Assembly: GCA_965215365.1 (NCBI GenBank)
Contig: CBDCDS010000003.1
Coordinates: forward strand, 864,001-928,000
DNA length: 64,000 nt
Source: Gammaproteobacteria bacterium
Lineage (GTDB): Bacteria; Pseudomonadota; Gammaproteobacteria; Eutrophobiales; Eutrophobiaceae
Direction: 5' to 3'
Positions 1 through 64,000 of the stretch are shown here, one piece after another. Under the pieces are notes generated by a model, which saw only the letters and a program-made list of their open reading frames with translations, was not told the DNA's origin and made no database searches. The position numbers and the translations under genes were made by a program. How positions within the stretch are numbered: position 1 is the first letter of the stretch; every line of letters begins with the position of its first letter.

Positions 1-393
1 AATGACACCTTGCGTGGCAATGCCGACAACGACACCCTGAACGGCGGGGCGGGGGACGACACGCTCCACGGCGGCCCCGGGAATGACCGCCTCAACGGCG
101 GGGCGGGCACTGACACCCTCACCGGCGGGGACGGCGATGACACCTTCATCTTCGCCCCCGGCGCCGGCAGCGATACCATCACCGACTTTGAGCGCGGACA
201 AGACCGTATTGACCTGAGCGCCTTTACCGGGCTGACCACGCTAGCCGATTTGACCCAGACCCCCGACCCGCAAGGACTGCGCCTGAGCGTCCCCGGCTAT
301 CCCGACGATAGCCTCACCCTCGCCGGTGTGAGCGCCGACCTGCTCACCGACGCCGATGTTATCCTCGCCGGGGACGACGCGCTGATAAGCTGA
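1..393 (+). CDS. C-terminal part of an RTX/hemolysin-type calcium-binding repeat protein (5' end outside window)
   Basis: Tandem GGxGxDxLx nonapeptides followed by a DTITDFERGQDRIDLS-type C-terminal region; frame is open from base 1. Confidence 0.9.
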   Translation, partial: NDTLRGNADNDTLNGGAGDDTLHGGPGNDRLNGGAGTDTLTGGDGDDTFIFAPGAGSDTITDFERGQDRIDLSAFTGLTTLADLTQTPDPQGLRLSVPGYPDDSLTLAGVSADLLTDADVILAGDDALIS

Positions 394-399
394 GCGACC

Positions 400-520
400 G
401 CTGCACCCTCACTGGTCTTGCCCTGCCTACGGGCAAGTGCTTTCTCGATCATAGCTACCGCTATGCTCATCGTCGCAGATGCCCGCAGGCAGGACCAATC
501 CGGCGCGATCTTCCTCACTT
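400..520 (-). repeat. Degenerate partial copy of MITE family A (reverse orientation)
   Basis: catagctaccgctatg...cccgcaggcaggaccaatccggcgcgatcttc matches the reverse complement of about 39590-39700. Confidence 0.7.
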
Positions 521-664
521 GTCGATCATCACCGTCACCACTGACCGCACGGGCCAGTGTGGCAGGAACGGGCGCCGTGACGGGGGCGGCGGACCGGACC
601 TCGGCCTTCTGTCGAATCCGGCCGATCCGGAGAACGCCCAGACGGCGGACTGAATGCTCCCTTG

Positions 665-1059
665 TCAATCATACAAAAACCCTGCATAGACAAATGCGCC
701 ACTGATGCTTTCACGGTCGGTTTTCGATACGCCTGCTCTGTGGGCCGCGCCTTGCCAGGTATTCGCGATTTGTTCCCGCATATCATCTAGGAGTCTGGTC
801 GCGGCAGCTTTATCAAGCAAAAAGCGGTTTGCTTGGGACAACAGGTTTGCTGCATTGGCGTGGCGGCCTTGGTCCCCGCAAATCAGCGCCAGGTCGCGCC
901 GCTCAATACTGATCGGTGTGAAAGGTGTCAGGTCATAGGCGGGGGATAGCTGCCAATCATGCTCCCTAGCGATGACGGCGTGGTTGCGCGGATGGTCATC
1001 GATGTTCGATATTAACGCATTGAAACACATGCGCCGGAACAGTTCCGTTCAGAAATCAT
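665..1059 (-). pseudogene. hipA: HipA-family kinase toxin with a large internal deletion (C-terminal third only)
   Basis: ELFRRMCFNALISNIDDHPRNH...LSPAYD catalytic region directly follows an ATG that overlaps the end of the HTH gene and is out of frame with it. Confidence 0.8.
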
Positions 1060-1390
1060 TGTCCAACTTTCTTGCGTGGCGGGCGCGTTCGCGCGCGTTC
1101 TCACTCAGGCCGGCAAGGCCGGTGGTGTCTGAGCTGGGGTCTGCCAGTTCTACTGCGGGTTCCAGCAAGTCATACGCCCATAGCAGGGCAACATAGACGC
1201 CGACTCCGGTTGCAACCTTACCTTGTTCGGCGGCACGGACGGCGCGCACTCCTGCACCGATTTTTGCTGCCACCTGTTCTAGGGTGAGGTTGCGTCGCAA
1301 ACGCGCGGCGCGCAGGTTGGCGCCAATCCGCTTGATGGTCTGCTCAACCGGGTAAGGCGGGGACGCCGTCAGTGTGTTTTGCATTGGCAT
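1049..1390 (-). CDS. XRE-family HTH protein, HipB-like antitoxin
   Basis: LRAARLRRNLTLEQVAAKIG HTH; lies directly upstream of the hipA remnant. Confidence 0.8.
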   Translation of the reverse strand: MPMQNTLTASPPYPVEQTIKRIGANLRAARLRRNLTLEQVAAKIGAGVRAVRAAEQGKVATGVGVYVALLWAYDLLEPAVELADPSSDTTGLAGLSENARERARHARKLDNDF

Positions 1391-1699
1391 AGTATCTTAA
1401 TAGCATTTTATGTTTTTTAATTTGCTTTTGAAAGCATAAATTTAATTGTCTGGTATTGCAAGAGTCCCGCTAATCAGGTTCAGCAAGACCTTTATTTGGA
1501 AAACAAAATCAGCCGAGTGGCAAATGAGTCCCGTAATTTCAAACACTCAGCCAGTTTGAATGGTACAATCGACGCTCAACTTTTGTCTCGAAAATCTTGC
1601 TCAAGGATTAAGTGGTCGCCTATTGTATTTTTGAAAATTCGATATTAAGGATTCCCTGTTAACCTTCGCCTTAATTACACAATTACGCCTCACTTAGAA

Positions 1700-3091
1700 A
1701 TGCCGATGACCGAATCCACACCCACTAAAGATATTTGTGGTACACCGTATAGTTTTGAAGAATCCCAGAAACCGCTTCTGGAGAAATTGTCAGAGCGTGT
1801 GCGGGATATGAGAAAAGCGGGAAAGCTGACTTCGGAGGTGCTTGGTAATATAAGAAAACACTTCAGGATAAAGAGTATCTATCATTCAAATGCAATCGAG
1901 GGTAATAATTTGGATGTTGGAGAGACTAGGCAAGTGGTCGAGTACGGGCTGACAATAACAGGCAAACCTCTTAAAGATCAAGCAGAAGCAAAGAATTTGA
2001 AGGACGCATTGGATTTTTTGGAGGAATTGGCGGGTTCATCAAATAATCCAATTACTGAAACTGATATTAGACAAATTCACAATTTAGTGCTGAAAGACAT
2101 AGACAATGATAACGCAGGACAGTATCGAAGCGTTTCGGTAGAAATTAGTGGCTCTGAATTTATACCTCCTCCGCCGGAATCAGTGCCGCCACAAATGAAC
2201 GAATTTGGAAATTGGTTATCATCGGTTTCGTCTGTAACTGAGAACTATGGATGGCTCGATGCGGTGCTTTATGCCGCAGTTGCTCATACTTGGTTTGTAT
2301 CTATTCACCCTTTTATCGATGGGAACGGAAGAGTAGCCAGACTGATCATGAACCTCATGTTAATGAGATATGGTTACCCCATAGCCATTATCACAAAAGA
2401 TGACAGACTGAGATATTACGATGCTCTGGAAATTTCTCAAAGCTCGGACTTGTCACCATTTATCGCTCTTGTCACAGAATGTATAAACGAAAGTCTGGAG
2501 GAGTATGAGGAAGCAGCCAAAAAGCAGATCGAAAAAATAGAGTGGGCGACAGCACTGGCCTCCAGATTTTCACAGTCAGAGCATGTTCGGATAAAAAACG
2601 ACTATGAAGTGTGGAGAAGTGCAATGGAATTGCTGAGAAGCTATTTCCGACAATCTGCAGAATTAGTTAATGAAGCCACTCCTCTGGCAAGTGTCCATTT
2701 TAGAGATTTCGGCGTATTGGAATATGAAAAATATCTCAGCCTCAGGGTGGGGGAATCCGCCAAGAAAACATGGTTTTTCAAAGTGGATTTCAAGAGTGGA
2801 GACAAATCAGCCCGCTACCTTTTCTTTTTCGGTTCGCCAACCAAGTATCTGAAAGGCAAATCTGACGTCACGCTTCATTTATGTCGTGAGGAACCTCCGG
2901 GCTCATTTAATTACGAAAAATTGGACCATATCGGGGCTCCAAACATCCCAAACATCGTTGAGATTGGATACCATGCTCGCGGTGAAAATTTTGTTTCAAG
3001 AGCAAAATCCAGACAGGGCAAAATAGATAAGATTGAAAAAATCGGGCAACGCTTTTTTGATGACGTAATATCGCTCCACTTCCAGTCGTGA
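1700..3091 (+). CDS. Fic-family protein (class II) with a C-terminal extension of unknown function
   Basis: HPFIDGNGRVAR catalytic motif; SNAIEGN autoinhibitory motif. Confidence 0.9.
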   Translation: MPMTESTPTKDICGTPYSFEESQKPLLEKLSERVRDMRKAGKLTSEVLGNIRKHFRIKSIYHSNAIEGNNLDVGETRQVVEYGLTITGKPLKDQAEAKNLKDALDFLEELAGSSNNPITETDIRQIHNLVLKDIDNDNAGQYRSVSVEISGSEFIPPPPESVPPQMNEFGNWLSSVSSVTENYGWLDAVLYAAVAHTWFVSIHPFIDGNGRVARLIMNLMLMRYGYPIAIITKDDRLRYYDALEISQSSDLSPFIALVTECINESLEEYEEAAKKQIEKIEWATALASRFSQSEHVRIKNDYEVWRSAMELLRSYFRQSAELVNEATPLASVHFRDFGVLEYEKYLSLRVGESAKKTWFFKVDFKSGDKSARYLFFFGSPTKYLKGKSDVTLHLCREEPPGSFNYEKLDHIGAPNIPNIVEIGYHARGENFVSRAKSRQGKIDKIEKIGQRFFDDVISLHFQS

Positions 3092-3120
3092 CCGTGTTTA
3101 CACCTACATAATTCACTACC

Positions 3121-3792
3121 GTGCCCGATTACCTCATTGCGCCGTCGATACTCGCCGCCGACATGGCCCGCTTAGGGCAGGAAGTGGCGGCTGTGCTCGA
3201 CGCGGGCGCGGATTATATTCACGTGGATGTGATGGATAACCATTACGTGCCGAATCTGACGTTTGGTCCGGTGGTGGTGCGGGCGCTGCGGGATTACGGC
3301 ATTACTGCGCCCATGGATGTGCACCTGATGCTCGAGCCGGTGGACCGGATCATCCCGGAGTTTGCCGCCGCCGGGGCCGACATTATCACCTTCCACCCGG
3401 AGGCCAGTCGTCATGTGGACCGCAGCCTGCAACTGATCCGCGACCAGGGTTGTCGCGCCGGCCTGGTATTCAACCCGGCGACGCCCCTGGATACTATCCC
3501 GCACGTTATCGACAAGCTGGATATGATATTGATCATGTCCGTCAACCCCGGCTTTGGTGGCCAGAGTTTCATTCCTGCGGCGCTGGACAAGTTGCGAGCG
3601 GCGCGGGCACTCATCGAGGCGTCAGGCCGGGACATCCGGCTGGAGATCGACGGCGGTGTGAACGCGGATAACATCGCCACCATTGCTGCGGCTGGCGCGG
3701 ATACGTTTGTCGCAGGTTCGGCGATTTTCGGCAGTGGTGATTACGCCGGCGCCATTGCGGCAATGAGAACGGCATTGACCGCTGCGGGGTGA
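3121..3792 (+). CDS. rpe: Ribulose-phosphate 3-epimerase
   Basis: [36 protein letters not shown] motifs. Confidence 0.97.
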
Positions 3793-3865
3793 CAACGCCA
3801 TGCTGTTGCTGTTCGACCATTACCACTCCTCCCCGGCGCTTATGCCCGGATGCAGGTAGCCAATC

Positions 3866-4446
3866 ATGCTGTTAATGATCGACAATTACGATTCGTTCAC
3901 TTACAACCTGGTGCAATACTTCGGTGAGCTGGGTCAGGAGGTGGAGGTATATCGCAACGATCAGGTCACCTTGGAACAGATTCGAGCGCTGGCGCCGGAA
4001 TATATCGTGATCTCCCCCGGGCCCTGTACACCCAACGAAGCCGGGATCTCGGTTGACGTGATCAACGGGTTTATGGATAAAATCCCGATCTTGGGGGTGT
4101 GCTTGGGGCATCAGAGCATCGGCCAGGCGCTGGGCGGACGCATCGTTCATGCCGGCCGCATCATGCACGGCAAGACCTCTGACATCCACCATCGCAATAC
4201 CGATGTGTTCGCCGGCCTAGAAAGCCCGTTCGTGGCGACCCGTTACCATTCCCTAGTCATCGAACAGGACTCGCTGCCGGACTGTCTGGAAGTCACCGCC
4301 TGGACCTGCTCACAAGACGGGGACATGGATGAAATCATGGGAGTCAGGCACAAGGACTACCCCGTTTACGGCGTGCAGTTCCATCCCGAGTCGATACTGA
4401 CCACTTTCGGCCATCACCTGCTCAGGAACTTCCTGCAGTTGCACTG

Positions 4447-4447
<1 letters not shown>
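3866..4447 (+). CDS. trpG: Anthranilate synthase component II (glutamine amidotransferase)
   Basis: [23 protein letters not shown] motifs; precedes trpD and trpC. Confidence 0.95.
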
Positions 4448-5469
<1,022 letters not shown>

Positions 5470-5482
5470 ACGGGAATTTATT

Positions 5483-6277
5483 TTGCGCGCAGCCGACATT
5501 CTGGCAACCATTCTGGCCGGCAAGCGCGAATGGATTGCCGCCCGACAAGCCGCCGTGCCGTTGGCGCAGCTGCAGCGTCAGGCCGCGGCCGCCGCACCCT
5601 GTCGGGGGTTTTATCAGGCGTTGCGCAAGCCCATTGACCGCGGCCAACCTGCAATCATTGCCGAGCTTAAAAAGGCCTCGCCCAGTAAAGGCGTGATCCG
5701 CCCGCACTTCGACCCGGCTGCACTGGCCGGCACCTATACACAAGCCGGGGCCGCCTGCCTGTCGGTGCTGACCGATGAGAAATTTTTCCAGGGCGCCGAC
5801 GCGCACCTGCAACAGGCTCGGGCGGCCACCCACCTGCCGGTACTGCGCAAGGACTTCATCATCGACCCGTATCAGGTCTATGAGTCCCGGGCCATCGGCG
5901 CCGATTGTATCCTGCTGATTGTAGCCGCCCTGGAGGACTTGCTCATGCAGGAACTGGCGGCGCTGGCCGGCGAGTGTGGCCTGGAGGTGCTGGTAGAAGT
6001 GCATAACCGCGAGGAACTGGAGCGGGCACTGCTGCTGCGCACACCCCTGGTTGGCATCAACAACCGTAACCTGCATACCTTCGAGACCTCCCTGCAAACC
6101 ACCTTGGACCTGTTGCCGGACATGTTCCCCGATCGCACCGTAGTGACCGAAAGCGGCATCCACAGCCGCACGCAGGTCGAACTGATGCGCAACAATGACG
6201 TGCACGCCTTTTTAATTGGAGAGTCCCTGTTGCGCGCAGAAGACCCCGGGGTGGCGCTGCGCGCGTTGCTGGAGTGA
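5483..6277 (+). CDS. trpC: Indole-3-glycerol phosphate synthase
   Basis: [29 protein letters not shown] motifs. Confidence 0.96.
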
Positions 6278-6350
6278 TAGATCATCTACCTCTAAAAATT
6301 TGTGTAAAATACGTATATTATGCGGATTGCATAGTAAATAGGATTTCCTG

Positions 6351-6611
6351 ATGAATAGCGTAACAATCACTCAACTACAGCGTCATATCGGCAATATTCA
6401 AGACTTAGCTGCAAAAGAACCCGTCTCTATCACCCGAAATGGCCGAGAAAAATATATTTTGCTGTCGGCCGAGGAGTACCAGCGCCTCAAACGTCGCGAC
6501 AGACAGGTCCTGGGCATTGAGGACTTAAGCGAGGACGAGGTCCGTGCTATAGCTGCGGCAAAGGTGCCTGAAGAATACGCTTACCTGAACGACTTGCTCG
6601 GCGAAGAATAA
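6351..6611 (+). CDS. Phd/YefM-family antitoxin
   Basis: 86 aa; EPVSITRNGREKYILLSAEEY is Phd-like. Confidence 0.85.
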   Translation: MNSVTITQLQRHIGNIQDLAAKEPVSITRNGREKYILLSAEEYQRLKRRDRQVLGIEDLSEDEVRAIAAAKVPEEYAYLNDLLGEE

Positions 6612-6624
6612 CCGAAAAACTCGC

Positions 6625-6786
6625 ATGACCCAATTCCCAGACCCATTTCCGGGTCCTGATATCAGACCAATTGGCAGGCAAGGCAATAAAACATACAGTT
6701 ATGGTGTTTTGCCTTCCAGGCTGTTTTCAAAAGTCACGAAAACTATCGTTCGTTCATTGGCAAAAACAGTGAGTCGCAGTGACTGA
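6625..6786 (+). pseudogene. Probable toxin partner of the Phd antitoxin, internally deleted (53 aa)
   Basis: ORF MTQFPDPFPG-PDIRP...YSYGVLPSRLF sits in the toxin position; looks like the two ends of a longer toxin joined (from recollection of the family). Confidence 0.45.
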
Positions 6787-6879
6787 GTCCTGACAGAGGC
6801 ACAGAACGCGGACTGCCTTCCGCACAGTTAGCTGGGCACTGATCAGGGTTTAGATGGTTCTTCGTGATATATGCGGACT

Positions 6880-8112
6880 TCAAAACAAATCGGTCAGATC
6901 ATTCTCGTCCTCGACTTGGATTGGCTTGGAAGGCTTGGATGACTCCTTTGCCTGCCTCTGTATAGTGAGATTCCCATCCTGTTGGAGTTTTTCAAAACAC
7001 GTACGAAAAAGGATGTTATCGCTGTCCGTTGCGCTGAAATAAATCCACTTCGTTGCCCGGGTAATTCCGACAAACAGCCATTTATCCAGCCTCTCATCTT
7101 CCAGCCAATTTGGAAAACGGTCGAGGTTCAGGCAAGGCATGAACACGGAATCAACAGTGATGCCCTTGGCGCTTGGGTATGCTATCAGTTTTGGGACTGG
7201 GGTACTGAAATCAATACTGCCGTACCTATTGGCTACTTCTACTTCCAAGCCGGATTCTTGCAGGATATTTGCATAGTTGGAAATTTGGTTTCTGGCGGGA
7301 AACAGGATGGCGATGCGCTCCCCCCTGTCGATTCTGGAACGTAGCGCTTCAACCAGTTTTTTTTGTTCATCTTCATAACTATCTGCGAGGTAGCATAATG
7401 GAGATCGTCGTTCGCCTCTGTCAACAGGTCGATTTTGTTTGATAAATGCCTCTCTTTCCGCCGGATCTCGAATAAAGGAAGCAGCAACCCGCACGATATA
7501 CGGTGAACAACGGTAAGCATCAAGAAGTTGAACATTGCGTTTGTGCAATCCCAACGCAAATAAAATGTTTTTTTCATCCGCCCCATTATCGTACAACTGC
7601 TGTTTGTGATCCATGAATACGGTAACGTGGGCAGCCATTCTGTTGAGCGTTTCATACGCTCGGGTATCCATGTCCTGCCCTTCGTCAACCATAACGAAAT
7701 CATAAAGAGGCAGGGAAACGCGAGGCAGGGATGAAGTCACGCTTTCCCATACCGCCTGCCGAATAGCGTCGAAGTCGGGCCTGTTTTCCTTGCGGGGTAA
7801 AGGTTTATTGATATGTTTCTCATGGAAATCTTTAAACCAACTGTCAAACGTGGTGACACAGTTATCTGGAAGACCAAGATCACGTAACGCAGAGCGGATA
7901 TAGCCCTTCAGCACTTTTGTGTATACAAGGATCCGGTAGCGTTTATCAGGCGATCCGTATTCATCAATCAAATGTCGCGCGCGATGCAACAATACCAAGG
8001 TCTTGCCGGACCCCGGCGACCCTACGACCACGCGATGTTCCCTGGGATTTAATTCAACCGTACGGAGCTGGGCCGGGGTAAGTTCATTTCGAGGAATCAG
8101 CCAACTCATCAC
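6880..8112 (-). CDS. Compact superfamily-1 (UvrD-like) helicase
   Basis: GSPGSGKT, VMVDEGQD, AYRCS, SAKGITVDSV, LFVGITRA motifs. Confidence 0.88.
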   Translation of the reverse strand: MMSWLIPRNELTPAQLRTVELNPREHRVVVGSPGSGKTLVLLHRARHLIDEYGSPDKRYRILVYTKVLKGYIRSALRDLGLPDNCVTTFDSWFKDFHEKHINKPLPRKENRPDFDAIRQAVWESVTSSLPRVSLPLYDFVMVDEGQDMDTRAYETLNRMAAHVTVFMDHKQQLYDNGADEKNILFALGLHKRNVQLLDAYRCSPYIVRVAASFIRDPAEREAFIKQNRPVDRGERRSPLCYLADSYEDEQKKLVEALRSRIDRGERIAILFPARNQISNYANILQESGLEVEVANRYGSIDFSTPVPKLIAYPSAKGITVDSVFMPCLNLDRFPNWLEDERLDKWLFVGITRATKWIYFSATDSDNILFRTCFEKLQQDGNLTIQRQAKESSKPSKPIQVEDENDLTDLF

Positions 8113-8650
8113 CCAACCTTCGTGATCCCACCAGCCTTGTCAGGCAGATGCCCAACTTCTGATGTTGTTCCTGTTGTTGTTTTTCGTCTGTTCTGTTCAA
8201 CTTCTGCCTGCCGGATACGGTCTTTGTCTCCGGCCAATTTAGCACCGTGCCGATACCAGCTCAGTTCCCAATCACACAGTTCGGACGGTGTATCATAATC
8301 TTCAAAGGCTTCGGCAAGTAACGCATCACGTTGTTCTGTCTGTCCAAGTCTGTCAGCGAGGCGGGCTTTGAGCACAAGATAGGAGGGCTCTCGTTCCACA
8401 GCAATTGCCTCATCAATGGTTTGCATGGCTGTTTGAAATTCTCCCTGTCCATCTTGAGACAGGGCAAGATTAAACAGTGAACCTGAGTGAGGGGAGTTTC
8501 TGGCAGCTTCCCGGTAAAACTTTTCTTCTCGTTTATAGTCCCGCATTTCACCGCTGATAGTTCCCATACGGTTGAGAATTTCTGCATCCTTGCACTGTCT
8601 GTTCAGTTCGGACAGATAATACAATGCTTTTTCATAATTACCCAGATTTT

Positions 8651-9782
8651 TGTCCAGGTTCAATACATATGAGACTCAGAGGCAGGCTGTGTGAGTTGTT
8701 GATAATACTCCATTGGGGTTAATAAACCAATACCGTCATGCGGGCGGTAGGTATTGTAGTATTGCTGATACTCTGCCAGTTTGCGGTTGATGGCGGCCAC
8801 GGTCAGTGGGCCCTCGTAGAACGGATAGAACTCATAGCGGCTGGTGGCATTGGCGCGTTCTACACAGCCGTTGTATTCGGGTTTTTTCGGGGGCAGCACG
8901 TACAGGGGGATTCCTAAGTCCTGGCAAGCCTGCTCGAACTCATCTCGGAACTCCGAGCCGCCATCGACCTGGATAGAACGGATGGGAAACGGCGCCTCAC
9001 CGAGCAGCGCTTTTAAGAAGCGCCGGGCATTGCCACTGGTGGCCCGACTGTAGGCTCGCAGCGCACTCCATTTGCTCACCGGACAGACGGCCTTGAACTC
9101 CTTCACCGTGATGCCGTCCGTGAAGCCGACACTCATGTGGTCTATCTGCATCAACTCCCCTGGCGCCTTAGCCTTCATCCCGTAGCGCCAGCGCTTGGCA
9201 TGATGGGTAAACGCCCGGCGGCGCTTAGGCTTCACCCGGCCATAGTAAAACGCCACCGGCTTGACCCGACCCAGCCGCACCAGCTTCGCCACGATGCGCC
9301 CGACCGTACTCTCGCTCAAAGTCCAGCCCTGCTCGCGCACCCCCACCCGCCAGAGCTTACGCTTACCCCATAACGGATAACGTTGGCGAAGGTGCAAGAC
9401 CTGCTGCTCGTGCTGGCGCGTCCATTGCGGCACACGCCGCCGCCGCGGCGCACGAGAGCCACACCCCAGACCCTTCAGCCCATGTTCACGATACCGCTTC
9501 AACCAACGGTAGTAGGTCGCCCTCGACCCACCTACTGCTGCCAGTGCCGTCGCCTCACCACACCCATCCTCGCGTAACGTCGCAACCAATTCCAACTGCT
9601 TCAAACGACCGCGCGCGTCAGCATCGGTAGTATCATCGACGCGCCAACTGCGATATGATTTCACCCGCAGGCTTTTGATCTGCATCGGGTAGTCCTCCTG
9701 TGTCAATTAGTTGAGATTAATTCACACACAGACTACCCGATTTCTTTATCTAAAGAGTCTCACTTGTTTCTGAACCCGGACA
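8651..9782 (-). mobile_element. IS481-family insertion sequence, complete copy 1
   Basis: Ends TGTCCAGGTTCA...TGAACCCGGACA; 6-bp direct repeat GATTTT at 8645-8650 and 9783-9788. Confidence 0.92.
8660..9706 (-). CDS. IS481-family DDE transposase (HTH + integrase core)
   Basis: GSRATYYRW HTH; QIDH, QVDGGSEF, NGCVERAN, YNTYRPH motifs. Confidence 0.92.
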   Translation of the reverse strand: MTQEDYPMQIKSLRVKSYRSWRVDDTTDADARGRLKQLELVATLREDGCGEATALAAVGGSRATYYRWLKRYREHGLKGLGCGSRAPRRRRVPQWTRQHEQQVLHLRQRYPLWGKRKLWRVGVREQGWTLSESTVGRIVAKLVRLGRVKPVAFYYGRVKPKRRRAFTHHAKRWRYGMKAKAPGELMQIDHMSVGFTDGITVKEFKAVCPVSKWSALRAYSRATSGNARRFLKALLGEAPFPIRSIQVDGGSEFRDEFEQACQDLGIPLYVLPPKKPEYNGCVERANATSRYEFYPFYEGPLTVAAINRKLAEYQQYYNTYRPHDGIGLLTPMEYYQQLTQPASESHMY

Positions 9783-11735
9783 GATTTTTTTCTAACTCGG
9801 CAATCTTTTCAAGTGTTTCCCGTTGCTCCTTCCGGTCCATCGCCCCGGTATGCATCCGTTCTTTCAGTTCAAGAATTTTGTCACGATCAGCGTTGGGGTT
9901 TACGACGTTGGTTAGTGGATTTTCGATCCTTCCCTTAAACTCTGTCTGCTTTGGCTTATGCACCAAATTCAGGTGAACCTCCAACACCTGATTCTCATCC
10001 ATGCGGTACCGCAACTGTATCTGTTCTCCCTTGTTAACGGTTTCATGGATTGGCCAAAGCGCGGACATGAGATTTTTCCCAACCGAATTCAGCAGTTCGA
10101 TCCTGATCGGCTCATTACCCATAAAAATAGTCTTGGGAATGGTAAGGCTGTTATTCTCCTCCCAGCCTTCAGCAGACGGGAAGGGGAGCTTCACACCGGC
10201 GCCAAGCAACTCCACTGGCCCCTTTGATGTTTCAATACTGATACTGTCACTCGCCACTGTCGGCACTATGCCCTGACCGTACAGAGCCAGGGAAAGCGCC
10301 TGCAACGCCGCACCGCGAGCGGCGGCGGTCTGAATATGTTCCGCGTCTTCAAAATACAGGAATTGTGCACTATGGAAGTAACCGGCTACTGCTTCCGCCA
10401 CTTGCGGTATCAGACTGCTGCCACCCACCATCAGGCAGAGGTCAATGTCCCCTTTGTCAAGGCTGGCGCGCTCTAAGGCGTCTTGCAGAGGGGCAAATAT
10501 TGAGCAGGTCGTAAGATAATCGCTCTCTCGGGGATAGAGCAAATCGGGGTCCAGAAAAGGTTCAAGTACCTTGTCAAATTGCACTGCGCTTAGTGTCGGG
10601 CTTCGCAGATGGGTCTCCTTCCCATCAGGAAGGCGGCAGGGATAGGAACTCGGGAGTTTCTGAACCAGACGGGCGCGTTGTTCCTCGTCATAGCGATCAT
10701 GTTTTTTGAGGCGGGTGATTTCCTTGCAAAGACCGATTTTCAGGGACTCCGCTGCGCCTAGCAAAGCAGGGATCAGGAAGTCAGTTTTTGCCCTGTAATC
10801 GATGACATCGGGAGCAATCTCATTCTGAGCCATTAACTGAGGCAACAAAACATCGACTGTAATAGCACGGTCTATATCTCCGCCACCGATTCTGTGATAG
10901 CGGGAGACTGCAAGCGGTGCAATTCTGAACGGCTGACCGGATCCTGTTGGCAAAAGCTGGAATACGGCAACATCGCAAGTGCCGCCACCGAAATCAAATA
11001 CCGCGAGTTTCCGGGGAGATGATACCTTCATCTGTTCTTTGTGGGTCCAGCAATAATCAAGAAACGCGGCGACAGGCTCATCCAGCAGCGCTCCCTCCAT
11101 AATCCTGATTCCAGCAATTTCCGCGGCCTTTCTTGTGTCGACTCTCTGCGCCACTTGAAAAGAGGCAGGAACGGTAACGACAGTGGTTTCAACAGGCATG
11201 GACTCGTCTGTCAAGGCCGCATCCATGAGGGATTTGAGCACATGTCCGCCGATATCACTGGCTGAGCGGAAACCTTCCGGTGCCTTGCGATAGGTGCCTC
11301 GCACTCCTATATCATTCTTGCAGTCCCAGAAAATGTCCTTATTCCGAACTAATCCAAACTCCTTGAGACGAGGATGTAGCTCTCTGGCCCCCTCACCCAC
11401 GTACCATTTACCTTCGTGAAACGCTACGATTGACGGCACCAGAGTATGCGTGTACAACCCCCTCTGGGTTTCCTGCTCCACTTCAATACAACGCGCATCA
11501 GGCAAGGAGCTCTTGCCTGGCTGCATTACGATTTCGGCTATTGCGGAATTTGTCGTGCCCAAGTCAATACCTATGACACGTCGAGGCCTATCCGATGTGC
11601 TGACCTGAGTGTTATCGTGGATAATCAACATTGCGCGACTATAGCACAATTGCCCGGAGATTAGTGTCCAGATCGGGTAACATACCCGGAAGCCTGTTAA
11701 ACATTTATTCGCTTTACCTGTAAGATGAACCCAGG

Positions 11736-11903
11736 ATGAATACTGAACACATCTATACGGCCGGGCTGGGCAAAAACCAGGCCAACTACGCGCCACTGTC
11801 TCCCCTCACCTTCATCGAGCGGGCGGCTGCCGTTTATCCCGATTATGTTGCCGTGGTGCACGGTGAGCTGCGCTTCACCTGGGCCGAGACCTACGGCCGC
11901 TGC
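11736..11903 (+). pseudogene. N-terminal fragment of an acyl-CoA synthetase (AMP-binding enzyme)
   Basis: [23 protein letters not shown]...[10 protein letters not shown]; similarity stops after about 55 codons. Confidence 0.75.
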
Positions 11904-12000
11904 TGGCGTCACCCCGGACCTGGTGCGCATCTCGGTGGGATTAGAAACCATTGATGATATTTTATGGGACCTGAATCAGGCCTTGCGGAAATCCCAGTGA
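11896..12000 (+). pseudogene. C-terminal fragment of an O-acetylhomoserine sulfhydrylase (MetY-like, Cys/Met PLP family)
   Basis: Alternate frame reads [33 protein letters not shown]. Confidence 0.7.
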
Positions 12001-12011
12001 AGGAAAGCACG

Positions 12012-14318
12012 GTGAAAAAGTCAAAAACCATCCGGCAGAAAATCGGTGAGGTACGTGATGCCGCGCTTGACTACCACAGGAAGCCACCGCACGGTAAACT
12101 GACGATCCACCCCACCAAGCCGCTGACCAACCAGTATGATCTGGCCCTGGCTTATTCACCGGGGGTGGCTGCGGCCTGTGAGGAAATTGTACGTGATCCG
12201 GCACTGGCATCGACACTGACTACCCGCGGCAATCTGGTAGCGGTCATCAGCAACGGCACTGCGGTGCTGGGGCTGGGCGCCATCGGCCCACTGGCTGCCA
12301 AGCCGGTCATGGAAGGCAAGGCGGTGCTGTTCAAGAAATTCGCCGGCATCGATGTGTTCGACCTGGAAGTCAATGAAACCGACCCGGATCGGCTGGTGGA
12401 GATCATCGCCAGCCTCGAACCCACCTTCGGTGCCGTCAACCTAGAGGACATCAAGGCGCCGGAGTGTTTTATCGTCGAGCGCAAATTGCAGCAACGGCTG
12501 AGTATCCCCGTTATCCACGACGACCAGCATGGCACCGCCATCATCGTGGCCGCCGCCATCAACAACGGTCTGCGCCTGGTCGGCAAGGAGCTGGCATCGA
12601 TCAAGCTGGTCACTTCCGGTGCCGGCGCCGCAGCACTGGCCTGTCTGGATTTGCTGGTGGCCATGGGGCTGAGCAAGGAAAATATCATCGTCACCGATAT
12701 TGCCGGCGTGGTCTATCCCGACCGGCAGGAGGCCATGGACTCGTACAAGAAACGCTATGCGCGAAATATCCGGGCCCGGACTCTGGGTGCCGCCATCAAG
12801 GATGCGGATGTGTTCCTGGGCCTGTCGGTGGGCAATGTGCTCAAGCCCGCCATGCTCAAAACCATGGCGGACAAGCCTGTCATCATGGCGCTAGCCAACC
12901 CGGTGCCGGAAATCTCGCCGGAACAGGCCAGAGAGGCCCGGCCCGATGCCATTATCGCCACCGGACGTTCCGACTTGCCCAACCAGGTCAACAACGTGCT
13001 CTGCTTCCCGTACCTGTTTCGCGGCGCGCTGGATGTGGGCGCAACCCGCATCAACGAGGCGATGAAGATCGCCTGCGTGAAGGCCATCGCCGACCTGGCC
13101 ATGGCGGAATCATCCGAGGTAGTCAGCCGCGCCTACGGCGGTGGCGACCTGATATTCGGGCCTGACTATATTATTCCCAAACCGTTCGACCCGCGCCTGC
13201 TGGTGCGTCTGGCGCCGGCCGTGGCCCGGGCCGCCATGGACAGCGGCGTGGCGACCCGACCCATCGCCGATTTCAAGAGCTACCGTCAACGCCTGATCCA
13301 GTTCGTATTCCAGACCGGCACCATTATGCACCCGGTGTTCGATCAGGCGGCGCGGGACCCGAAACGGATTGTCTATGCCGAAGGTGAAGAACACCGCACC
13401 CTGCAAGCCGTGCAGCAGGTGCTTGATGAGGGCCTGGCGCGGCCGTTGCTGGTGGGGCGCGCGGAGGTTATCGATCGCCGTATCCGGGAGCTGGGTCTGG
13501 CCATGGTCAAGGACCAGGATTTCGACATCATCAATCCGATCAAGGACCGCCGCTGCCCGGAACTGGCCGAGCTGTACCATGGTATCAAGGGCCGCACCGG
13601 TATTTCGCCGGACGAGGCGCGGCGCATGGTGCGCACGCAATCCTCGGTGCTGGCCGCGCTGCTGTTATTGCGCGGCGATGTGGACGCCATGTTGTGCGGC
13701 ACCATCGGGCCGTTTATCAACCACCTGACCCATGTGCGCGACATCATCGGCAAACGCGCCGGGGTTGAGGATTTTTCCTCCGTCACCGTGCTGGTGTTAC
13801 CGGGCGGCACGTTCTTTCTGTGCGACACCCACGTCAACCCGGTGCCTGATACGGATGAAATTGTCGCCATGACCCTGCTGGCCGCCGAGGCGGTGCAGCG
13901 GTTTGGCATCAAACCCCGCATCGCCCTGGTCTCCCACTCCAACTTCGGCACGCGCGCCAACAGCTCTTCGGAAAAGATGCGCGCGGCGGTTCAAATTCTG
14001 CAACAGCGGGAACCGCAGCTGGTGGTGGAGGGCGAAATGCACGCCGATGCCGCCATCTCAGAGACTATCCGCGCCAACGTGTTTCCCCATTCCAGACTGC
14101 GCGGCCGCGCCAACACCTTGATCCTGCCCAATATCGACGCCGCCAACATCTCCTACAACCTGCTCAAGATGCTGGGCGGCGGCGTCACCGTTGGCCCGCT
14201 GCTGATGGGCGCCGCCAAACCTGCGCATGTCCTCACTAACGCCTCCACCGTACATGGCATCGTCAACATGTCCGCGCTCGCGGTAGTGGAAGCGCAGGGT
14301 CAGGTACAACAGGCGTAA
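12012..14318 (+). CDS. maeB: NADP-dependent malic enzyme with phosphotransacetylase-like domain
   Basis: LAYSPGVA, KPVMEGK, HDDQHGTA, GAGAA, C-terminal PTA domain; GTG start after AGGA. Confidence 0.95.
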   Translation: MKKSKTIRQKIGEVRDAALDYHRKPPHGKLTIHPTKPLTNQYDLALAYSPGVAAACEEIVRDPALASTLTTRGNLVAVISNGTAVLGLGAIGPLAAKPVMEGKAVLFKKFAGIDVFDLEVNETDPDRLVEIIASLEPTFGAVNLEDIKAPECFIVERKLQQRLSIPVIHDDQHGTAIIVAAAINNGLRLVGKELASIKLVTSGAGAAALACLDLLVAMGLSKENIIVTDIAGVVYPDRQEAMDSYKKRYARNIRARTLGAAIKDADVFLGLSVGNVLKPAMLKTMADKPVIMALANPVPEISPEQAREARPDAIIATGRSDLPNQVNNVLCFPYLFRGALDVGATRINEAMKIACVKAIADLAMAESSEVVSRAYGGGDLIFGPDYIIPKPFDPRLLVRLAPAVARAAMDSGVATRPIADFKSYRQRLIQFVFQTGTIMHPVFDQAARDPKRIVYAEGEEHRTLQAVQQVLDEGLARPLLVGRAEVIDRRIRELGLAMVKDQDFDIINPIKDRRCPELAELYHGIKGRTGISPDEARRMVRTQSSVLAALLLLRGDVDAMLCGTIGPFINHLTHVRDIIGKRAGVEDFSSVTVLVLPGGTFFLCDTHVNPVPDTDEIVAMTLLAAEAVQRFGIKPRIALVSHSNFGTRANSSSEKMRAAVQILQQREPQLVVEGEMHADAAISETIRANVFPHSRLRGRANTLILPNIDAANISYNLLKMLGGGVTVGPLLMGAAKPAHVLTNASTVHGIVNMSALAVVEAQGQVQQA

Positions 14319-14320
14319 CA

Positions 14321-14358
14321 ACCTGAAAATGCCCTCCGTGGCATTTTCAGAGGTGGCC
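14321..14358. repeat. Hairpin fragment of MITE family B; possible bidirectional terminator between convergent genes
   Basis: CTGAAAATGCC-ctccgt-GGCATTTTCAG, homologous to 37461-37492. Confidence 0.65.
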
Positions 14359-14368
14359 TGAAGCCCCA

Positions 14369-14845
14369 CTAGCGGCGGGTAAATACGACGCTGTCGGGTT
14401 TGTTCCGCACCACCACTGTCCCCGACAGCTTGTCATGCCAGCCCTGTTTGCGCTTGTCGAACGCAATCCAGATAAAACCCAACCCAAGTGGCAACATCGA
14501 TAACAGATAACCGACATACCTGGCGATATACCGGGGCGCGGACGGCTGTTCCCCGGTCACGGCATCAACCACCTTGGCGGCGATGGCCATCTTGCCCGGA
14601 GTGGCGCCATTGAATACCCAGAACAGAATCACGTAGGCCGCCGGCAGCAGTGCCGAGATCAGAAAGTCTATAAAGAGAGCTGTCGATGCGATGTATGCGC
14701 CGCCGAAAATGATTGCAGAAAGAGGCGTAGTAACCAGCGCAATCAAAAAACCATCAATGAGAAATGCCCAGGCGCGCAGCCAGAAGCCAGCATATTCAAG
14801 ATCATCGCGTTCTGTCTTTTCCACCTGAATTATCCTCCACTGCAT
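14369..14845 (-). CDS. RDD-family membrane protein
   Basis: YAGFWLRAWAFLID, GATPGK, GWHDKLSGT motifs. Confidence 0.9.
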   Translation of the reverse strand: MQWRIIQVEKTERDDLEYAGFWLRAWAFLIDGFLIALVTTPLSAIIFGGAYIASTALFIDFLISALLPAAYVILFWVFNGATPGKMAIAAKVVDAVTGEQPSAPRYIARYVGYLLSMLPLGLGFIWIAFDKRKQGWHDKLSGTVVVRNKPDSVVFTRR

Positions 14846-14936
14846 TTGATATGTTACAGGAAACTGATTTTTAGAGGTGAGTTATTGACTATCTTACCTG
14901 TCAAGGCATAATTCCAGTATGAAAAATACACTGCAA

Positions 14937-15050
14937 ATGCCCCAGTTGACAACAGTAAAACGACCGCAAGCCCAACAAGCCGAAGGGGTGCGCCTTGACA
15001 CTGAAACAAGAGAGAACCTGAAAGGACCAGGCTTTTGGCAGGATGAGTAA
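14937..15050 (+). pseudogene. Remnant C-terminus of a type I R-M methyltransferase (HsdM)
   Basis: QQAEGVRLDTETRENLKGPGF* resembles HsdM C-termini; stop overlaps the next ATG (TAATG). Confidence 0.5.
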
Positions 15051-15475
15051 TGAACATTGACACAACTTTTCTACGTCGTTGTATTCAAAGTCTGGAAATG
15101 GGTTTTCACGAGCTCAATCAGGGTAAACAAGCGGACGATATTCTGTATGACATCTACCGCTCGGCCTGCGTCAAGGAATTTGAGTTGGTGCTGGAACAGA
15201 GCGGCAAGTTGTTGCGCAAACGCATCTCGGCCTACTTTGCCAGCAAGCGGCAAGTGGAGCGTCTGACGCTCAAAGATGTATTTCGCCACGCCGAGAAATA
15301 TGGACTGCTTGAACCCGACGCCGTGGAACGCTGGCTTGTTTATCGTGACAATCGCAACGACACCGCGCATAACTATGGTGAAAATTTCGCCGAGGGAACC
15401 CTGAAACTGTTGCCGTCGTTCATCACCGATGCCACGGCGTTGGCCGGGATAATCGAGGCAGCCAATGACGACTGA
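15050..15475 (+). CDS. HEPN-domain protein (HI0074-like nucleotidyltransferase substrate-binding family)
   Basis: KEFELVLE and RNDTAHNY (Rx4H); overlaps the MNT start. Confidence 0.88.
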   Translation: MNIDTTFLRRCIQSLEMGFHELNQGKQADDILYDIYRSACVKEFELVLEQSGKLLRKRISAYFASKRQVERLTLKDVFRHAEKYGLLEPDAVERWLVYRDNRNDTAHNYGENFAEGTLKLLPSFITDATALAGIIEAANDD

Positions 15476-15602
15476 CAGGCTGTACCTGCAACCCAAACAT
15501 CGCCGGATACTGCAAGCATTACTGCAGGAACACCTGCCCGAAGTAGAGGTCTGGGCCTACGGCAGTCGCATCACCGGCCATAGTAAAACGCCACCGGCTT
15601 GA
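15465..15602 (+). pseudogene. Minimal nucleotidyltransferase (MNT), truncated by an IS481 fragment
   Basis: MTTDRLYL...EVWAYGSRITGH, then runs into IS sequence before the DxD motif. Confidence 0.8.
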
Positions 15603-15800
15603 CCCGACCCAGCCGCACCCGCTTCGCCACGATGCGCCCGACCGTACTCTCGCTCAAAGTCCAGCCCTGCTCGCGCACCCCCACCCGCCAGAGCTTGCGC
15701 TTACCCCACAACGGATAGCGTTGGCGGTTGAGATTAATTCACACACTTAACTACCCGATTTTTTTATCTAAAGAGTCTCACTTGTTTCTGAACCCGGACA
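15574..15800 (-). mobile_element. Deleted IS481 remnant (copy 3): internal fragment plus one end
   Basis: Near-identical to about 9236-9388 joined to about 9710-9782; ends with TGAACCCGGACA. Confidence 0.85.
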
Positions 15801-15913
15801 ACGCGCGTCGCTGTTGGTAGTGGCTCAACTTGAAATGTAACTACTCGCCCCCTCCCTCTAATTCTACTGAATTTTTTGTCAAGGCGTCCTTGACAACATA
15901 GCGTCATGGCGTT

Positions 15914-16606
15914 ATGTTGGTCGTCATGGGGAATGCGTACCGAGGGTCGAAAGCCACGACGGGTCTGTGCCAGCCGCTCATTGCGATGATGCCGCCGCAC
16001 AGTGTGTACATTGAGACACACTTAGGCGGCGGGGCGATTATGCAGCGCAAGCCGGCGGCGTTGCGCAACATTGGGATTGATCTTGATGTGCGGGCGTTGG
16101 CGGGGTTTACGTGTGGGTATCCGGTGGAGTTGGTGCAGGGGTGTTGTCACCGCTGGTTGGCGACTTTTCCGTTTGACGGCACGGAGTTGGTGTACAGCGA
16201 CCCGCCCTACCTGCACAGCACGCGCAAGTCACGGCACCGTTACCGGTATGACTACGAGGACTCAGACCATGAGGCGCTGCTGGCGTTACTGCAGGGGCTG
16301 CCCTGTGCGGTGATGGTGTCGGGGTATCCTTCGGCCTTGTATGATGAGGTGCTGGCGGGCTGGCGCAGTGTGTCCTTGCAGGTGATGAATCAGGGCGGGG
16401 TGGTGACCGAGCGGGTCTGGTTCAATTTTGTGCCGGACCGGGTGCACTGGGTGCGCTATGCGGGGCGCAACTTCACGCACCGCCAGCAGGTCAAGCGCAA
16501 GGCTGAGAACTGGGGGCGGCGTTATCGTGACTTGCCCCCGGCCGAGCGGCTGGCGGTGCTGGCGGCGATGATGGCGGTGGAGGCACAGTGCACATGGCCA
16601 CGGTGA
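15914..16606 (+). CDS. Dam/D12-class DNA adenine methyltransferase
   Basis: YRGSK, YIETHLGGGAI (SAM-binding motif I), YSDPPY (motif IV), MVSGY. Confidence 0.85.
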   Translation: MLVVMGNAYRGSKATTGLCQPLIAMMPPHSVYIETHLGGGAIMQRKPAALRNIGIDLDVRALAGFTCGYPVELVQGCCHRWLATFPFDGTELVYSDPPYLHSTRKSRHRYRYDYEDSDHEALLALLQGLPCAVMVSGYPSALYDEVLAGWRSVSLQVMNQGGVVTERVWFNFVPDRVHWVRYAGRNFTHRQQVKRKAENWGRRYRDLPPAERLAVLAAMMAVEAQCTWPR

Positions 16607-18111
16607 ACAAGGCCTCATTGCGTGCGGAGTTCGAGGCCATCCGAATGCGTTTTAAGGCGTTGTGCGCCGACGGCGCGCTGAGTCCCGAAGGGCGTGCGCT
16701 GTTCGAGTCGATGTTGCTGCTATTCGAGTTGCTGCTGGCGGTGTTCTTAGAGAAGACCACACCGAAGGGGGCGCACAACTCCAGCCTGCCCAGTTCCCGC
16801 ACCGACCCCGATGACAGTGCGCGCACACGGCCCGGCAAGCAGGGCAAGGGGCCGCAGACCGGGACGGTGCCCAGCGCGTCCCGGCGCGTGGTGGCTCAGA
16901 CCCGCACGGTGCCCGTGACCGGCTGCCGGGCCTGCGGGCATGATCTCAAAGGCACCGCCCCCACCGGCCATGTGCGACGAGTCAAGGTCGATATAGTCTT
17001 CGAGACGACCGAGTTGACCATTGACGCCGAGATAAAAACCTGTCCGCGCTGTGGCACTGAGACCCACGGGGCGTTTCCCGATGACATGCCGGGGCCTTTA
17101 CAATACGGCCCTGGCATCGTGGCTTTCGCCACGCACCTGTTAACGGCCCAAATGCTCTCGCTCAAACGTACGGCGCAGACACTTCATGCACTGACCGGGC
17201 GCGCCGTCGCCGAGGCGACCTTACTGGCCTGGCTCACGCGGGTGCATGAGGCCCTGGCCGGGTGGGAGCGGGCGGCTATCGCCCGCCTGCTCACAGAGCC
17301 CGTGCTGCACGCCGATGAGACCTCCTTGCGCATCGACCGCACACAACACTGGCTGCACAGCACCAGTGCCGGGAACCTGGTACTGAAACACTGCCACCGC
17401 AAGCGGGGCGGGGACGCCCTCAAGGACATCGGCATCGTCCCCCGCTACGGCGGTGTTCTCGTGCACGACCGCTGGGCCAGCTACTTCGCCTATGACAACT
17501 GCGAGCATGCCCTGTGCGGCAGTCACCTGTTGCGTAACTTGGCCTTTATCGAGGACGCCCACGGCCATGCCTGGGCCCAACGTATGAGCCGCCTCCTGCT
17601 CAAGACCTGCCGACAGGTGCGCACACATAAAAACAAGGCACTCAGCGAGACCGACTACCAGTCCCTGCGCACCCGCTACCGGACTATCCTGACACAAGCC
17701 AAACGGGAACTCCCCACACCCCCGAAACGGCTCACCGGCCAACGCGGACGGATTGCCCAATGTGAGGCACAAAACCTCCATGATGCCCTCGTCAAGTACG
17801 AAACCGAAGTCCTCCGCTTCGCCCGCGACCCCAACGTGCCGTTCACCAACAACCGCGCCGAACGCGATATCCGTATGGCTAAAGTCAAACAAAAAGTCTC
17901 CGGCTGCTTCCGAACCACCGCCTACGCCGACACCTACTGCCGCATCTCCAGCTACTTGCAGTCTATGACCCTGAAGGGCTACAATCCCCTCGCCGCCATC
18001 GAGATAGCACTCAAGGGAGACGCCGCCACCATGGTGGAAAAACCGCTCAAAAATAAAACGGTTAAGAAAAACCAGATCAGAACAAGAGATCAGGGTAAGG
18101 GGGGCGAGTAG
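16588..18111 (+). CDS. IS66-family transposase (TnpC-like)
   Basis: NSSLPSS, CxxC...CPRC zinc ribbon, LHADET, LVHDRW, FTNNRAERDIR. Confidence 0.93.
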   Translation: MHMATVNKASLRAEFEAIRMRFKALCADGALSPEGRALFESMLLLFELLLAVFLEKTTPKGAHNSSLPSSRTDPDDSARTRPGKQGKGPQTGTVPSASRRVVAQTRTVPVTGCRACGHDLKGTAPTGHVRRVKVDIVFETTELTIDAEIKTCPRCGTETHGAFPDDMPGPLQYGPGIVAFATHLLTAQMLSLKRTAQTLHALTGRAVAEATLLAWLTRVHEALAGWERAAIARLLTEPVLHADETSLRIDRTQHWLHSTSAGNLVLKHCHRKRGGDALKDIGIVPRYGGVLVHDRWASYFAYDNCEHALCGSHLLRNLAFIEDAHGHAWAQRMSRLLLKTCRQVRTHKNKALSETDYQSLRTRYRTILTQAKRELPTPPKRLTGQRGRIAQCEAQNLHDALVKYETEVLRFARDPNVPFTNNRAERDIRMAKVKQKVSGCFRTTAYADTYCRISSYLQSMTLKGYNPLAAIEIALKGDAATMVEKPLKNKTVKKNQIRTRDQGKGGE

Positions 18112-18217
18112 TTACCTTGAAATAAATAAAGGCTTGATCAGTTCAGATTGCTCTATGAAATACAGTCATGCTACACTGCCGATTTATTCTGACCTTTCTG
18201 ATTCGGAGGAAACCACA

Positions 18218-19038
18218 ATGAGCACGTATTCCCCCCCCCCCCCCTTGCTAAATTAACAGCCGTCCTGCTGCTGGCAGTACTGGCGACCCCGGCGGGGGCG
18301 CAGGCACTGCCGGAGATTAGTCTGCAGATAACCGATCTTGCCAGGAACGCTGGCAGGACCGCTGAAAGCATTGTTGGACTATCATGCGGGAGAAGTGAGG
18401 GCGGAATGCCGGTCCAGATAAAAGCCAGCCAGGACGCAAGCGGCGTGACGGTCAACGTGATGGCGCATACCGTATCCGGCCATGACCGGTTTCGGGACCT
18501 TGGCGTGCCGGCCTACGTCAACAGAGGCGTCTACCGGTCGCGCACCACGGCGACCTTTGCGAGCAACTCGACGTCATGGGTTGACCTGAATTCCCTCAGC
18601 GGCAATACCGGATCGCCCTGTTTCCCGGACGACAACCTCATCACCGGAGAGAGCGTGATCCGTGTTGTCTTGCTGCCCGGAACGGGCTACACCATCAATC
18701 CGAATATGCGGATGGCTGAGGTCGTCATCTGGGACGGACCCGGCGAAGAGTGCAGCAGGGTGCGAGGCAATCAAAAACTCTATATGCCCCATCCCCAAGG
18801 CGGCATGGCCTGGGGCGTCTGCACCTGCGCCGCGCAGAGCCAGCACCCCAGCGTCCGGCGGGCCCTGGATCGAACCATCCCCACGCCCGGCGATGATGGG
18901 AGATACGGCACCGATGACGACGGGACAACCCCCGCGCCCGCACCGAGTGAGGGGTTCCTGAGCAACCTGGCCAAACAGTTTCATGATCCCTCTTACCTCT
19001 ACTGCGAGGGATCGCCGTACAGGGGGTTTGGATCATGA
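18218..19038 (+). pseudogene. Secreted Cys-containing protein with a Calx-beta-like segment, out of frame at a C14 tract
   Basis: GGAGG RBS, ATG 18218, C14 at 18231-18244, then signal-peptide-like LAKLTAVLLLAVLATPAGA in frame with ORF 18406-19038. Confidence 0.7.
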
Positions 19039-19423
19039 AGCGTTCCTGATGCCGGCGGGCTGGAATGGTCAGCATGAAGGCATGAAAGAGGGTACTGTGT
19101 CGATAGCCTCGATTGCTGCCCGGGGCGGGAATCCAGTGGAAAAAAGTCCCGAAGGGACACTTTATAAGGTGTCCCCGGCTGACAACATGCCGGGGGCGGC
19201 GCGAGCGACGGTTTGAGCGAATGGATTCCTGCATTCGCAGGACCAATCGGCAGGATAGCCGAATTGCAAACTACATCCATGTAGTTTGCCCCGATGAGGC
19301 CAGCTACGCTGTCCAAATTCGTTCCAGACGAATTTGGACAGCAACAGCTGCCCGCAGGGTTGCGTCCAGAGCCTGCCTCGGTATGGAGTTGAGCCGGGGG
19401 AGGGACGCAATGAGTGACGGCCA

Positions 19424-19439
19424 GGGGGTGAGTAGTTAC
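19424..19439. mobile_element. Orphan IS66-type right terminal repeat
   Basis: GGGGGTGAGTAGTTAC, one mismatch to 18100-18115. Confidence 0.65.
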
Positions 19440-19509
19440 GAAACATGATTGCTATCAATAGGGGCAAACCACCTCCGCAACATGTCGGCGGTGTCGCCCA
19501 GGTTGAAGT

Positions 19510-21030
19510 TCATTTTTGCAGCTTGGCTATAATTGTTTCAATAATGTTTAACGCCTCTGCTGGAGACGGGGAAATTTCAATCAGTGTTTGAAATACTCTC
19601 TGATATATCTGTGTTTCAGGGGTGGCACTTCCGGGTAGCGCGTCCCGCCTAGGGAGATTTTTTAACTCAAGCAGACTTGCTGCTAATGTCTCAAGCGCGC
19701 CGAGCTCATTTTTTTTTCCGCCCGATTTTTCAAGACCCGCTTGCAACGTCGCAATATCGCCCAGTTTTTTGTCGATGAACCATTCCACCGTCTCTTCGGC
19801 AAGGTAAGGGGATGCTGCAAGCTCCGAACTTGCTTGCACTTCCTGAAGAAACGAGTGAAATTTTCGCTTTCTGTTGCGTTCGGCAGAAGCGGCGCGACAA
19901 CGCTTTTCTATATTGCACGTGATAGCACCAAGCTGATTTTCCAGGTTGCGGGTATGCGGGCCGGGTTCAAAATAATCCCGCTTCGCGTTGGGAATAATAC
20001 GCGCGTCAAGAACATGAATTTCCGCCACACACCAACGATTAAAGCGGTCTTCTGTAAAGAGGTGATCGAACAATGTCTCATCGCCAATCTGGATATTACC
20101 GATGCGAGCGCGAATCCCTCTGACAGCGGTCTTTTTCGGCAACGCGCCAGCATAAGACGAGTGTGCAATCCAACCGATGGCGGCAATCCGGTCTGTTTCT
20201 ACAGCCGGTATGGAGATACTTTCAAACTCGGTAAACTCGAACTGTTCCGGCAATGCTCCATTTTTGCCATGCGGCCTTGTTATCGACATGTCCTCCCCGT
20301 TGAGGTGAACGTTCAGTTCCAACGGAGGATGCTCTTCAGGAAAGATATTGGCGATGTTGCCGGTGTATTGAAAATTCGGAATAAACGGAACCGGACATGT
20401 TTCTCCAATATACTCTCGCACAACCTTTGCGTTCAGGATCGACCCTGCTGCGAAACGGGCTATCCCGTCAATGTCCACCTGAAAAAACCGCGCTGGCCAC
20501 TCACTTCCTGACGTGGTCTCAGTGCTGACGCATTCCGCAATGAGTTGTTCCACAGACAGACCAGCAGTCACCTTTTTTCGTAAACCTTTGCCGTCCCAAC
20601 GCACAGAAATAACGGGCTCATCATCCTGTTGACGGGTGTAGAAGGTGACTGAATCGCTGAAAGCCAATCCAGACAGTCTGCCTATGCCCCTGAAGCCGCG
20701 GTCAACCCCGACACGTTTGGTGCTGTTTGCAACAGGTGTCAGTTCCCGCAACGCTTGCGTGCGCGCTAGTCCCAGACCATTATCCCGTATGACTACGCGC
20801 CTGTCGGCAGGGTCGATGTTGATTTCCACCTTGCCCGTATTTGGCGCGTCTGACGCAACGATAGAGTCCGCCGCGTTTTGAATGTACTCGCGGTAAATGC
20901 TCAACGGCGCAGTATGTATGCCGGACGTGAGCAGACTTAACAGGTTACTCCCTGTCAATCTATCGGGCAGGAAGGCGTCTGTAATGATGAGGTTGTTGTG
21001 TTCCGGCATCTCGCACCTGTCAGGAGCCAA
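19510..21030 (-). CDS. GHKL (Hsp90/MORC-like) ATPase
   Basis: YREYIQNAADS (N box), IRDNGLG (G1), GFRGIGRLSG (G2); helical C-terminus; exact start uncertain. Confidence 0.88.
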   Translation of the reverse strand: MAPDRCEMPEHNNLIITDAFLPDRLTGSNLLSLLTSGIHTAPLSIYREYIQNAADSIVASDAPNTGKVEINIDPADRRVVIRDNGLGLARTQALRELTPVANSTKRVGVDRGFRGIGRLSGLAFSDSVTFYTRQQDDEPVISVRWDGKGLRKKVTAGLSVEQLIAECVSTETTSGSEWPARFFQVDIDGIARFAAGSILNAKVVREYIGETCPVPFIPNFQYTGNIANIFPEEHPPLELNVHLNGEDMSITRPHGKNGALPEQFEFTEFESISIPAVETDRIAAIGWIAHSSYAGALPKKTAVRGIRARIGNIQIGDETLFDHLFTEDRFNRWCVAEIHVLDARIIPNAKRDYFEPGPHTRNLENQLGAITCNIEKRCRAASAERNRKRKFHSFLQEVQASSELAASPYLAEETVEWFIDKKLGDIATLQAGLEKSGGKKNELGALETLAASLLELKNLPRRDALPGSATPETQIYQRVFQTLIEISPSPAEALNIIETIIAKLQK

Positions 21031-22675
21031 CGCGTTGTTTCCTGGGCGCTAGTCTGTTGTGCTCTGCTGTTGATCTTTGTCCGAACTCTTCCTGTTCGTA
21101 CAGCCCGGCATCTTCCACCATCTCTTCCGCGTCTGGCAATACCGGATCTGGATTGAGCCGGGGAAACAGTGCCACGACGCGTTGATCATCAATGATCGTG
21201 GTATCTTTTGTGCCTAGCGCGTGGTACCTGATGACCTCGCGCACCTGCGTATCCACGCCCAGCGAACCGGCGAGGCGCAGGTAGTAGTCAGCGCGCGCCT
21301 TTTCGCCACCGGTGGGTTCTGCAAGGTAAGTCAGCAATTCTTCTTCCTGGCTTTTTGACAGCTTCCGACGCAAGGCATCATAGGCCTCTTTAACAGGCTG
21401 ACCAGCCCCGCTTTCAAAATACTCCCGGTGGAATATCATGCCTGACGGATAGCTCAGAAGGCGCATAAATTCCTCGTTATTTTTACCAAACGCGCGTTGA
21501 AAAAAGGCGGGGTTCCCACTGACCATGCCGTGGGTGGCCTGCAGGATAACCTGGAACGTGCGCAGGTAGTAGCGGTTCCAGCGTGGCCCGACATGCGACC
21601 GATCTTTCAAAGTAACCGGCTGGTAGCGCATGGGGAAAGACCAGATACGAATGCCCAGTTCGTCATTCAGCTTTATGTTCAATGCCAGTCGCTCGTACAA
21701 GTCCTGCGGGGTATCCTTGAAATTGTAGAGCATATAGTTCGACAAAGAGGTAATCCTGTTGTCTGCCGCCATGCGCACCGACGTTTCATATACCTTGCGC
21801 ACGCCGATGTGGTCGAATGCAATACGCAGGGGGCTGAGGCAGATAGTAGCCATTTCCTTGAGATACATTGGCGACTTTGCCAGGATGCGGGCGTCCACCC
21901 CTTGGTTGAAGTCTACCCGGCGTTTTACCGGCCTGCCGTTGCGCGTCAGGGTAGCGCCCGGAGTGAAGCCCAGCGCCCTGATTTCTGCAATGATCTCCCG
22001 GTAACGGCTGGACGCAGTTATATTGTTGTCCATCAGGATCAGATCTTTCTTTTCACCGTGTCGGTCTGCAATATCTTGCACCAGAGCAGCCAGCGACGGC
22101 ATTTCCCTTTGTGTACCTTCCAGTTTGGGCACACCGCAGAAATGGCATTTGCGAATACAGCCCCTGGACGCATAGCAAAAATAGGCATCGTGGACCGGGT
22201 AAGTGTAGTCAATGTGCTCAAGGACACTGTAATCTGGAGTCTGTTCTTCAATGGGGACGCCGGTCGTGTCCTCTGCGCCAAAATCACCATCGGCGGCGGA
22301 CAGTGACAAAGCCTGTGCCGGCGGGCCATCCAGCAAGCCCGCAATAAACCGCACACCCGCCCAGCGTGGTTCGTTGATGAACTCCTGCAGCATAAGGGAA
22401 GCTGCGATACCCCCTACAAACACACGCTCCGACTGGTTGCCAGCGGCTTGTATGGCAAAGTCAATAGCTTGCGCGGTGCGCTTCCATTCAAAACTGAACA
22501 GCGTGGTCACATAGACCCGGTCCCACACCTCAAGCAACACTGCCCTGTCATCGCCCTTGACAAGTCTGACGAAATCGCCCCGCTTACGGTGATACGCCGC
22601 TAGCTTCATCAGGCCGAGGGGCGGATATTTATTGCGGTAGCCGGGTTCTACCAAGAGGACTCTGAAGCGGGTCAT
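21020..22675 (-). CDS. Radical SAM protein with a B12-binding-like N-terminal domain
   Basis: SRGCIRKCHFC (CxxxCxxC); YPPLGLMKLAAY N-terminus; LMDNN, VDFNQG. Confidence 0.9.
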   Translation of the reverse strand: MTRFRVLLVEPGYRNKYPPLGLMKLAAYHRKRGDFVRLVKGDDRAVLLEVWDRVYVTTLFSFEWKRTAQAIDFAIQAAGNQSERVFVGGIAASLMLQEFINEPRWAGVRFIAGLLDGPPAQALSLSAADGDFGAEDTTGVPIEEQTPDYSVLEHIDYTYPVHDAYFCYASRGCIRKCHFCGVPKLEGTQREMPSLAALVQDIADRHGEKKDLILMDNNITASSRYREIIAEIRALGFTPGATLTRNGRPVKRRVDFNQGVDARILAKSPMYLKEMATICLSPLRIAFDHIGVRKVYETSVRMAADNRITSLSNYMLYNFKDTPQDLYERLALNIKLNDELGIRIWSFPMRYQPVTLKDRSHVGPRWNRYYLRTFQVILQATHGMVSGNPAFFQRAFGKNNEEFMRLLSYPSGMIFHREYFESGAGQPVKEAYDALRRKLSKSQEEELLTYLAEPTGGEKARADYYLRLAGSLGVDTQVREVIRYHALGTKDTTIIDDQRVVALFPRLNPDPVLPDAEEMVEDAGLYEQEEFGQRSTAEHNRLAPRKQRVGS

Positions 22676-23676
22676 TGGCTTATTTTTTCAATCATACTGT
22701 ATATTCTGTCGACTTCCCGCTTAAGTTTACGAGTATCCTGTTTTATTGCATTTAGTGTGTTCTGGTCTGATTTTTTCAACTCTTTTTCTTCAATAGTCTC
22801 GATGGTGCCAAGTGCGCGTCTGACCCGTTGCTGTACCTTGCTGGTTTTTGCTTCTTGATAGGCGTCATCAAAAGTCAAATCTTCTTCAATATATTTTTTC
22901 AGAATCTTGGGTTTGCCTATGATTGCTGGGAGCTTGTTTCTCAGTTCCAGAGCTGTGAAATCATTTTCATCATTATCTAGGCCAGCATGCCTGATCCTTT
23001 TCAAGAGAAGATTTTTCAAGCGTCCATCTTCTTCGGTTGCCTGCACAATTTTCCGTGTTGTGACCATAACCTCGTAATAGCTGAAGTGAGATGGCTCCTC
23101 ATCCCCATTTCTCTTCATTTGATCAATAACTCTGACCCTGTTGCTGATAGTTTTCTCAGTCTCACCAAACAACTTGGCGATATTTGTTTCTGTCCAACCC
23201 CTCTCTTTCCTTACATAGGCAAGATTGGCTTTTTCATACGCTGACCATTGCGTCTTGCCTTTTACGTGAATCTGGTTAAGAAATGCAAATTGCTGTTCAT
23301 CCGTTAGCTTGCTGACTATGTCGCATTGGATCAGTCCCCAATCCTTTTCGGGCTGCTTTTTGTGGAGTTTACGATAGACGGCAAGCCGAGAATTGCCCTC
23401 GATAACTTCCATAGTGTCGTGGCGAACCAATATCGCTTCCAGGAGGCCCCCGTGTCTTTTTATCTCAGGCTCCAGATTTTTAACGCTGGCCTCCTTTAGA
23501 AGTTTTTCGTATATGAGATCTTGCTGTTCCTCTTCCGATAATTCGTTAAATTCCGATATTCCATGGGTACACGCATACACCCGCGGATTGTCGGACAGGA
23601 ATTTCAGTTTGTGTATTTCCAGAAAATCAGAAGAAACTTCGATGTTCTCTCCCATTATTTTTATGGAACGAGTCAT
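22672..23676 (-). CDS. ParB/Sulfiredoxin-like domain protein
   Basis: DNPR, GGLLEAILV, VIEGNSRLA motifs; HTH-like segment downstream. Confidence 0.8.
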   Translation of the reverse strand: MTRSIKIMGENIEVSSDFLEIHKLKFLSDNPRVYACTHGISEFNELSEEEQQDLIYEKLLKEASVKNLEPEIKRHGGLLEAILVRHDTMEVIEGNSRLAVYRKLHKKQPEKDWGLIQCDIVSKLTDEQQFAFLNQIHVKGKTQWSAYEKANLAYVRKERGWTETNIAKLFGETEKTISNRVRVIDQMKRNGDEEPSHFSYYEVMVTTRKIVQATEEDGRLKNLLLKRIRHAGLDNDENDFTALELRNKLPAIIGKPKILKKYIEEDLTFDDAYQEAKTSKVQQRVRRALGTIETIEEKELKKSDQNTLNAIKQDTRKLKREVDRIYSMIEKISQ

Positions 23677-25175
23677 GTGATCGGTGTCTCCTCAAAGTTT
23701 TGGTTTTGGTTGCGTTTGCTGGGTGCCAGAATACGTTTCAGTTCGCCAGACAGATCAGCGTTAAACATCTGAGTAAATTCGGTGCCAGATATGTCTCCCT
23801 GCACCAGCTGCGCCGCTTGATGCTTCGCATTCAACAACGTATCCACCCATTCGTCAATAGTATTGTTCGCTGTCAGGTTATGCACGAAACAGTCGTCAGT
23901 TTGGGAAATTCGGTGAATGCGGTCCTGGGCTTGCAAGTAATCGTCGAGGCTGAAACTGCGGTCAAAAAATACCGCATGGTTGGCAACAGTGAGCGTCAAA
24001 CCCTCCTTTGCTGCACCAGGTGTGGCAATCAATATTCGATTGTCGTTATCGGTTTTGAATTTCCCGACCGCTTCATTGCGTTCTGCAATAGTCAAATTGC
24101 CGTGCAGTTTTTGTGGATTGTAATGTTGCAACCTGTCACTCAGCCACTCCACATTAGCAATAAAACTGGTCCATACTATAGCTTTGCTTGACGAAAGAAT
24201 GTCTATTTCCTGAAACAACTCGAACAGTTTCGTATATTTCCCCGGATCGCTTTTGTACGCTTTGTCCACCAGCGCGGGATTCGAAGCACATTGCACCAAC
24301 CGCAGAAGTTGTTTCAGGATACTTTCCACCTCATCAATAACTACCTCTCCATCAACCACAAATTCGTGTGCAAGAGTATCTCTATAAGACTCATAAATGG
24401 CGGCTTGTCTAGGCTCCATTTCAACAGGATGTGTCAAGATCATTTTGTCTGGCAGTTCCAATCCCGCAGTTTTTTTTGTCTTGCGTATGGAGAACGGCTT
24501 TAGTTTCTGCAGGATACCGGAGAGTCGGTCAGCGTACTCATGTCCGGTATGTTGTGTTTTCGGTAGATCAAAATCATTTTCAAATTCGGCGAAGGAACTG
24601 CCGAGCGCTTGCCCATCATCAAGGAATCTGATCTGCGACCAGATGTCGTAGGGACGATTAGCAACAGGTGTGCCGGTCATAATAATGCGGCGCGTAAAAC
24701 CATCTGCAATGGTGAGAAAGTCCTTTGTAATCCTGGCTTCTGGATTTTTTATTTTTTGGCTTTCGTCCAGAATGGCGCCAACCCGGCAGGTATCAAGGAA
24801 CAGCCTTAATAACTCAAAATTCGCCGAGACCAGTTCATAGTTCGTAATGTAAACCAGTATGGGAGAATTTAACGCGATGCTGTTTTCACGTCGATTACCG
24901 GATAAGATTTTTGGAGTTATGTGTGAATGAGCGACCACTTCTTCGAACCAGTTTTGTACCAGCATTTTCTTGGTTATAACAAACACCGTGTCAATAACAT
25001 CTGCCTCCAGCCAGTGTAATAATAAATCGACCGCTATCTTAGTTTTTCCCAATCCTTGTTCGTGAAATATCGCGGCGTAGGAAAGCGATTTAACCGCCCT
25101 TACAGCGTCAACCTGATACGGGTAGGCATCCAGTTTGGGCGTTAACTTCGGGGGTTTTCTTAGGTTAAAAGCCAC
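23673..25175 (-). CDS. SNF2-family (SF2) helicase/translocase
   Basis: EQGLGKT, ILDESQKIKN, MTGTPVAN, EGLTLT, QAQDRIHRISQ. Confidence 0.92.
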   Translation of the reverse strand: MAFNLRKPPKLTPKLDAYPYQVDAVRAVKSLSYAAIFHEQGLGKTKIAVDLLLHWLEADVIDTVFVITKKMLVQNWFEEVVAHSHITPKILSGNRRENSIALNSPILVYITNYELVSANFELLRLFLDTCRVGAILDESQKIKNPEARITKDFLTIADGFTRRIIMTGTPVANRPYDIWSQIRFLDDGQALGSSFAEFENDFDLPKTQHTGHEYADRLSGILQKLKPFSIRKTKKTAGLELPDKMILTHPVEMEPRQAAIYESYRDTLAHEFVVDGEVVIDEVESILKQLLRLVQCASNPALVDKAYKSDPGKYTKLFELFQEIDILSSSKAIVWTSFIANVEWLSDRLQHYNPQKLHGNLTIAERNEAVGKFKTDNDNRILIATPGAAKEGLTLTVANHAVFFDRSFSLDDYLQAQDRIHRISQTDDCFVHNLTANNTIDEWVDTLLNAKHQAAQLVQGDISGTEFTQMFNADLSGELKRILAPSKRNQNQNFEETPIT

Positions 25176-25603
25176 TGTATTCCGCCGTGAGAGTCAAGCA
25201 GCCACAAATCACAGGTGTCAAACACTTCCAACTTCGTGTTCTTGACTTGCAATTCCATACGCATAAACCGGAGCAGAGTTTTAGCGCGAGTTGCGCCAAC
25301 ACCCGTTACCACGAGAATAAAATAACCCAGTTTTTGCCTTTCCAGATGGCTTATGAAAGAGGTCAGTTGCGCGCGGGTATGCGGGCTGTCAATGTCATTA
25401 TCTGTTTTAGCCTCTGCGATAACAACCAACCCCTCACAATCTTGCCGAGCATATACATCCGGCCTGTAACCACCAATGAATGGCGGCAGTTCGTCGCCGG
25501 GAGACTGTTGCAAATCAGCGTTGAGCTTGAGCCCCGGGTAGCGTTGCACAAGTTTCTCGACGATTGACTGAACTAGACTCCTGTGGGCATCACTTTGAGA
25601 CAT
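25160..25603 (-). CDS. Small PD-(D/E)xK nuclease-fold protein
   Basis: RPDVYAR...IAEAKT. Confidence 0.7.
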   Translation of the reverse strand: MSQSDAHRSLVQSIVEKLVQRYPGLKLNADLQQSPGDELPPFIGGYRPDVYARQDCEGLVVIAEAKTDNDIDSPHTRAQLTSFISHLERQKLGYFILVVTGVGATRAKTLLRFMRMELQVKNTKLEVFDTCDLWLLDSHGGIQWLLT

Positions 25604-26624
25604 TACTTAACAGGTGTTGCAACTGTTCTTCCAGATCTTCAAGTGCTTGTACTTGTTCTTTGGCATCATCGTGTTCTCTATCCATAAGGTGACGCAGTTC
25701 GGAGAGGGGCATGTCGTCTATACGACGCGCCAGCGTCTCCGCCAACTGGTAAATCGATGCACTCCGTAGCGTTACCTTGCTCGGCGCTCCTCCCTTCTTT
25801 TTGTCGGCCTTGTTGTCACATACTTTGATCGCGTCCTCTATTGAACGAGGCCCACCGTCAAGAAACTTTTCCTTTGCTTCTTCGTCGCGCAAAACTTTCG
25901 GTAACTGACGTACATCGGCCAGACGGTATATTTTGCCATCCTTAATCCATCCGCCAAAGTCCTCCATCTCAAGTCCGGCTTCAAAAATAGCTTCCTTGAT
26001 GCCCGGTTTTTGTAACTCAACGAAACCGCTGAAACGGTCAATGTGGAACGCGGCATCGTCAACCAGCTCTCGGTAGTAATCATTCATATCGTGGTATGCG
26101 TCAATTTGCCGCTCGATATCCTTTCTATTGCCACCGCAGAGGGCGATCATCTGGTCGTAGTCCATAAACTTCTGGTTGCGTAGATAATGCAGATACCTCG
26201 CTTTTTCGTAAGCCGGCCACTCTCGGGTGCCGACAAGATGCGTCGACACGCGAATTGCTTCAATGTCTTCCTGCCTCGCGTTATCAAGCACTATGGCATT
26301 GATCTCATACCAGTTGCCGGGCGCACCTTCCTTGAACAGTTCCTTATAGATTGCAAGCCGGGTATTCCCGTCTATGCAAACCCTTCTCTTTCCATCGTGG
26401 TTGACGGTAATCGGCACAGTGATTCCGCCGTTTGCCCGAATTGAGCCTCTGAGGCGGTTATACGACGAGGCGCCATTGGATTCTTCTGTGGCAGAGCGCA
26501 AAGCAAAATGAATACGTTCTGCGTTCAACCCATCACCGTATTTTTCGAGGGCTTTTTTTATTCGGGGGTTGTCCGTGTCGAAATCTATGGTTTCGACTTT
26601 CAGCATTTCAAACTTTTCTCTCAT
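25590..26624 (-). CDS. ParB/Sulfiredoxin-like domain protein
   Basis: DNPRI, GGITVPITV, CIDGNTRLA, WPAYEKA (paralogous to WSAYEKA in 22672-23676). Confidence 0.8.
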   Translation of the reverse strand: MREKFEMLKVETIDFDTDNPRIKKALEKYGDGLNAERIHFALRSATEESNGASSYNRLRGSIRANGGITVPITVNHDGKRRVCIDGNTRLAIYKELFKEGAPGNWYEINAIVLDNARQEDIEAIRVSTHLVGTREWPAYEKARYLHYLRNQKFMDYDQMIALCGGNRKDIERQIDAYHDMNDYYRELVDDAAFHIDRFSGFVELQKPGIKEAIFEAGLEMEDFGGWIKDGKIYRLADVRQLPKVLRDEEAKEKFLDGGPRSIEDAIKVCDNKADKKKGGAPSKVTLRSASIYQLAETLARRIDDMPLSELRHLMDREHDDAKEQVQALEDLEEQLQHLLSNVSK

Positions 26625-26743
26625 CGTCTGTCACCTGACGTTAATGTGATCTTCCTGTATTTTGTCAGAATCAACCTATGCGTTGGCTGACAAGTGTAAC
26701 TATGCCGGTCAGTATATCTTTGTGACCAACTGATTGCAAGGAG

Positions 26744-27877
26744 TGTCCAGGTTCAATACATATGAGACTCAGAGGCAGGCTGTGTGAGTTGTTGATAATA
26801 CTCCATTGGGGTTAATAAACCAATACCGTCATGCGGGCGGTAGGTATTGTAGTATTGCTGATACTCGGCCAGTTTGCGGTTGATGGCGGCCACGGTCAGT
26901 GGACCCTCGTAGAACGGATAGAACTCATAGCGGCTGGTGGCATTGGCGCGTTCTACACAGCCGTTGTATTCGGGTTTTTTCGGGGGCAGCACGTACAGGG
27001 GGATTCCTAAGTCCTGGCAAGCCTGCTCGAACTCATCTCGGAACTCCGAGCCGCCATCGACCTGGATAGAACGGATGGGAAACGGCGCCTCACCGAGCAG
27101 CGCTTTTAAGAAGCGCCGGGCATTGCCACTGGTGGCCCGACTGTAGGCTCGCAGCGCACTCCATTTGCTCACCGGACAGACGGCCTTGAACTCCTTCACC
27201 GTGATGCCGTCCGTGAAGCCGACACTCATGTGGTCTATCTGCATCAACTCCCCTGGCGCCTTAGCCTTCATCCCGTAGCGCCAGCGCTTGGCATGATGGG
27301 TAAACGCCCGGCGGCGCTTAGGCTTCACCCGGCCATAGTAAAACGCCACCGGCTTGACCCGACCTAGCCGCACCAGCTTCGCCACGATGCGCCCGACCGT
27401 ACTCTCGCTCAAAGTCCAGCCCTGCTCGCGCACCCCCACCCGCCAGAGCTTGCGCTTGCCCCATAACGGATAACGTTGGCGAAGGTGCAAGACCTGCTGC
27501 TCGTGCTGGCGCGTCCATTGCGGCACACGCCGCCGCCGCGGCGCACGGGAGCCACACCCCAGACCCTTCAGCCCATGTTCACGATACCGCTTCAACCAAC
27601 GGTAGTAGGTCGCCCTCGACCCACCTACTGCTGCCAGTGCCGTCGCCTCACCACACCCATCCTCGCGTAACGTCGCAACTAATTCCAACTGCTTCAAACG
27701 ACCGCGCGCGTCAGCATCGGTAGTATCATCGACGCGCCAACTGCGATATGATTTCACCCGCTTACCTTTTGATCTGCATCGGGTAGTCCTCCTGTGTAAG
27801 TTAATCGAAATCACTTTACACACTTCACTACCCGATTTCTTTATCTAAAGAGTCTCACTTGTTTCTGAACCCGGACA
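26744..27877 (-). mobile_element. IS481-family element, copy 2
   Basis: Same ends and near-identical sequence to 8651-9782; no flanking duplication; ATG-CAG-ATC-AAA-AGG-TAA gives a premature stop from the copy-1 start. Confidence 0.92.
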
Positions 27878-27930
27878 GCTACAAATATCAACTAGGCACT
27901 ATAACTGCCTGTTCCAAAAAACGTTTTGAT

Positions 27931-28311
27931 TTACAAGAGATTTTCAGATAAAGTAAGCACCAGACCGTCGAAGTCGGGAGCTCGGTAGGCAGATCGAGCC
28001 GTTTTTTGATGATCGCGACCAGGACATAAACGCCAGTTGCGGGTTTGGTTGGCATGGGCCAGGGTATTACGGGCGACCCTGCCGCGTAGTCCTAAGTGGT
28101 AGAGTTTGTCCGGGTGTGCGCGCAGGCAGACCTCGATATCGCGCAGGCTCTCGCGGTGGGTGAGTTGGGCGAAGGCCAGGCATAGGAACTGGTCGAGGCA
28201 GGTAAAAGACTTGACGTAGCGGTTACCGTGGTAGCGTTGGACGCAGCGGCGGAATGCTTTCATGGGTAGGTGGTCCATGACTTGCGAGAAGACAAATTGG
28301 CCGGTGGGCAT
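27931..28311 (-). pseudogene. IS4-family transposase remnant (DUF4372-like N-terminus)
   Basis: GQFVFSQVMD...FTCLDQFLCLAFAQLTHRESLRDIE; DDE domain missing. Confidence 0.85.
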
Positions 28312-28465
28312 GGTGATTTCTCCTGATGATGATGAACATCGGGAGGGTAACATCAACCGGCGGCGGCAGTTTTAATCGATACCCCTGAAAAATCTCTGAT
28401 TTATGAACAAAATGAATGAGTTATACTACATCAATATGATTTTCTTGGGACACTAATGATAAATC

Positions 28466-29557
28466 ATGGCTAAACTGGAAAGTCTCACCGTTCACGGCTT
28501 CAAATCGATCCGGTCACTGGAGGACTTCAAACCCGGGCCTCTTAATGTTCTTATCGGGGCAAATGGCGCTGGGAAGAGTAATTTCATTAGTCTGTTCAAT
28601 ATGCTGGCACGTGTTGTCGAGCGGCGCTTTCAGGTTTTTGTTGCTGAACAGGATGGCCCGGAAGCAATGCTTTTTGGCGGCAGGAAGCGGACTGAGCGTA
28701 TGGAAGTCGAGCTCACCTTTGGCAAAAACGCTTATGGTTTCTCTCTTGTTCCGGCAGGTAACCGGCTGATATTCGATCAGGAGAAAATGCGTGTTTTTGG
28801 CGACTGGAAAACGTCCACGCACACACTAGGCAGCGGTCATGACGAATCCAGGCTGAAAGATGCAGAAGATACCGGGCAGAGCAGCTTTGCCTCTTACGTG
28901 TCGGCTGCGGTAAGGAGTTGGCGGGTGTACCATTTCCATGACACCAGTGCGACAGCGCCGATGCGCCAGTCACAGGCAGTTCGGGACAATATGTATCTCA
29001 AACCTGATGCAGGCAACCTGGGGCCTTTTCTGCGCTATTTGCGCGAGCAGCACCCGGAACATTACCGGCAAATCATGGAAACAGTCCGGTTGGCAGCGCC
29101 ATTCTTCGACGATACGATTTATCGAAAGAATACCGATGAGCGGATGGAACTGGAATGGTCCCACAGGAATGACCCTGATACGGTACTGGGACCGCGTCAG
29201 CTTTCAGACGGGACACTTCGTTTTATCTGCCTCACGACTCTACTTCTGCAACCACCAAGCCTGCTGCCGGACTTGATACTTGTCGATGAACCTGAGCTGG
29301 GCTTGCATCCTTACGCGCTCAGCTTATTGGCTGAGATGTTAAGACAAGCCTGCGATGCAAGACAGCTTATTGTTTCAACACAATCCGCCGACCTTGTTAG
29401 TGAACTTGCTCCCGATGACATCGTTGTGGTCGACCGCCAAGATGAGGCGTCCTGCTTCAGAAGACTGGATGCTGATAACCTGGAGGAGTGGCTGCAAGAC
29501 TATGCGCTGGGCGATATGTGGAAGATGAATATCCTTGGTGGCAGGCCTGGCCAGTGA
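28466..29557 (+). CDS. ABC-type (AAA_21/AAA_15-like) ATPase
   Basis: GANGAGKS, LSDGT signature, ILVDEPELGLH, STQS. Confidence 0.92.
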   Translation: MAKLESLTVHGFKSIRSLEDFKPGPLNVLIGANGAGKSNFISLFNMLARVVERRFQVFVAEQDGPEAMLFGGRKRTERMEVELTFGKNAYGFSLVPAGNRLIFDQEKMRVFGDWKTSTHTLGSGHDESRLKDAEDTGQSSFASYVSAAVRSWRVYHFHDTSATAPMRQSQAVRDNMYLKPDAGNLGPFLRYLREQHPEHYRQIMETVRLAAPFFDDTIYRKNTDERMELEWSHRNDPDTVLGPRQLSDGTLRFICLTTLLLQPPSLLPDLILVDEPELGLHPYALSLLAEMLRQACDARQLIVSTQSADLVSELAPDDIVVVDRQDEASCFRRLDADNLEEWLQDYALGDMWKMNILGGRPGQ

Positions 29558-30240
29558 TAAATATCATTGTCGTCTGCGAAGGCCAGACTGAAGAGGTTTT
29601 TGTAAATAAGGTGCTACTGCCAGAACTGTTAACACGAGACGTATTTATCCAGCCGAGACTGATTGCAACATCCAAGCGGTCGAAAGGGGGGGCGCTTGCC
29701 GGACAAAGGGTGCTACGCTTTCTCCGTAATACTTTGCGAGAACGCAAAGATGCTTATGTGACAACACTCTTCGATATGTACGGGTTGCCCGCCGGCTTTC
29801 CCGGCCTTTCGGCTGCTATTTCTGAAACCGATCCATTGGCTCGGGCTACAGCAATTGAAGTCGGTTTCCATGCAGAGGTCATTAGTGAAGCAGAGTGTCG
29901 TGAAGGCCGGTTCATACCACATATTCAGCCGCACGAATTTGAGTCCCTGCTTTTCTCAGACGTATCGCAGTTTGCCCAAGCCGAGCCGACATGGAAACCG
30001 TTCGTCAGCCAGTTTGAAACACTTGCACAATCCGCCTCAAGCCCTGAGCACATTAACGATGGACCTGAAACACATCCTTCGGCGCGTCTCCGACAGCTGC
30101 GTCCTCCATACAAAAAGGTGAGCCATGGGTATGCCATCTCTTCAAGGATTGGCCTTGAGTGCATTCGAAATAAATGTCGCCATTTTAACAAGTGGTTATC
30201 ACGCATTGAAAGCGTTCAACCGTTGAAACAGGCAGGGTAG
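29554..30240 (+). CDS. DUF4276-like TOPRIM-fold protein
   Basis: [31 protein letters not shown]; GTGA overlap with the ATPase. Confidence 0.8.
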
Positions 30241-30244
30241 CTCC

Positions 30245-33200
30245 ATGAGCGTGTTTACGGAGTCAGTCGTAGAAGACGCCGCCCTCGATTGGCTTCGAGG
30301 GTTGGGCTACAACGTCATCGCCGGGCCGGATATGCCGCCGGGGCCTCATGCGCTGCGGGAAAGTTATTCCGAGGTGGTTTTTGCTTCAACCTTGCGCGGC
30401 GCCGTGAGGCGTATTAACCCGAACCTGCCGGATGAGGCCGTGGATGACGCTTGCCGCAAGCTGCTCGGCCCGGAAGGCGCCACGTTGGCGGCTCGTAATC
30501 GGGCTGTTCATCGCATGCTGGTGGATGGGGTCACAGTGGAGTATCGGGACGCTGACGGCGCAGTCCGGTGGGCACAGGCGCAGGTGCTTGATTTTGATGA
30601 TCCCGATAATAATGACTGGCTGGCTATCAACCAGTTCACAGTCACCGAGAACGGCCATGAGCGTCGTCCCGACCTCGTGCTGTCCGTCAACGGCCTGCCG
30701 CTGGCGCTGATTGAACTCAAGAATCCGGCCAGTGAGGAAGCCACGATCTGGAGCGCCTGGCAACAACTCCAGACCTACAAGAACGAGTTGCCAACCCTGT
30801 TTGCTTTCAATGTGGCTCTGATAATCTCGGATGGCGTCCAGGCCCGTATCGGTTCGCTCACTTCCGGTAAGGAATGGTTCAAACCGTGGCGCACAATTGA
30901 TGGCCAGAAACCAGCGCCGGTGTTTCTGCCCGAACTCCAGGTATTGATCGAAGGTGTGCTGGAAAGGCGCCGCTTGCTCTCCCTGTTGCGTGACTTCATT
31001 GTCTTTGAGGATGACGGCAGCGGCGCGCTGGTGAAGAAGTTGGCCGGCTACCACCAGTTTCACGCGGTGGCAGTGGCGGTAGCAGAAACCTTGCGAGCCG
31101 CTGAACTCAGGTTGGCTGAGGAACCGGGGCGGCATGAAACAAGGCGTAACCCGGGTGGCGCCGCCGGCGATCGTCGTATTGGTGTCGTCTGGCATACTCA
31201 GGGTTCAGGCAAGAGCCTGACCATGGCGTTTTATGCGGGACGAATTGTCCGGGAACCGGCGCTGAGGAACCCGACCGTCATAGTATTGACCGACCGTAAT
31301 GATCTGGACGACCAACTGTTCGGCATGTTTGCCAGGTGTGGGGACTTGTTGGGACAACCACCTGCACAGGTGGAGGATCGGGCGGATTTGCGGGCGAAAC
31401 TGGCGGTAACATCGGGTGGCGTGGTATTTACCACTATCCAAAAGTTTTTTCCGGAGGAAAAAAGCAGTCGCTACCCGGTGCTGTCCGAGCGCCGCAATAT
31501 CGTGGTCATTGCCGATGAGGCCCATCGCAGCCAGTACGATTTCATTGATGGCTTCGCCCGCCACCTGCGGGATGCGCTCCCCAACGCTTCTTTTATCGGT
31601 TTCACCGGCACGCCGATTGAACTCCAGGATGCGAACACCCGGGCCGTGTTCGGTGACTACATCAGCGTTTACGACATTCAGCGGGCGGTTCAGGACACTG
31701 CGACGGTGCCCATCTACTACGAGAGCAGGCTTGCCAGACTCGCACTTGATGAGCATGAACGCCCGCATATCGATACCGGTTTCGAGGAAGCTACCGAAGG
31801 GGAAGAAATTGCGTGCAAGGAAAAGCTCAAAACCAAGTGGGCGCAACTCGAAGCGATAGTGGGCGCCCATAAGCGTCTGGCGCTGGTGGCGCAGGACATC
31901 GTTGCACATTTTGAAGATCGCCTCGAGGCTATGGCCGGCAAGGCGATGATCGTTTGCATGAGCAGGCGTATCTGTGTCGAGCTTTATCGCGCACTGGTGC
32001 GGTTGCGTCCGGAATGGCATCACTATGACGACGACCAGGGTACGCTCAAGGTGGTAATGACCGGCGCAGCTTCCGATCCGACGGAGTGGCAGGCACATAT
32101 ACGCAACAAGACCCGACGCGAGATGCTGGCAAAACGGTTTCGCAACGCCGACGACCCGTTCAACATGGTACTGGTACGCGATATGTGGTTGACTGGTTTT
32201 GACGCACCCAGCTTGCACACCATGTACATCGATAAGCCAATGCGCGGGCATGGGCTGATGCAGGCCATTGCGCGGGTCAACCGGGTGTTCAGGGACAAAC
32301 CCGGCGGGCTGGTGGTCGATTACCTGGGTGTTACCCAGGAACTCAAACAGGCGCTCGCAACCTATACGGAAAGCGGCGGTGCCGGGCAGACGGTGCTCAA
32401 CCAGGAGGAAGCGGTGGCGGCGATGCTGGAAAAATACGAAATTTGTTGCGGCCTGTTCCATGGCTTTGATCGTTGCGGATGGCATTCTGGTTCCGCAACA
32501 GAACGACTGTCCCTGCTGCCGGCCGCGCAGGAACACATCCTCGTACAGGAGCACGGCAAGGAACGTCTTGTCCAGGCCGTGCGCGCACTGTCCCAGGCAT
32601 TTGCCCTGGCTGTGCCGCATGATGACGCGCTGCGTATTCGCGACGATGTGGCGTTCCTCCAGGCTGTACAATCGGCACTGTCCAAGCGCGCTTCGACCGA
32701 AGCACAACCCCTGGAGGACCTGGAACATGCCGTTCGGCAGCTTATATCCCGCGCGGTGGCCTCGGCGGGAGTAGTCGATATTTTTGCCGCCGCCGGATTG
32801 GAAAAGCCCGATATTTCTATCCTCTCGGATGAGTTTCTTGCTGAGGTGCGCGGAATGCCGCAACGTAACCTCGCAGTAGAGTTACTACAAAAGCTGTTGC
32901 AGGGGGAGATTTTTGCCCGCCGCCGCAAAAACATCGTCCAGGCCCGTTCATTTGCGGAGATGCTGGAACAGACCCTGCGTCGTTACCAGAATCGCGCGGT
33001 TGCGGCCGTGCAGGTTATTGAAGAATTGATACGGCTTGCGCGGGAGTTGCACGCGGCGAACGCACGCGGCGAGCAACTGGGTCTGGGGGAAGACGAACTG
33101 GCTTTCTATGATGCCCTGGAGACTAATGACAGCGCGGTGCAGGTGCTCGGAGATGAGATTCTCAGAACCATCGCACGGGAACTGGTAGCGACTGTGCGCA

Positions 33201-33376
33201 ATAACGTTACCATTGACTGGACGCTACGTGAGAATGTACGAGCCCATCTGCGGCGGCTGGTGAAGCGCATACTGCGCAAGTATGATTACCCGCCGGACAA
33301 GCAGGAACAGGCAACACAGACGGTGCTGGAGCAGGCGCAGGCATTGCTTGATCATGAACAACAAACCGGTTGTTGA
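30245..33376 (+). CDS. hsdR: Type I restriction enzyme R subunit
   Basis: RPDLV...IELK nuclease motif; [38 protein letters not shown]. Confidence 0.96.
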
Positions 33377-34022
33377 ATTGCTGTCCAGTGAAACGGCCGA
33401 GGTCAACGCCGCCGTTATCTGGCTGCATGGCCTCGGCGCGAGCGGCCACGACTTTGTGCCTATCGTGCCGCAGCTGCAGCTGCCGGCGGACTACGGGGTT
33501 CGGTTTGTGTTTCCAAATGCGCCTTCGATCCCGGTGACGATCAATGGCGGCCTGGTTATGCCGGCCTGGTACGACATCCTGCAGCTGGATAATCTCCGCA
33601 ACCTCGACGAGGCGGGGCTGCGCGGCTCGGCGGGTACCGTCCATGAACTGATCCGGCGCGAACTCGACCGTGGTGTTGATAGTGAGCGCATCGTGCTGGC
33701 CGGTTTTTCCCAAGGGGGCGCGGTGTGCTTCGAGGCGGGGCTGTCGTGCGCGGCGCCCTTAGGTGGGATCATCGCCCTGTCCACCTATTTCCCCACCGCC
33801 ACCAGTGTCGTGATGCAGCCGGCACAGCAACGCCTCCCGGTACTCGTCTGCCATGGTCTGCTGGACTCCATAGTTCCCGAAGCGCTCGGCCGCGCCAGCG
33901 TCGAGAGCCTGCAAGCCCTAGGGCTTGAACCCGAATACCAGACTTATCCCATGGCCCATGAGGTCTGCATGCCGGAACTCAACCACATTGGCCGCTGGCT
34001 TGAGAACCTGCTCGCTACCTGA
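33354..34022 (+). CDS. Carboxylesterase/phospholipase (alpha/beta hydrolase)
   Basis: WLHGLGA, MPAWYD, GFSQGG, HGLLD, MAHEV. Confidence 0.92.
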
Positions 34023-34070
34023 TTTGGTCATCCCTGGCTTCGACTCTGCGCTCTTTGCATCCTCTGTCGC

Positions 34071-35519
34071 TTAACCCAACTTTTCTGACAACAACTCGTT
34101 AACCTGTTTCGGGTTGGCCTTGCCGTTGGATTGTTGCATGACCTGACCGACGAAATAGCCGATCATTTTGCCGCGTTTTTCCGGTGCCGCGTTGCGATAC
34201 TGCTGCACTTGTGCGTCGTTCCCGGCAATGACTGCGTCCACCAGCCGGCTGAGCTCGGCGCGGTCGCTAACCTGCTTGAGCCCCCGTTGTTCAATGATCT
34301 CGTCAACCTCGCCGGCGCCCTCCCAAAGGGCCTCGAAAATTTGTTTGCCCAGCTTGTTGGAGACGGCGCCGTCGGCAATGCGCGTCACCAGCGCGCCCAG
34401 CTGCACAGGGTTGACCTTGCTTTCGGCGCGCGCGCGCGGCTCACGATTCAGCGCTGCGCTCAGCTCCCCCAGCATCCAGTTTGCCACTGATTTGGCTTGA
34501 CCGGGGGCGGCGGCGAGCGCGGCTTCAAAGTAGTCGGCCAGCTCCGGGCTGGCCACCAGGTGGCTGCTGTCATACGCCGACAGACCGTACTGCGCCATGA
34601 AACGTTGTTGTTTTTGTTCGGGCAACTCCGGCAATTCCCGTTGAACTGCTTCGATATAGTCATTATCGATCACAACCGGAGGTAAATCCGGGTCGGGGAA
34701 GTAGCGATAGTCGTTGGCCTCCTCTTTGCTGCGCATGGAGCGGGTTTCATTCCGGTCCGGGTCATACAGGCGGGTTTCTTGGACTACCTCCCGGCCGGCT
34801 TCAAGCAGGTCGATCTGCCGGTCGATCTCATAGTTGATGGCCTGTTCCACAAACCGGAAGGAATTGATGTTCTTGGTCTCGGTGCGCGTCCCTAAGCGGC
34901 TGGCGCCCACCGGCCTGACGGAAACATTGGTATCGCAGCGGAATGATCCCTCCTGCATGTTGCCGTCGGAGATCGCCAGATAGCGTACCAGCGCATGGAT
35001 TTTTTTCATAAGTGCCACCGCTTCGGCGGCGCTGTGCAAGACCGGCTCGGAGACGATCTCAAGCAGCGGCGACCCGGCACGGTTCAGATCGATGCCGGTA
35101 GCGCCGGCAAAACCCTCATGCACGGACTTGCCGGCGTCTTCCTCTAGGTGCGCCCGGGTAATGCCGATGTCCCGGGCGTCCCCGTCCGTCTGAATCGTGA
35201 CCTTGCCGGTACTGACGATGGGCAGTTCATACTGGCTGATCTGGTAGCCCTTGGGCAGATCCGGGTAGAAATAGTTTTTTCTGGCAAACACCGAGTGTTG
35301 CGCAATACTTGCATCAATCGCCAAGCCAAACATCACTGCCATGCGTATCGCTTCCTCGTTGGCCACCGGCAGCACGCCGGGCAGGCCCAGATCCACGGCG
35401 CCGGCCTGGGTATTGGCGGGCGCGCCGAAACGGTTGGCGGCACCGGAGAAAATCTTGCTGCGGGTTGCCAGCTGCACATGCAACTCCAGCCCGATGACAG
35501 CTTCCCATTGCTTCTTCAT
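34071..35519 (-). CDS. gatB: Asp/Glu-tRNA amidotransferase subunit B
   Basis: [35 protein letters not shown]. Confidence 0.97.
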
Positions 35520-35549
35520 TGCGGTTGCCTCAATAAAAATCTGTGTGCC

Positions 35550-37004
35550 CTAGCACCAGCCTGCCGGCGTTTGCGTATGCCAGTCGCTGAGCTGTTGATA
35601 CTGGTGCGCAACGTTGAGCAGTCTGGCTTCGCAGAAGTAGTTGCCGATGATCTGCATCCCGACCGGCAGGCCGTTGCTGAACCCGGCCGGGACCGACACC
35701 GCCGGCAGGCCGGCGAGGTTCACGGATACGGTATAGATGTCGGACCGGTACATGGCAACCGGATCCTGTGTGCGTGCGCCTAAGGGAAACGCGGTAGTGG
35801 GTGAGGTGGGGGTGATGATCACGTCAACCTGCTCCAGTGCCGCGCGCAGTTCATCGCGCAGCAGCCGCCGGAGCCGTTGCGCCTTGAGATAATAGGCGTC
35901 GTAATAACCTGCCGACAGGACATAGGTGCCGATCATTATCCTGCGCTTTACCTCGGCGCCGAAACCCTCACTGCGGGAGCGGCAGAACAGGTCATTGACA
36001 TCTGCGGGGTCGGCGCAGCGATGACCGAAACGCACGCCGTCGTAGCGGGACAGGTTGGAGGAACACTCGGCAGAAGCTATCACGTAATACACCGGGATGG
36101 ACAGGTGGGTATGGGGCAACTCAATCTCCACCACTACCGCGCCGGCCTGTTCCAACGCGTGCAGCGCCGCAGTGACGGCCGCAGCAACGGGTTGCTCCAG
36201 GTCGGGGGTGAAGTACTCCCTGGGCAGGCCGATTTTCAGACCCTTGAGCCCGTCAGTCAGGGTCTCCTGGTAGTCTGCCACCGGCGCCTTGGCGCTGGTG
36301 GCATCGCTCGGGTCGAACCCGGCCATGGCCGCCAGCAACACGGCTGCATCCTCGGCACTGCGGGCGATGGGGCCGCCCTGGTCGAGGCTGGAAGCATAGG
36401 CGATCATGCCGTAGCGGGAGACGCGTCCGTAGGTGGGCTTGAGTCCGGTGACGCCGCACATCGCAGCCGGCTGGCGGATCGAACCGCCGGTGTCGGTGGC
36501 GGTGGCACCCGGCACGATACCGGCACTGACGGCGCAGGCCGAACCGCCGGAAGAACCGCCCGGCACCCGCTCCGGGTCCCAGGGATTGCGCACCGGGCCG
36601 TAGTAACTGGTCTCACTGGACGAGCCCATGGCAAACTCATCCATGTTGGTTTTACCGATCAGCACAGTTCCCGCCGCGGCCAGTCTGGCCACGGCCGTGG
36701 CCTGGTACGGGGCAATGAAGTTATCGAGCATTTTCGAGCCACAACTGGTTTTCAGGCCGCGGGTGCAGAAAATATCCTTGTGTGCAATCGGCACGCCCGT
36801 CAACGGACCGCCCTCTCCGGCGGCCAGCAGCCGGTCCGCAGCGCGTGCCTGCGCCAGTGCGTGGTCGGGGCAGATTGAGATGAAACAGTTCAACGCCGCG
36901 TGGCCCCGCTCAGCCCGCTGCAGGCAATCCTGCACGAGTTCGACGCTGCTAAGCTCTCTCGCGCGCAACCGTCGCGCCAGTTCCGTGAGCGAATGTTCAA
37001 GCAT
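35550..37004 (-). CDS. gatA: Asp/Glu-tRNA amidotransferase subunit A
   Basis: Amidase signature [17 protein letters not shown]; EVKRRIMIG. Confidence 0.97.
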
Positions 37005-37082
37005 AGAGGTTAGCGGAAACTACCGTCGTTCCGTCTGGAATGACTCAATGACGGGGTGTGCAGCACTCTGAATCATGAAGGT

Positions 37083-37370
37083 TTATTCCACAAATCTGGG
37101 CACCAGGTAATAACCGTCCTGCGTCAGCGGCGCGTGACGCTGGAAATCGTCGCGTCGGTCCGCTTCCGTCACCCGGTCGGCGCGCAGCGGCGTGACCAGT
37201 TCCAGCGGGTGCGCCAGCGGCTCTACTGCGGCTGTATCGACGGCCTGCAGCTGCGCTGCCAAAGCCAAGATGGCCGCCATATCTTGTGCATATCCGACCT
37301 CGGCTTGCTCAGTAATAGCCAATCTGGCCAGCCAGGCGACCTCACGCACCTGCTTCGTTTCCAGGGACAT
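37083..37370 (-). CDS. gatC: Asp/Glu-tRNA amidotransferase subunit C
   Basis: VAWLARL, EPLAHP, YYLVPRFVE; upstream of gatA. Confidence 0.93.
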   Translation of the reverse strand: MSLETKQVREVAWLARLAITEQAEVGYAQDMAAILALAAQLQAVDTAAVEPLAHPLELVTPLRADRVTEADRRDDFQRHAPLTQDGYYLVPRFVE

Positions 37371-37454
37371 ACGCTCACTCTCGTTGGGAAAAACGCAATC
37401 TATCACATTTCCGTACTTGCCCAAACCATGCACTACTGATAAAGTTAGATTTTA

Positions 37455-37606
37455 GGTAACCTCTAAAAATACCCTCCGTGGTATTTTTAGAGACGGAAAT
37501 GAAAAAGTATGATTTTTCATTTCCTTCATTTTCAAGCACTTACGTGCTTAAAAATGGCAGCACATCCTTGTGCTGCACGGTCACCTCGTGTTTGTGAGAG
37601 GTTCCC
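37455..37606. mobile_element. MITE family B, apparently full-length (about 152 bp), in the gatC-mreB divergent intergenic region
   Basis: TIRs GGTAACCTCT / AGAGGTTCCC, TTTA on both sides, several internal hairpins; fragments elsewhere in the window. Confidence 0.7.
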
Positions 37607-37631
37607 TTTATTTTCATTTGAGAAGGACGCA

Positions 37632-38681
37632 ATGTTCAGCAGGTTACGAGGATATTTCTCCAGCGATCTATCGATAGACCTGGGTACGGCCAATACCCTG
37701 ATCTATGTGCGCGGCAAAGGTATTGTCTTAGACGAGCCTTCCGTGGTTGCCGTGGGCAAAACAGAACACGGCGCGACCAACATGAAGGCTATCCGCGCAG
37801 TGGGCGCCGCGGCCAAGAATATGCTGGGGCGCACGCCCGAGCATATCCAGGCGATCAGACCGCTGAAAGACGGGGTCATCGCAGATTTCACGCTCACCGA
37901 AAAAATGCTCCAGTATTTCATCCACTCGGTGCATGGCGATACTTTTTTCAAGCCCAGCCCCAAGGTGTTGATTTGCGTCCCCTGCGGCTCGACACAGGTG
38001 GAGAAACGGGCGATTCGTGAATCGGCGTTAGGCGCCGGGGCGAGAAAAGTTTACCTGATAGAAGAACCCATGGCGGCGGCGATGGGCGCCGGCATGCCGG
38101 TGGGCGACGCCAGCGGTACCATGATCCTGGATATCGGTGGCGGCACCACCGAAGTTGCCGTGATTTCTCTGAACGGTATCGTTTATTCGGCTTCGGTGCG
38201 CATCGGTGGCGACCGGCTCGATGAGGCCATTATCAATTACATACGCAGGAACTACGGTTCGCTGATCGGCGAAGCGACTGCGGAGAACATAAAAAAGACC
38301 ATCGGTTGCGCGTTTCCACCCGATGAGGTCAAGGAAATGGAGATCCGGGGGCGCAATCTGGCTGAAGGCATCCCGCGCAGCTTTACCATCAGCAGCAACG
38401 AAATTCTCGAAGCGTTGCAGGAGCCGTTGACCGGGATCGTGGAAGCGGTGAAACACGCCCTGGAAAAAACACCGCCCGAACTCGGCTCCGACGTGATCGA
38501 ACGGGGGATCGTATTAACCGGTGGCGGCGCCTTGTTGCAGGATCTGGACCAGCTGCTGATGAAGGAGATTGGCCTTGCGGTTGTGGTGGCCGAAGATCCG
38601 TTGACCTGTGTGGTGCGCGGCGGCGGCCGCTTTCTTGATCTGCTGGATGAACTGGGTGAGGAAATCCTGGTATTTGAGTAG
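37632..38681 (+). CDS. mreB: Rod shape-determining protein MreB
   Basis: [25 protein letters not shown]; ATG after AGGA. Confidence 0.97.
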
Positions 38682-38695
38682 CGGAGCACAAGGCG

Positions 38696-39553
38696 ATTAA
38701 CACCTTATTCGTCAACAGGCTCTTACCACAAGTCAAGCTGGTATTGTTTGTGCTGGTTTCGATAGCCCTGATGGTGACCGATCACAAGTACCTGCACCTC
38801 GACGTTTTTCGCAGCGGTATCTCCACCATGGTGTATCCGGTCCAGTACACCGCCAGCCTGGTGGTCGAACTGCCGCGCCGGGTGGTCACGGCGTTGGCCC
38901 CGAGGCAGGCCTTGCTGGAAGAAAATGCCCGGCTCCGGGAAGAGCAGCTCAGCCTGCATTCCCGCTTACAGCAGGTGGCTGCGCTGGAAGATGAAAACCG
39001 GCGCCTGCGGGCTTTGCTGGACGCGCCGGTGGCGCTGCATGAGCGGGTGCAGGTAGCGGAACTGATCGGTGTTGAACTGGAACCCTTCCGCAAAAAGGCG
39101 CTCATCAACAAGGGTCAGGCGCACGGGGTATTTGCCGGTCAAGCCCTGGTCAATGCCGGCGGGATCATGGGCCAGATTATTCATGTTTCGCTGTTGTCAA
39201 GCACGGTGCTGCTGCTCACCGATCAGGCGCATTCAATACCGGTGCTGCTGAACCGCAATGGTTTGCGCGCGGTAGCATCCGGCCTGGGTGAAGACAACGT
39301 ATTGACGCTGGAATATATCCCGCTCAGCGCCGACATCAGGGAAGGTGATCTGGTCGTCTCATCCGGTCTGGGGCGGAAATTTCCCAGAGGTTATCCGGTG
39401 GGCGCCGTAGCCAGCGTCCGGCGCGAGCCGGGCGAGTTGTTCGCCAGCGTCCGGTTGACGCCCAGCGCTAAAATCGGCATGACCCGCGAGGCTTTGCTGC
39501 TGTGGCCGGACCCGTCGGACGCCGCGGCCTCCGATATGGCCATGTCACCTTGA
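38696..39553 (+). CDS. mreC: Rod shape-determining protein MreC (probable ATT start)
   Basis: ENRRLRALL, INKG, SSGLG..FP.GYPV; operon position. Confidence 0.92.
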   Translation: MNTLFVNRLLPQVKLVLFVLVSIALMVTDHKYLHLDVFRSGISTMVYPVQYTASLVVELPRRVVTALAPRQALLEENARLREEQLSLHSRLQQVAALEDENRRLRALLDAPVALHERVQVAELIGVELEPFRKKALINKGQAHGVFAGQALVNAGGIMGQIIHVSLLSSTVLLLTDQAHSIPVLLNRNGLRAVASGLGEDNVLTLEYIPLSADIREGDLVVSSGLGRKFPRGYPVGAVASVRREPGELFASVRLTPSAKIGMTREALLLWPDPSDAAASDMAMSP

Positions 39554-39572
39554 CGCCGCGCGCCGGACCTGG

Positions 39573-39811
39573 CCCGCAGATCTCACCGAGTGATGCGAAG
39601 ATCGCGCCGGATTGGTTCTGCCTGCGGGTGCCTGCGACCGAAACCATAGCGGTAGCTATGGTTGAACAAGCACGTGCCCGCAGGCAGAACCAAGACCCGC
39701 GAGGGCGCATCAAGCGCAGTGGGTTATGCGGAAAGAGTAGCAGTATGATCATCACTTATTGAGAGCAATGATGTTTCACAAAGCAACAAGCGACTGGGTG
39801 AGATATGCGGG
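39573..39811. mobile_element. MITE family A between mreC and mreD
   Basis: TIRs CCCGCAGATCTCACCGAGT / ACTGGGTGAGATATGCGGG; flanks CTGG and CTAG. Confidence 0.85.
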
Positions 39812-40284
39812 CTAGCGGCAGTGTGGCGATATTGCTCAGCTTTGTCGTCGCCCTGATCCTGACCAGTGTGCCACTGCCGGCAGCGCTGGCTGCGTGGCGT
39901 CCGTCCTGGGTTGCCATGACGCTAATGTTCTGGTGCCTAGTGCTGCCCGACCGGGTCGGCATCGGCAGCGCCTGGGTACTGGGCCTGCTGCTGGATGCGC
40001 AGGGTGGCGCCTTGCTGGGTCAGAATGCCCTGGGGCTTTGCATCATCGCTTATCTGACGTTGCGCCTGCATAAACAAATCAGGGTGTTTCCGCTCTTGCA
40101 ACAATCGGTTGTCATCTGTTTTTACCTGTTGTTGCTGGAGTTTTTCACCCTGTGGATCCGTGGCATCACCGGCGTGCCCCCACAGCACTGGACATTCTGG
40201 GCGCCGGCGGCAAGCAGCATGTTATTATGGCCGTTGTTCTTCTCTGCCATGAACGCGGTGCGCCATAAATATAAAGCCCTCTGA
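39805..40284 (+). CDS. mreD: Rod shape-determining protein MreD
   Basis: WRPSW, PDRVGIG, GLLLD, LGQNAL. Confidence 0.93.
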   Translation: MRASGSVAILLSFVVALILTSVPLPAALAAWRPSWVAMTLMFWCLVLPDRVGIGSAWVLGLLLDAQGGALLGQNALGLCIIAYLTLRLHKQIRVFPLLQQSVVICFYLLLLEFFTLWIRGITGVPPQHWTFWAPAASSMLLWPLFFSAMNAVRHKYKAL

Positions 40285-40305
40285 ATAGTCCGCAACCGGC
40301 CTGCC

Positions 40306-42171
40306 ATGGCAACATTGAGCGCAAAAATCCGCACCGACCAGCGTATCGTCCTGGTGCACCGGCGCATTTATCTGGCCGCAACGCTGTGCTTGCTGGTTAT
40401 GCTGATGCTTATGGCACAGGTGTTGCGCCTGCAAGTCATCAGACATGAGCATTTCACTGCCTTGTCCATGGATAATCAGATCAAAATTGTGCCGGTGGCG
40501 CCGCCCCGAGGGCGCATCTTCAGCAGTGACAAGGTGCTGCTGGCCGATAACCGCCTTTCCTTCAGCCTGGAACTGGTGCCGGAACGGGTGACGGACGAGC
40601 CCGCGCTGCTGGCGCAATTAAGCCGGTTTGTTGCCATCTCCGCGCAGGATATTGAGCGTTTCCGGGAACTGAGAAAAGGCCGACGCCGGTTCGAAGGCGT
40701 GCCCCTGAAGTCACATCTGGATGATGCCGAGGTCGCGGTCATTTCAGCGAACCGACACCTGCTGCCCGGGGTGGATGTGGTGGCGAGTTCAGGGCGGTAT
40801 TATCCGCTGGCCCGGAGTCTGGCGCACACGGTCGGGTATGTGGGGATGATCGATGCCGCAGAGTTTGAAAAACTGAACAGGGCCATCTACCGCGGCACCA
40901 ACCATATCGGCAAGTCCGGCATTGAGAAAGCCTACGAAAGCCTGTTGCATGGTTCTCCCGGCTACGAGCAGGTGGAAGTAAACGCCCAGGGCAGAGTCAT
41001 CCGCAACATTTACCGGAAGCCGCCAGAGCCGAGTAAAGACCTGTACCTCACCGTTGATGCGTCCCTGCAGCTGCTTGCGGTACAGGCGTTGAACGACCGC
41101 CGCGGCGCCATTGTAGCGCTGGACAACCGTAGCGGCGCAGTGCTGGTTGCCGCCAGCACACCCGGGTTCGACTCGAACCTGTTTGTCGGCGGCATCGACA
41201 GTAAGGTCTATGCCCGACTGCTGCGGTCAAAGGGCACCCCGCTGTTGAACCGGACCCTGCAAGGGACCTATCCGCCCGGCTCGACCATCAAACCCATGCT
41301 GGCGCTGGGCGGCCTGCAGCAGGGACTGCGCGCACCCGAGGATACCACTTGGTGTCCTGGCTGGTTTTCACTGAAAGGCAGTTCCCGCCGCTACCGCTGC
41401 TGGAAACGGGAAGGCCATGGCCATTTGGACGCGGCCAGCGCCATTTTCCAGTCCTGCGATGTGTATTTCTACGTGCTGGCCCGGGACCTGGGTGTAGATG
41501 CCCTGCACGATACGTTAACGGGCTTCGGCTTCGGCCAACCCACCGGGATTGATATTGGCGGCGAGCGTGCCGGACTGATTCCTTCGACCCGCTGGAAACG
41601 GGAGGCGCTGGGGCAGCCCTGGTATCCCGGAGAGACCATGAGCGTCGGGATAGGACAGGGCGCGACCCTGGTGACGCCTATGCAACTGGCCACAGCGACC
41701 GCGGTGATTGCCAATCGCGGCCGGCAGGTGCGCCCCTATCTGCTCGCGGAAGCGCGAGATTCGGTGACGGGACAGTCAGTCATTCGGGCGGCTGCCAGAC
41801 CCGGGCGCGAGGTAGTCTTCGCAGAGCCCGAGTATTGGGACCGGATCATTCATTCGATGCAGGAAGTCGTGCATGGAGAACGCGGCACGGCACGCGCATC
41901 AGGCGCCGGCGCCAACTACCGGTTTGCCGGCAAGACCGGCACCGCGCAGGTGATTGGCATAGCCCAGGGCGAAGAATACGATGAGGATAAGATCCCCGAA
42001 GAATTGCAGGACCATGCCTTGTTCATTGCATTTGCGCCGGTGGAGGCCCCCGAAATCGCGCTGGCGGTAATCGTTGAAAACGGCGGCGGCGGCGCCCGCA
42101 CCGCGGCGCCGATAGCCAGGGAGCTGCTGGACCACTACTTTCACAAGAAGCGCCGGGAACGCCACGGATGA
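40306..42171 (+). CDS. mrdA: Penicillin-binding protein 2
   Basis: YPPGSTIK, SCD, GKTGTAQ. Confidence 0.96.
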   Translation: MATLSAKIRTDQRIVLVHRRIYLAATLCLLVMLMLMAQVLRLQVIRHEHFTALSMDNQIKIVPVAPPRGRIFSSDKVLLADNRLSFSLELVPERVTDEPALLAQLSRFVAISAQDIERFRELRKGRRRFEGVPLKSHLDDAEVAVISANRHLLPGVDVVASSGRYYPLARSLAHTVGYVGMIDAAEFEKLNRAIYRGTNHIGKSGIEKAYESLLHGSPGYEQVEVNAQGRVIRNIYRKPPEPSKDLYLTVDASLQLLAVQALNDRRGAIVALDNRSGAVLVAASTPGFDSNLFVGGIDSKVYARLLRSKGTPLLNRTLQGTYPPGSTIKPMLALGGLQQGLRAPEDTTWCPGWFSLKGSSRRYRCWKREGHGHLDAASAIFQSCDVYFYVLARDLGVDALHDTLTGFGFGQPTGIDIGGERAGLIPSTRWKREALGQPWYPGETMSVGIGQGATLVTPMQLATATAVIANRGRQVRPYLLAEARDSVTGQSVIRAAARPGREVVFAEPEYWDRIIHSMQEVVHGERGTARASGAGANYRFAGKTGTAQVIGIAQGEEYDEDKIPEELQDHALFIAFAPVEAPEIALAVIVENGGGGARTAAPIARELLDHYFHKKRRERHG

Positions 42172-43259
42172 AAGAAGTCAGCCTGACGGAAAAACTGCAT
42201 ATCGACGCGCCGTTACTCGGCGGCATTCTGGCGTTGTGTCTGATTGGCTATATCACCTTGTACAGTGCTGGCGGCCAGAGCACGGCCTTGCTGATCCGGC
42301 GTAGCGTGCATCTGGTCATGGCACTGGCAGTCATGTTTGCCATTGCCCAGACGCCGCCGGCGCGCCTGTCCGGGGCGTCGCTGTTGTTCTACCTGGCCAG
42401 CCTGTTACTGCTGACGCTGGTACTGTTTTTTGGTGAAACAGGCAAGGGCGCGCAACGCTGGCTGGGCCTGGGCCCGGTGCGCTTTCAACCTTCGGAACTG
42501 ATGAAACTGGCCCTGCCCATGGTCATCGCCATGTATTTGAGTAAGCAGCTGCCGCCGCCGAGCATAACGAAAGTCTGCATGGCGCTGGTCCTTATCGCCA
42601 TACCGGTATTGCTGGTCGCCAGGCAGCCGGACCTGGGCACCGCGCTGCTGATAGCCGTCAGCGGTTTTGCCGTACTGTTCATCGCCGGCATAAGCTGGAA
42701 ATTGCTGGGGGGATTTGCGTTGCTGGCGCTGTCGTCGGGGCCGGTGATATGGAACCTGATGCATGATTACCAGAAGCGACGCGTGTTGACGTTTCTGGAC
42801 CCGGAGCAGGACCCGTTAGGCGCCGGGTATCATATTATTCAATCTCAAATCGCCATCGGTTCCGGCGGGCTGTACGGCAAAGGCTGGCTGAACGGGACCC
42901 AGTCGCACCTGGAATTCCTGCCGGAGCGGACTACGGACTTCATTTTTGCGGTGTTCTGCGAGGAATTCGGACTGATCGGGGTGTGCCTCCTGGTAAGCCT
43001 GTACCTGTTCATCATTGCCAGAGGGCTGTATATTTCCGTACAGTCCCAACAGCTGTATGGAAAGTTGCTGGGAACGGGTGTTACCGCGGCATTTTTTGTC
43101 TATATTGCCGTTAATATGGGGATGGTGACGGGGCAATTGCCCGTAGTCGGCATACCGCTGCCGTTAATCAGCCATGGCGGCACTTCCATGATGACGATGA
43201 TGGCAGGATTCGGTATCCTCATGGCTATTCACACCCATAAACGAATACTGTCGGATTGA
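42168..43259 (+). CDS. rodA: SEDS peptidoglycan glycosyltransferase RodA
   Basis: GAQRWL, QPSELMK, QPDLGT, TDFIF. Confidence 0.96.
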   Translation: MKEVSLTEKLHIDAPLLGGILALCLIGYITLYSAGGQSTALLIRRSVHLVMALAVMFAIAQTPPARLSGASLLFYLASLLLLTLVLFFGETGKGAQRWLGLGPVRFQPSELMKLALPMVIAMYLSKQLPPPSITKVCMALVLIAIPVLLVARQPDLGTALLIAVSGFAVLFIAGISWKLLGGFALLALSSGPVIWNLMHDYQKRRVLTFLDPEQDPLGAGYHIIQSQIAIGSGGLYGKGWLNGTQSHLEFLPERTTDFIFAVFCEEFGLIGVCLLVSLYLFIIARGLYISVQSQQLYGKLLGTGVTAAFFVYIAVNMGMVTGQLPVVGIPLPLISHGGTSMMTMMAGFGILMAIHTHKRILSD

Positions 43260-43260
43260 T

Positions 43261-44241
43261 ATGAAATCGAAAATAACCATTGCCGGATTCCTGCTGCTGG
43301 CGTGCAGTCATGCCGCGGCCGAACTGTTGCAGCGCGCAGAGGTCGCCACGTTTATCGACAAAATGGTCGCGGAACACGATTACGATGCCGCACAGCTCGA
43401 AGATGCCCTGAGCCGGGTGCAGCTGTCGGAAAAAGTCATCGCCGCCATCACCAGGCCGGCTGAGGCCTTGCCCTGGCACCGTTACCGGTCGATCTTCCTG
43501 AAATCTGCGCGCATCAACGGCGGCGCTACGTTCTGGCGTCAACACCGGGCACAACTTGAACGCGCCGCGCAAACCTACGGCGTGCCGATCGAGATCATGG
43601 TTGCCGTGATCGGGGTTGAAACAAAATACGGTGGCAATACCGGTGGTTTCAAGGTCATCAATGCCTTGTCCACCCTGGCCTTTGACTACCCGAAACGCAG
43701 CAGGTTCTTTACCTCGGAGTTGCAGCATTATTTTCTGCTGACCCGGGAGCAATCCCTGGACCCGCATCAACTGACCGGTTCTTATGCCGGCGCCATGGGC
43801 ATTCCGCAGTTCATGCCCAGCAGTTATCGCGCCTACGCGGTCGATTTTGACGCAGACGGCCGCACCGACATCTGGGACAACCCGGTGGATGCCATCGGCA
43901 GTGTCGGCAACTACTTAGATGTGCATGGATGGCAGGCCGATGCGGGCATTGTCAGCGCCGCCGGCGTGCCCGCGGGCGATATCGCGGCGCTGCTCACCGG
44001 CGGCCTGGAATTGAAACTGCGTATGCAGCAAGTCGTGGATGCCGGCGTCGCCGTGGACGCTGAGGTGGATGCTGCGGAAAAGGTCAAACTGCTGCAACTG
44101 GAAAACAAGGACGGCTTCGAGTACTGGCTGGCGCGTCAGAACTTCTATGTCATTACCCGCTATAACCGTAGTACCTTGTATGCGATGGCAGTGTATCAGC
44201 TCGCTCAGGCCATCAGGGCCGAGTATGAAGCCGGGCTTTGA
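43261..44241 (+). CDS. mltB: Lytic murein transglycosylase B
   Basis: IGVETKYG, GSYAGAMG.PQFMPSS, YNRS. Confidence 0.95.
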   Translation: MKSKITIAGFLLLACSHAAAELLQRAEVATFIDKMVAEHDYDAAQLEDALSRVQLSEKVIAAITRPAEALPWHRYRSIFLKSARINGGATFWRQHRAQLERAAQTYGVPIEIMVAVIGVETKYGGNTGGFKVINALSTLAFDYPKRSRFFTSELQHYFLLTREQSLDPHQLTGSYAGAMGIPQFMPSSYRAYAVDFDADGRTDIWDNPVDAIGSVGNYLDVHGWQADAGIVSAAGVPAGDIAALLTGGLELKLRMQQVVDAGVAVDAEVDAAEKVKLLQLENKDGFEYWLARQNFYVITRYNRSTLYAMAVYQLAQAIRAEYEAGL

Positions 44242-45049
44242 CAGGATACGCCCGCTGCTCCCGGCGCTGCTGCTCGCAGCGCTGGCGGGCTGTGCCGGCG
44301 CCCCGGAAAAAAAGCTCGCAGCGCCGCCCGCACGCGCCCCGGAGGAACTGATAAAGATACCTGACGCGGTGCCCAAAGTGGAGCCTAAGAGCGAGCTTGG
44401 CAACATGAAAACCTACGAGGTGTTCGGCGAAAGGTACTACGTGCTGGACAGCAGCGACGACTTTACCCAGCAAGGCATTGCCTCATGGTACGGGCCGAAA
44501 TTTCACGGCAAGAAGACGTCCAGCGGCGAGATCTATGACATGTACGCCATGACTGCGGCGCACAAGACCTTGCCCCTGCCCTGTTACCTGGAGGTAAAAA
44601 ATCTGGAAAACGGCAGAAAAATCGTTGTGCGCGTGAATGATCGCGGGCCGTTTCACGACAACCGCATTGTCGATTTGTCCTACACGGCGGCGCTCAAGCT
44701 GGATATGCTGGACCAGGGGACGGCCCTGGTTAAAATTCGCACCCTGGACCCGCGCGCCCACAGCGGTGGCGGCGCCCCGGTCGAAGGCCGGGCCTTGGTT
44801 GCAGAAGACCGCGCGCCGCCGGAATTCTATATACAGGTAGGCGTGTTTGCCGACTATGACAACGCCGAGAACCTGAAGAACAGGCTGGCGGCATTGGCGG
44901 CGCCGATCCGGGTGGACGAGGCCAGCTTCAACGAAACCGCCGCCTACCGTGTGAAAATCGGCCCCTTGAATAATATCGAGACCGCAGATGAGCTTGTTAA
45001 CCAACTGGCGCCGCTGGGCATCCACGAACACCGCATCCTGCTGGAATGA
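44225..45049 (+). CDS. rlpA: Septal ring lytic transglycosylase RlpA (lipoprotein, SPOR domain)
   Basis: LAGC lipobox, GIASWYG, TAAHKTLP, VNDRGPF. Confidence 0.94.
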   Translation: MKPGFDRIRPLLPALLLAALAGCAGAPEKKLAAPPARAPEELIKIPDAVPKVEPKSELGNMKTYEVFGERYYVLDSSDDFTQQGIASWYGPKFHGKKTSSGEIYDMYAMTAAHKTLPLPCYLEVKNLENGRKIVVRVNDRGPFHDNRIVDLSYTAALKLDMLDQGTALVKIRTLDPRAHSGGGAPVEGRALVAEDRAPPEFYIQVGVFADYDNAENLKNRLAALAAPIRVDEASFNETAAYRVKIGPLNNIETADELVNQLAPLGIHEHRILLE

Positions 45050-45110
45050 AACCACACGTAAAACCATAACACGAGGTGGCCTTATAACGTTACGTACAGC
45101 CGCAAATACC

Positions 45111-46265
45111 ATGAAAAACCTGATCGTTAAACTACTGCTGGCGCCACTCGCCGTTGTCTGCCTGAACTTCGTCGCCACTGCCGTCGCAGTGACACCGCCG
45201 CCGCCTGAGCTCGAGGCCACCGCCTACCTGATGCTGGACGCACAAAGCGGCGCCTACCTGGTGGAACACAATGCCGACCAGCGGGTGGAACCTGCCAGTC
45301 TGACCAAAATCATGACCAGCTACGTGGCGGCAGACCAGCTTGCCGCCGGCCATATCGCCATGACCGACTCGGTGACCGTCAGTGAAAAGGCCTGGCGTAT
45401 GGGCGGCTCGCGCATGTTCATAGAAGTCGGCGCCCAGGTCAGCGTGGCGGATCTGCTGAATGGCATCATCATCCAGTCCGGCAATGATGCCAGCGTCGCC
45501 TTGGCAGAACATATTTCCGGCACTGAGGAGGCCTTTGCCGACCTTATGAACCGGCATGCAGCCAAGCTGGGGATGGACAACACCCACTTCACCAACAGTT
45601 CCGGCTGGCCGGATGACAACCATTACACGACGGCCAGGGACCTGGCAATACTATCGCGGGCGCTGGTGCGGGAGCACCCGGAGATTTACGCGCTGCATGC
45701 CGTGCGGGAGTTTACCTACAACGACATCAGGCAAGCCAACCGCAACCGGTTGCTGTGGTCGAAGGCCGGCGTGGACGGGATAAAGACCGGCTATACCGAA
45801 AACGCGGGCTACTGCCTGGTAGCTTCGGCCGTGCGCGACGGTCGGCGCCTGATTTCGGCAGTGATCGGCAGCGCCGGCCCCAAGGCCAGAGCCAAGGCCA
45901 CGCAGGCGTTGCTGAGCTACGGCTACCGGCATTTTGAAACCCGCACTCTCTACGGCAACAGTGAGGCGGTCACCAATATCAAGGTATGGAAGGGGACGCG
46001 CGACAGGCTCGACCTGGTTGTGGCAGAAGAGCTGGTATTAACCCTGCAACGGGGGCAATTTGAGCAGCTTGGGACCAGCATGACTATCATTGAAAAGCCC
46101 GTAGCCCCGATTGCAGCCGGCCAGCAGCTGGGGCAACTGGCGCTGACGCTGGATGAGGAAGCGCTTGCAACCTTGCCGCTGACCGCAGCCGCAGCCATCG
46201 CCCCTGGCAGCTTTTTTGTTCGGCTCAGGGATCATATCAAGATGCACTGGAATAGCGGGAATTGA
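45111..46265 (+). CDS. dacA: D-alanyl-D-alanine carboxypeptidase (PBP5/6)
   Basis: PASLTK, SGNDA, KTG. Confidence 0.92.
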   Translation: MKNLIVKLLLAPLAVVCLNFVATAVAVTPPPPELEATAYLMLDAQSGAYLVEHNADQRVEPASLTKIMTSYVAADQLAAGHIAMTDSVTVSEKAWRMGGSRMFIEVGAQVSVADLLNGIIIQSGNDASVALAEHISGTEEAFADLMNRHAAKLGMDNTHFTNSSGWPDDNHYTTARDLAILSRALVREHPEIYALHAVREFTYNDIRQANRNRLLWSKAGVDGIKTGYTENAGYCLVASAVRDGRRLISAVIGSAGPKARAKATQALLSYGYRHFETRTLYGNSEAVTNIKVWKGTRDRLDLVVAEELVLTLQRGQFEQLGTSMTIIEKPVAPIAAGQQLGQLALTLDEEALATLPLTAAAAIAPGSFFVRLRDHIKMHWNSGN

Positions 46266-47107
46266 CTACGGCTTACCTGAACGGCGAGTTTCTGCCGTTG
46301 GCACAGGCCCGGGTGTCGGCGCTGGACCGGGGGTTCACCTTTGCCGATGGCGTCTATGAGGTCATCCCGGTATTTGCCGGCGCGCCGTTCCGGTTGAACC
46401 AACACCTGCAACGACTGCACCACAGCCTGGACGGGATTGCCCTGCCACTGGCTTATGACCGGGAAAAGTGGCGGCTGTTGACAGACCGGTTGCTGCAACT
46501 GAATCAGGTCGCAACCGATGCAGCCATTTACATACAGGTGACCCGCGGCGTGGCTGAGCGAAACCATTGCTACGGGCCCGACCTTACCCCGACCGTTTTC
46601 ATGTACTGCAAACCACTGCCACACACGGACGTGAGTCGCGGCGTGAGCGCAGTGCTGCACGAGGACATCCGCTGGCAATACTGCCATATCAAGGCCGTGG
46701 CGCTGTTAGCGAACGTGATGATGAAACAGTATGCCCGCGACCAGGACGGTTCCATTGAGACGATTATGCACCGTGACGGGTATGTCACCGAAGGCGCGGC
46801 GAGCAACGTCTTCGTAGTCACTGCCGGTGAGGTGCGCACGCCCCCCGGCAGCAACCGGCTGCTACCGGGCATTACCCGCGACCTGGTAGTGGAACTGGCC
46901 GGCGCCTCCCGCCACCCGTGCCGGGCCGCGCCCGTGAGCAAGGCACAACTGTTACAGGCTGACGAAGTATGGCTGACCAGCTCCGGCCTGGGCATCGCCC
47001 CGGTAGTCAGGCTGGACGGCCAGCCCGTAGGCGACGGCCAACCCGGCCCGGTCTGGCGCGAACTGGACCGGCTCTACCAGGCATTCAAGCAGGCGCCCGG
47101 GGGCTGA
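46262..47107 (+). CDS. D-amino acid aminotransferase (class IV PLP enzyme)
   Basis: DRGFTFADGVYE, HIK, TEGAASN, LPGITR. Confidence 0.9.
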   Translation: MTTAYLNGEFLPLAQARVSALDRGFTFADGVYEVIPVFAGAPFRLNQHLQRLHHSLDGIALPLAYDREKWRLLTDRLLQLNQVATDAAIYIQVTRGVAERNHCYGPDLTPTVFMYCKPLPHTDVSRGVSAVLHEDIRWQYCHIKAVALLANVMMKQYARDQDGSIETIMHRDGYVTEGAASNVFVVTAGEVRTPPGSNRLLPGITRDLVVELAGASRHPCRAAPVSKAQLLQADEVWLTSSGLGIAPVVRLDGQPVGDGQPGPVWRELDRLYQAFKQAPGG

Positions 47108-47137
47108 GTGATACGGGGACCGCGCGCATTAAATGAT

Positions 47138-47166
47138 TTGACAACATGGGTACGTCCTGGTACATT
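47138..47166 (+). promoter_or_regulatory. Sigma70-like promoter upstream of the triplicated nuclease gene
   Basis: TTGACA - 17 nt - TACATT with TG immediately upstream (extended -10). Confidence 0.7.
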
Positions 47167-47207
47167 CAGGATAGACTGAGCCAGCGCTTCACTGAGAAGC
47201 TTTTTCC

Positions 47208-47741
47208 ATGACCGACGAAGAACTGAAAGCACTGGTTGCCGGCTTGGCCGTCGCGCAAGACCGTACTGATGCCCAGCTGGCGAAAAACGCCGCGCAGCTG
47301 GCGAAGACCGATGCCAAGCTGAACCGTCTGGCGGAAATGTACGGCGGTGTCGGCAACAGCCTAGGGGCGGCAGCCGAGGAGTTCTACCATAACAGCCTCA
47401 AGGCCAATCCGGTGCTGGCCGGGGTGCGCTTCGACTTCGTCGACCGGAACATCACCCGCAGCCGCGCCGGCCTTGAGGACGAGTTTGACCTGCTGTTAGT
47501 GAACGGTCGCGAAGTGTTTGTCGTGGAAGTGAAGTACAAGGCACATGAGAACGACTTGGCGCGCCTGCTGGACCAGAAGGCGCCCAACTTCCGGCGCTTA
47601 TTCCCGGAACACGCCGACCGCCGGCAGCGCTTGGCACTGGCCGCCTTCCACTTCCATGACGAGCTGAAGCAGGCGGCCTTAGCGCAGGGCGTGACCGTAC
47701 TGCAACGCAAGGGCGATGTCATCGAAACCCTTGCGGCCTAA
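47208..47741 (+). CDS. Coiled-coil + PD-(D/E)xK nuclease-fold protein, copy 1 (177 aa)
   Basis: AKTDAQ-type heptads; EFDLLLV...VVEVK. Confidence 0.8.
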   Translation: MTDEELKALVAGLAVAQDRTDAQLAKNAAQLAKTDAKLNRLAEMYGGVGNSLGAAAEEFYHNSLKANPVLAGVRFDFVDRNITRSRAGLEDEFDLLLVNGREVFVVEVKYKAHENDLARLLDQKAPNFRRLFPEHADRRQRLALAAFHFHDELKQAALAQGVTVLQRKGDVIETLAA

Positions 47742-47839
47742 GCAAACTCCGAACAGCATACCGGTCGATGTAGCGCCGGAATCACACCTGCCCTTCAGGT
47801 CCCCAGCGAATAATTTGTCCTCTTCAAATCACTCTCATA

Positions 47840-48016
47840 AAGGACAGCGGCATCACCAACGACCCCAACGACTGGTCCGATGACCCGCGTTACATTCTTA
47901 ACCTGCTGCAAAAAGTGGTATGCGTAAGCATGGATACCATCAAAATCGTCAACAGCCTGCCCGAACTGGACCCGGTTACGGATTCCACAGGGTATAAGCG
48001 TGGCTTTCGTAGGTGA
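47840..48016 (+). pseudogene. C-terminal fragment of a type ISP-like restriction-modification enzyme (repeated at about 49031-49207)
   Basis: KDSGITNDPNDWSDDPRYILNLLQKVVCVSMDTIKIVNSLP. Confidence 0.65.
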
Positions 48017-48022
48017 AGCTAG

Positions 48023-48078
48023 CCCGCATATCTCACCAAGTGATGCGAAGATCGGGCCGGATTGGTTCTGCCTGCGGG
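48023..48078. repeat. Left end of MITE family A (repeated at 49214-49269)
   Basis: CTAG-CCCGCATATCTCACCAAGTGATGCGAAGATC... Confidence 0.85.
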
Positions 48079-48151
48079 AGTAAAGGCCTTTTTATTTCAA
48101 GCCCGAGTGATGTAGAATGTCTCTCCTGAGCTGTTAACAGATGTAAACGTT

Positions 48152-48286
48152 ATGTATGCAGTGATAAAAACCGGTGGTAAACCGTGTGCGGCGCAGGCAG
48201 GGGGCACAGGGTGGAGCAGCCCGATGTCAGGGCAGCCTGTTGTTGGCGCCATCAATGCCGGCGCGAACGCCGACAGGATAGACTGA
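48152..48286 (+). other. Short ORF whose first 10 codons match ribosomal protein L21 (repeated at 49343-49477)
   Basis: MYAVIKTGGK then unrelated sequence; TAGAAT at 48113-48118. Confidence 0.7.
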
Positions 48287-48314
48287 GCCGCCGCTTCACT
48301 GAGAGGATTTTGCC

Positions 48315-48932
48315 ATGACTGATGAGGAACTGAAAGCACTGGTTGCCGGCTTGGCCGTCGCGCAAGACCGTACTGATGCCCAGCTGGCGAAAAACGCCGC
48401 GCAGCAGGCGAAGACCGAGGCCAAGCTGGCGAAGACCGAAGCCCTGCTGGCAGAAAACGCCGCGCAGCAGGCGAAGACCGATGCCCAGCAGGCGAAGACC
48501 GAGGCCAAGCTGAACCGTCTGGCGGAAATGTACGGCGGTGTCGGCAACAGCCTAGGGGCGGCAGCCGAGGAGTTCTACCATAACAGCCTCAAGGCCAATC
48601 CGGTGCTGGCCGGGGTGCGCTTCGACTTCGTCGACCGGAACATCACCCGCAGCCGCGCCGGCCTTGAGGACGAGTTTGACCTGCTGTTAGTGAACGGTCG
48701 CGAAGTGTTTGTCGTGGAAGTGAAGTACAAGGCACATGAGAACGACTTGGCGCGCCTGCTGGACCAGAAGGCGCCCAACTTCCGGCGCTTATTCCCGGAA
48801 CACGCCGACCGCCGGCAGCGCTTGGCACTGGCCGCCTTCCACTTCCATGACGAGCTGAAGCAGGCGGCCTTAGCGCAGGGCGTGACCGTACTGCAACGCA
48901 AGGGCGATGTCATCGAAACCCTTGCGGCCTAA
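48315..48932 (+). CDS. Coiled-coil + PD-(D/E)xK nuclease-fold protein, copy 2 (205 aa)
   Basis: Copy 1 plus 4 heptads. Confidence 0.8.
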   Translation: MTDEELKALVAGLAVAQDRTDAQLAKNAAQQAKTEAKLAKTEALLAENAAQQAKTDAQQAKTEAKLNRLAEMYGGVGNSLGAAAEEFYHNSLKANPVLAGVRFDFVDRNITRSRAGLEDEFDLLLVNGREVFVVEVKYKAHENDLARLLDQKAPNFRRLFPEHADRRQRLALAAFHFHDELKQAALAQGVTVLQRKGDVIETLAA

Positions 48933-49505
48933 GCAAACTCCGAACAGCATACCGGTCGATGTAGCGCCGGAATCACACCTGCCCTTCAGGTCCCCAGCGA
49001 ATAATTTGTCCTCTTCAAATCACTCTCATAAAGGACAGCGGCATCACCAACGACCCCAACGACTGGTCCGATGACCCGCGTTACATTCTTAACCTGCTGC
49101 AAAAAGTGGTATGCGTAAGCATGGATACCATCAAAATCGTCAACAGCCTGCCCGAACTGGACCCGGTTACGGATTCCACAGGGTATAAGCGTGGCTTTCG
49201 TAGGTGAAGCTAGCCCGCATATCTCACCAAGTGATGCGAAGATCGCGCCGGATTGGTTCTGCCTGCGGGAGTAAAGGCCTTTTTATTTCAAGCCCGAGTG
49301 ATGTAGAATGTCTCTCCTGAGCTGTTAACAGATGTAAACGTTATGTATGCAGTGATAAAAACCGGTGGTAAACCGTGTGCGGCGCAGGCAGGGGGCACAG
49401 GGTGGAGCAGCCCGATGTCAGGGCAGCCTGTTGTTGGCGCCATCAATGCCGGCGCGAACGCCGACAGGATAGACTGAGCCGCCGCTTCACTGAGAGGATT
49501 TTGCC

Positions 49506-50144
49506 ATGACTGATGAGGAACTGAAAGCACTGGTTGCCGGCTTGGCCGTCGCGCAAGACCGTACTGATGCCCAGCTGGCGAAAAACGCCGCGCAGCAGGC
49601 GAAGACCGAGGCCAAGCTGGCGAAGACCGAAGCCCTGCTGGCAGAAAACGCCGCGCAGCAGGCGAAGACCGATGCCCAGCAGGCGAAGACCGATGCCCAG
49701 CTGGCGAAGACCGATGCCAAGCTGAACCGTCTGGCGGAAATGTACGGCGGTGTCGGCAACAGCCTAGGGGCGGCAGCCGAGGAGTTCTACCATAACAGCC
49801 TCAAGGCCAATCCGGTGCTGGCCGGGGTGCGCTTCGACTTCGTCGACCGGAACATCACCCGCAGCCGCGCCGGCCTTGAGGACGAGTTTGACCTGCTGTT
49901 AGTGAACGGTCGCGAAGTGTTTGTCGTGGAAGTGAAGTACAAGGCACATGAGAACGACTTGGCGCGCCTGCTGGACCAGAAGGCGCCCAACTTCCGGCGC
50001 TTATTCCCGGAACACGCCGACCGCCGGCAGCGCTTGGCGCTGGCCGCCTTCCACTTCCATGACGAGCTGAAGCAGGCGGCCTTAGCGCAGGGCGTGACCG
50101 TACTGCAACGCAAGGGCGATGTCATCGAAACCCTTGCGGCCTAA
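49506..50144 (+). CDS. Coiled-coil + PD-(D/E)xK nuclease-fold protein, copy 3 (212 aa)
   Basis: Copy 1 plus 5 heptads. Confidence 0.8.
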   Translation: MTDEELKALVAGLAVAQDRTDAQLAKNAAQQAKTEAKLAKTEALLAENAAQQAKTDAQQAKTDAQLAKTDAKLNRLAEMYGGVGNSLGAAAEEFYHNSLKANPVLAGVRFDFVDRNITRSRAGLEDEFDLLLVNGREVFVVEVKYKAHENDLARLLDQKAPNFRRLFPEHADRRQRLALAAFHFHDELKQAALAQGVTVLQRKGDVIETLAA

Positions 50145-50190
50145 GCAAACTCCGAACAGCATACCGGTCGATGTAGCGCCGGAATGACGC

Positions 50191-51576
50191 TCAAGCACCC
50201 AATACCCGTCCCGGATTCAATATATTGCCCGGGTCCAGGGCTTGTTTCAGCAGTTGCATCAGCGCCAGCTCCTCCTTGTTCCTGGATTGGGGCAGGTAGG
50301 CCCGTTTCATCAGGCCGATGCCGTGTTCGGCGGAGACGGAGCCGCGGTAAGCGCCCACCTGTTCATACACCAGGTCATAGATCAGCGGTTTGTCTTGCGC
50401 GCGCGCAACCGTGAACACCAGGTGCAGGTTGCCGTCGCCGATATGTCCGAAGGCCAATATTTTCGTGTCCGGCAGCTGCGCCTTGACGTCCCGTTCCAGT
50501 CGCGCCAGGAATTCAGCCATGGCGTTGATGGGTACGCTCACATCGAAATTGGCATTGTCCCGGATCACGGCCAGGGCCTCGCCCACGCCGTCGCGGATGG
50601 CCCAGACGGCCGCTCGCTCGCGCTCGGATTGGCAGATTACGGCATCCAGCAGGCGCTCCTCCTCCAGTTCCCGCCCCAAGGTCTGTTCCAGTGCCTGCTC
50701 CGGGGCGTCCGCACCGGCATTGCTGGCGATCTCGGTCAGCACGTAGATGGGGTAGCGCGCGTCAAACGGACTGCTCACCGTCGGCACGTGTTCGATGATG
50801 TAATCGTAGTAGCCGGCCCACATCACTTCAAACGAATTGAGCGCGCCGCTGAACTCGCGACCCAGCAAATGCAGCAAGCGCACCACCTCGTCAAATGACG
50901 CCAACGCCACCAGCGCCGTGCTGAAGCCCGCCGGTTCAGGGAACAGACGCAACACCGCCCGGGTGACGATGCCCAAAGTGCCTTCGGTGCCGATGAACAG
51001 GTGCTTTAAGTCGTAACCGGCGTTATTTTTCAGCATTTTATTAAGCGAGGTGACGATGGTGCCGTCGGCCAGCACCACCTCCAGGCCCAGAATCAGGTTG
51101 CGGGTCATGCCAAACCGGATCACTTCATTACCACCGGCATTGGTGGCGATATTGCCGCCGATGTTGCAGGACCCGCGCGCGCCCAGGTCCAGCGGAAACT
51201 GCAAGCCCGCAGCCACCGCCGCCTCCTGTATGGTCTGCAAGGGCGTGCCGGCCAGCACCGTCATAGTCATGGAGTCGCGGTCCAGTTCCTCAATGCCGTT
51301 AAGCCGCTCCAGCGACAACGCCAGCTCGTCGTCCTGCGGCGTAGCGCCACCGCATAAACCGGTCAGGCCGCCCTGCACCACGACTTTCTGTCCGGCGGCA
51401 GAGCAAGTGCGCAGGATCTCAGAGACCTGCGCCACAGCAGCCGGCCGCGCCACCGCCAGCGGCGCCCGGGTAGTCAGCCCGGAACAATCGGCATGGTATT
51501 TTTCAGAAACGTCAGCGCCGGTCAGGATCACATCCGGCCCCAGCTTTTCGGTTAATTGTTTGATGGTGTTGTTCAT
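50191..51576 (-). CDS. FAD-binding oxidoreductase (D-2-hydroxyacid dehydrogenase/GlcD family)
   Basis: GGNIATNAGG, GTEGTLG, GHIGDGNLH, SAEHGIG. Confidence 0.92.
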   Translation of the reverse strand: MNNTIKQLTEKLGPDVILTGADVSEKYHADCSGLTTRAPLAVARPAAVAQVSEILRTCSAAGQKVVVQGGLTGLCGGATPQDDELALSLERLNGIEELDRDSMTMTVLAGTPLQTIQEAAVAAGLQFPLDLGARGSCNIGGNIATNAGGNEVIRFGMTRNLILGLEVVLADGTIVTSLNKMLKNNAGYDLKHLFIGTEGTLGIVTRAVLRLFPEPAGFSTALVALASFDEVVRLLHLLGREFSGALNSFEVMWAGYYDYIIEHVPTVSSPFDARYPIYVLTEIASNAGADAPEQALEQTLGRELEEERLLDAVICQSERERAAVWAIRDGVGEALAVIRDNANFDVSVPINAMAEFLARLERDVKAQLPDTKILAFGHIGDGNLHLVFTVARAQDKPLIYDLVYEQVGAYRGSVSAEHGIGLMKRAYLPQSRNKEELALMQLLKQALDPGNILNPGRVLGA

Positions 51577-51590
51577 GGCGGCTCAACGTA

Positions 51591-51896
51591 TCAACCGTCA
51601 CTACCAAAATAGTCAACAATATCCATTGCCTTATGAGGAATGCCGATAATATCTATCATATTGCCACGGAGCAAATAAAACACCAGATGGGAACCTTGCG
51701 GGAAACAATAGTAGCCATCGCAGATATCGGGACGATGCTTACCTGCAAGAGGCCACTCAGCTAACCACGAAAAACGCTTGTACAATCCGGCAATATAGCT
51801 GTCTGCTTGGGTTTCACCCCATACTGCCGATGTGTATTTCCAAATCCTGCGTAAATCTTCCCTGGCATTGAAAGTGAGATTAAACGAGTTTGTCAT
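51591..51896 (-). CDS. ParE/RelE-family toxin
   Basis: AREDLRRIWKYT..WG..QA..Y, HLVFY, IPHKAMD. Confidence 0.88.
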   Translation of the reverse strand: MTNSFNLTFNAREDLRRIWKYTSAVWGETQADSYIAGLYKRFSWLAEWPLAGKHRPDICDGYYCFPQGSHLVFYLLRGNMIDIIGIPHKAMDIVDYFGSDG

Positions 51897-52140
51897 CCTG
51901 TTCTTCCCTGAACCCCGCCAGCGCTTGATCAAGCGATTCCGTCACAAATTCACCACGCTCGGCCTGGGCCGCGCCTGCGGCTAAATGAGTGCGTAATGCA
52001 GAAAGCTTGCTTTTGTGCGCTTCCAGCGTTCGCAGCGCATCCTGAACCACTTCACTGGCGCTACCATAGCGGCCACTGGCGATTTCATTTTTTATGAACA
52101 CCTCCCAATGTTCACCCACACTAAAACTTGTCGTTGCCAT
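51880..52140 (-). CDS. ParD-like (CopG/Arc/MetJ RHH) antitoxin
   Basis: TSFSVGEHWE.FI....ASGRYGSASEVV. Confidence 0.9.
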   Translation of the reverse strand: MATTSFSVGEHWEVFIKNEIASGRYGSASEVVQDALRTLEAHKSKLSALRTHLAAGAAQAERGEFVTESLDQALAGFREEQDDKLV

Positions 52141-52224
52141 CCTGATACCTGAATTATTCAATTTGAATAATTTTGAACATGCTGCATATTAACAGAGTTG
52201 CACGCGTCTGTGTCAACGGTTAAG

Positions 52225-53475
52225 TTACTTGCTACCATAAACCCTGCGGCTTTCGAACACTTTGGCGGGAAAGCGTTTACCGTTGTGGTGCAGCAGACGC
52301 TTGAGCATGAAATCGAACAGTATCGGGTTGTGCTGGCGCACTTCGTTTAATACCTGCGCGGCGGCTTTGTCCAGCAAGCCCCTGTGTTGCAGTTGTCGCA
52401 GTGAAATCAGCGGGATAACGCCGGGGATGGGATAATCCGAACCGTTTACCAGGCGGTTGTGCCAGGTTTCGGTTGCAAGCAGGGTTTGCAACACCGGCGC
52501 CGTGCGGTTGCGTTGGGTGACGGCCGAGATGTCGCCGAATAACCGGCCTTCGAAGCGCGGGTCGTTCAGCAAGCGTGCAAACAGGCTGAAATTGCTTACC
52601 TCGGGGCCGTTGGGTCCTTGATCGAGATCGTGGCCCTGCCCCAGCGAGGCGCAGTGCGCCACGATGACTTTCACGCCATGCTCTAAGGGCCGCCGCAACA
52701 GCAACGGGTTACCGTACTGCTGGCTGTTGCTGCCGTGCACTGCGTGTTCAGCGCCGCCGTGCGTCAGCAATGGCAGGTGCAGACGGGCCAGCGCGGCATA
52801 AAAATCGTCACAGCGGGCGGCGCCGGGGTTCATGCCCATGGCCGGGGGCAGCCACTTTACCGCCCTGGCGCCGGCGCTGCGGGCCTGCTCTAAGGCCTCG
52901 AGGGCATCCTCGCGATAGGGGTGCACCGAGGCCACCCATTCAAACTGCTGCGGGTAGTCCCGGTGCAGGCGCGCGGCCAGTGCGTTAGGGGTGTGGAACG
53001 CGCTCAGATCCAAGCGCCGCCGGCCGGACTCGTCGTAGCTGTAATCAAAGGCCAGCAGCAGGAACCGACTGGCCGCCGGGAAGCCTTGCCTGAGGGCCAG
53101 CAGGCGGGCCAGAAAACTCTCGTCCGCGTTATCCGCAACGGCGCAGGAGGCGTTCAGGAAAAAACGCGTGCGGGCATATTGCAGGGAATGCCAAAGCGAG
53201 GTCAGCGCCGGGTTGATCCAGGCGCCGCTGCCACTATCGCCCAGGCCCAGCAGATGTACATGTCCATCCCATACCTGCTCCGGGCGCAAGCCGGTAAACG
53301 CCTGTTGTACCAGCTCATGGTCAGCCAGGCGCGGTGGCAAGCGCGCCGGCCGGCAGGGGTTGAACAGGAGCGGGCCTGAGCCACAGGCGGCCAGCCCCAG
53401 ACAGCCCATGAGGGACAGGAAATGACGCCGCGACCCCGGCTTATGCTGAAGCCGCAGGGCGGTCTTGTGCTTCAT
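52225..53475 (-). CDS. Amidohydrolase-family protein with a twin-arginine lipoprotein-like signal
   Basis: SRRHFL...LAAC; DGHVH, THGG, AHCAS, NGSDYP; start uncertain. Confidence 0.85.
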   Translation of the reverse strand: MKHKTALRLQHKPGSRRHFLSLMGCLGLAACGSGPLLFNPCRPARLPPRLADHELVQQAFTGLRPEQVWDGHVHLLGLGDSGSGAWINPALTSLWHSLQYARTRFFLNASCAVADNADESFLARLLALRQGFPAASRFLLLAFDYSYDESGRRRLDLSAFHTPNALAARLHRDYPQQFEWVASVHPYREDALEALEQARSAGARAVKWLPPAMGMNPGAARCDDFYAALARLHLPLLTHGGAEHAVHGSNSQQYGNPLLLRRPLEHGVKVIVAHCASLGQGHDLDQGPNGPEVSNFSLFARLLNDPRFEGRLFGDISAVTQRNRTAPVLQTLLATETWHNRLVNGSDYPIPGVIPLISLRQLQHRGLLDKAAAQVLNEVRQHNPILFDFMLKRLLHHNGKRFPAKVFESRRVYGSK

Positions 53476-54220
53476 CCTCACTGCGGCGTTTGACAAACCG
53501 GCCCAGCAGCAGACCCAGTTCGAACAGCAACCACACCGGCACTGCCAGCAGCACCTGGGAGATAATGTCCGGCGGGGTCAGCAACATGCCGACGGTAAAC
53601 GCGCCGATGATGATATAGGCCCGTTTCTTAGCCAGTGCTTCCACCGTAGCCAGCCCGGTCCATACGAGCAGGATAATGGCGATGGGCACTTCAAAGGCGA
53701 GGCCGAAGGCAAAGAACATCTTGAGAATAAAGTTCAGGTAATGGCTGATGTCGGTCATTACCGTCACGCCGTCCGGGGCGGTTGAAGTAAGGAAGGCGAA
53801 CAACAGGGGAAACACGACAAAGAACGCGAACGCGCAACCCAGATAGAACAGCAACACGCTGCTGGAGATGAGTGGAAATACCAGCCGCCGTTCATTGTCA
53901 TACAGTCCCGGCGCCACAAAAGCCCAGGCCTGATATAACAGGTACGGCACGGAGATAAACACGGCGACAAAGAAGACCAGTTTGAACGGCGCCAGGAACG
54001 GCGCCGCCACTTCGGTTGCGATCATGCTGCTGTGCTCCGGCAGCTGCGCCAGCAGCGGGCCGGCGATGAGCGAGTAAATATCATTGGCGAACAGGCTGAG
54101 ACCGAGGAACACGACCAACACGCAAGCCAGACAACGCAGCAGCCTGTTACGCAGCTCGGCCAGGTGGGCGATTAAAGGCTGTTCCGTGTCGGTATCAGGA
54201 CCGGCGGCGCTCTCCGTCAT
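53441..54220 (-). CDS. tatC: Twin-arginine translocase TatC
   Basis: HLAELRNRL, FVAPGLY..E, FEVP, TPPD. Confidence 0.96.
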   Translation of the reverse strand: MTESAAGPDTDTEQPLIAHLAELRNRLLRCLACVLVVFLGLSLFANDIYSLIAGPLLAQLPEHSSMIATEVAAPFLAPFKLVFFVAVFISVPYLLYQAWAFVAPGLYDNERRLVFPLISSSVLLFYLGCAFAFFVVFPLLFAFLTSTAPDGVTVMTDISHYLNFILKMFFAFGLAFEVPIAIILLVWTGLATVEALAKKRAYIIIGAFTVGMLLTPPDIISQVLLAVPVWLLFELGLLLGRFVKRRSEDEAQDRPAASA

Positions 54221-54486
54221 GGGTCCTTGGTGACCTTGGTTTGGTCGTGCTGGTCCGGCGCGATGTCCAGCAGCTTGTCCATTTGTTCCACTTGCTCGGA
54301 AAACTCCCGTACCTCATCCACCCGCAGCTGCTGCTCGAACTCGTACTTGGCTCGCATCACATAACGGCGCAGCCGCGCCGTCCACCTGCCGACATCCCGC
54401 ACCAGTCCCGGCAGCCGTTCCGGGCCGGCGACCAGCAGCGCCACCACGGCTATGACCAGCAGTTCCCAGAAGCCGACATCAAACAT
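54217..54486 (-). CDS. tatB: Twin-arginine translocase TatB
   Basis: MFDVGFWELLVI...GPERLP. Confidence 0.93.
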   Translation of the reverse strand: MFDVGFWELLVIAVVALLVAGPERLPGLVRDVGRWTARLRRYVMRAKYEFEQQLRVDEVREFSEQVEQMDKLLDIAPDQHDQTKVTKDP

Positions 54487-54519
54487 GGGGGCGAACCACC
54501 TGCAAGAGCTGCGGGTTAA

Positions 54520-54829
54520 CCCGCATATCTCACCAAGTGATGCGAAGATCGCGCCAGATTTTTTGCGCCTGCGGGTGACTGCGAACGAAAGCATAGTGGT
54601 TCTCTGCTTGAGTGACAAATCGGCAGGACTGCCGATTTGCACGGCGTCAGCCGCCCGTAGGGTTGCGTCCATGGATGGACGCAATGAACAGGTGCCCGCA
54701 GGCGCAAAAAAGACCAGCGAGGGCGCATCAAGCGTAGTGTGTTATGCGGAAAGAGCAACAGTATTATCATAACTTATTGAGAGCCATCATGTTGCCTAAG
54801 GCAATAAGCGACTTGGTGAGATATGCGGG
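54520..54829. mobile_element. MITE family A between tatA and tatB, with an extra internal structured segment
   Basis: Perfect 19-bp TIRs CCCGCATATCTCACCAAGT / ACTTGGTGAGATATGCGGG; TTAA duplicated at 54516-54519 and 54830-54833. Confidence 0.9.
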
Positions 54830-55054
54830 TTAAGATGCAGCCGGCTTTCCTTGCCGGTCATCTTCCACCTCGCCTTTAATAACCTTGCCGTCTGCCGGGT
54901 CTTTGCCGCCGTCCGGTTCATCATCCTTGATGGCTTTGCGAAAGCCCTTGATGGCATTGCCCAGATCGCCGCCGATACTGCCCAGCTTTTTGGTGCCGAA
55001 CAACAGCGCGACAATCACCATAATGATGCCCAGTTCCCAGATACCAAAACTCAT
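54830..55054 (-). CDS. tatA: Twin-arginine translocase TatA
   Basis: [21 protein letters not shown]. Confidence 0.95.
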
Positions 55055-55119
55055 GTTTCATCTCCTGTGGAAAAGTAATTACTTGGATTATGCCACAGCA
55101 CGCGCTAAAAGCGCCTGAC

Positions 55120-55452
55120 TCACGCCGGTTTCTCCTTGTTTGTTGTTCTGCTTGCCTTCTCTTCATGCCCGGAGGTACCGAAGCGACGCTCCAGTTCGGA
55201 CAGGACTTCGGCAGGATGGATATTCAGGTGGGATAACAGCACCAGGCTGTGAAACCATAGATCCGCGGTCTCATGGATGACGCGGTGTGCCTCGCCGCCG
55301 GTCGCCGCTTCGAGCAGTTCCCATGATTCCTCTTCTATTTTTTCCAGGATGCCAGCCCGGCCCCGCGCATGTAAAGAAGCAACGTAAGACTTTGACGGAT
55401 CAGCTTTTTTGCGATCTATCAGCACATCCGTCAATTCATAAATAATGTTCAT
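55120..55452 (-). CDS. hisE: Phosphoribosyl-ATP pyrophosphohydrolase
   Basis: SYVASL, ETADLWFH, ELERRFGTSG. Confidence 0.94.
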   Translation of the reverse strand: MNIIYELTDVLIDRKKADPSKSYVASLHARGRAGILEKIEEESWELLEAATGGEAHRVIHETADLWFHSLVLLSHLNIHPAEVLSELERRFGTSGHEEKASRTTNKEKPA

Positions 55453-55593
55453 TGGTGGTTCTCTCCCTTGCTTTTGCTATGCAAGTATTACCGGTCCCGG
55501 CCTTTTTACATCCCCCGACTGACGATATACCGGCGGGGTGTGTAGCGGCTTGATCATGACTGTTTGGTAACCTCTGAAAATGCCATCCTGGCG

Positions 55594-55995
55594 CTACCCG
55601 GTGTCCTTTTGGTAGATCTCTGCGGGAGCTTTGAGTACCGGGTCGGCCGCGTCCCAGCCCGAGGCTGTTGCGCGCAGGTAGAAACAACTTTCCCGACCGG
55701 TGTGACAGGCAATGCCCCCCTGCTGCTCAACGCGCAACAACAGCGCATCACGGTCGCAGTCCAGCCGTATCTCCTTGATCGTCTGCACATGGCCTGACTG
55801 CTCGCCCTTGCGCCACAATTTATTTCTTGAGCGGGACCAATATACCGCGCGCCCTTCCGCGCAGGTCAGGCGCAGGGCTTCCCGGTTCATCCAGGCCAGC
55901 ATCAATACCCGCCCGGTGACATGATCCTGGGCAACCGCCGGAGCCAGGCCGTCGGCGTTCCAGCGAACCTGATCGAGCCAGTCTGTATGGTTCAA
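55594..55995 (-). CDS. hisI: Phosphoribosyl-AMP cyclohydrolase
   Basis: YWSRSR..LWRKGE, DCDRD, ACHTG..SCF. Confidence 0.95.
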
Positions 55996-56765
55996 TGCCT
56001 CACCTCTATGCCATGTTGCGCCAGCTTGTGTTTGGCCTGGGCTACCGTGTATTCGCCGAAATGGAAAATACTGGCTGCCAGCACCGCATCGGCCTTGCCT
56101 ACGGTAATGCCTTCGACCAGATGGTCGAGCGTGCCGACCCCGCCGGACGCTATTACGGGGATGGCAACAGCCGCGCTTACCGCTCTGGTCAGGGGCAGGT
56201 CGAAGCCGTCCCGGGTGCCGTCCCGGTCCATACTGGTCAGGAGAATCTCACCGGCGCCGTAGCGGGTCATCCGTTGCGCCCAGGCCACGGCGTCGATGTC
56301 GGTTTCCCGGCGCCCGCCATGGGTGAACACGCGCCAGGCCAACGGCACGCCGGGTGCGCGCACCTGTTTGGCGTCTATCGCCACCACAATGCACTGGGAA
56401 CCGAACTCCCGGGTGGCGGCGCGCACAAACTCGGGATGGTTGACCGCGGCGGTGTTGATGCTGATCTTGTCGGCGCCGGCATTCAGCAGCCGCCGGATGT
56501 CATCTAAGCTGCGGATGCCGCCGCCCACGGTCAGCGGTATGAACACCTGGCCGGCCACGGCCTCCACCAGATGCAACATGGTATCCCGCTCCTCAGTGCT
56601 GGCGGTAATGTCGAGGAAGGCCAGTTCGTCGGCCCCCTGTTCGTCGTACCTGCGCGCCACATGCAGCGGGTCGCCGGCGTCCTTGATATCGACGAACCTG
56701 ACCCCCTTGACGACCCGGCCAGCGTCCACGTCCAGGCAAGGGATAATACGTTTGGCCAGACCCAA
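55992..56765 (-). CDS. hisF: Imidazole glycerol phosphate synthase cyclase subunit
   Basis: [21 protein letters not shown]. Confidence 0.96.
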
Positions 56766-57539
56766 TTAACTGCCGTCCCCGGTCACCGGCGCCGATTGTT
56801 CTGTTTGGCAAAGCTCATGCACCAGGTCGAGCGCCTGCTTTAAGTCCAGCGTGCCTTCATAGATGGCGCGTCCGGTGATGGCGCCGGCAATGCCCTCGCT
56901 GGCGACGGAACACAGGGCTTTGATATCCTCCAAGTCCCTGACTCCGCCAGAGGCTATCACCGGTATCGTCACCGCTCCGGCAAGCTGCACGCTGCTCTCT
57001 ATATTGACCCTGCTCAACATGCCGTCGCGACTGATATCGGTGAAAATGATCGCGGACACGCCGTCCTGTTCGAAGCGTTGAGCAATATCGATGACGTCAT
57101 GGTGCGACAATTTCGACCAGCCGTTGGTGGCCAGCTTGCCGTTTTTTGCATCCAGCCCGACGATGACGTGTCCGGGAAACTCCAGACAGATATCAGACAC
57201 GAAGTGCGGCGTAGTCACCGCCCGAGTGCCGATGATGACATAGTTGACCCCCACATCTAGGTAGGTCTGGATGGTGTCTTCATCGCGAATGCCGCCGCCG
57301 GCCTGAATTTCGATGTCGGGGTGTTCCTCGGCAATATCGTGGATGATGTCAGCGTTCACGGGGCGCCCGGACACCGCGCCGTCAAGGTCGATGATGTGCA
57401 ACCGCTGCGCGCCCAGCTCGATCCACTGCGCTGCCATTGCCACCGGGTCGTTGTTGTAAACGGTTTCCTCGCCCAGGTTTCCCTGGCGCAAGCGGACACA
57501 TTTGCCGTTTTTTATATCAATAGCAGGAATCAACAGCAT
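56766..57539 (-). CDS. hisA: ProFAR isomerase
   Basis: [27 protein letters not shown]. Confidence 0.96.
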
Positions 57540-57609
57540 GTATCACTTCCGTATCTGTAAAGGTCACCTCTATCACACGAGGTGACCGTGCAGCACAAGA
57601 TAACGTTTG

Positions 57610-60498
57610 TCAATGCGCCACATCCCAGTTGGCACCGCGGCCGATTTCAACAACCAGCGGCACACTGAGTTCGGCGGCGCCGGACATAAGGCGGCTTACC
57701 TCGCGCGCGCAGTCATCGGCCTCGTTTTCCCCCACTTCAAACACCAGTTCATCATGAACCTGCATAATCATCCTGATATTTTTTTCGGAACGCAACAGTT
57801 TTTTATCAATTTCGATCATCGCCCGTTTGATAATGTCCGCCGCGCTGCCCTGCATCGGCGCGTTAATGGCAGTGCGCTCTGCGTACTGGCGCCTGGACGC
57901 GCTGCGCGAGTTGATTTCCGGCAGGTACAAGCGACGCCGGAACAGCGTTTCCACATAACCGGTCTGCCTGGCGCGCAGGCGGGTGCTATCCATATATTCC
58001 TTGACGCCGGGGTAGCGTTCAAAATACGTCTCCACGTAGCGCCGCGCGGCGCGGCGGGTAATGCCTAATTGCCGGGCCAGACCAAACGCCGACATGCCGT
58101 AAATCAGGCCAAAGTTGATGGCCTTGGCGGCCCGGCGCTGTGCTGCGCTGACCTCGGCCAGCCCCACCCCGAACACCTCCGCGGCGGTGGCCCGGTGAAT
58201 ATCGCGGCCGGCCGCAAACGCCGCCAGCAAGGTGGCGTCGCCGGACAAATGCGCCATGATGCGCAGTTCAATCTGGGAATAGTCCGCCGCCAGTAACCGC
58301 TTGCCGGGCGCCGCGACGAAGGCCTGGCGTATCTTCCTGCCGGCCTCGGTGCGGATCGGGATGTTCTGCAAATTGGGGTCTGATGAGGACAACCTGCCGG
58401 TGGCAGCCACGGCCTGGTGATACGAGGTATGCACGCGACCGCTGACCGGGTTGACCTGTTGCGGCAAGCGGTCTGTGTAGGTGGATTTGAGCTTGCTGAC
58501 TTCGCGGTGGCTGAGGATCAGCGCCGGCAACGGGTGACCGTCTGCAGCCAGTTCCTGCAGCACGGCTTCAGCGGTAGAGGGTTCGCCCGTAGGCGTGGTG
58601 GCGCTGACCGGCAAACCCATCTTGTCGAACAGAATTTCCCGTATCTGCTTGGGTGAACCGATATTGAATTCCTGTTTTGCCTGCTGGTACGCCTGTTGTT
58701 CTATGGCCTGCGCCTGTTGCGCCAGTTCTGCGCCTTGGTGCGCCAACATATCAGTATCGATCATGACGCCGTTGCGCTCCATGCGCGCAAGCACTCGAGA
58801 GAGGGGTATTTCCACGCGCGTATACAGTTCACGCAGGCCCGGCTCCCCGCCTAGTTGCGGCCATAACGTGCGATGCAGGCGCAAGGTAATGTCTGCGTCC
58901 GCTGCCGCATAAGCAGCGGCTTGCTCAACAGGAACCCGGTTAAACGGAATCTGTTTGGCCCCCTTGCCGGCCACATCTTCATAGCGGGTGACGGATTTAT
59001 CCAGGTACTTCTGCGCCAGACTGCCCATATCATGGCGCGTGGCCACACTGTCCAGCACGTAGGATTGCAACATGGTGTCGTGGGCCGCGCCATTTAATTC
59101 AATGCCGTAGCCGATAAGTACATTGCGGTCGAACTTCAGGTTCTGCCCGACCGTGAGCGGCCGCGGCGCCTCCAGCAGTGGACGTAATTTTTCCAGCGCC
59201 TTGCGGCGCGAAATCTGCTTCGGCGCGCCGGCGTAATCATGCGCTAAGGGTACGTAAGCCGCGGCGCCGGGGTGCACGGAAAAAGACACCCCCACCAGTT
59301 CCGCGCGCAGGTAATCCAGATCGGTGGTTTCCGTATCGAATGCGAACACCTCGGCCGCGGCCAGTTTGTCAATCCAGCGCTCTAATTGCTCCACGGTCAG
59401 GACGGTTTCATATTTTTCTGTCGTTGGAGTTGCGGCTACTGCCGGCATCATGGCGCCGGCCGGCTCACCAAACAGGTCTTCGCCGTCGCGACGCATTGTT
59501 TCAGCCAGCGTCTCCTCCTCGGCCTGCTCGTGGCTATACTCAGCGGACGACCCTGGCACGGATGCGAGCGCGGGCTGCGGCTGGTCCTGTGGTTTGGGGC
59601 GCTGCGGCGCGACCGCAGTCGCGCCGGACTCGGCCTGACCAGTGCTGTTGAGTTCCGGTAACCAGCTGCGAAAGCCCCAGCGCCGGTAATGTTCCCGCAG
59701 CGCCGTCTGGTCCTGAGCGGCGATCACCAGTTGTTGCGGTTGCACCGGCAGGTCCAGGTTGTCTCTGAGGGTTACCAGATCCTTGCTCATGGGAATCTGC
59801 TGCAGGTGCGCGCGCAGGTATTCCCCGACCTTACCGGGAAAGCTGTCCGCATTGGCGACGATGGTAGCTAAGCTGCCATGCTGCGTGAGCCACTTGACCG
59901 CAGTCTTGGGCCCGACCTTGGGAATCCCCGGCACGTTGTCCGAGGTATCACCGATCAAGGTCAGGTAATCGACGATGCGCTCCGGCGGCACCCCGTATTT
60001 TTCGATGACCCCGGCGCGATCAAAGCGGGTATTGTTCATGGTATTGATCAAGTGGATATCGTCATTGACGATCTGCGCCAAGTCCTTATCGCCAGTGGAC
60101 ACCAGGGTTCTCAGCCCGGCCTGCTGCGCGCGCGCGGCCAGAGTGGCGATAACGTCGTCGGCTTCCACCTCATCAATCAGCAATAACGGCACCCCCAACG
60201 CCCGGATGATCTCATGCAAAGGCCGGATCTGTGCCACTAAGTCCGGCGGCGCCGGCGGCCGGTTGGCCTTGTACTCGGGATAAATGTCGTTACGAAAACT
60301 CTTGCCCTTGGCATCGAACACCACCGCAAAATAATCCGGCCGCTCGGCCTTGAGCAACTTGCGCAACATGTTCACCACCCCGAAAATAGCCCCGGTCGGC
60401 TCCTTGTCCGCATTCGTGAGGCCCGGCATGGCGTGGTAGGCTCGGAACAGGTAATAAGAACCGTCTACTAAGGTGAGGAGTTTTTTGGGGGTGGTCAT
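57610..60498 (-). CDS. polA: DNA polymerase I
   Basis: 5'-3' exonuclease (VDGS, EADD), FDTET, polymerase motifs DYSQIELR, KAINFGLIYG, QVHDELV. Confidence 0.98.
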   Translation of the reverse strand: MTTPKKLLTLVDGSYYLFRAYHAMPGLTNADKEPTGAIFGVVNMLRKLLKAERPDYFAVVFDAKGKSFRNDIYPEYKANRPPAPPDLVAQIRPLHEIIRALGVPLLLIDEVEADDVIATLAARAQQAGLRTLVSTGDKDLAQIVNDDIHLINTMNNTRFDRAGVIEKYGVPPERIVDYLTLIGDTSDNVPGIPKVGPKTAVKWLTQHGSLATIVANADSFPGKVGEYLRAHLQQIPMSKDLVTLRDNLDLPVQPQQLVIAAQDQTALREHYRRWGFRSWLPELNSTGQAESGATAVAPQRPKPQDQPQPALASVPGSSAEYSHEQAEEETLAETMRRDGEDLFGEPAGAMMPAVAATPTTEKYETVLTVEQLERWIDKLAAAEVFAFDTETTDLDYLRAELVGVSFSVHPGAAAYVPLAHDYAGAPKQISRRKALEKLRPLLEAPRPLTVGQNLKFDRNVLIGYGIELNGAAHDTMLQSYVLDSVATRHDMGSLAQKYLDKSVTRYEDVAGKGAKQIPFNRVPVEQAAAYAAADADITLRLHRTLWPQLGGEPGLRELYTRVEIPLSRVLARMERNGVMIDTDMLAHQGAELAQQAQAIEQQAYQQAKQEFNIGSPKQIREILFDKMGLPVSATTPTGEPSTAEAVLQELAADGHPLPALILSHREVSKLKSTYTDRLPQQVNPVSGRVHTSYHQAVAATGRLSSSDPNLQNIPIRTEAGRKIRQAFVAAPGKRLLAADYSQIELRIMAHLSGDATLLAAFAAGRDIHRATAAEVFGVGLAEVSAAQRRAAKAINFGLIYGMSAFGLARQLGITRRAARRYVETYFERYPGVKEYMDSTRLRARQTGYVETLFRRRLYLPEINSRSASRRQYAERTAINAPMQGSAADIIKRAMIEIDKKLLRSEKNIRMIMQVHDELVFEVGENEADDCAREVSRLMSGAAELSVPLVVEIGRGANWDVAH

Positions 60499-63464
60499 CC
60501 CGCCCCTGCAAGCAATTCATCAACACTGGTGATCACCTCGTATCGGGCGGGGTCTTCTCGAATTTCAAGCGCCTTAAAGTGGGCCCTGCCGCATTCGATC
60601 TTGGCAGCCTCGGTGAAGCGAAGATCTTCTAAGGATGTGCTGCCTTTCGTCTCAATGACCCAATACAAGCGTTCGATAGCATCCGAGTCTACCAAAATAG
60701 CCCAATCCGGATGATAGCTTCCGAGTGGCGTTGAAATAGAAAACCAACCGGGCAGTTTGGCGTAGACTTTAACGGCTTCATTCTTTTCCATCTGGTCTGC
60801 GAACCGGCGCTCGGTCTCCGACTCGTAAATGACCTTCTCGTAAACCGATTTCTCCGCATCAAGCATATTTCTCAAATAGCCGATTAGCTCTTCCTGCCGG
60901 AACAGTTCCTGCGCATAATAGGCTTCATCCCCGATGCGCTGATATTTGATACCGTCCACTAGCAACCGTCGCTTACAGCCATTGATAGACTGTGCAGCAA
61001 GCTCAATAAACTGCTGCGGATTCCGTTTGAAATCGTCAAGGCGTCCGCTTGCGGTGAGGACTTGATGAATACTCCGTCGTGTAAGCTGTGTCCGGTCTTC
61101 CAGTTCGGTCAGCAAATCAGGCAATTCGATGTCAGTTTCATTGAAGACGATAGTTGCCGACCCGGTGGTCTCAGTAGCCTCCATCCCGGCCTGACCAATG
61201 GCAATACTGGCTTTACGCCATTGCAGACGGGTCTTGGAGATCTCTTGTATATCCTGTATAGCCTTGACGCATTCTGCCAGAAGATCTCTGTTATCAAAGG
61301 CCACACGGTAGGTGGTCTTGTATTTAATACGGTCCCACAGTGCCCTGAACTCAGCGCTGTTAAGCACGGTCTGGCGTGGGTGGACAGTCTGGCGCTCGTC
61401 GGCATTCCCGATTTTCAGGGAGCCGGCGAGTTTACGTAAGATGGAAACGATATTCGCTCGTTGCTTAGTAAATTCGTAGGGCACAGCAAAACTATCATCC
61501 TTGATTGCCTGACGGAGCGAGTCCTGTATCTGCCCCGTTGCGTCAATATAGTCTTCCGCCCGTAGATGGTCGTACAGTATCCGCGACTTATCAAATCCGA
61601 AAGCTATTGCTTCCCCGTCTTCCCCAGGAACCGGCATCTGTGCAAACTGATGCAGCTCAATAACACCGAAGCGTATGCCGATATCTTTCTCGATCTCGTG
61701 TTGGAGGTTCTCGGCAAACTCCGCATAGTTTTCTCTTGCGACAACGGTCAGTATATTTACTTCGGAATCACGTAAACGTTCGCCATCCTGATTCACGCAC
61801 AGACGCAGTCCGCGCCCGATCGTTTGTCGGCGTTCCCGTTCGGTTTGGATGTCACGTAACGCACATATCTGAAACACATTCGGGTTGTCCCATCCTTCAC
61901 GCAGCGCCGAATGGGAGAAAATAAACCTGAGTGGCTCGTCCAGACTTAACAGCTTCTCCTTTTCTTTCATAATGAGGTTATAGGCGCGCTCAGCATTGTC
62001 TCGGTTAGCTTGATTGTTTTCAGCAGTATCCGTCCAGCCGCCTTTTTTATCGATGGAAAAGTAACCGTCATGGGCCTTCTCGGCATCTAACTCGATGTTT
62101 ACCTTGTTAAAGAATAAGGAATAGTCGGGATGGCGGGCGAGCCGCCGAAACTCCTGTTCAAAGACCAGCGCATAAGGACCCTTGATTGCATTGCCTTGCT
62201 CGTTGTAACGCCGGTAACGCTCCACCTTATCGACGAAGAACAAACTAAGCACCTTGATCCCTTGCGGCCGTAAGCGCACCTCTTTGTCCAGGTGTTCGCG
62301 AATCGTACGCCGTATCAGTTGGCGGTGAACAACCTCAGGATCCACATCTCCCCAGCTTTCACCCTCCCGTAAAAAAAGCTCACCACCCGGTATCATGAGC
62401 TCAACAAACGTATCCCCAACCCGTATTTCACCAATACGGCAATCTCGATAGATTGTTCGACCTGTCTCCTGTTCGAGATCGTCACCGTCTTGTACCTTTC
62501 TCACAACGCGCCGTACTCGCCCGGCGACTTCGATATCGAGTTCGACCTTGGCACTGATGATGCCGCGTTGGTTGCCAGTCGAGACCAGCCGTACATAGGG
62601 GCGATTATGGGCGCCTTCGACGGTGGCGGATGCCACTTCAATCTGCTTGACCAGCTTGCGTTCATAGGCATCGACCGCATCGAGTCGATAGACCATGTGA
62701 TGCTTGTCCACATGCGTCGCCGAATAACGTAGTGTGCAGAGCGGATTCATTGCGCCAAGTGCTTCCCTGCCGCGGCCACCGAGACCACCATCCACGCTCT
62801 GCGGCTCATCTACGACCACGATAGGGCGGGTAGCCCGGATAAGGTCAATGGGTTTCTCGCCGCCGGTCTTTTCATTGTCTTTGTAGAGGTTGTTAACCTC
62901 CTTCTTATTGATGGCGCCGACGGTGACCACCATGATCTGGATCTGTGGACTGGTGGTGAAATTTCGCACTCGGCCGAGCTTTGCCGAGTCGTAAAGGAAA
63001 TACTCGAATGGTGTGCCTGAGTAGAGCGCTCGAAAATGGTCGTTGGTCATCTGGAGCGATTTGTAAACGCCCTCCTTGATCGCTAACGACGGAACAACTA
63101 TGACGAACTTGGTGAAGCCAAAACGCTTATTCAGTTCGAAAATCGTGCGCAGATAAACATAGGTCTTACCGGTTCCCGTTTCCATCTCAACGGTAAAATC
63201 ACCGGATTCGAGGGAGTTGGTCGGCGGCAATCCGTTGCGGAGTTGAATATCGTTCAGGTTCGCAAGAATTTCATCATCTGACAAGCTCAGCCGGTTACCA
63301 ACGCCGAGAGCATTATCGGCTAAGCTTAATCGGGATTGTGGGTTCTTGGTATCGCGGCAAACAGTAAATTCGGTTCGACAGACCTCCTGACCATGGAACA
63401 GATCGCAAACGGCGTCTATCGCCTGCAACTGAAAATCGAGGTCGCTCTCGAAACGGAGCTTCAT
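60495..63464 (-). CDS. Type III restriction enzyme Res subunit
   Basis: METGTGKT, VVDEPQ, LREGWDNPNVFQIC, QTIGRGLR, YHPDW...IETKG. Confidence 0.94.
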   Translation of the reverse strand: MKLRFESDLDFQLQAIDAVCDLFHGQEVCRTEFTVCRDTKNPQSRLSLADNALGVGNRLSLSDDEILANLNDIQLRNGLPPTNSLESGDFTVEMETGTGKTYVYLRTIFELNKRFGFTKFVIVVPSLAIKEGVYKSLQMTNDHFRALYSGTPFEYFLYDSAKLGRVRNFTTSPQIQIMVVTVGAINKKEVNNLYKDNEKTGGEKPIDLIRATRPIVVVDEPQSVDGGLGGRGREALGAMNPLCTLRYSATHVDKHHMVYRLDAVDAYERKLVKQIEVASATVEGAHNRPYVRLVSTGNQRGIISAKVELDIEVAGRVRRVVRKVQDGDDLEQETGRTIYRDCRIGEIRVGDTFVELMIPGGELFLREGESWGDVDPEVVHRQLIRRTIREHLDKEVRLRPQGIKVLSLFFVDKVERYRRYNEQGNAIKGPYALVFEQEFRRLARHPDYSLFFNKVNIELDAEKAHDGYFSIDKKGGWTDTAENNQANRDNAERAYNLIMKEKEKLLSLDEPLRFIFSHSALREGWDNPNVFQICALRDIQTERERRQTIGRGLRLCVNQDGERLRDSEVNILTVVARENYAEFAENLQHEIEKDIGIRFGVIELHQFAQMPVPGEDGEAIAFGFDKSRILYDHLRAEDYIDATGQIQDSLRQAIKDDSFAVPYEFTKQRANIVSILRKLAGSLKIGNADERQTVHPRQTVLNSAEFRALWDRIKYKTTYRVAFDNRDLLAECVKAIQDIQEISKTRLQWRKASIAIGQAGMEATETTGSATIVFNETDIELPDLLTELEDRTQLTRRSIHQVLTASGRLDDFKRNPQQFIELAAQSINGCKRRLLVDGIKYQRIGDEAYYAQELFRQEELIGYLRNMLDAEKSVYEKVIYESETERRFADQMEKNEAVKVYAKLPGWFSISTPLGSYHPDWAILVDSDAIERLYWVIETKGSTSLEDLRFTEAAKIECGRAHFKALEIREDPARYEVITSVDELLAGAG

Positions 63465-64000
63465 ACATTACCCCATCTTCGGCTACCGGAACGGGTTTTT
63501 TCTGTGCACAGCGCCAACAGGTTCTTGTAGCGTTTTGGAAAAACGCTCTCTGGAATGATTTCATACTCAAAGCGGTTATTTGATACCTTTTGAAATACCA
63601 ACACGCAGGGGCGGTCTCCATACTCTAAGTCGCTGATTACGACCCGCACTGTGTAATTCCGGAATACGGTGATTGTGAGTTCTCGTGTGAATGGGCTATT
63701 CTTTGCCTGAATAGTAATAGTTCTGCTTGATCCGACTCCTCCAACGCCAAAAAAAGCGGCGGCAGCTTTGACTGGAAGCTGGAGTTGTTTTCCATCGATA
63801 CCTGTTTCTCTTGGCATTACTTCGATGATCAGACTCCCGAAGTTCGCCGCAGTCACTGGCTTCTCTGTTACCGGCTTGCTTCTTGCCCTCCAAGTGAAAT
63901 TCACCATCCCTGCACATGCACGTTCTCTCTCGAACTCCAAGCGCTGACTTTTGTAAGAGTTGAGAAGATCGGATGTAAGAATGGTGCTGGTTTTCTCAAT
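63461..64000 (-). CDS. C-terminal part of a hypothetical protein coupled to res (5' end outside window)
   Basis: Frame is open to the window edge; ATGA overlap with res; no methyltransferase motif visible. Confidence 0.6.
   Translation of the reverse strand: MEKTSTILTSDLLNSYKSQRLEFERERACAGMVNFTWRARSKPVTEKPVTAANFGSLIIEVMPRETGIDGKQLQLPVKAAAAFFGVGGVGSSRTITIQAKNSPFTRELTITVFRNYTVRVVISDLEYGDRPCVLVFQKVSNNRFEYEIIPESVFPKRYKNLLALCTEKTRSGSRRWGNV

Follow-up and report, generated by a model that had tools for sequence, protein, structure and literature searches.

A mobile two-module gene cluster around a radical SAM enzyme and an Hsp90-like ATPase, possibly a modification-restriction-like conflict system

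A gene cluster, so far unnamed, located in a 64-kb window (the whole stretch of DNA that was analysed, 64,000 nucleotides) is composed of two modules. The core, formed by a radical SAM enzyme (rSAM) and an Hsp90-like GHKL ATPase with or without a ParB-superfamily protein, spreads alone, and the ParB1-nuclease-SNF2-ParB2 genes are an add-on dependent on this core. The cluster is widespread and mobile and is probably an anti-phage system. In the reading that we favour, to which a probability of roughly 40% is given, it would be a horizontally transferred conflict system of modification-restriction-like type, most likely directed against phages or plasmids, with the rSAM as DNA writer. If this is true, the mark that the rSAM leaves on DNA may be of a new kind.

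Table 1. Positions of the six genes, their motifs and the neighbouring features in the window
Feature	Position	Strand	Basis or remark
ParB1	25590-26624	-	ORF, 344 aa, ATG start
ParB1 motifs	NPR 26562-26570; DGNTR 26358-26372; WPAYEKA 26199-26219	-	Read in sequence
PD-(D/E)xK nuclease candidate	25160-25603	-	ORF, 147 aa, ATG start
Nuclease-candidate motifs	RPD 25457-25465; EAK 25406-25414	-	Read in sequence
SNF2 translocase	23673-25175	-	ORF, 500 aa, GTG start
SNF2 motifs	GLGKT 25041-25055; DESQ 24756-24767; QAQDRIHR 23910-23933	-	Read in sequence
ParB2	22672-23676	-	ORF, 334 aa, ATG start
ParB2 motifs	NPR 23581-23589; EGNSR 23386-23400; WSAYEKA 23227-23247	-	Read in sequence
Radical SAM enzyme (rSAM)	21020-22675	-	ORF, 551 aa, ATG start
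rSAM motifs	CIRKCHFC 22136-22159; DFNQGVD 21893-21913; NYMLYNF 21719-21739; EEMVEDAGL 21101-21127	-	Sequence
Hsp90-like GHKL ATPase	19510-21030	-	ORF, 506 aa, TTG start
GHKL motifs	REYIQNAAD 20866-20892; DNGLG 20770-20784; GFRGIGRLSG 20668-20697; PNAKRDYFE 19966-19992	-	Sequence
IS66-family transposase	16588-18111	+	DDE_Tnp_IS66 2.1e-42; far border of cluster
rve-type IS copy bordering cluster	26744-27877		Repeat families D1-D4, transposase domains
HsdR, orphan	30245-33376		HsdM/HsdS matches absent within window
Promoter-like site upstream of ParB1 start	26711-26739	-	9/12 consensus match; weak evidence

The ORF list gives six minus-strand genes where the first-pass annotation had placed them (Table 1). 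The two ATGA overlaps that it described are read directly, as TCAT on the plus strand, at 23673-23676 and 22672-22675; its broader statement that every junction overlaps holds for these two, the remaining three (14, 16 and 11 nt) hinging on the choice of start codon. The first 27 residues of the GHKL protein are unstructured (pLDDT < 50), its nearest aligned relative starts later, and translation may in fact begin at the ATG of codon 8. Promoter-like sites number 13 in the region against 7.8 +/- 2.9 in shuffles, an excess that is not clear. In the window the cluster lies in an island of low GC that also contains IS elements, AAA_21/DUF4276 and an orphan HsdR. The rve-type IS at the border of the cluster has the same orientation as a full copy (8651-9782) and a remnant (15574-15800), and this mobile-island setting agrees with the position between IS elements described earlier. 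The proposed location inside a broken type I restriction-modification locus stands as far as HsdR lacks HsdM and HsdS in the window; insertion into that locus is suggested rather than observed. The operon contains neither a DNA methyltransferase nor ParA, as had been claimed, and a profile search gave no match to N6_Mtase or Methylase_S anywhere in the 64 kb.

All six domain calls made previously were upheld by profile searches, motifs and structure comparison. ParB1 and ParB2 are assigned by their motifs to the ParB/Srx superfamily; NPR, (D/E)GN(T/S)R and W-x-AYEKA are common to both, and the two are paralogues (hhalign probability 100, E 4.8e-49). Neither is matched in Pfam. ParB1 matches a ParB model (TIGR03764, 2.8e-5) and, weakly, ParB 4umk in a profile comparison with the PDB (1.7e-4), and residues N19, P20, R21, G86, N87 and R89 are invariant in its alignment with 13 relatives; ParB2 matches the ParB-like phrog_1033 (9e-10) and, weakly, Noc 7ol9 (PDB, 7.8e-4). 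The 147-aa protein is a candidate small PD-(D/E)xK nuclease, with P48, D49, A65 and K66 invariant and E or D at residue 64 in nine relatives, and with a match to an AHJR-like restriction endonuclease that falls below the Pfam cut-off (3e-4). The SNF2 protein consists of the motor core only (Pfam SNF2-rel_dom, 2.1e-28, and Helicase_C, 6.1e-16; phrog_62 DNA helicase, 8.1e-99). No sequence-specificity domain was identified.

The rSAM is organized as an N-terminal B12-binding-like Rossmann domain, a cluster motif (CIRKCHFC, residues 173-180) and a helical C-domain, with a conserved acidic tail (EEMVEDAGL) placed after a disordered linker. DFNQGVD and NYMLYNF are motifs of the family, in which only three cysteines are invariant. 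Pfam Radical_SAM scores 20.1 bits, under its cut-off of 29.5, and PF02310 was not detected in this protein by the Pfam search. The AF2 model (pLDDT 80.5) resembles B12-domain rSAM enzymes and MiaB (Foldseek about 1e-9; VIA Z 17-20), its structural neighbours including TsrM (Foldseek 1.3e-9), MgmA, OxsB (Z 16.7) and AprD4 (Z 20.0, rmsd 3.6, 358 aligned); the enzyme is possibly cobalamin-assisted. With a median identity of 62% it evolves more slowly than the other five proteins; the fastest are ParB2, GHKL and the nuclease (35-38%). The GHKL protein combines an N-terminal Bergerat ATPase, an Hsp90-type middle domain and long C-terminal helices, and its residues E48, N52, D55, D83 and G85 are invariant in the alignment. 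It matches HATPase_c_3 above the Pfam cut-off (2.9e-7), the HSP90 family model NF010683 far under the cut-off of that model (5.9e-12) and HtpG/Hsp90 in the PDB profile comparison (3.3e-17), and its AF2 model (pLDDT 84) is closest to Hsp90 in Foldseek (1.6e-16; Hsp90/TRAP1/GRP94 about 1e-15).

The single indivisible operon of the first-pass annotation was not borne out, the genes forming two modules in other genomes. Among 31 genome loci seeded on the rSAM (Gamma-, Alpha- and Betaproteobacteria, Nitrospira, Dehalococcoidia, Acidobacteriota, Verrucomicrobiota and others), the rSAM and GHKL genes are adjacent in 30, the sole exception being a 3-kb contig. A ParB-superfamily partner is present in 24/31, counting the ParB module, a DGQHR protein encoded directly upstream of the rSAM gene (10/31) or a DGQHR-HEPN fusion (7/31), and one natural DGQHR-rSAM fusion (P0201) occurs among 150 representatives. 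The add-on is found in 14 of the loci; the core stands without it in 16, with HEPN, PIN, HerA-like or AIPR genes nearby instead. The add-on without the core was found in 0/51 informative metagenome loci (seeded on ParB1; rSAM in 48/80, and three more with GHKL at the contig edge) and in 0/7 plasmids, all seven ParB1-bearing plasmids carrying the rSAM. It may lie upstream or downstream of the core, divergent (15 of the 48 metagenome loci) or convergent (5), so the modules are often separate transcription units. Nuclease arms around the core are swappable, the alternatives being DGQHR-HEPN, PIN_8 with GHKL, HerA-like with GHKL, and AIPR; nearly every complete locus has some nuclease-like gene, and "modification-only" loci are almost absent.

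The one-way dependence of the add-on on the core is an asymmetry like that of restriction-modification. We infer that DNA is the substrate, a self-mark the product, and that the second module discriminates between marked and unmarked DNA. ParB2, the rSAM and the Hsp90-like ATPase would together mark DNA covalently as self. In this scheme the ParB-superfamily NTPase (here ParB2, in many relatives a DGQHR/DndB-type protein) would engage or open DNA, the ATPase may serve as a clamp driven by ATP or as an assembly factor, and the rSAM would perform the chemistry through a 5'-deoxyadenosyl radical, possibly with cobalamin. ParB1, the candidate nuclease and SNF2 would constitute the restriction arm, loading on DNA, translocating and cutting DNA that lacks the mark. 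Context evidence leans toward a DNA mark over a nucleotide product. Both DGQHR proteins studied so far, DndB and DpdB, are components of DNA-modification modules, and in many relatives a DGQHR/DndB-type protein occupies the slot of ParB2, directly upstream of the rSAM gene; this analogy is indirect here because no DGQHR protein was found in the window and profile comparison gave no similarity between ParB2 and the DGQHR family. Phages carry stand-alone rSAM homologues (phrog_9298, 3e-40) that retain one family motif and, in the cases inspected, neighbour genes for DNA methyltransferases, PAPS-reductase-like proteins, DUF5131 and SSB, and thus lie where phages keep DNA-modification genes. The slow evolution of the rSAM and the mobility and setting of the cluster also favour this reading: the distribution among relatives is patchy (4/125 other genomes of the family), conjugative plasmids and viral contigs bear the cluster, and copies adjoin known defence genes. 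Rhizobium leguminosarum WSM1325 and Novosphingobium aromaticivorans DSM 12444 are among its natural carriers.

A sensor-switch-effector system without self-marking is rather unlikely. The Hsp90-like ATPase would then be an infection-triggered switch and the rSAM the effector, making an antiviral nucleotide analogue, depleting or altering nucleotides, or directly damaging invader nucleic acid, and in parallel the ParB proteins, SNF2 and nuclease would detect foreign DNA and break it down. GHKL paralogues pair with PIN_8 or HerA-like proteins next to core loci, so that the rSAM sits in an apparent effector slot of a "GHKL + effector" design, which the near-universal nuclease-like gene (in every complete locus, as this argument puts it) fits too. 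Radical SAM-based defences exist, namely viperins, which make an antiviral nucleotide analogue, and Ophion; OxsB, among the structural neighbours, acts on deoxyadenosine phosphates. However, an effector acting on free nucleotides needs no ParB-superfamily partner, yet one is found in most loci and once as a fusion, and stand-alone homologues in phages, among DNA-modification genes, would be strange if the enzyme were an antiviral or suicide effector. The conservation of the rSAM is also unusually high for an arms-race effector, and protection explains the dependence of the nuclease module more simply.

It is fairly improbable that the system, real but not novel, has already been described under another name (for example in a newer DefenseFinder/PADLOC release, a subscription journal or a preprint supplement), a possibility that overlaps with any mechanism. 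The first-pass annotation knew of no named system, and the cluster fits no system model in NCBIfam or in the 2023 copy of PADLOC. An HSP90 and radical SAM dyad is named in passing in a preprint (bioRxiv 10.64898/2026.10.19.760177), and a 2013 paper (PMC3710099) lists the ParB-HEPN fusion of pNL1 (Saro_3948). Against this, full-text literature searches gave no named system of such composition; in NCBIfam release 20 (June 2026) five of the six proteins lack an equivalog and SNF2 has only far-sub-threshold matches to helicases of other systems, and RefSeq labels are limited to "radical SAM protein", "DGQHR domain-containing protein" and "ATP-binding protein".

A function for the mobile element rather than for host defence, such as DNA modification that shields a plasmid or prophage against restriction by the host, addiction or exclusion, or DNA maintenance by a ParB-like clamp, is improbable. 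The cluster occurs on 17 plasmid records, seven of them conjugative, and in viral contigs (7 loci); phages carry the stand-alone homologues, and ParB-superfamily proteins are typical of plasmids. Such locations are non-discriminating because defence systems commonly ride there. A ParA or centromere-type partner is absent, the nuclease and SNF2 arm is like restriction arms, and many chromosomal copies lie beside recognised defence genes. Known defence genes adjoin copies, 19/94 neighbouring ORFs at 11/17 loci matching PADLOC models at 1e-10, a raw count without background control. That the six genes are accidental neighbours without joint function, gathered by an IS-rich island, is scarcely credible and is contradicted by the synteny counts: the gene set recurs in several arrangements and distant taxa (14 genome, 48 metagenome and 7 viral-contig loci), a same-genus genome (L003) keeps all six in a different flank with an adjacent acyl-CoA dehydrogenase, start and stop codons overlap, and synteny conserved in dozens of unrelated contigs puts the genes far beyond chance ORFs.

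It weighs against the favoured reading that we know of no radical SAM enzyme that marks self by modifying bases of DNA; spore photoproduct lyase is a repair enzyme. The ZorD, DpdE and DrmD models match the SNF2 protein within the helicase core only, and it is through this ZorD/DpdE-type core that the nuclease and SNF2 arm resembles the arms of restriction systems.

The six minus-strand genes of the window (ParB1, a small nuclease candidate, SNF2, ParB2, a radical SAM enzyme, here rSAM, and a GHKL ATPase) belong to a real, widespread and mobile multi-gene conflict system for which no name was found. They fall into a core, consisting of ParB2 (or, in relatives, a DGQHR protein, that is, a ParB-superfamily protein of the DndB/DpdB type), rSAM and the Hsp90-like GHKL protein, and an arm, consisting of ParB1, the nuclease candidate and SNF2, sometimes with ParB2. 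All six ORFs were recovered on the minus strand exactly where the first-pass annotation had placed them, and the two ATGA overlaps that it described were both read in the sequence; the three remaining overlaps hinge on the choice of a GTG or TTG start. The start of the GHKL gene may lie at codon 8, because residues 1-27 are disordered in the model and the closest relative in the alignment begins later.

Coordinates of the features discussed, in the window and in homologous loci on other genomes, plasmids, metagenome or viral contigs (L numbers)
Feature	Sequence	Coordinates	Strand	Size or remark
ParB1	Window	25590-26624	minus	344 aa
Small nuclease candidate	Window	25160-25603	minus	147 aa
SNF2	Window	23673-25175	minus	500 aa
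ParB2	Window	22672-23676	minus	334 aa
rSAM	Window	21020-22675	minus	551 aa
Acidic tail of rSAM	Window	21101-21127		residues 517-525
GHKL	Window	19510-21030	minus	506 aa
Island	Window	~14.9-33.4 kb		
UvrD-like fragment, TPR protein and Hsp70-like protein	Window	6880-11796	minus	410, 184 and 678 aa; IS copy between
rve-type IS, direct copy	Window	8651-9782		full; repeat comparison
rve-type IS, direct copy	Window	15574-15800		3' remnant; repeat comparison
rve-type IS, direct copy	Window	26744-27877		full; repeat comparison
NTase_sub_bind (HEPN-type) protein	Window	15050-15475		1.7e-16
AAA_21 ATPase, DUF4276 and HsdR	Window	28466-33376		
HsdR	Window	30245-33376		1043 aa, intact
GHKL-paralogue dyad	L038 (pNL1)	4120-7628		
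GHKL-paralogue dyad	L037 (pR132505)	12218-15734		
GHKL-paralogue dyad	L023	5246-8676		
GHKL-paralogue dyad	L009	14017-17172		
c7 family	L014	6697-7317		
c7 family	L015	13199-13873		
c7 family	L007	13221-13826		
c7 family	L028	1264-1899		
c7 family	L055, L056, L093, L102			
Lone ParB1 homologue	L047	10001-15629		60% identity
Stand-alone phage rSAMs	L150-L176 (viral contigs)			
Stand-alone phage rSAMs	Phages PQ571302, KM983328			

At the protein level, ParB1 and ParB2 are paralogues by profile comparison (hhalign E 4.8e-49). In the ParB/Srx superfamily the NPR motif constitutes box I and the GxxR motif box II, and NPR and GN(T/S)R are invariant in the ParB1 and ParB2 families alike. These motifs place both proteins in the superfamily, together with weak but consistent profile matches (ParB, 1.7e-4; sulfiredoxin, 0.033; Noc, 7.8e-4) and a match to a ParB-like phrog (9e-10); Pfam gave no match for either at 0.01. 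The 147-aa protein is a candidate nuclease whose PD...(E/D)xK motif is kept in all nine sequences compared and whose AHJR-like match (20.8 bits) is below the cut-off of 26.1. SNF2 scores over the Pfam cut-offs for SNF2-rel_dom (99.7 bits) and Helicase_C (59.1 bits), and with its GLGKT, DESQ and QAQDRIHR motifs intact it is, judged from sequence, an SNF2-family protein reduced to a bare motor. The GHKL protein matches HATPase_c_3 at 31 bits (cut-off 25), with residues E48, N52, D55, D83 and G85 invariant among its relatives. A profile built from 24 relatives matches HtpG (3.3e-17), and the predicted structure (pLDDT 84) retrieves Hsp90, TRAP1 and GRP94 in Foldseek over the N-terminal and middle domains, with long helices at the C-terminal end. 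By its Bergerat motifs (ExxxNxxD, DxGxG and a G-rich lid) and its modelled Hsp90-type middle domain, this protein is an Hsp90-like GHKL ATPase; as an HtpG orthologue it was ruled out (44.8 bits vs a cut-off of 455).

Assignment of rSAM to the radical SAM superfamily is made on its CxxxCxxC motif, formed by C173, C177 and C180, which are exactly the three cysteines invariant among 23 sequences, and on the partial TIM-barrel core of its model; the Pfam match to PF04055 is 20.1 bits, under the cut-off of 29.5. The model (pLDDT 80.5) is likened to enzymes with an N-terminal B12-binding-like Rossmann domain, and Foldseek (1e-9) retrieves TsrM, MgmA, MiaB, OxsB and AprD4, with VIA Z scores of 20.0 for AprD4, 19.1 for MgmA, ~18 for MiaB, 17.0 for TsrM and 16.7 for OxsB. 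Its N-terminal domain superposes on those of TsrM, MgmA, OxsB and CysS, but equally on those of AprD4 and MiaB, which are not known to use cobalamin. At E <= 0.01 the window protein gives no match to the B12-binding domain PF02310, which appears below threshold in 4 of 14 longer homologues; Pfam gave no identity for the extra domains that the long homologues carry. No cysteine is invariant in residues 1-160 of the 23 aligned sequences. A methylthiotransferase of the MiaB/RimO/MtaB type was ruled out by the lack of auxiliary-cluster cysteines (RimO model, 18.7 bits vs 357), and viperins match the core barrel only (VIA Z 9.4-9.8). After a disordered linker, rSAM ends in a conserved acidic tail (EEMVEDAGL here, (E/D)E-x-VEDAGL in general) that is present in 19 of the 23 aligned relatives, missing from the four most distant, and found also in rSAMs of loci without any ParB or DGQHR gene. 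This tail has the look of a docking peptide, and GHKL is the only constant neighbour of rSAM. The family is large: at least 7469 candidates in a 90%-identity collection, among the 8000 scored, match at E <= 0.001, and thresholds of E <= 1e-3, <= 1e-10 and <= 1e-30 admit 1699, 817 and 260 representatives, respectively, at 50% identity. The ESM Atlas clusters carry only the label 'radical SAM protein'.

Conserved synteny, which the first-pass annotation had proposed as a check, is seen across genome, metagenome, plasmid and viral contigs, in several arrangements. A scan of genome contigs yielded 31 rSAM loci from many phyla, on which the six proteins were mapped by tblastn. GHKL adjoins rSAM in 30 of the 31, the exception being a 3-kb contig, and just 14 have ParB1, SNF2 and ParB2 together (with one decayed remnant, L012). 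A ParB-superfamily partner, either the ParB genes or a DGQHR protein, occurs in 24/31 loci overall; a DGQHR/DndB-type gene lies directly upstream of rSAM in 10 loci (TIGR03187, 7e-45 for the copy on plasmid pNL1), and seven loci carry a DGQHR-HEPN fusion, which is the Saro_3948 type listed in PMC3710099. Other partners near the core are PIN_8 with a second GHKL, a HerA-like protein with GHKL, or an AIPR protein. One natural DGQHR-rSAM fusion (P0201, 791 aa; DGQHR at residues 8-287, E 1.5e-35, and rSAM at 312-718) was found among the best 150 rSAM representatives.

A reciprocal view is given by a metagenome scan seeded on ParB1, which returned at least 491 relatives; genes were mapped on the 80 best. 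Among these 80 loci, rSAM is present in 48 and GHKL lies at the contig edge in three more, 29 are uninformative, mostly short contigs, and none has the complete four-gene arm flanked by 5 kb or more to each side while lacking rSAM. On plasmids, all seven records with ParB1 belong to the 17 records with rSAM. The dependence is one-way: in these loci no nuclease/SNF2 arm was seen without the core, and the core often occurs without the arm. Within the 48 loci the arm lies upstream of the core in the same orientation in 25, a DGQHR gene intervening in 13 of these and missing from that position in 12; 15 loci are divergent, five are convergent and three have the core first. In one locus counted as uninformative, L047, ParB1 stands alone, the 4.7 kb downstream holding neither a nuclease nor an SNF2 gene; it is the only such copy seen.

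Several further families recur around the core. Directly beside the rSAM core, GHKL paralogues are paired with either a PIN_8 protein of ~630 aa or an ATPase of the HerA/FtsK type, and these dyads may represent further uncharacterized two-gene systems. The c7 family (~210 aa) recurs next to the ParB arm or directly behind the gene for GHKL; neither Pfam nor NCBIfam matches it, and it may correspond to 'PAACC', the cyclase-like protein of a 2026 preprint. Two other families near the core, c8 and c9, have no Pfam match, and c8 has marginal HerA matches in NCBIfam.

In the window, the island that holds the cluster is bordered by maeB/RDD on one side and by an esterase gene, gatB/gatA and mreBCD on the other, and GC is 0.44-0.50 across the cluster vs ~0.60-0.66 in the left flank. 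Its other content comprises a NTase_sub_bind (HEPN-type) gene, which is probably one half of a nucleotidyltransferase/HEPN toxin-antitoxin pair, an IS66 transposase, rve-type IS sequence, a DUF4372 fragment, an AAA_21 gene with DUF4276, and HsdR. The surrounding type I R-M locus had been described as broken: HsdR is indeed there, and is intact, and no match to N6_Mtase (HsdM) or Methylase_S (HsdS) was found within the 64-kb window, the nearest being >170 kb away. No DNA methyltransferase was found in the window; the first-pass annotation had claimed as much for the operon. HsdR is an orphan restriction subunit, and AAA_21 and DUF4276 form the ATPase pair embedded with it. Outside the island, the UvrD-like, TPR and Hsp70-like genes are possibly another, disrupted conflict cluster. 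Direct copies of the rve-type IS (the 3' remnant and the second full copy) bracket the IS66 element and the six-gene cluster (15.8-26.7 kb), and IS-mediated capture or rearrangement may have taken place; a composite transposon was not retained as an explanation, one bracketing copy being a remnant. Promoter and terminator scans gave sites not clearly in excess of shuffled sequence, and no tRNA gene was detected in the window, and therefore no tRNA-linked integration site.

Mobility is also evident from distribution. Of the 125 other genomes in the family only 4 carry rSAM, and of the 22 in the genus 2 do; in one congeneric genome (L003) all six genes are present at 77-90% identity in a different flank, beside an acyl-CoA dehydrogenase gene. 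The cluster is found on rhizobial and sphingomonad plasmids, among them pR132505 (Rhizobium leguminosarum WSM1325), where a seven-gene version has ParB2 as well as DGQHR, and pNL1 (Novosphingobium aromaticivorans), which carries PIN_8-GHKL, DGQHR-rSAM-GHKL and DGQHR-HEPN. Both hosts can be cultured and are harmless. Seven IMG/VR viral contigs carry the full set and 11 carry the GHKL-rSAM pair in reversed order. The company is of the defence type: of 127 selected neighbour ORFs (>= 200 aa, <= 5.5 kb away), 94 at 17 loci were scanned, with L024-L029 left out, and 19 of them, at 11 loci, match PADLOC models at 1e-10, a raw count without background control. These matches are to DRT, RmrA, Mokosh-like, type IV REase, DndH-like, GajB-like and AbiU models as well as MzaA, SoFic, AriA, Tiamat, parts of MADS and PDC candidates.

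Phages carry relatives of the enzyme itself. The window rSAM matches the phage protein family phrog_9298 (3e-40), and stand-alone homologues of ~300 aa, without the C-terminal domain and tail and with no constant partner, were found in many viral contigs by exact match to either NYMLYNF or DFNQG[VI]D. Where inspected, their neighbours are genes for DNA methyltransferases, PAPS-reductase-like proteins, DUF5131 and SSB. On two viral contigs (L132 and L149) a rSAM homologue of 467-493 aa precedes another radical SAM protein of a different kind (~411 aa; Radical_SAM 6.7e-13, Radical_SAM_N2).

Taken as a whole, the system is read as defence linked to modification, and the chance that its chemistry is new is fair. 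The favoured logic is one of modification and restriction, to which a probability of about 0.4 is given, with a substrate and product that we infer: ParB2 (or DGQHR), rSAM and the Hsp90-like ATPase would write a mark on DNA, and ParB1, the nuclease and SNF2 would destroy unmarked DNA. It is favoured because the arm depends one-way on the core, because of the partnership and fusion of rSAM with DGQHR proteins, because nuclease arms swap around a constant core, because the two modules are often separate transcription units, because phages captured the bare enzyme among modification genes, and because of the pattern of conservation (median identity of 62% for rSAM vs 35-38% for ParB2, GHKL and the nuclease). 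To our knowledge, DndB and DpdB are the only DGQHR proteins that have been studied, and both are in DNA-modification modules. A bolder form of this reading, which we regard as rather doubtful, would make rSAM the superfamily's first writer of a covalent epigenetic self-mark on DNA, by a chemistry beyond SAM methyl transfer, phosphorothioation and deazaguanine exchange. An NTPase of the ParB superfamily, together with an ATP clamp of the Hsp90-like kind, would load the enzyme on DNA, its mark would be read by interchangeable nuclease arms (SNF2 and PD-(D/E)xK here; HEPN, PIN and HerA-type elsewhere), and phages would have taken the bare enzyme to counterfeit the mark.

Three points speak against a writer: we know of no precedent for a radical SAM enzyme writing on DNA, loci with modification genes only are almost absent, and the window has no DGQHR match. 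Moreover, rSAM looks like an effector because GHKL paralogues pair with PIN and HerA proteins. A switch joined to an effector without self-marking, in which rSAM would make or alter nucleotides or damage invader nucleic acid (again with a substrate and product that we infer), is weighed as the main alternative and considered rather unlikely. That the system already has a name seems improbable. The first-pass annotation had offered no named system of this composition. None of the system models in PADLOC (2023) or NCBIfam (2026) fits, RefSeq names are generic only, and searches of full-text literature, outside subscription journals and newer DefenseFinder models, turned up no system so composed; nor is one described in the accessible parts of PMC10853773, PMC3226654, PMC3710099 and the Ophion, Tiamat and ParA-immunity preprints. 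The nearest lead is a single sentence, in the context of immunity, on a three-gene neighbourhood of 'PAACC + HSP90 + Radical SAM' (bioRxiv 10.64898/2026.10.19.760177). Its HSP90-like and radical SAM pair is possibly the same dyad as here, but that sentence makes no mention of the rSAM family, ParB, SNF2 or a nuclease, and the window lacks a third gene of that kind. Service to a mobile element, with carriage by plasmids and viral contigs on one side and defence-type neighbours on the other, is improbable.

If the modification-restriction reading holds, a widespread defence system built on radical chemistry would be added to those described; it could reveal an unknown DNA modification, would give an Hsp90-like ATPase a role in nucleic-acid immunity, and would widen a rule seen in Dnd and Dpd, by which NTPases of the ParB superfamily act as partners of DNA-modifying enzymes. 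That the arm depends on the core in one direction only is a prediction that is concrete and can be tested. Should rSAM turn out to act as an effector and not as a writer, a radical SAM enzyme of the B12-domain type with an Hsp90-like partner would still be a new defence design.

Among known systems, viperins, Ophion and HXS share with the present one a radical SAM enzyme in a defence-type cluster, but the class of rSAM here is of B12-domain/MiaB-like architecture. In Ophion the partners are PHP and PRTase, which are not those here, and the HXS enzyme matures a peptide effector. GHKL defence proteins (MORC/paraMORC, Hsp90-like conflict proteins and Tiamat) resemble the window protein in their Bergerat fold, Hsp90-type N-terminal and middle domains and defence-island context, and the Tiamat preprint places 'putative antiphage Hsp90-like proteins' beside Hsp90 in its tree. 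However, the TmtA model covers GHKL residues 28-120 only (4.3e-5), DUF3684 and the DUF3883 PD-(D/E)xK nuclease, to which the ATPase is fused in Tiamat, are lacking, the protein has 506 aa vs ~1300-1600, and the partner that it always requires is a radical SAM enzyme.

The arm recalls ZorD, the SNF2 and Mrr-like nuclease fusion of type I Zorya, and DrmD of DISARM, in that a nuclease and an SNF2 motor would form a DNA-degrading unit. ZorD is the best PADLOC match of the window SNF2 (3.9e-49), with the nuclease here encoded by a separate overlapping gene. As with DpdE, these models align to the helicase core only, and scores are far under the NCBIfam cut-offs (ZorD, 75.4 bits vs 1500; DrmD, 49 vs 950; DpdE, 16.6 vs 500); PADLOC found no ZorA/B/C, DrmA/B/C or MTase match among the six proteins. 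Of the type I R-M set of HsdM, HsdS and HsdR, only HsdR is in the window.

The core is closest in plan to Dnd/Ssp and Dpd. In the Dnd/Ssp phosphorothioation systems (DndABCDE with DndFGH, PbeABCD, SspE and others) a modification core is joined by a DGQHR protein of the DndB type and has alternative or no restriction arms, and the two Dnd modules are decoupled, according to PMC10853773. Pfam DndB matches the relatives' DGQHR protein at 28.7-33.4 bits, near the cut-off of 29.1. Unlike Dnd, the six proteins include no DndA, DndC, DndD or DndE match (PADLOC, Pfam), the window has ParB2 in place of DndB, and the chemistry would be that of a radical SAM enzyme, not a PP-loop sulfur transferase. ParB2 as a divergent DndB was dropped, hhalign showing no similarity to the DGQHR family, whose motif domain is described by TIGR03187 and PF14072. 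In Dpd, DpdA, DpdB and DpdC serve 7-deazaguanine modification of DNA and the genes DpdD-K restriction. There a DGQHR NTPase of the ParB superfamily is the partner of the enzyme that modifies DNA, the restriction arm is separate and includes an SNF2-like helicase (DpdE), and the island as a whole is modular and mobile; the plan proposed for the present system is alike. In the relatives, the DGQHR protein matches the DpdB model at 4.4e-11, but at 42 bits vs a cut-off of 300, and the window SNF2 matches the PADLOC DpdE models at 2.2e-38. By contrast, there is no TGT-like DpdA or DpdC among the six proteins, the modifying enzyme would be a radical SAM protein, and an Hsp90-like ATPase is obligatory. 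Altogether, the system belongs to none of Dpd, Dnd, Zorya, DISARM, Tiamat or type I R-M, and in its logic it resembles Dpd and Dnd.

Follow-up and report, generated by a model that had tools for sequence, protein, structure and literature searches.

A MITE inserted in the 5' coding end of mreD brings a candidate replacement start codon in its terminal inverted repeat

The 64,000-nucleotide stretch of DNA that was analysed here (the window) carries a MITE that landed in codon 7-8 of mreD and not in an intergenic space. We consider it probable that this element, inserted with a 4-bp YTAR duplication, leaves mreD expressed because its right terminal inverted repeat (TIR) brings an SD-like sequence and an ATG. 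A 239-bp non-autonomous transposon inserted in codon 7-8 of mreD in the lineage of this species and parted the body of the gene from its native TTG, which overlaps the mreC stop. The end of the right TIR (...GGTGA-GAT-ATG-CGG-G) offers mreD an outward-facing SD-like sequence with an ATG, and the frame of that ATG stays open through the YTAR duplication (ATG CGG GYT ARN). A new protein start, MRAS-GSVAILL, would replace MTPRxGHS-GSVAILL and be four residues shorter; like the native MTPR(A/P)GHS, MRAS would still place an arginine ahead of the first membrane helix.

The cell-shape operon in the window is ordered mreB, mreC, mreD, a PBP2-like ORF and a RodA-like ORF. In the ORF list mreC occupies 38744..39553 with its stop TGA at 39551-39553 (ORFs, start codons, the MITE and its terminal repeats are all on the plus strand), and tblastn with the mreC protein located MreC directly upstream of MreD at the loci of all 29 relatives. 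As now readable, mreD extends over 39805..40284 and encodes 159 amino acids followed by TGA, the protein beginning MRASGSVAILLSF. This ORF matches the MreD equivalog TIGR03426 (E 1.7e-33, 115.7 bits against a cut-off of 34.85), with MreD residues 6-149 aligned on profile positions 3-152 of 154, and also matches PRK11060 (E 1.4e-28). There is one copy of mreD in the genome, and MreD was found in 40 of 41 genomes (G000 and 40 relatives). The PBP2-like ORF (40306-42171) and the RodA-like ORF (42168-43259) follow, each named by reading its translation. According to the ORF list, mreC and the ORFs on both sides of mreD are intact, and the gap from the mreC stop to the body of mreD measures 251 nt. 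A strongly polar insertion at mreD would silence the downstream PBP2-like and RodA-like ORFs.

The inserted element spans 239 bp (39573-39811), with the sharp ends CCCGCA...TGCGGG that are seen in family copies and an empty site at this place in relatives. An inverted repeat with 23-nt arms, 87% complementary, pairs 39569-39591 with 39793-39815 at the element ends. The left TIR is CTG-type (39573..39591; CCCGCAGATCTCACC...) and the right TIR is ATG-type (39793..39811; ...GGTGAGATATGCGGG), and they are flanked by the target-site copies CTGG (39569-39572) and CTAG (39812-39815), respectively. The centre of the MITE holds a long hairpin (39612..39693) with 39-nt arms that are 77% complementary. 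Within the right repeat arm, the SD-like GGTGA at 39797..39801 stands 3 nt ahead of the proposed present mreD start, the ATG at 39805-39807, in the context GGGTGAGATATGCGGG followed by CTAG. An Rfam scan of 39300-40100 gave no family above its gathering score (best 28.5 bits versus 66.7), and the sub-threshold look-alikes of microRNA hairpins in this interval were dismissed as chance matches to the long hairpin. Scans of 38600-40400 found no promoter-like (sigma-70-like) site and two terminator-like sites, both at 38617-38631 and neither within the MITE.

The closest relatives, G006 (MreD 95% identical) and G005 (89%), have the empty site GGAC-ATAG-CGGC, and none of the 29 relatives examined carries the insert. 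Measured from the MreC match to the MreD match, the raw distance is 12-74 nt in all 22 same-genus genomes versus 255 nt here. In the relatives mreD starts 7-9 codons ahead of the V7 position, and its start codon, TTG or ATG, overlaps the mreC stop or directly adjoins it. The 5' end of the gene reads TTG-ACG-CCG-CGC-CCC-GGA-CAT-AGC-GGC-ACT-GTA in G006 (L032) and TTG-ACA-CAG-CGC-GCC-GGA-CAT-AGC-GGC in G005 (L033), the TTG overlapping the mreC stop in both, and the N-termini of the two proteins are MTPRPGHSGTVAI and MTQRAGHSGSVAI, respectively. In the present genome 39550-39568 still reads TTG-ACG-CCG-CGC-GCC-GGA-C, and CTGG, the 239-bp MITE, CTAG and C-GGC-AGT-GTG come next. This remnant of the native mreD 5' end (39550..39572) comprises TTG 39550, within the TTGA overlap with the mreC stop, and codons 2-7; its codons are the same as in G006 and G005, where they run straight into AGC-GGC-A(G/C)T-GT(G/A). 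The CTGG and CTAG flanks of this genome are an imperfect pair. With ATAG instead of CTAG at the empty site of the relatives, an additional substitution (A to C) has to be postulated along this lineage.

The insert lengthens the locus by 243 nt, or 81 codons. From the native TTG, a dead-end ORF of 70 codons (39550..39762) extends through the left repeat and the central hairpin to a TGA at 39760-62, which is 45 nt ahead of ATG 39805. This ORF shares its frame with the listed ORF 39502..39762, and TGA stops occur in that frame twice more, at 39769 and 39799. Virtual excision of the MITE puts the native TTG back in frame, 8 codons upstream.

These comparisons bear on a preliminary description of the window. 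It had placed the ATG at 39805 in the right TIR at the head of an MreD of normal length, and the sequence, the 159-aa ORF and the TIGR03426 match bear this out. Its claim that the insertion displaced the native mreD start agrees with the TTG starts and empty sites of G006 and G005, and when the mreC-mreD junction was compared in MITE-free relatives, as it had proposed, no ATG was present at the position of 39805. Its implied insertion in the spacer is corrected, as the MITE sits inside the mreD reading frame and the element proper is 39573-39811. Additionally, it had suggested that precise loss of the element could be deleterious. This finds no support, since mreD retains its native TTG and first six codons undamaged and regains its native frame on virtual excision.

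The element is a classical MITE, having TIRs, target duplications, empty sites and many dispersed small copies without a transposase gene. A BLAST search with 39554-39830 gave 93 matches in the 2.73-Mb genome. Among these are 45 full-length copies of 82-100% identity, all of which keep the ends CCCGCA...TGCGGG (45/45); the 4-nt flanks are identical in 25 of the 45, and YTAR stands on both sides in 30. Some copies form head-to-tail arrays with a period of 243 nt in which one YTAR is common to neighbours, and shorter variants with the same ends measure 130-136 bp and 195 bp. With at most 2 mismatches permitted, the 15-nt end motif has 297 matches in the genome, with flank counts of 84 for TTAA, 59 for CTAA, 58 for TTAG and 25 for CTAG. 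With sixteen unrelated look-alikes inside an IS66-like element set aside, 281 ends remain; one and the same position is occupied by ATG in 174 of these and by CTG in about 97. Dropping the 16 alters only the denominators (190 to 174 for ATG-type ends and 297 to 281 for all ends), since no long outward ORF lies there. The motif GGTGCGCTATGCGGG, considered as a related TIR, was rejected, as it sits in the coding region of this unrelated IS66-like element, which has 16 near-identical copies.

Within the genus, the 239-bp family is present in 20 of 22 other species at 73-90% identity, and the exact ATG-type end with YTAR in 18 of 22. Exact ATG-type ends with YTAR number 121 in the present genome, 34 in G005 and at most 18 in each of the other 21 genomes, and the CTG-type end is nearly confined to this genome (49 copies versus 2 in G007). 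A search of this genome found no autonomous IS with matching ends. Some of the end pairs lying 0.9-2 kb apart were opened as candidates, and none of the pairs was shown to enclose a transposase. DDE_3 (IS630-type) had no match in the genome. DDE_Tnp_1 genes are present; the mapped one, with four full copies, has the unrelated TIR CCCGACTTCGACGGT, and two other DDE_Tnp_1 loci showed no ends matching the MITE.

Twenty runs from 9 studies, none on record as RNA, contain the stretch or part of it. In each of the four runs whose contigs were aligned (4 studies), the contigs carry both MITE junctions and none joins across the MITE; no single contig spans the element, the contigs break inside the repeat, and one of the four runs may be the assembly source. 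Left contigs run from mreC to 39601 or 39607, and right contigs from 39783 or 39786 through mreD. Runs X6 and X10 represent diverged strains that have 39572 G>A and the flanks CTAG/CTAG; thus the CTGG of this genome is a later change. The ATG is identical in all four runs, and the SD is unchanged in X6 and X10. All four mreD differences in X6 and X10 are synonymous third-position changes, and four of five mreC differences are synonymous; these small numbers point to an insertion that predates the divergence of the strains and to an mreD that is apparently still under constraint. Three metatranscriptome runs, under one host label, contained next to none of the sequence words of the stretch.

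The same repeat end lies at the start of other genes. Each repeat end was read outward in the frame of the ATG; this frame and frame +1 stay open, and frame +2 meets the TAR stop. ATG-type ends open 38 outward ORFs of at least 100 codons in the ATG frame versus 19 in frame +1, and non-ATG ends open 11 long ORFs in the ATG frame versus 17 in frame +1 (binomial p = 0.008, Fisher p = 0.015); the 38 include two probable non-MITE motif matches (L074 and L091) as well as two CinA loci that amount to one duplicated event. All 49 long ORFs were compared with NCBIfam and their next in-frame starts listed. In 12 of the 38 ATG-type ORFs the N-terminus of the family profile falls on residue 2-10, with no further ATG, GTG or TTG in frame ahead of it. 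These are BamB (residues 5-402 on profile positions 3-376 of 377; next in-frame start at codon 14), GlyS (6-710 on 1-684; codon 16), the two CinA-like loci (4-222 on 5-236; no start in the first 60 codons), PrlC (3-678 on 2-678 of 680; codon 38), DeoC (3-209 on 3-209; codon 20), HldE (10-472 on 9-473; codon 20), HisB (2-197 on 2-197; codon 19), RppH (9-164 on 1-156; codon 19), RadA (3-452 on 2-454; codon 47), MetF (5-274 on 1-274; codon 25) and a weakly matching FAD oxidoreductase (9-56 on 3-51; codon 19). Six more ORFs, encoding Lnt, TolB, an MFS protein, L078, L100 and L108, are likely start-supplied on the grounds of their signal peptides or membrane helices. ArgD (M7), LipA (M5), MetZ (M27), HMG-CoA lyase (M12) and RegB (M11) have their own Met a few codons in, and among the 11 non-ATG ORFs there are 9 with a start of their own at codon 4-19.

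The preliminary description spoke of the mreD start as domesticated, which overstates the case; what stands is a tolerated insertion that would have been rescued by a feature of about two thirds of the family ends (174/281 are ATG-type).

Three further genes, glyS, radA and hisB, were compared with orthologues in 5 relatives each; all three had a displaced start, and empty sites were seen. The N-terminus changes from MTTLKKDLLFE to MRVKKDLLFE in GlyS, from MTKTRARKQYQC to MRAKARKQYQC in RadA and from MSNNRQAAVDR to MRARQAAVDR in HisB, where the MITE copy is cut short and has no left repeat within 700 nt. Since glyS is essential and single-copy, the repeat ATG or an equivalent must work at least there. 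The N-terminal peptides predicted from the repeat ATG are (M)RVKKDLLFETGTEELPPK in GlyS and (M)RVNPLLENLTLPAFDR in PrlC.

A left repeat lies within 450 nt for 21 of the 38 ORFs, and for 17 of these a start lying upstream comes into frame on virtual excision. Two of the 17 excisions are uninformative, the flank being another MITE copy, and 12 loci, mreD included, were taken forward, with the restored start 3-11 codons upstream at each. In G005, a sister species, long ORFs lead off from 4 of the 34 ATG-type ends in frame 0 versus 10 in frame +1, with no frame-0 excess; PrpC (3-303 on 2-302), FhcD (1-292 on 1-295) and GlnS (8-303 on 13-308) fit the family N-terminus. Start replacement appears to be a general property of the family: besides mreD it extends to 12 or more ORFs of this genome and to a few of G005.

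The candidate starts of mreD were compared by the energy of the duplex between the 3' end of the organism's own 16S rRNA (...GGATCACCTCCTT) and the 20 nt before each start. ATG 39805, preceded by GGTGA with a 3-nt spacer, gave the best value of the four (-8.3 kcal/mol), and TTG 39832 gave -7.0, GTG 39823 -2.5 and the native TTG 39550 -2.3 kcal/mol. The native TTG would depend on coupling to mreC. Initiation at TTG 39832 would truncate the first hydrophobic stretch. Of these codons, the repeat ATG is the strongest candidate for the mreD start that ribosomes would use. Alternatively, the MITE may be as described and translation begin at the GTG of codon 7 (39823-39825; MAILLSF...), which would make the repeat ATG an unused coincidence. 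We regard this as improbable. The GTG is in frame, ahead of the first hydrophobic stretch and outside the predicted TIR-TIR stem, and the MreD profile alignment begins at residue 6; a start at the GTG would lose only positions 3-4 of TIGR03426, so the profile cannot separate the two codons. However, the duplex before the GTG is far weaker than that before the ATG (-2.5 versus -8.3 kcal/mol), and at 39823 G006 has GTA and the majority of the other relatives TGG, so the GTG is not an ancestral start. Furthermore, 7-9 residues including R, K or H precede this position in all relatives, whereas initiation at the GTG would put no charged residue ahead of the helix, and the 12 other ORFs have no such downstream alternative, yet their genes are intact.

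Two readings that dispense with a working start in the repeat fare worse. Inactivation of mreD by the insertion, leaving a young pseudogene with a fortuitous open frame from the repeat ATG, is in our view very unlikely. The genome is small (2.7 Mb, the third smallest of 23 in a genus that spans 2.6-5.0 Mb) and its ATG-type repeat ends are far commoner than in any relative (121 exact ends versus 34 or fewer), both of which would fit relaxed selection. Yet the 159-codon frame is intact and 95% identical to that of G006, the insertion is common to diverged strains in which all four mreD differences are synonymous, mreC and the ORFs either side of mreD are intact, and the same design occurs at the single-copy essential gene glyS. 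Readthrough from the native TTG across the whole MITE by recoding of TGA, which would give MreD an 81-residue N-terminal insert, was also considered and rejected as scarcely credible. The insertion is exactly 81 codons long and the only in-frame stops (39760, 39769 and 39799) are all TGA, but readthrough needs three successive TGA passages. In addition, mreC and mreD both end in TGA at the family-length ends of their products, under table 11 the full-length NCBIfam alignments of the 49 ORFs run up to stop codons, and other insertions of the family are not in frame, as the native start and the new ATG differ in frame at glyS and radA.

With the repeat ATG as the start of mreD, the predicted structure of the transcript has to be considered. 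RNA from 39545-39850 folds at -157 kcal/mol against a shuffle mean of -109 (z = -8.2), and in this fold the left TIR pairs with the right TIR so that the SD and ATG are buried; the fold of 39763-39850 alone is unremarkable (z = -0.35), the right end by itself being unstructured. At 11 of the 12 loci, 10-12 of the 12 bases of the SD and ATG pair with the left TIR. Since the predicted TIR-TIR stem hides the SD and ATG, use of the ATG needs a putative melting step. The ORF from the retained native start crosses the whole left repeat at all 12 loci, so its ribosomes would melt the stem. At radA, the ORF from the native start ends in the TAA of the duplication, 8 nt past the A of the new ATG.

These observations suggest a relay. 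The terminal repeats may pair in the transcript and conceal the SD and ATG; ribosomes still initiating at the native mreD TTG, coupled to mreC, would translate the 70-codon dead-end ORF across the left repeat; and such translation would melt the stem, expose the new start and could hand over to it. Under this model both ends of the family would carry an outward SD and ATG, set in the single frame left open by the YTAR duplication, and the relay would pass native translational control to the new start, which would make insertion survivable in the first codons. We put this forward tentatively, as a possible but rather doubtful extension of the main finding. The relay resembles the structure-mediated translational coupling known from RNA phages.

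A start codon supplied by a repeat end has published precedents in MITEAba12 and REP2; thus mreD adds an instance and an operon context, not a new principle. The TIR-bounded MITEAba12 of Acinetobacter baumannii has outward bases that encode the MQQS of a neighbouring CDS in three records, and the authors noted that start codons at element ends could allow fusions and predicted an outward promoter (Adams and Brown 2019, PMC6382973). Similarly, in the present case a TIR end would supply the first residues of the neighbouring coding sequence. The MITEAba12 cases, as given in the part of that report drawn on here, are three at annotation level without orthologue proof, whereas here relatives show the displaced native starts. 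Additionally, by comparison with that part of the report, here an SD-like sequence precedes the ATG, the arrangement extends to at least 12 other ORFs besides mreD, and no promoter-like site was found in the interval scanned; the sequences and targets of the two elements, as far as that part describes them, are unrelated (YTAR here).

Neisseria REP2 and the Borrelia IR repeats bring a promoter, RBS and ATG upstream of genes, with the start fused to host frames (Delihas 2011, PMC3184786). The present MITE is like REP2 in having an RBS and ATG fused to downstream frames. In the sections of the article used here, REP2 is presented as having no TIRs, as not known to transpose, as containing a promoter and 5'-UTR-like sequence, and as tied to coordinated regulation. 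The present element, by comparison with those sections, is unlike REP2 in having its start in a TIR, target duplications, empty sites and no promoter-like site in the scanned interval, and it is not a member of the REP2 family.

MITEPsy1/ISPsy2 of Pseudomonas syringae includes a small TIR element without coding capacity and makes a 4-bp duplication (PMC3189936), and the target of IS5 is YTAR (PMC5009759). Like the IS5-family elements and MITEPsy1 as treated in the portions of these papers drawn on, the present MITE has a 4-bp duplication of CTAG or YTAA / YTAR. The TIR given there for MITEPsy1/ISPsy2, GGAAGGTCTGAAAAAGCC, differs from CCCGCAKATCTCACC here, and in the portion of PMC3189936 cited, MITEPsy1 insertions in coding sequences are described as frame-changing and not as start-supplying. 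The Correia elements (CREE) of Neisseria are mentioned in the cited sections of PMC3184786. Like these, the present elements are abundant TIR MITEs with paired ends as a long RNA stem, and Correia elements are co-transcribed with neighbours and alter expression. Outward promoters, an IHF site and processing by RNase III are what Correia elements are known for, and not start-codon supply; their sequences are unrelated to this MITE. Our search of the literature on MITEs and translation starts found no bacterial paper with start replacement by a MITE on this scale beyond MITEAba12 and REP2.

A selfish element can sit in the 5' end of mreD, glyS or hisB without killing these genes, which widens the space of tolerated insertions; such insertions would be tolerated in gene 5' ends because the MITE end acts as a portable translation start. 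Many proteins would gain the same MR(A/V)x N-terminus, and gene callers will misplace starts or call pseudogenes at such sites. With the native starts retained and a TIR-TIR stem predicted, these loci are a natural setting in which long-range translational coupling could be tested. If the relay is true, the MITE could spread into the 5' coding ends of essential genes and alter N-termini genome-wide.

All three in-frame stops between the displaced native TTG start of mreD (window position 39550) and the proposed present ATG start (39805) are TGA (39760-39801), and the length of the MITE insertion is exactly divisible by three. Recoding of TGA was rejected as an explanation, given that mreC and mreD both terminate in TGA. 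We note the combination of all-TGA stops and an insertion that is a multiple of three as a coincidence.

Three further ATG-type ends of the MITE family are found in the window (48019-48037, 49210-49228, 54520-54829), together with a 310-bp element (54520-54829) that two of these ends delimit. Reading outward from them in the ATG frame gives no long ORF, the open stretches being 15-18 codons. In the sister species (G005), an ATG-type end lies near the beginning of the mre operon, at C1:1764175-1764193, approximately 2 kb upstream of mreD, and the ORF that it opens is 32 codons only. Two copies of a CinA-like gene, on contig C3 of the genome under study (G000) at 572569-573618 (L082) and 787552-788601 (L087), have an identical MITE-derived N-terminus, MRVSAGLIIIGNEIL... 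The MITE end in both loci seems to have been taken along by gene duplication.

An IS66-like element of approximately 2.3 kb or more, located at window 15914-18111 and at 15 other places in the genome, carries two ORFs, the first of 230 aa (15914-16606) and the second, which is transposase-like, of 507 aa (16588-18111). When a 1.6-kb stretch of this element was used as a probe, it gave 15 full-length genome matches at 100% identity, and in a 16th copy the match was split into two separate pieces, for a total of 16 places. The first ORF contains GGTGCGCTATGCGGG, whose resemblance to the MITE end is due to chance. Additionally, a MITE end adjoins one copy of a 1.9-kb insertion sequence with a 570-codon DDE_Tnp_1 frame (G000:C3:358303-360209, plus three other full copies). 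The ends of this insertion sequence, CCCGACTTCGACGGT, bear no relation to those of the MITE.

The MITE also forms head-to-tail arrays of two or three copies in G000, with a 243-nt period and one common YTAR (or CTGG) between adjacent copies. These lie on C3 at 104497-105221, 178766-179489, 664072-664553, 785021-785743, 1092078-1092559 and 1858935-1859659, and on C1 at 2804-3285. It looks as if the arrays arise when fresh MITE copies go into the duplication adjoining an older copy.

Exact copies of the CTG-type MITE end, GGTGAGATCTGCGGG, number 49 in G000 and two in G007, another genome of the genus, against zero in the 21 remaining genus genomes. Since the CTG end is almost confined to G000 while the ATG end is spread across the whole genus, the distribution points to a recent burst of a subfamily in G000.
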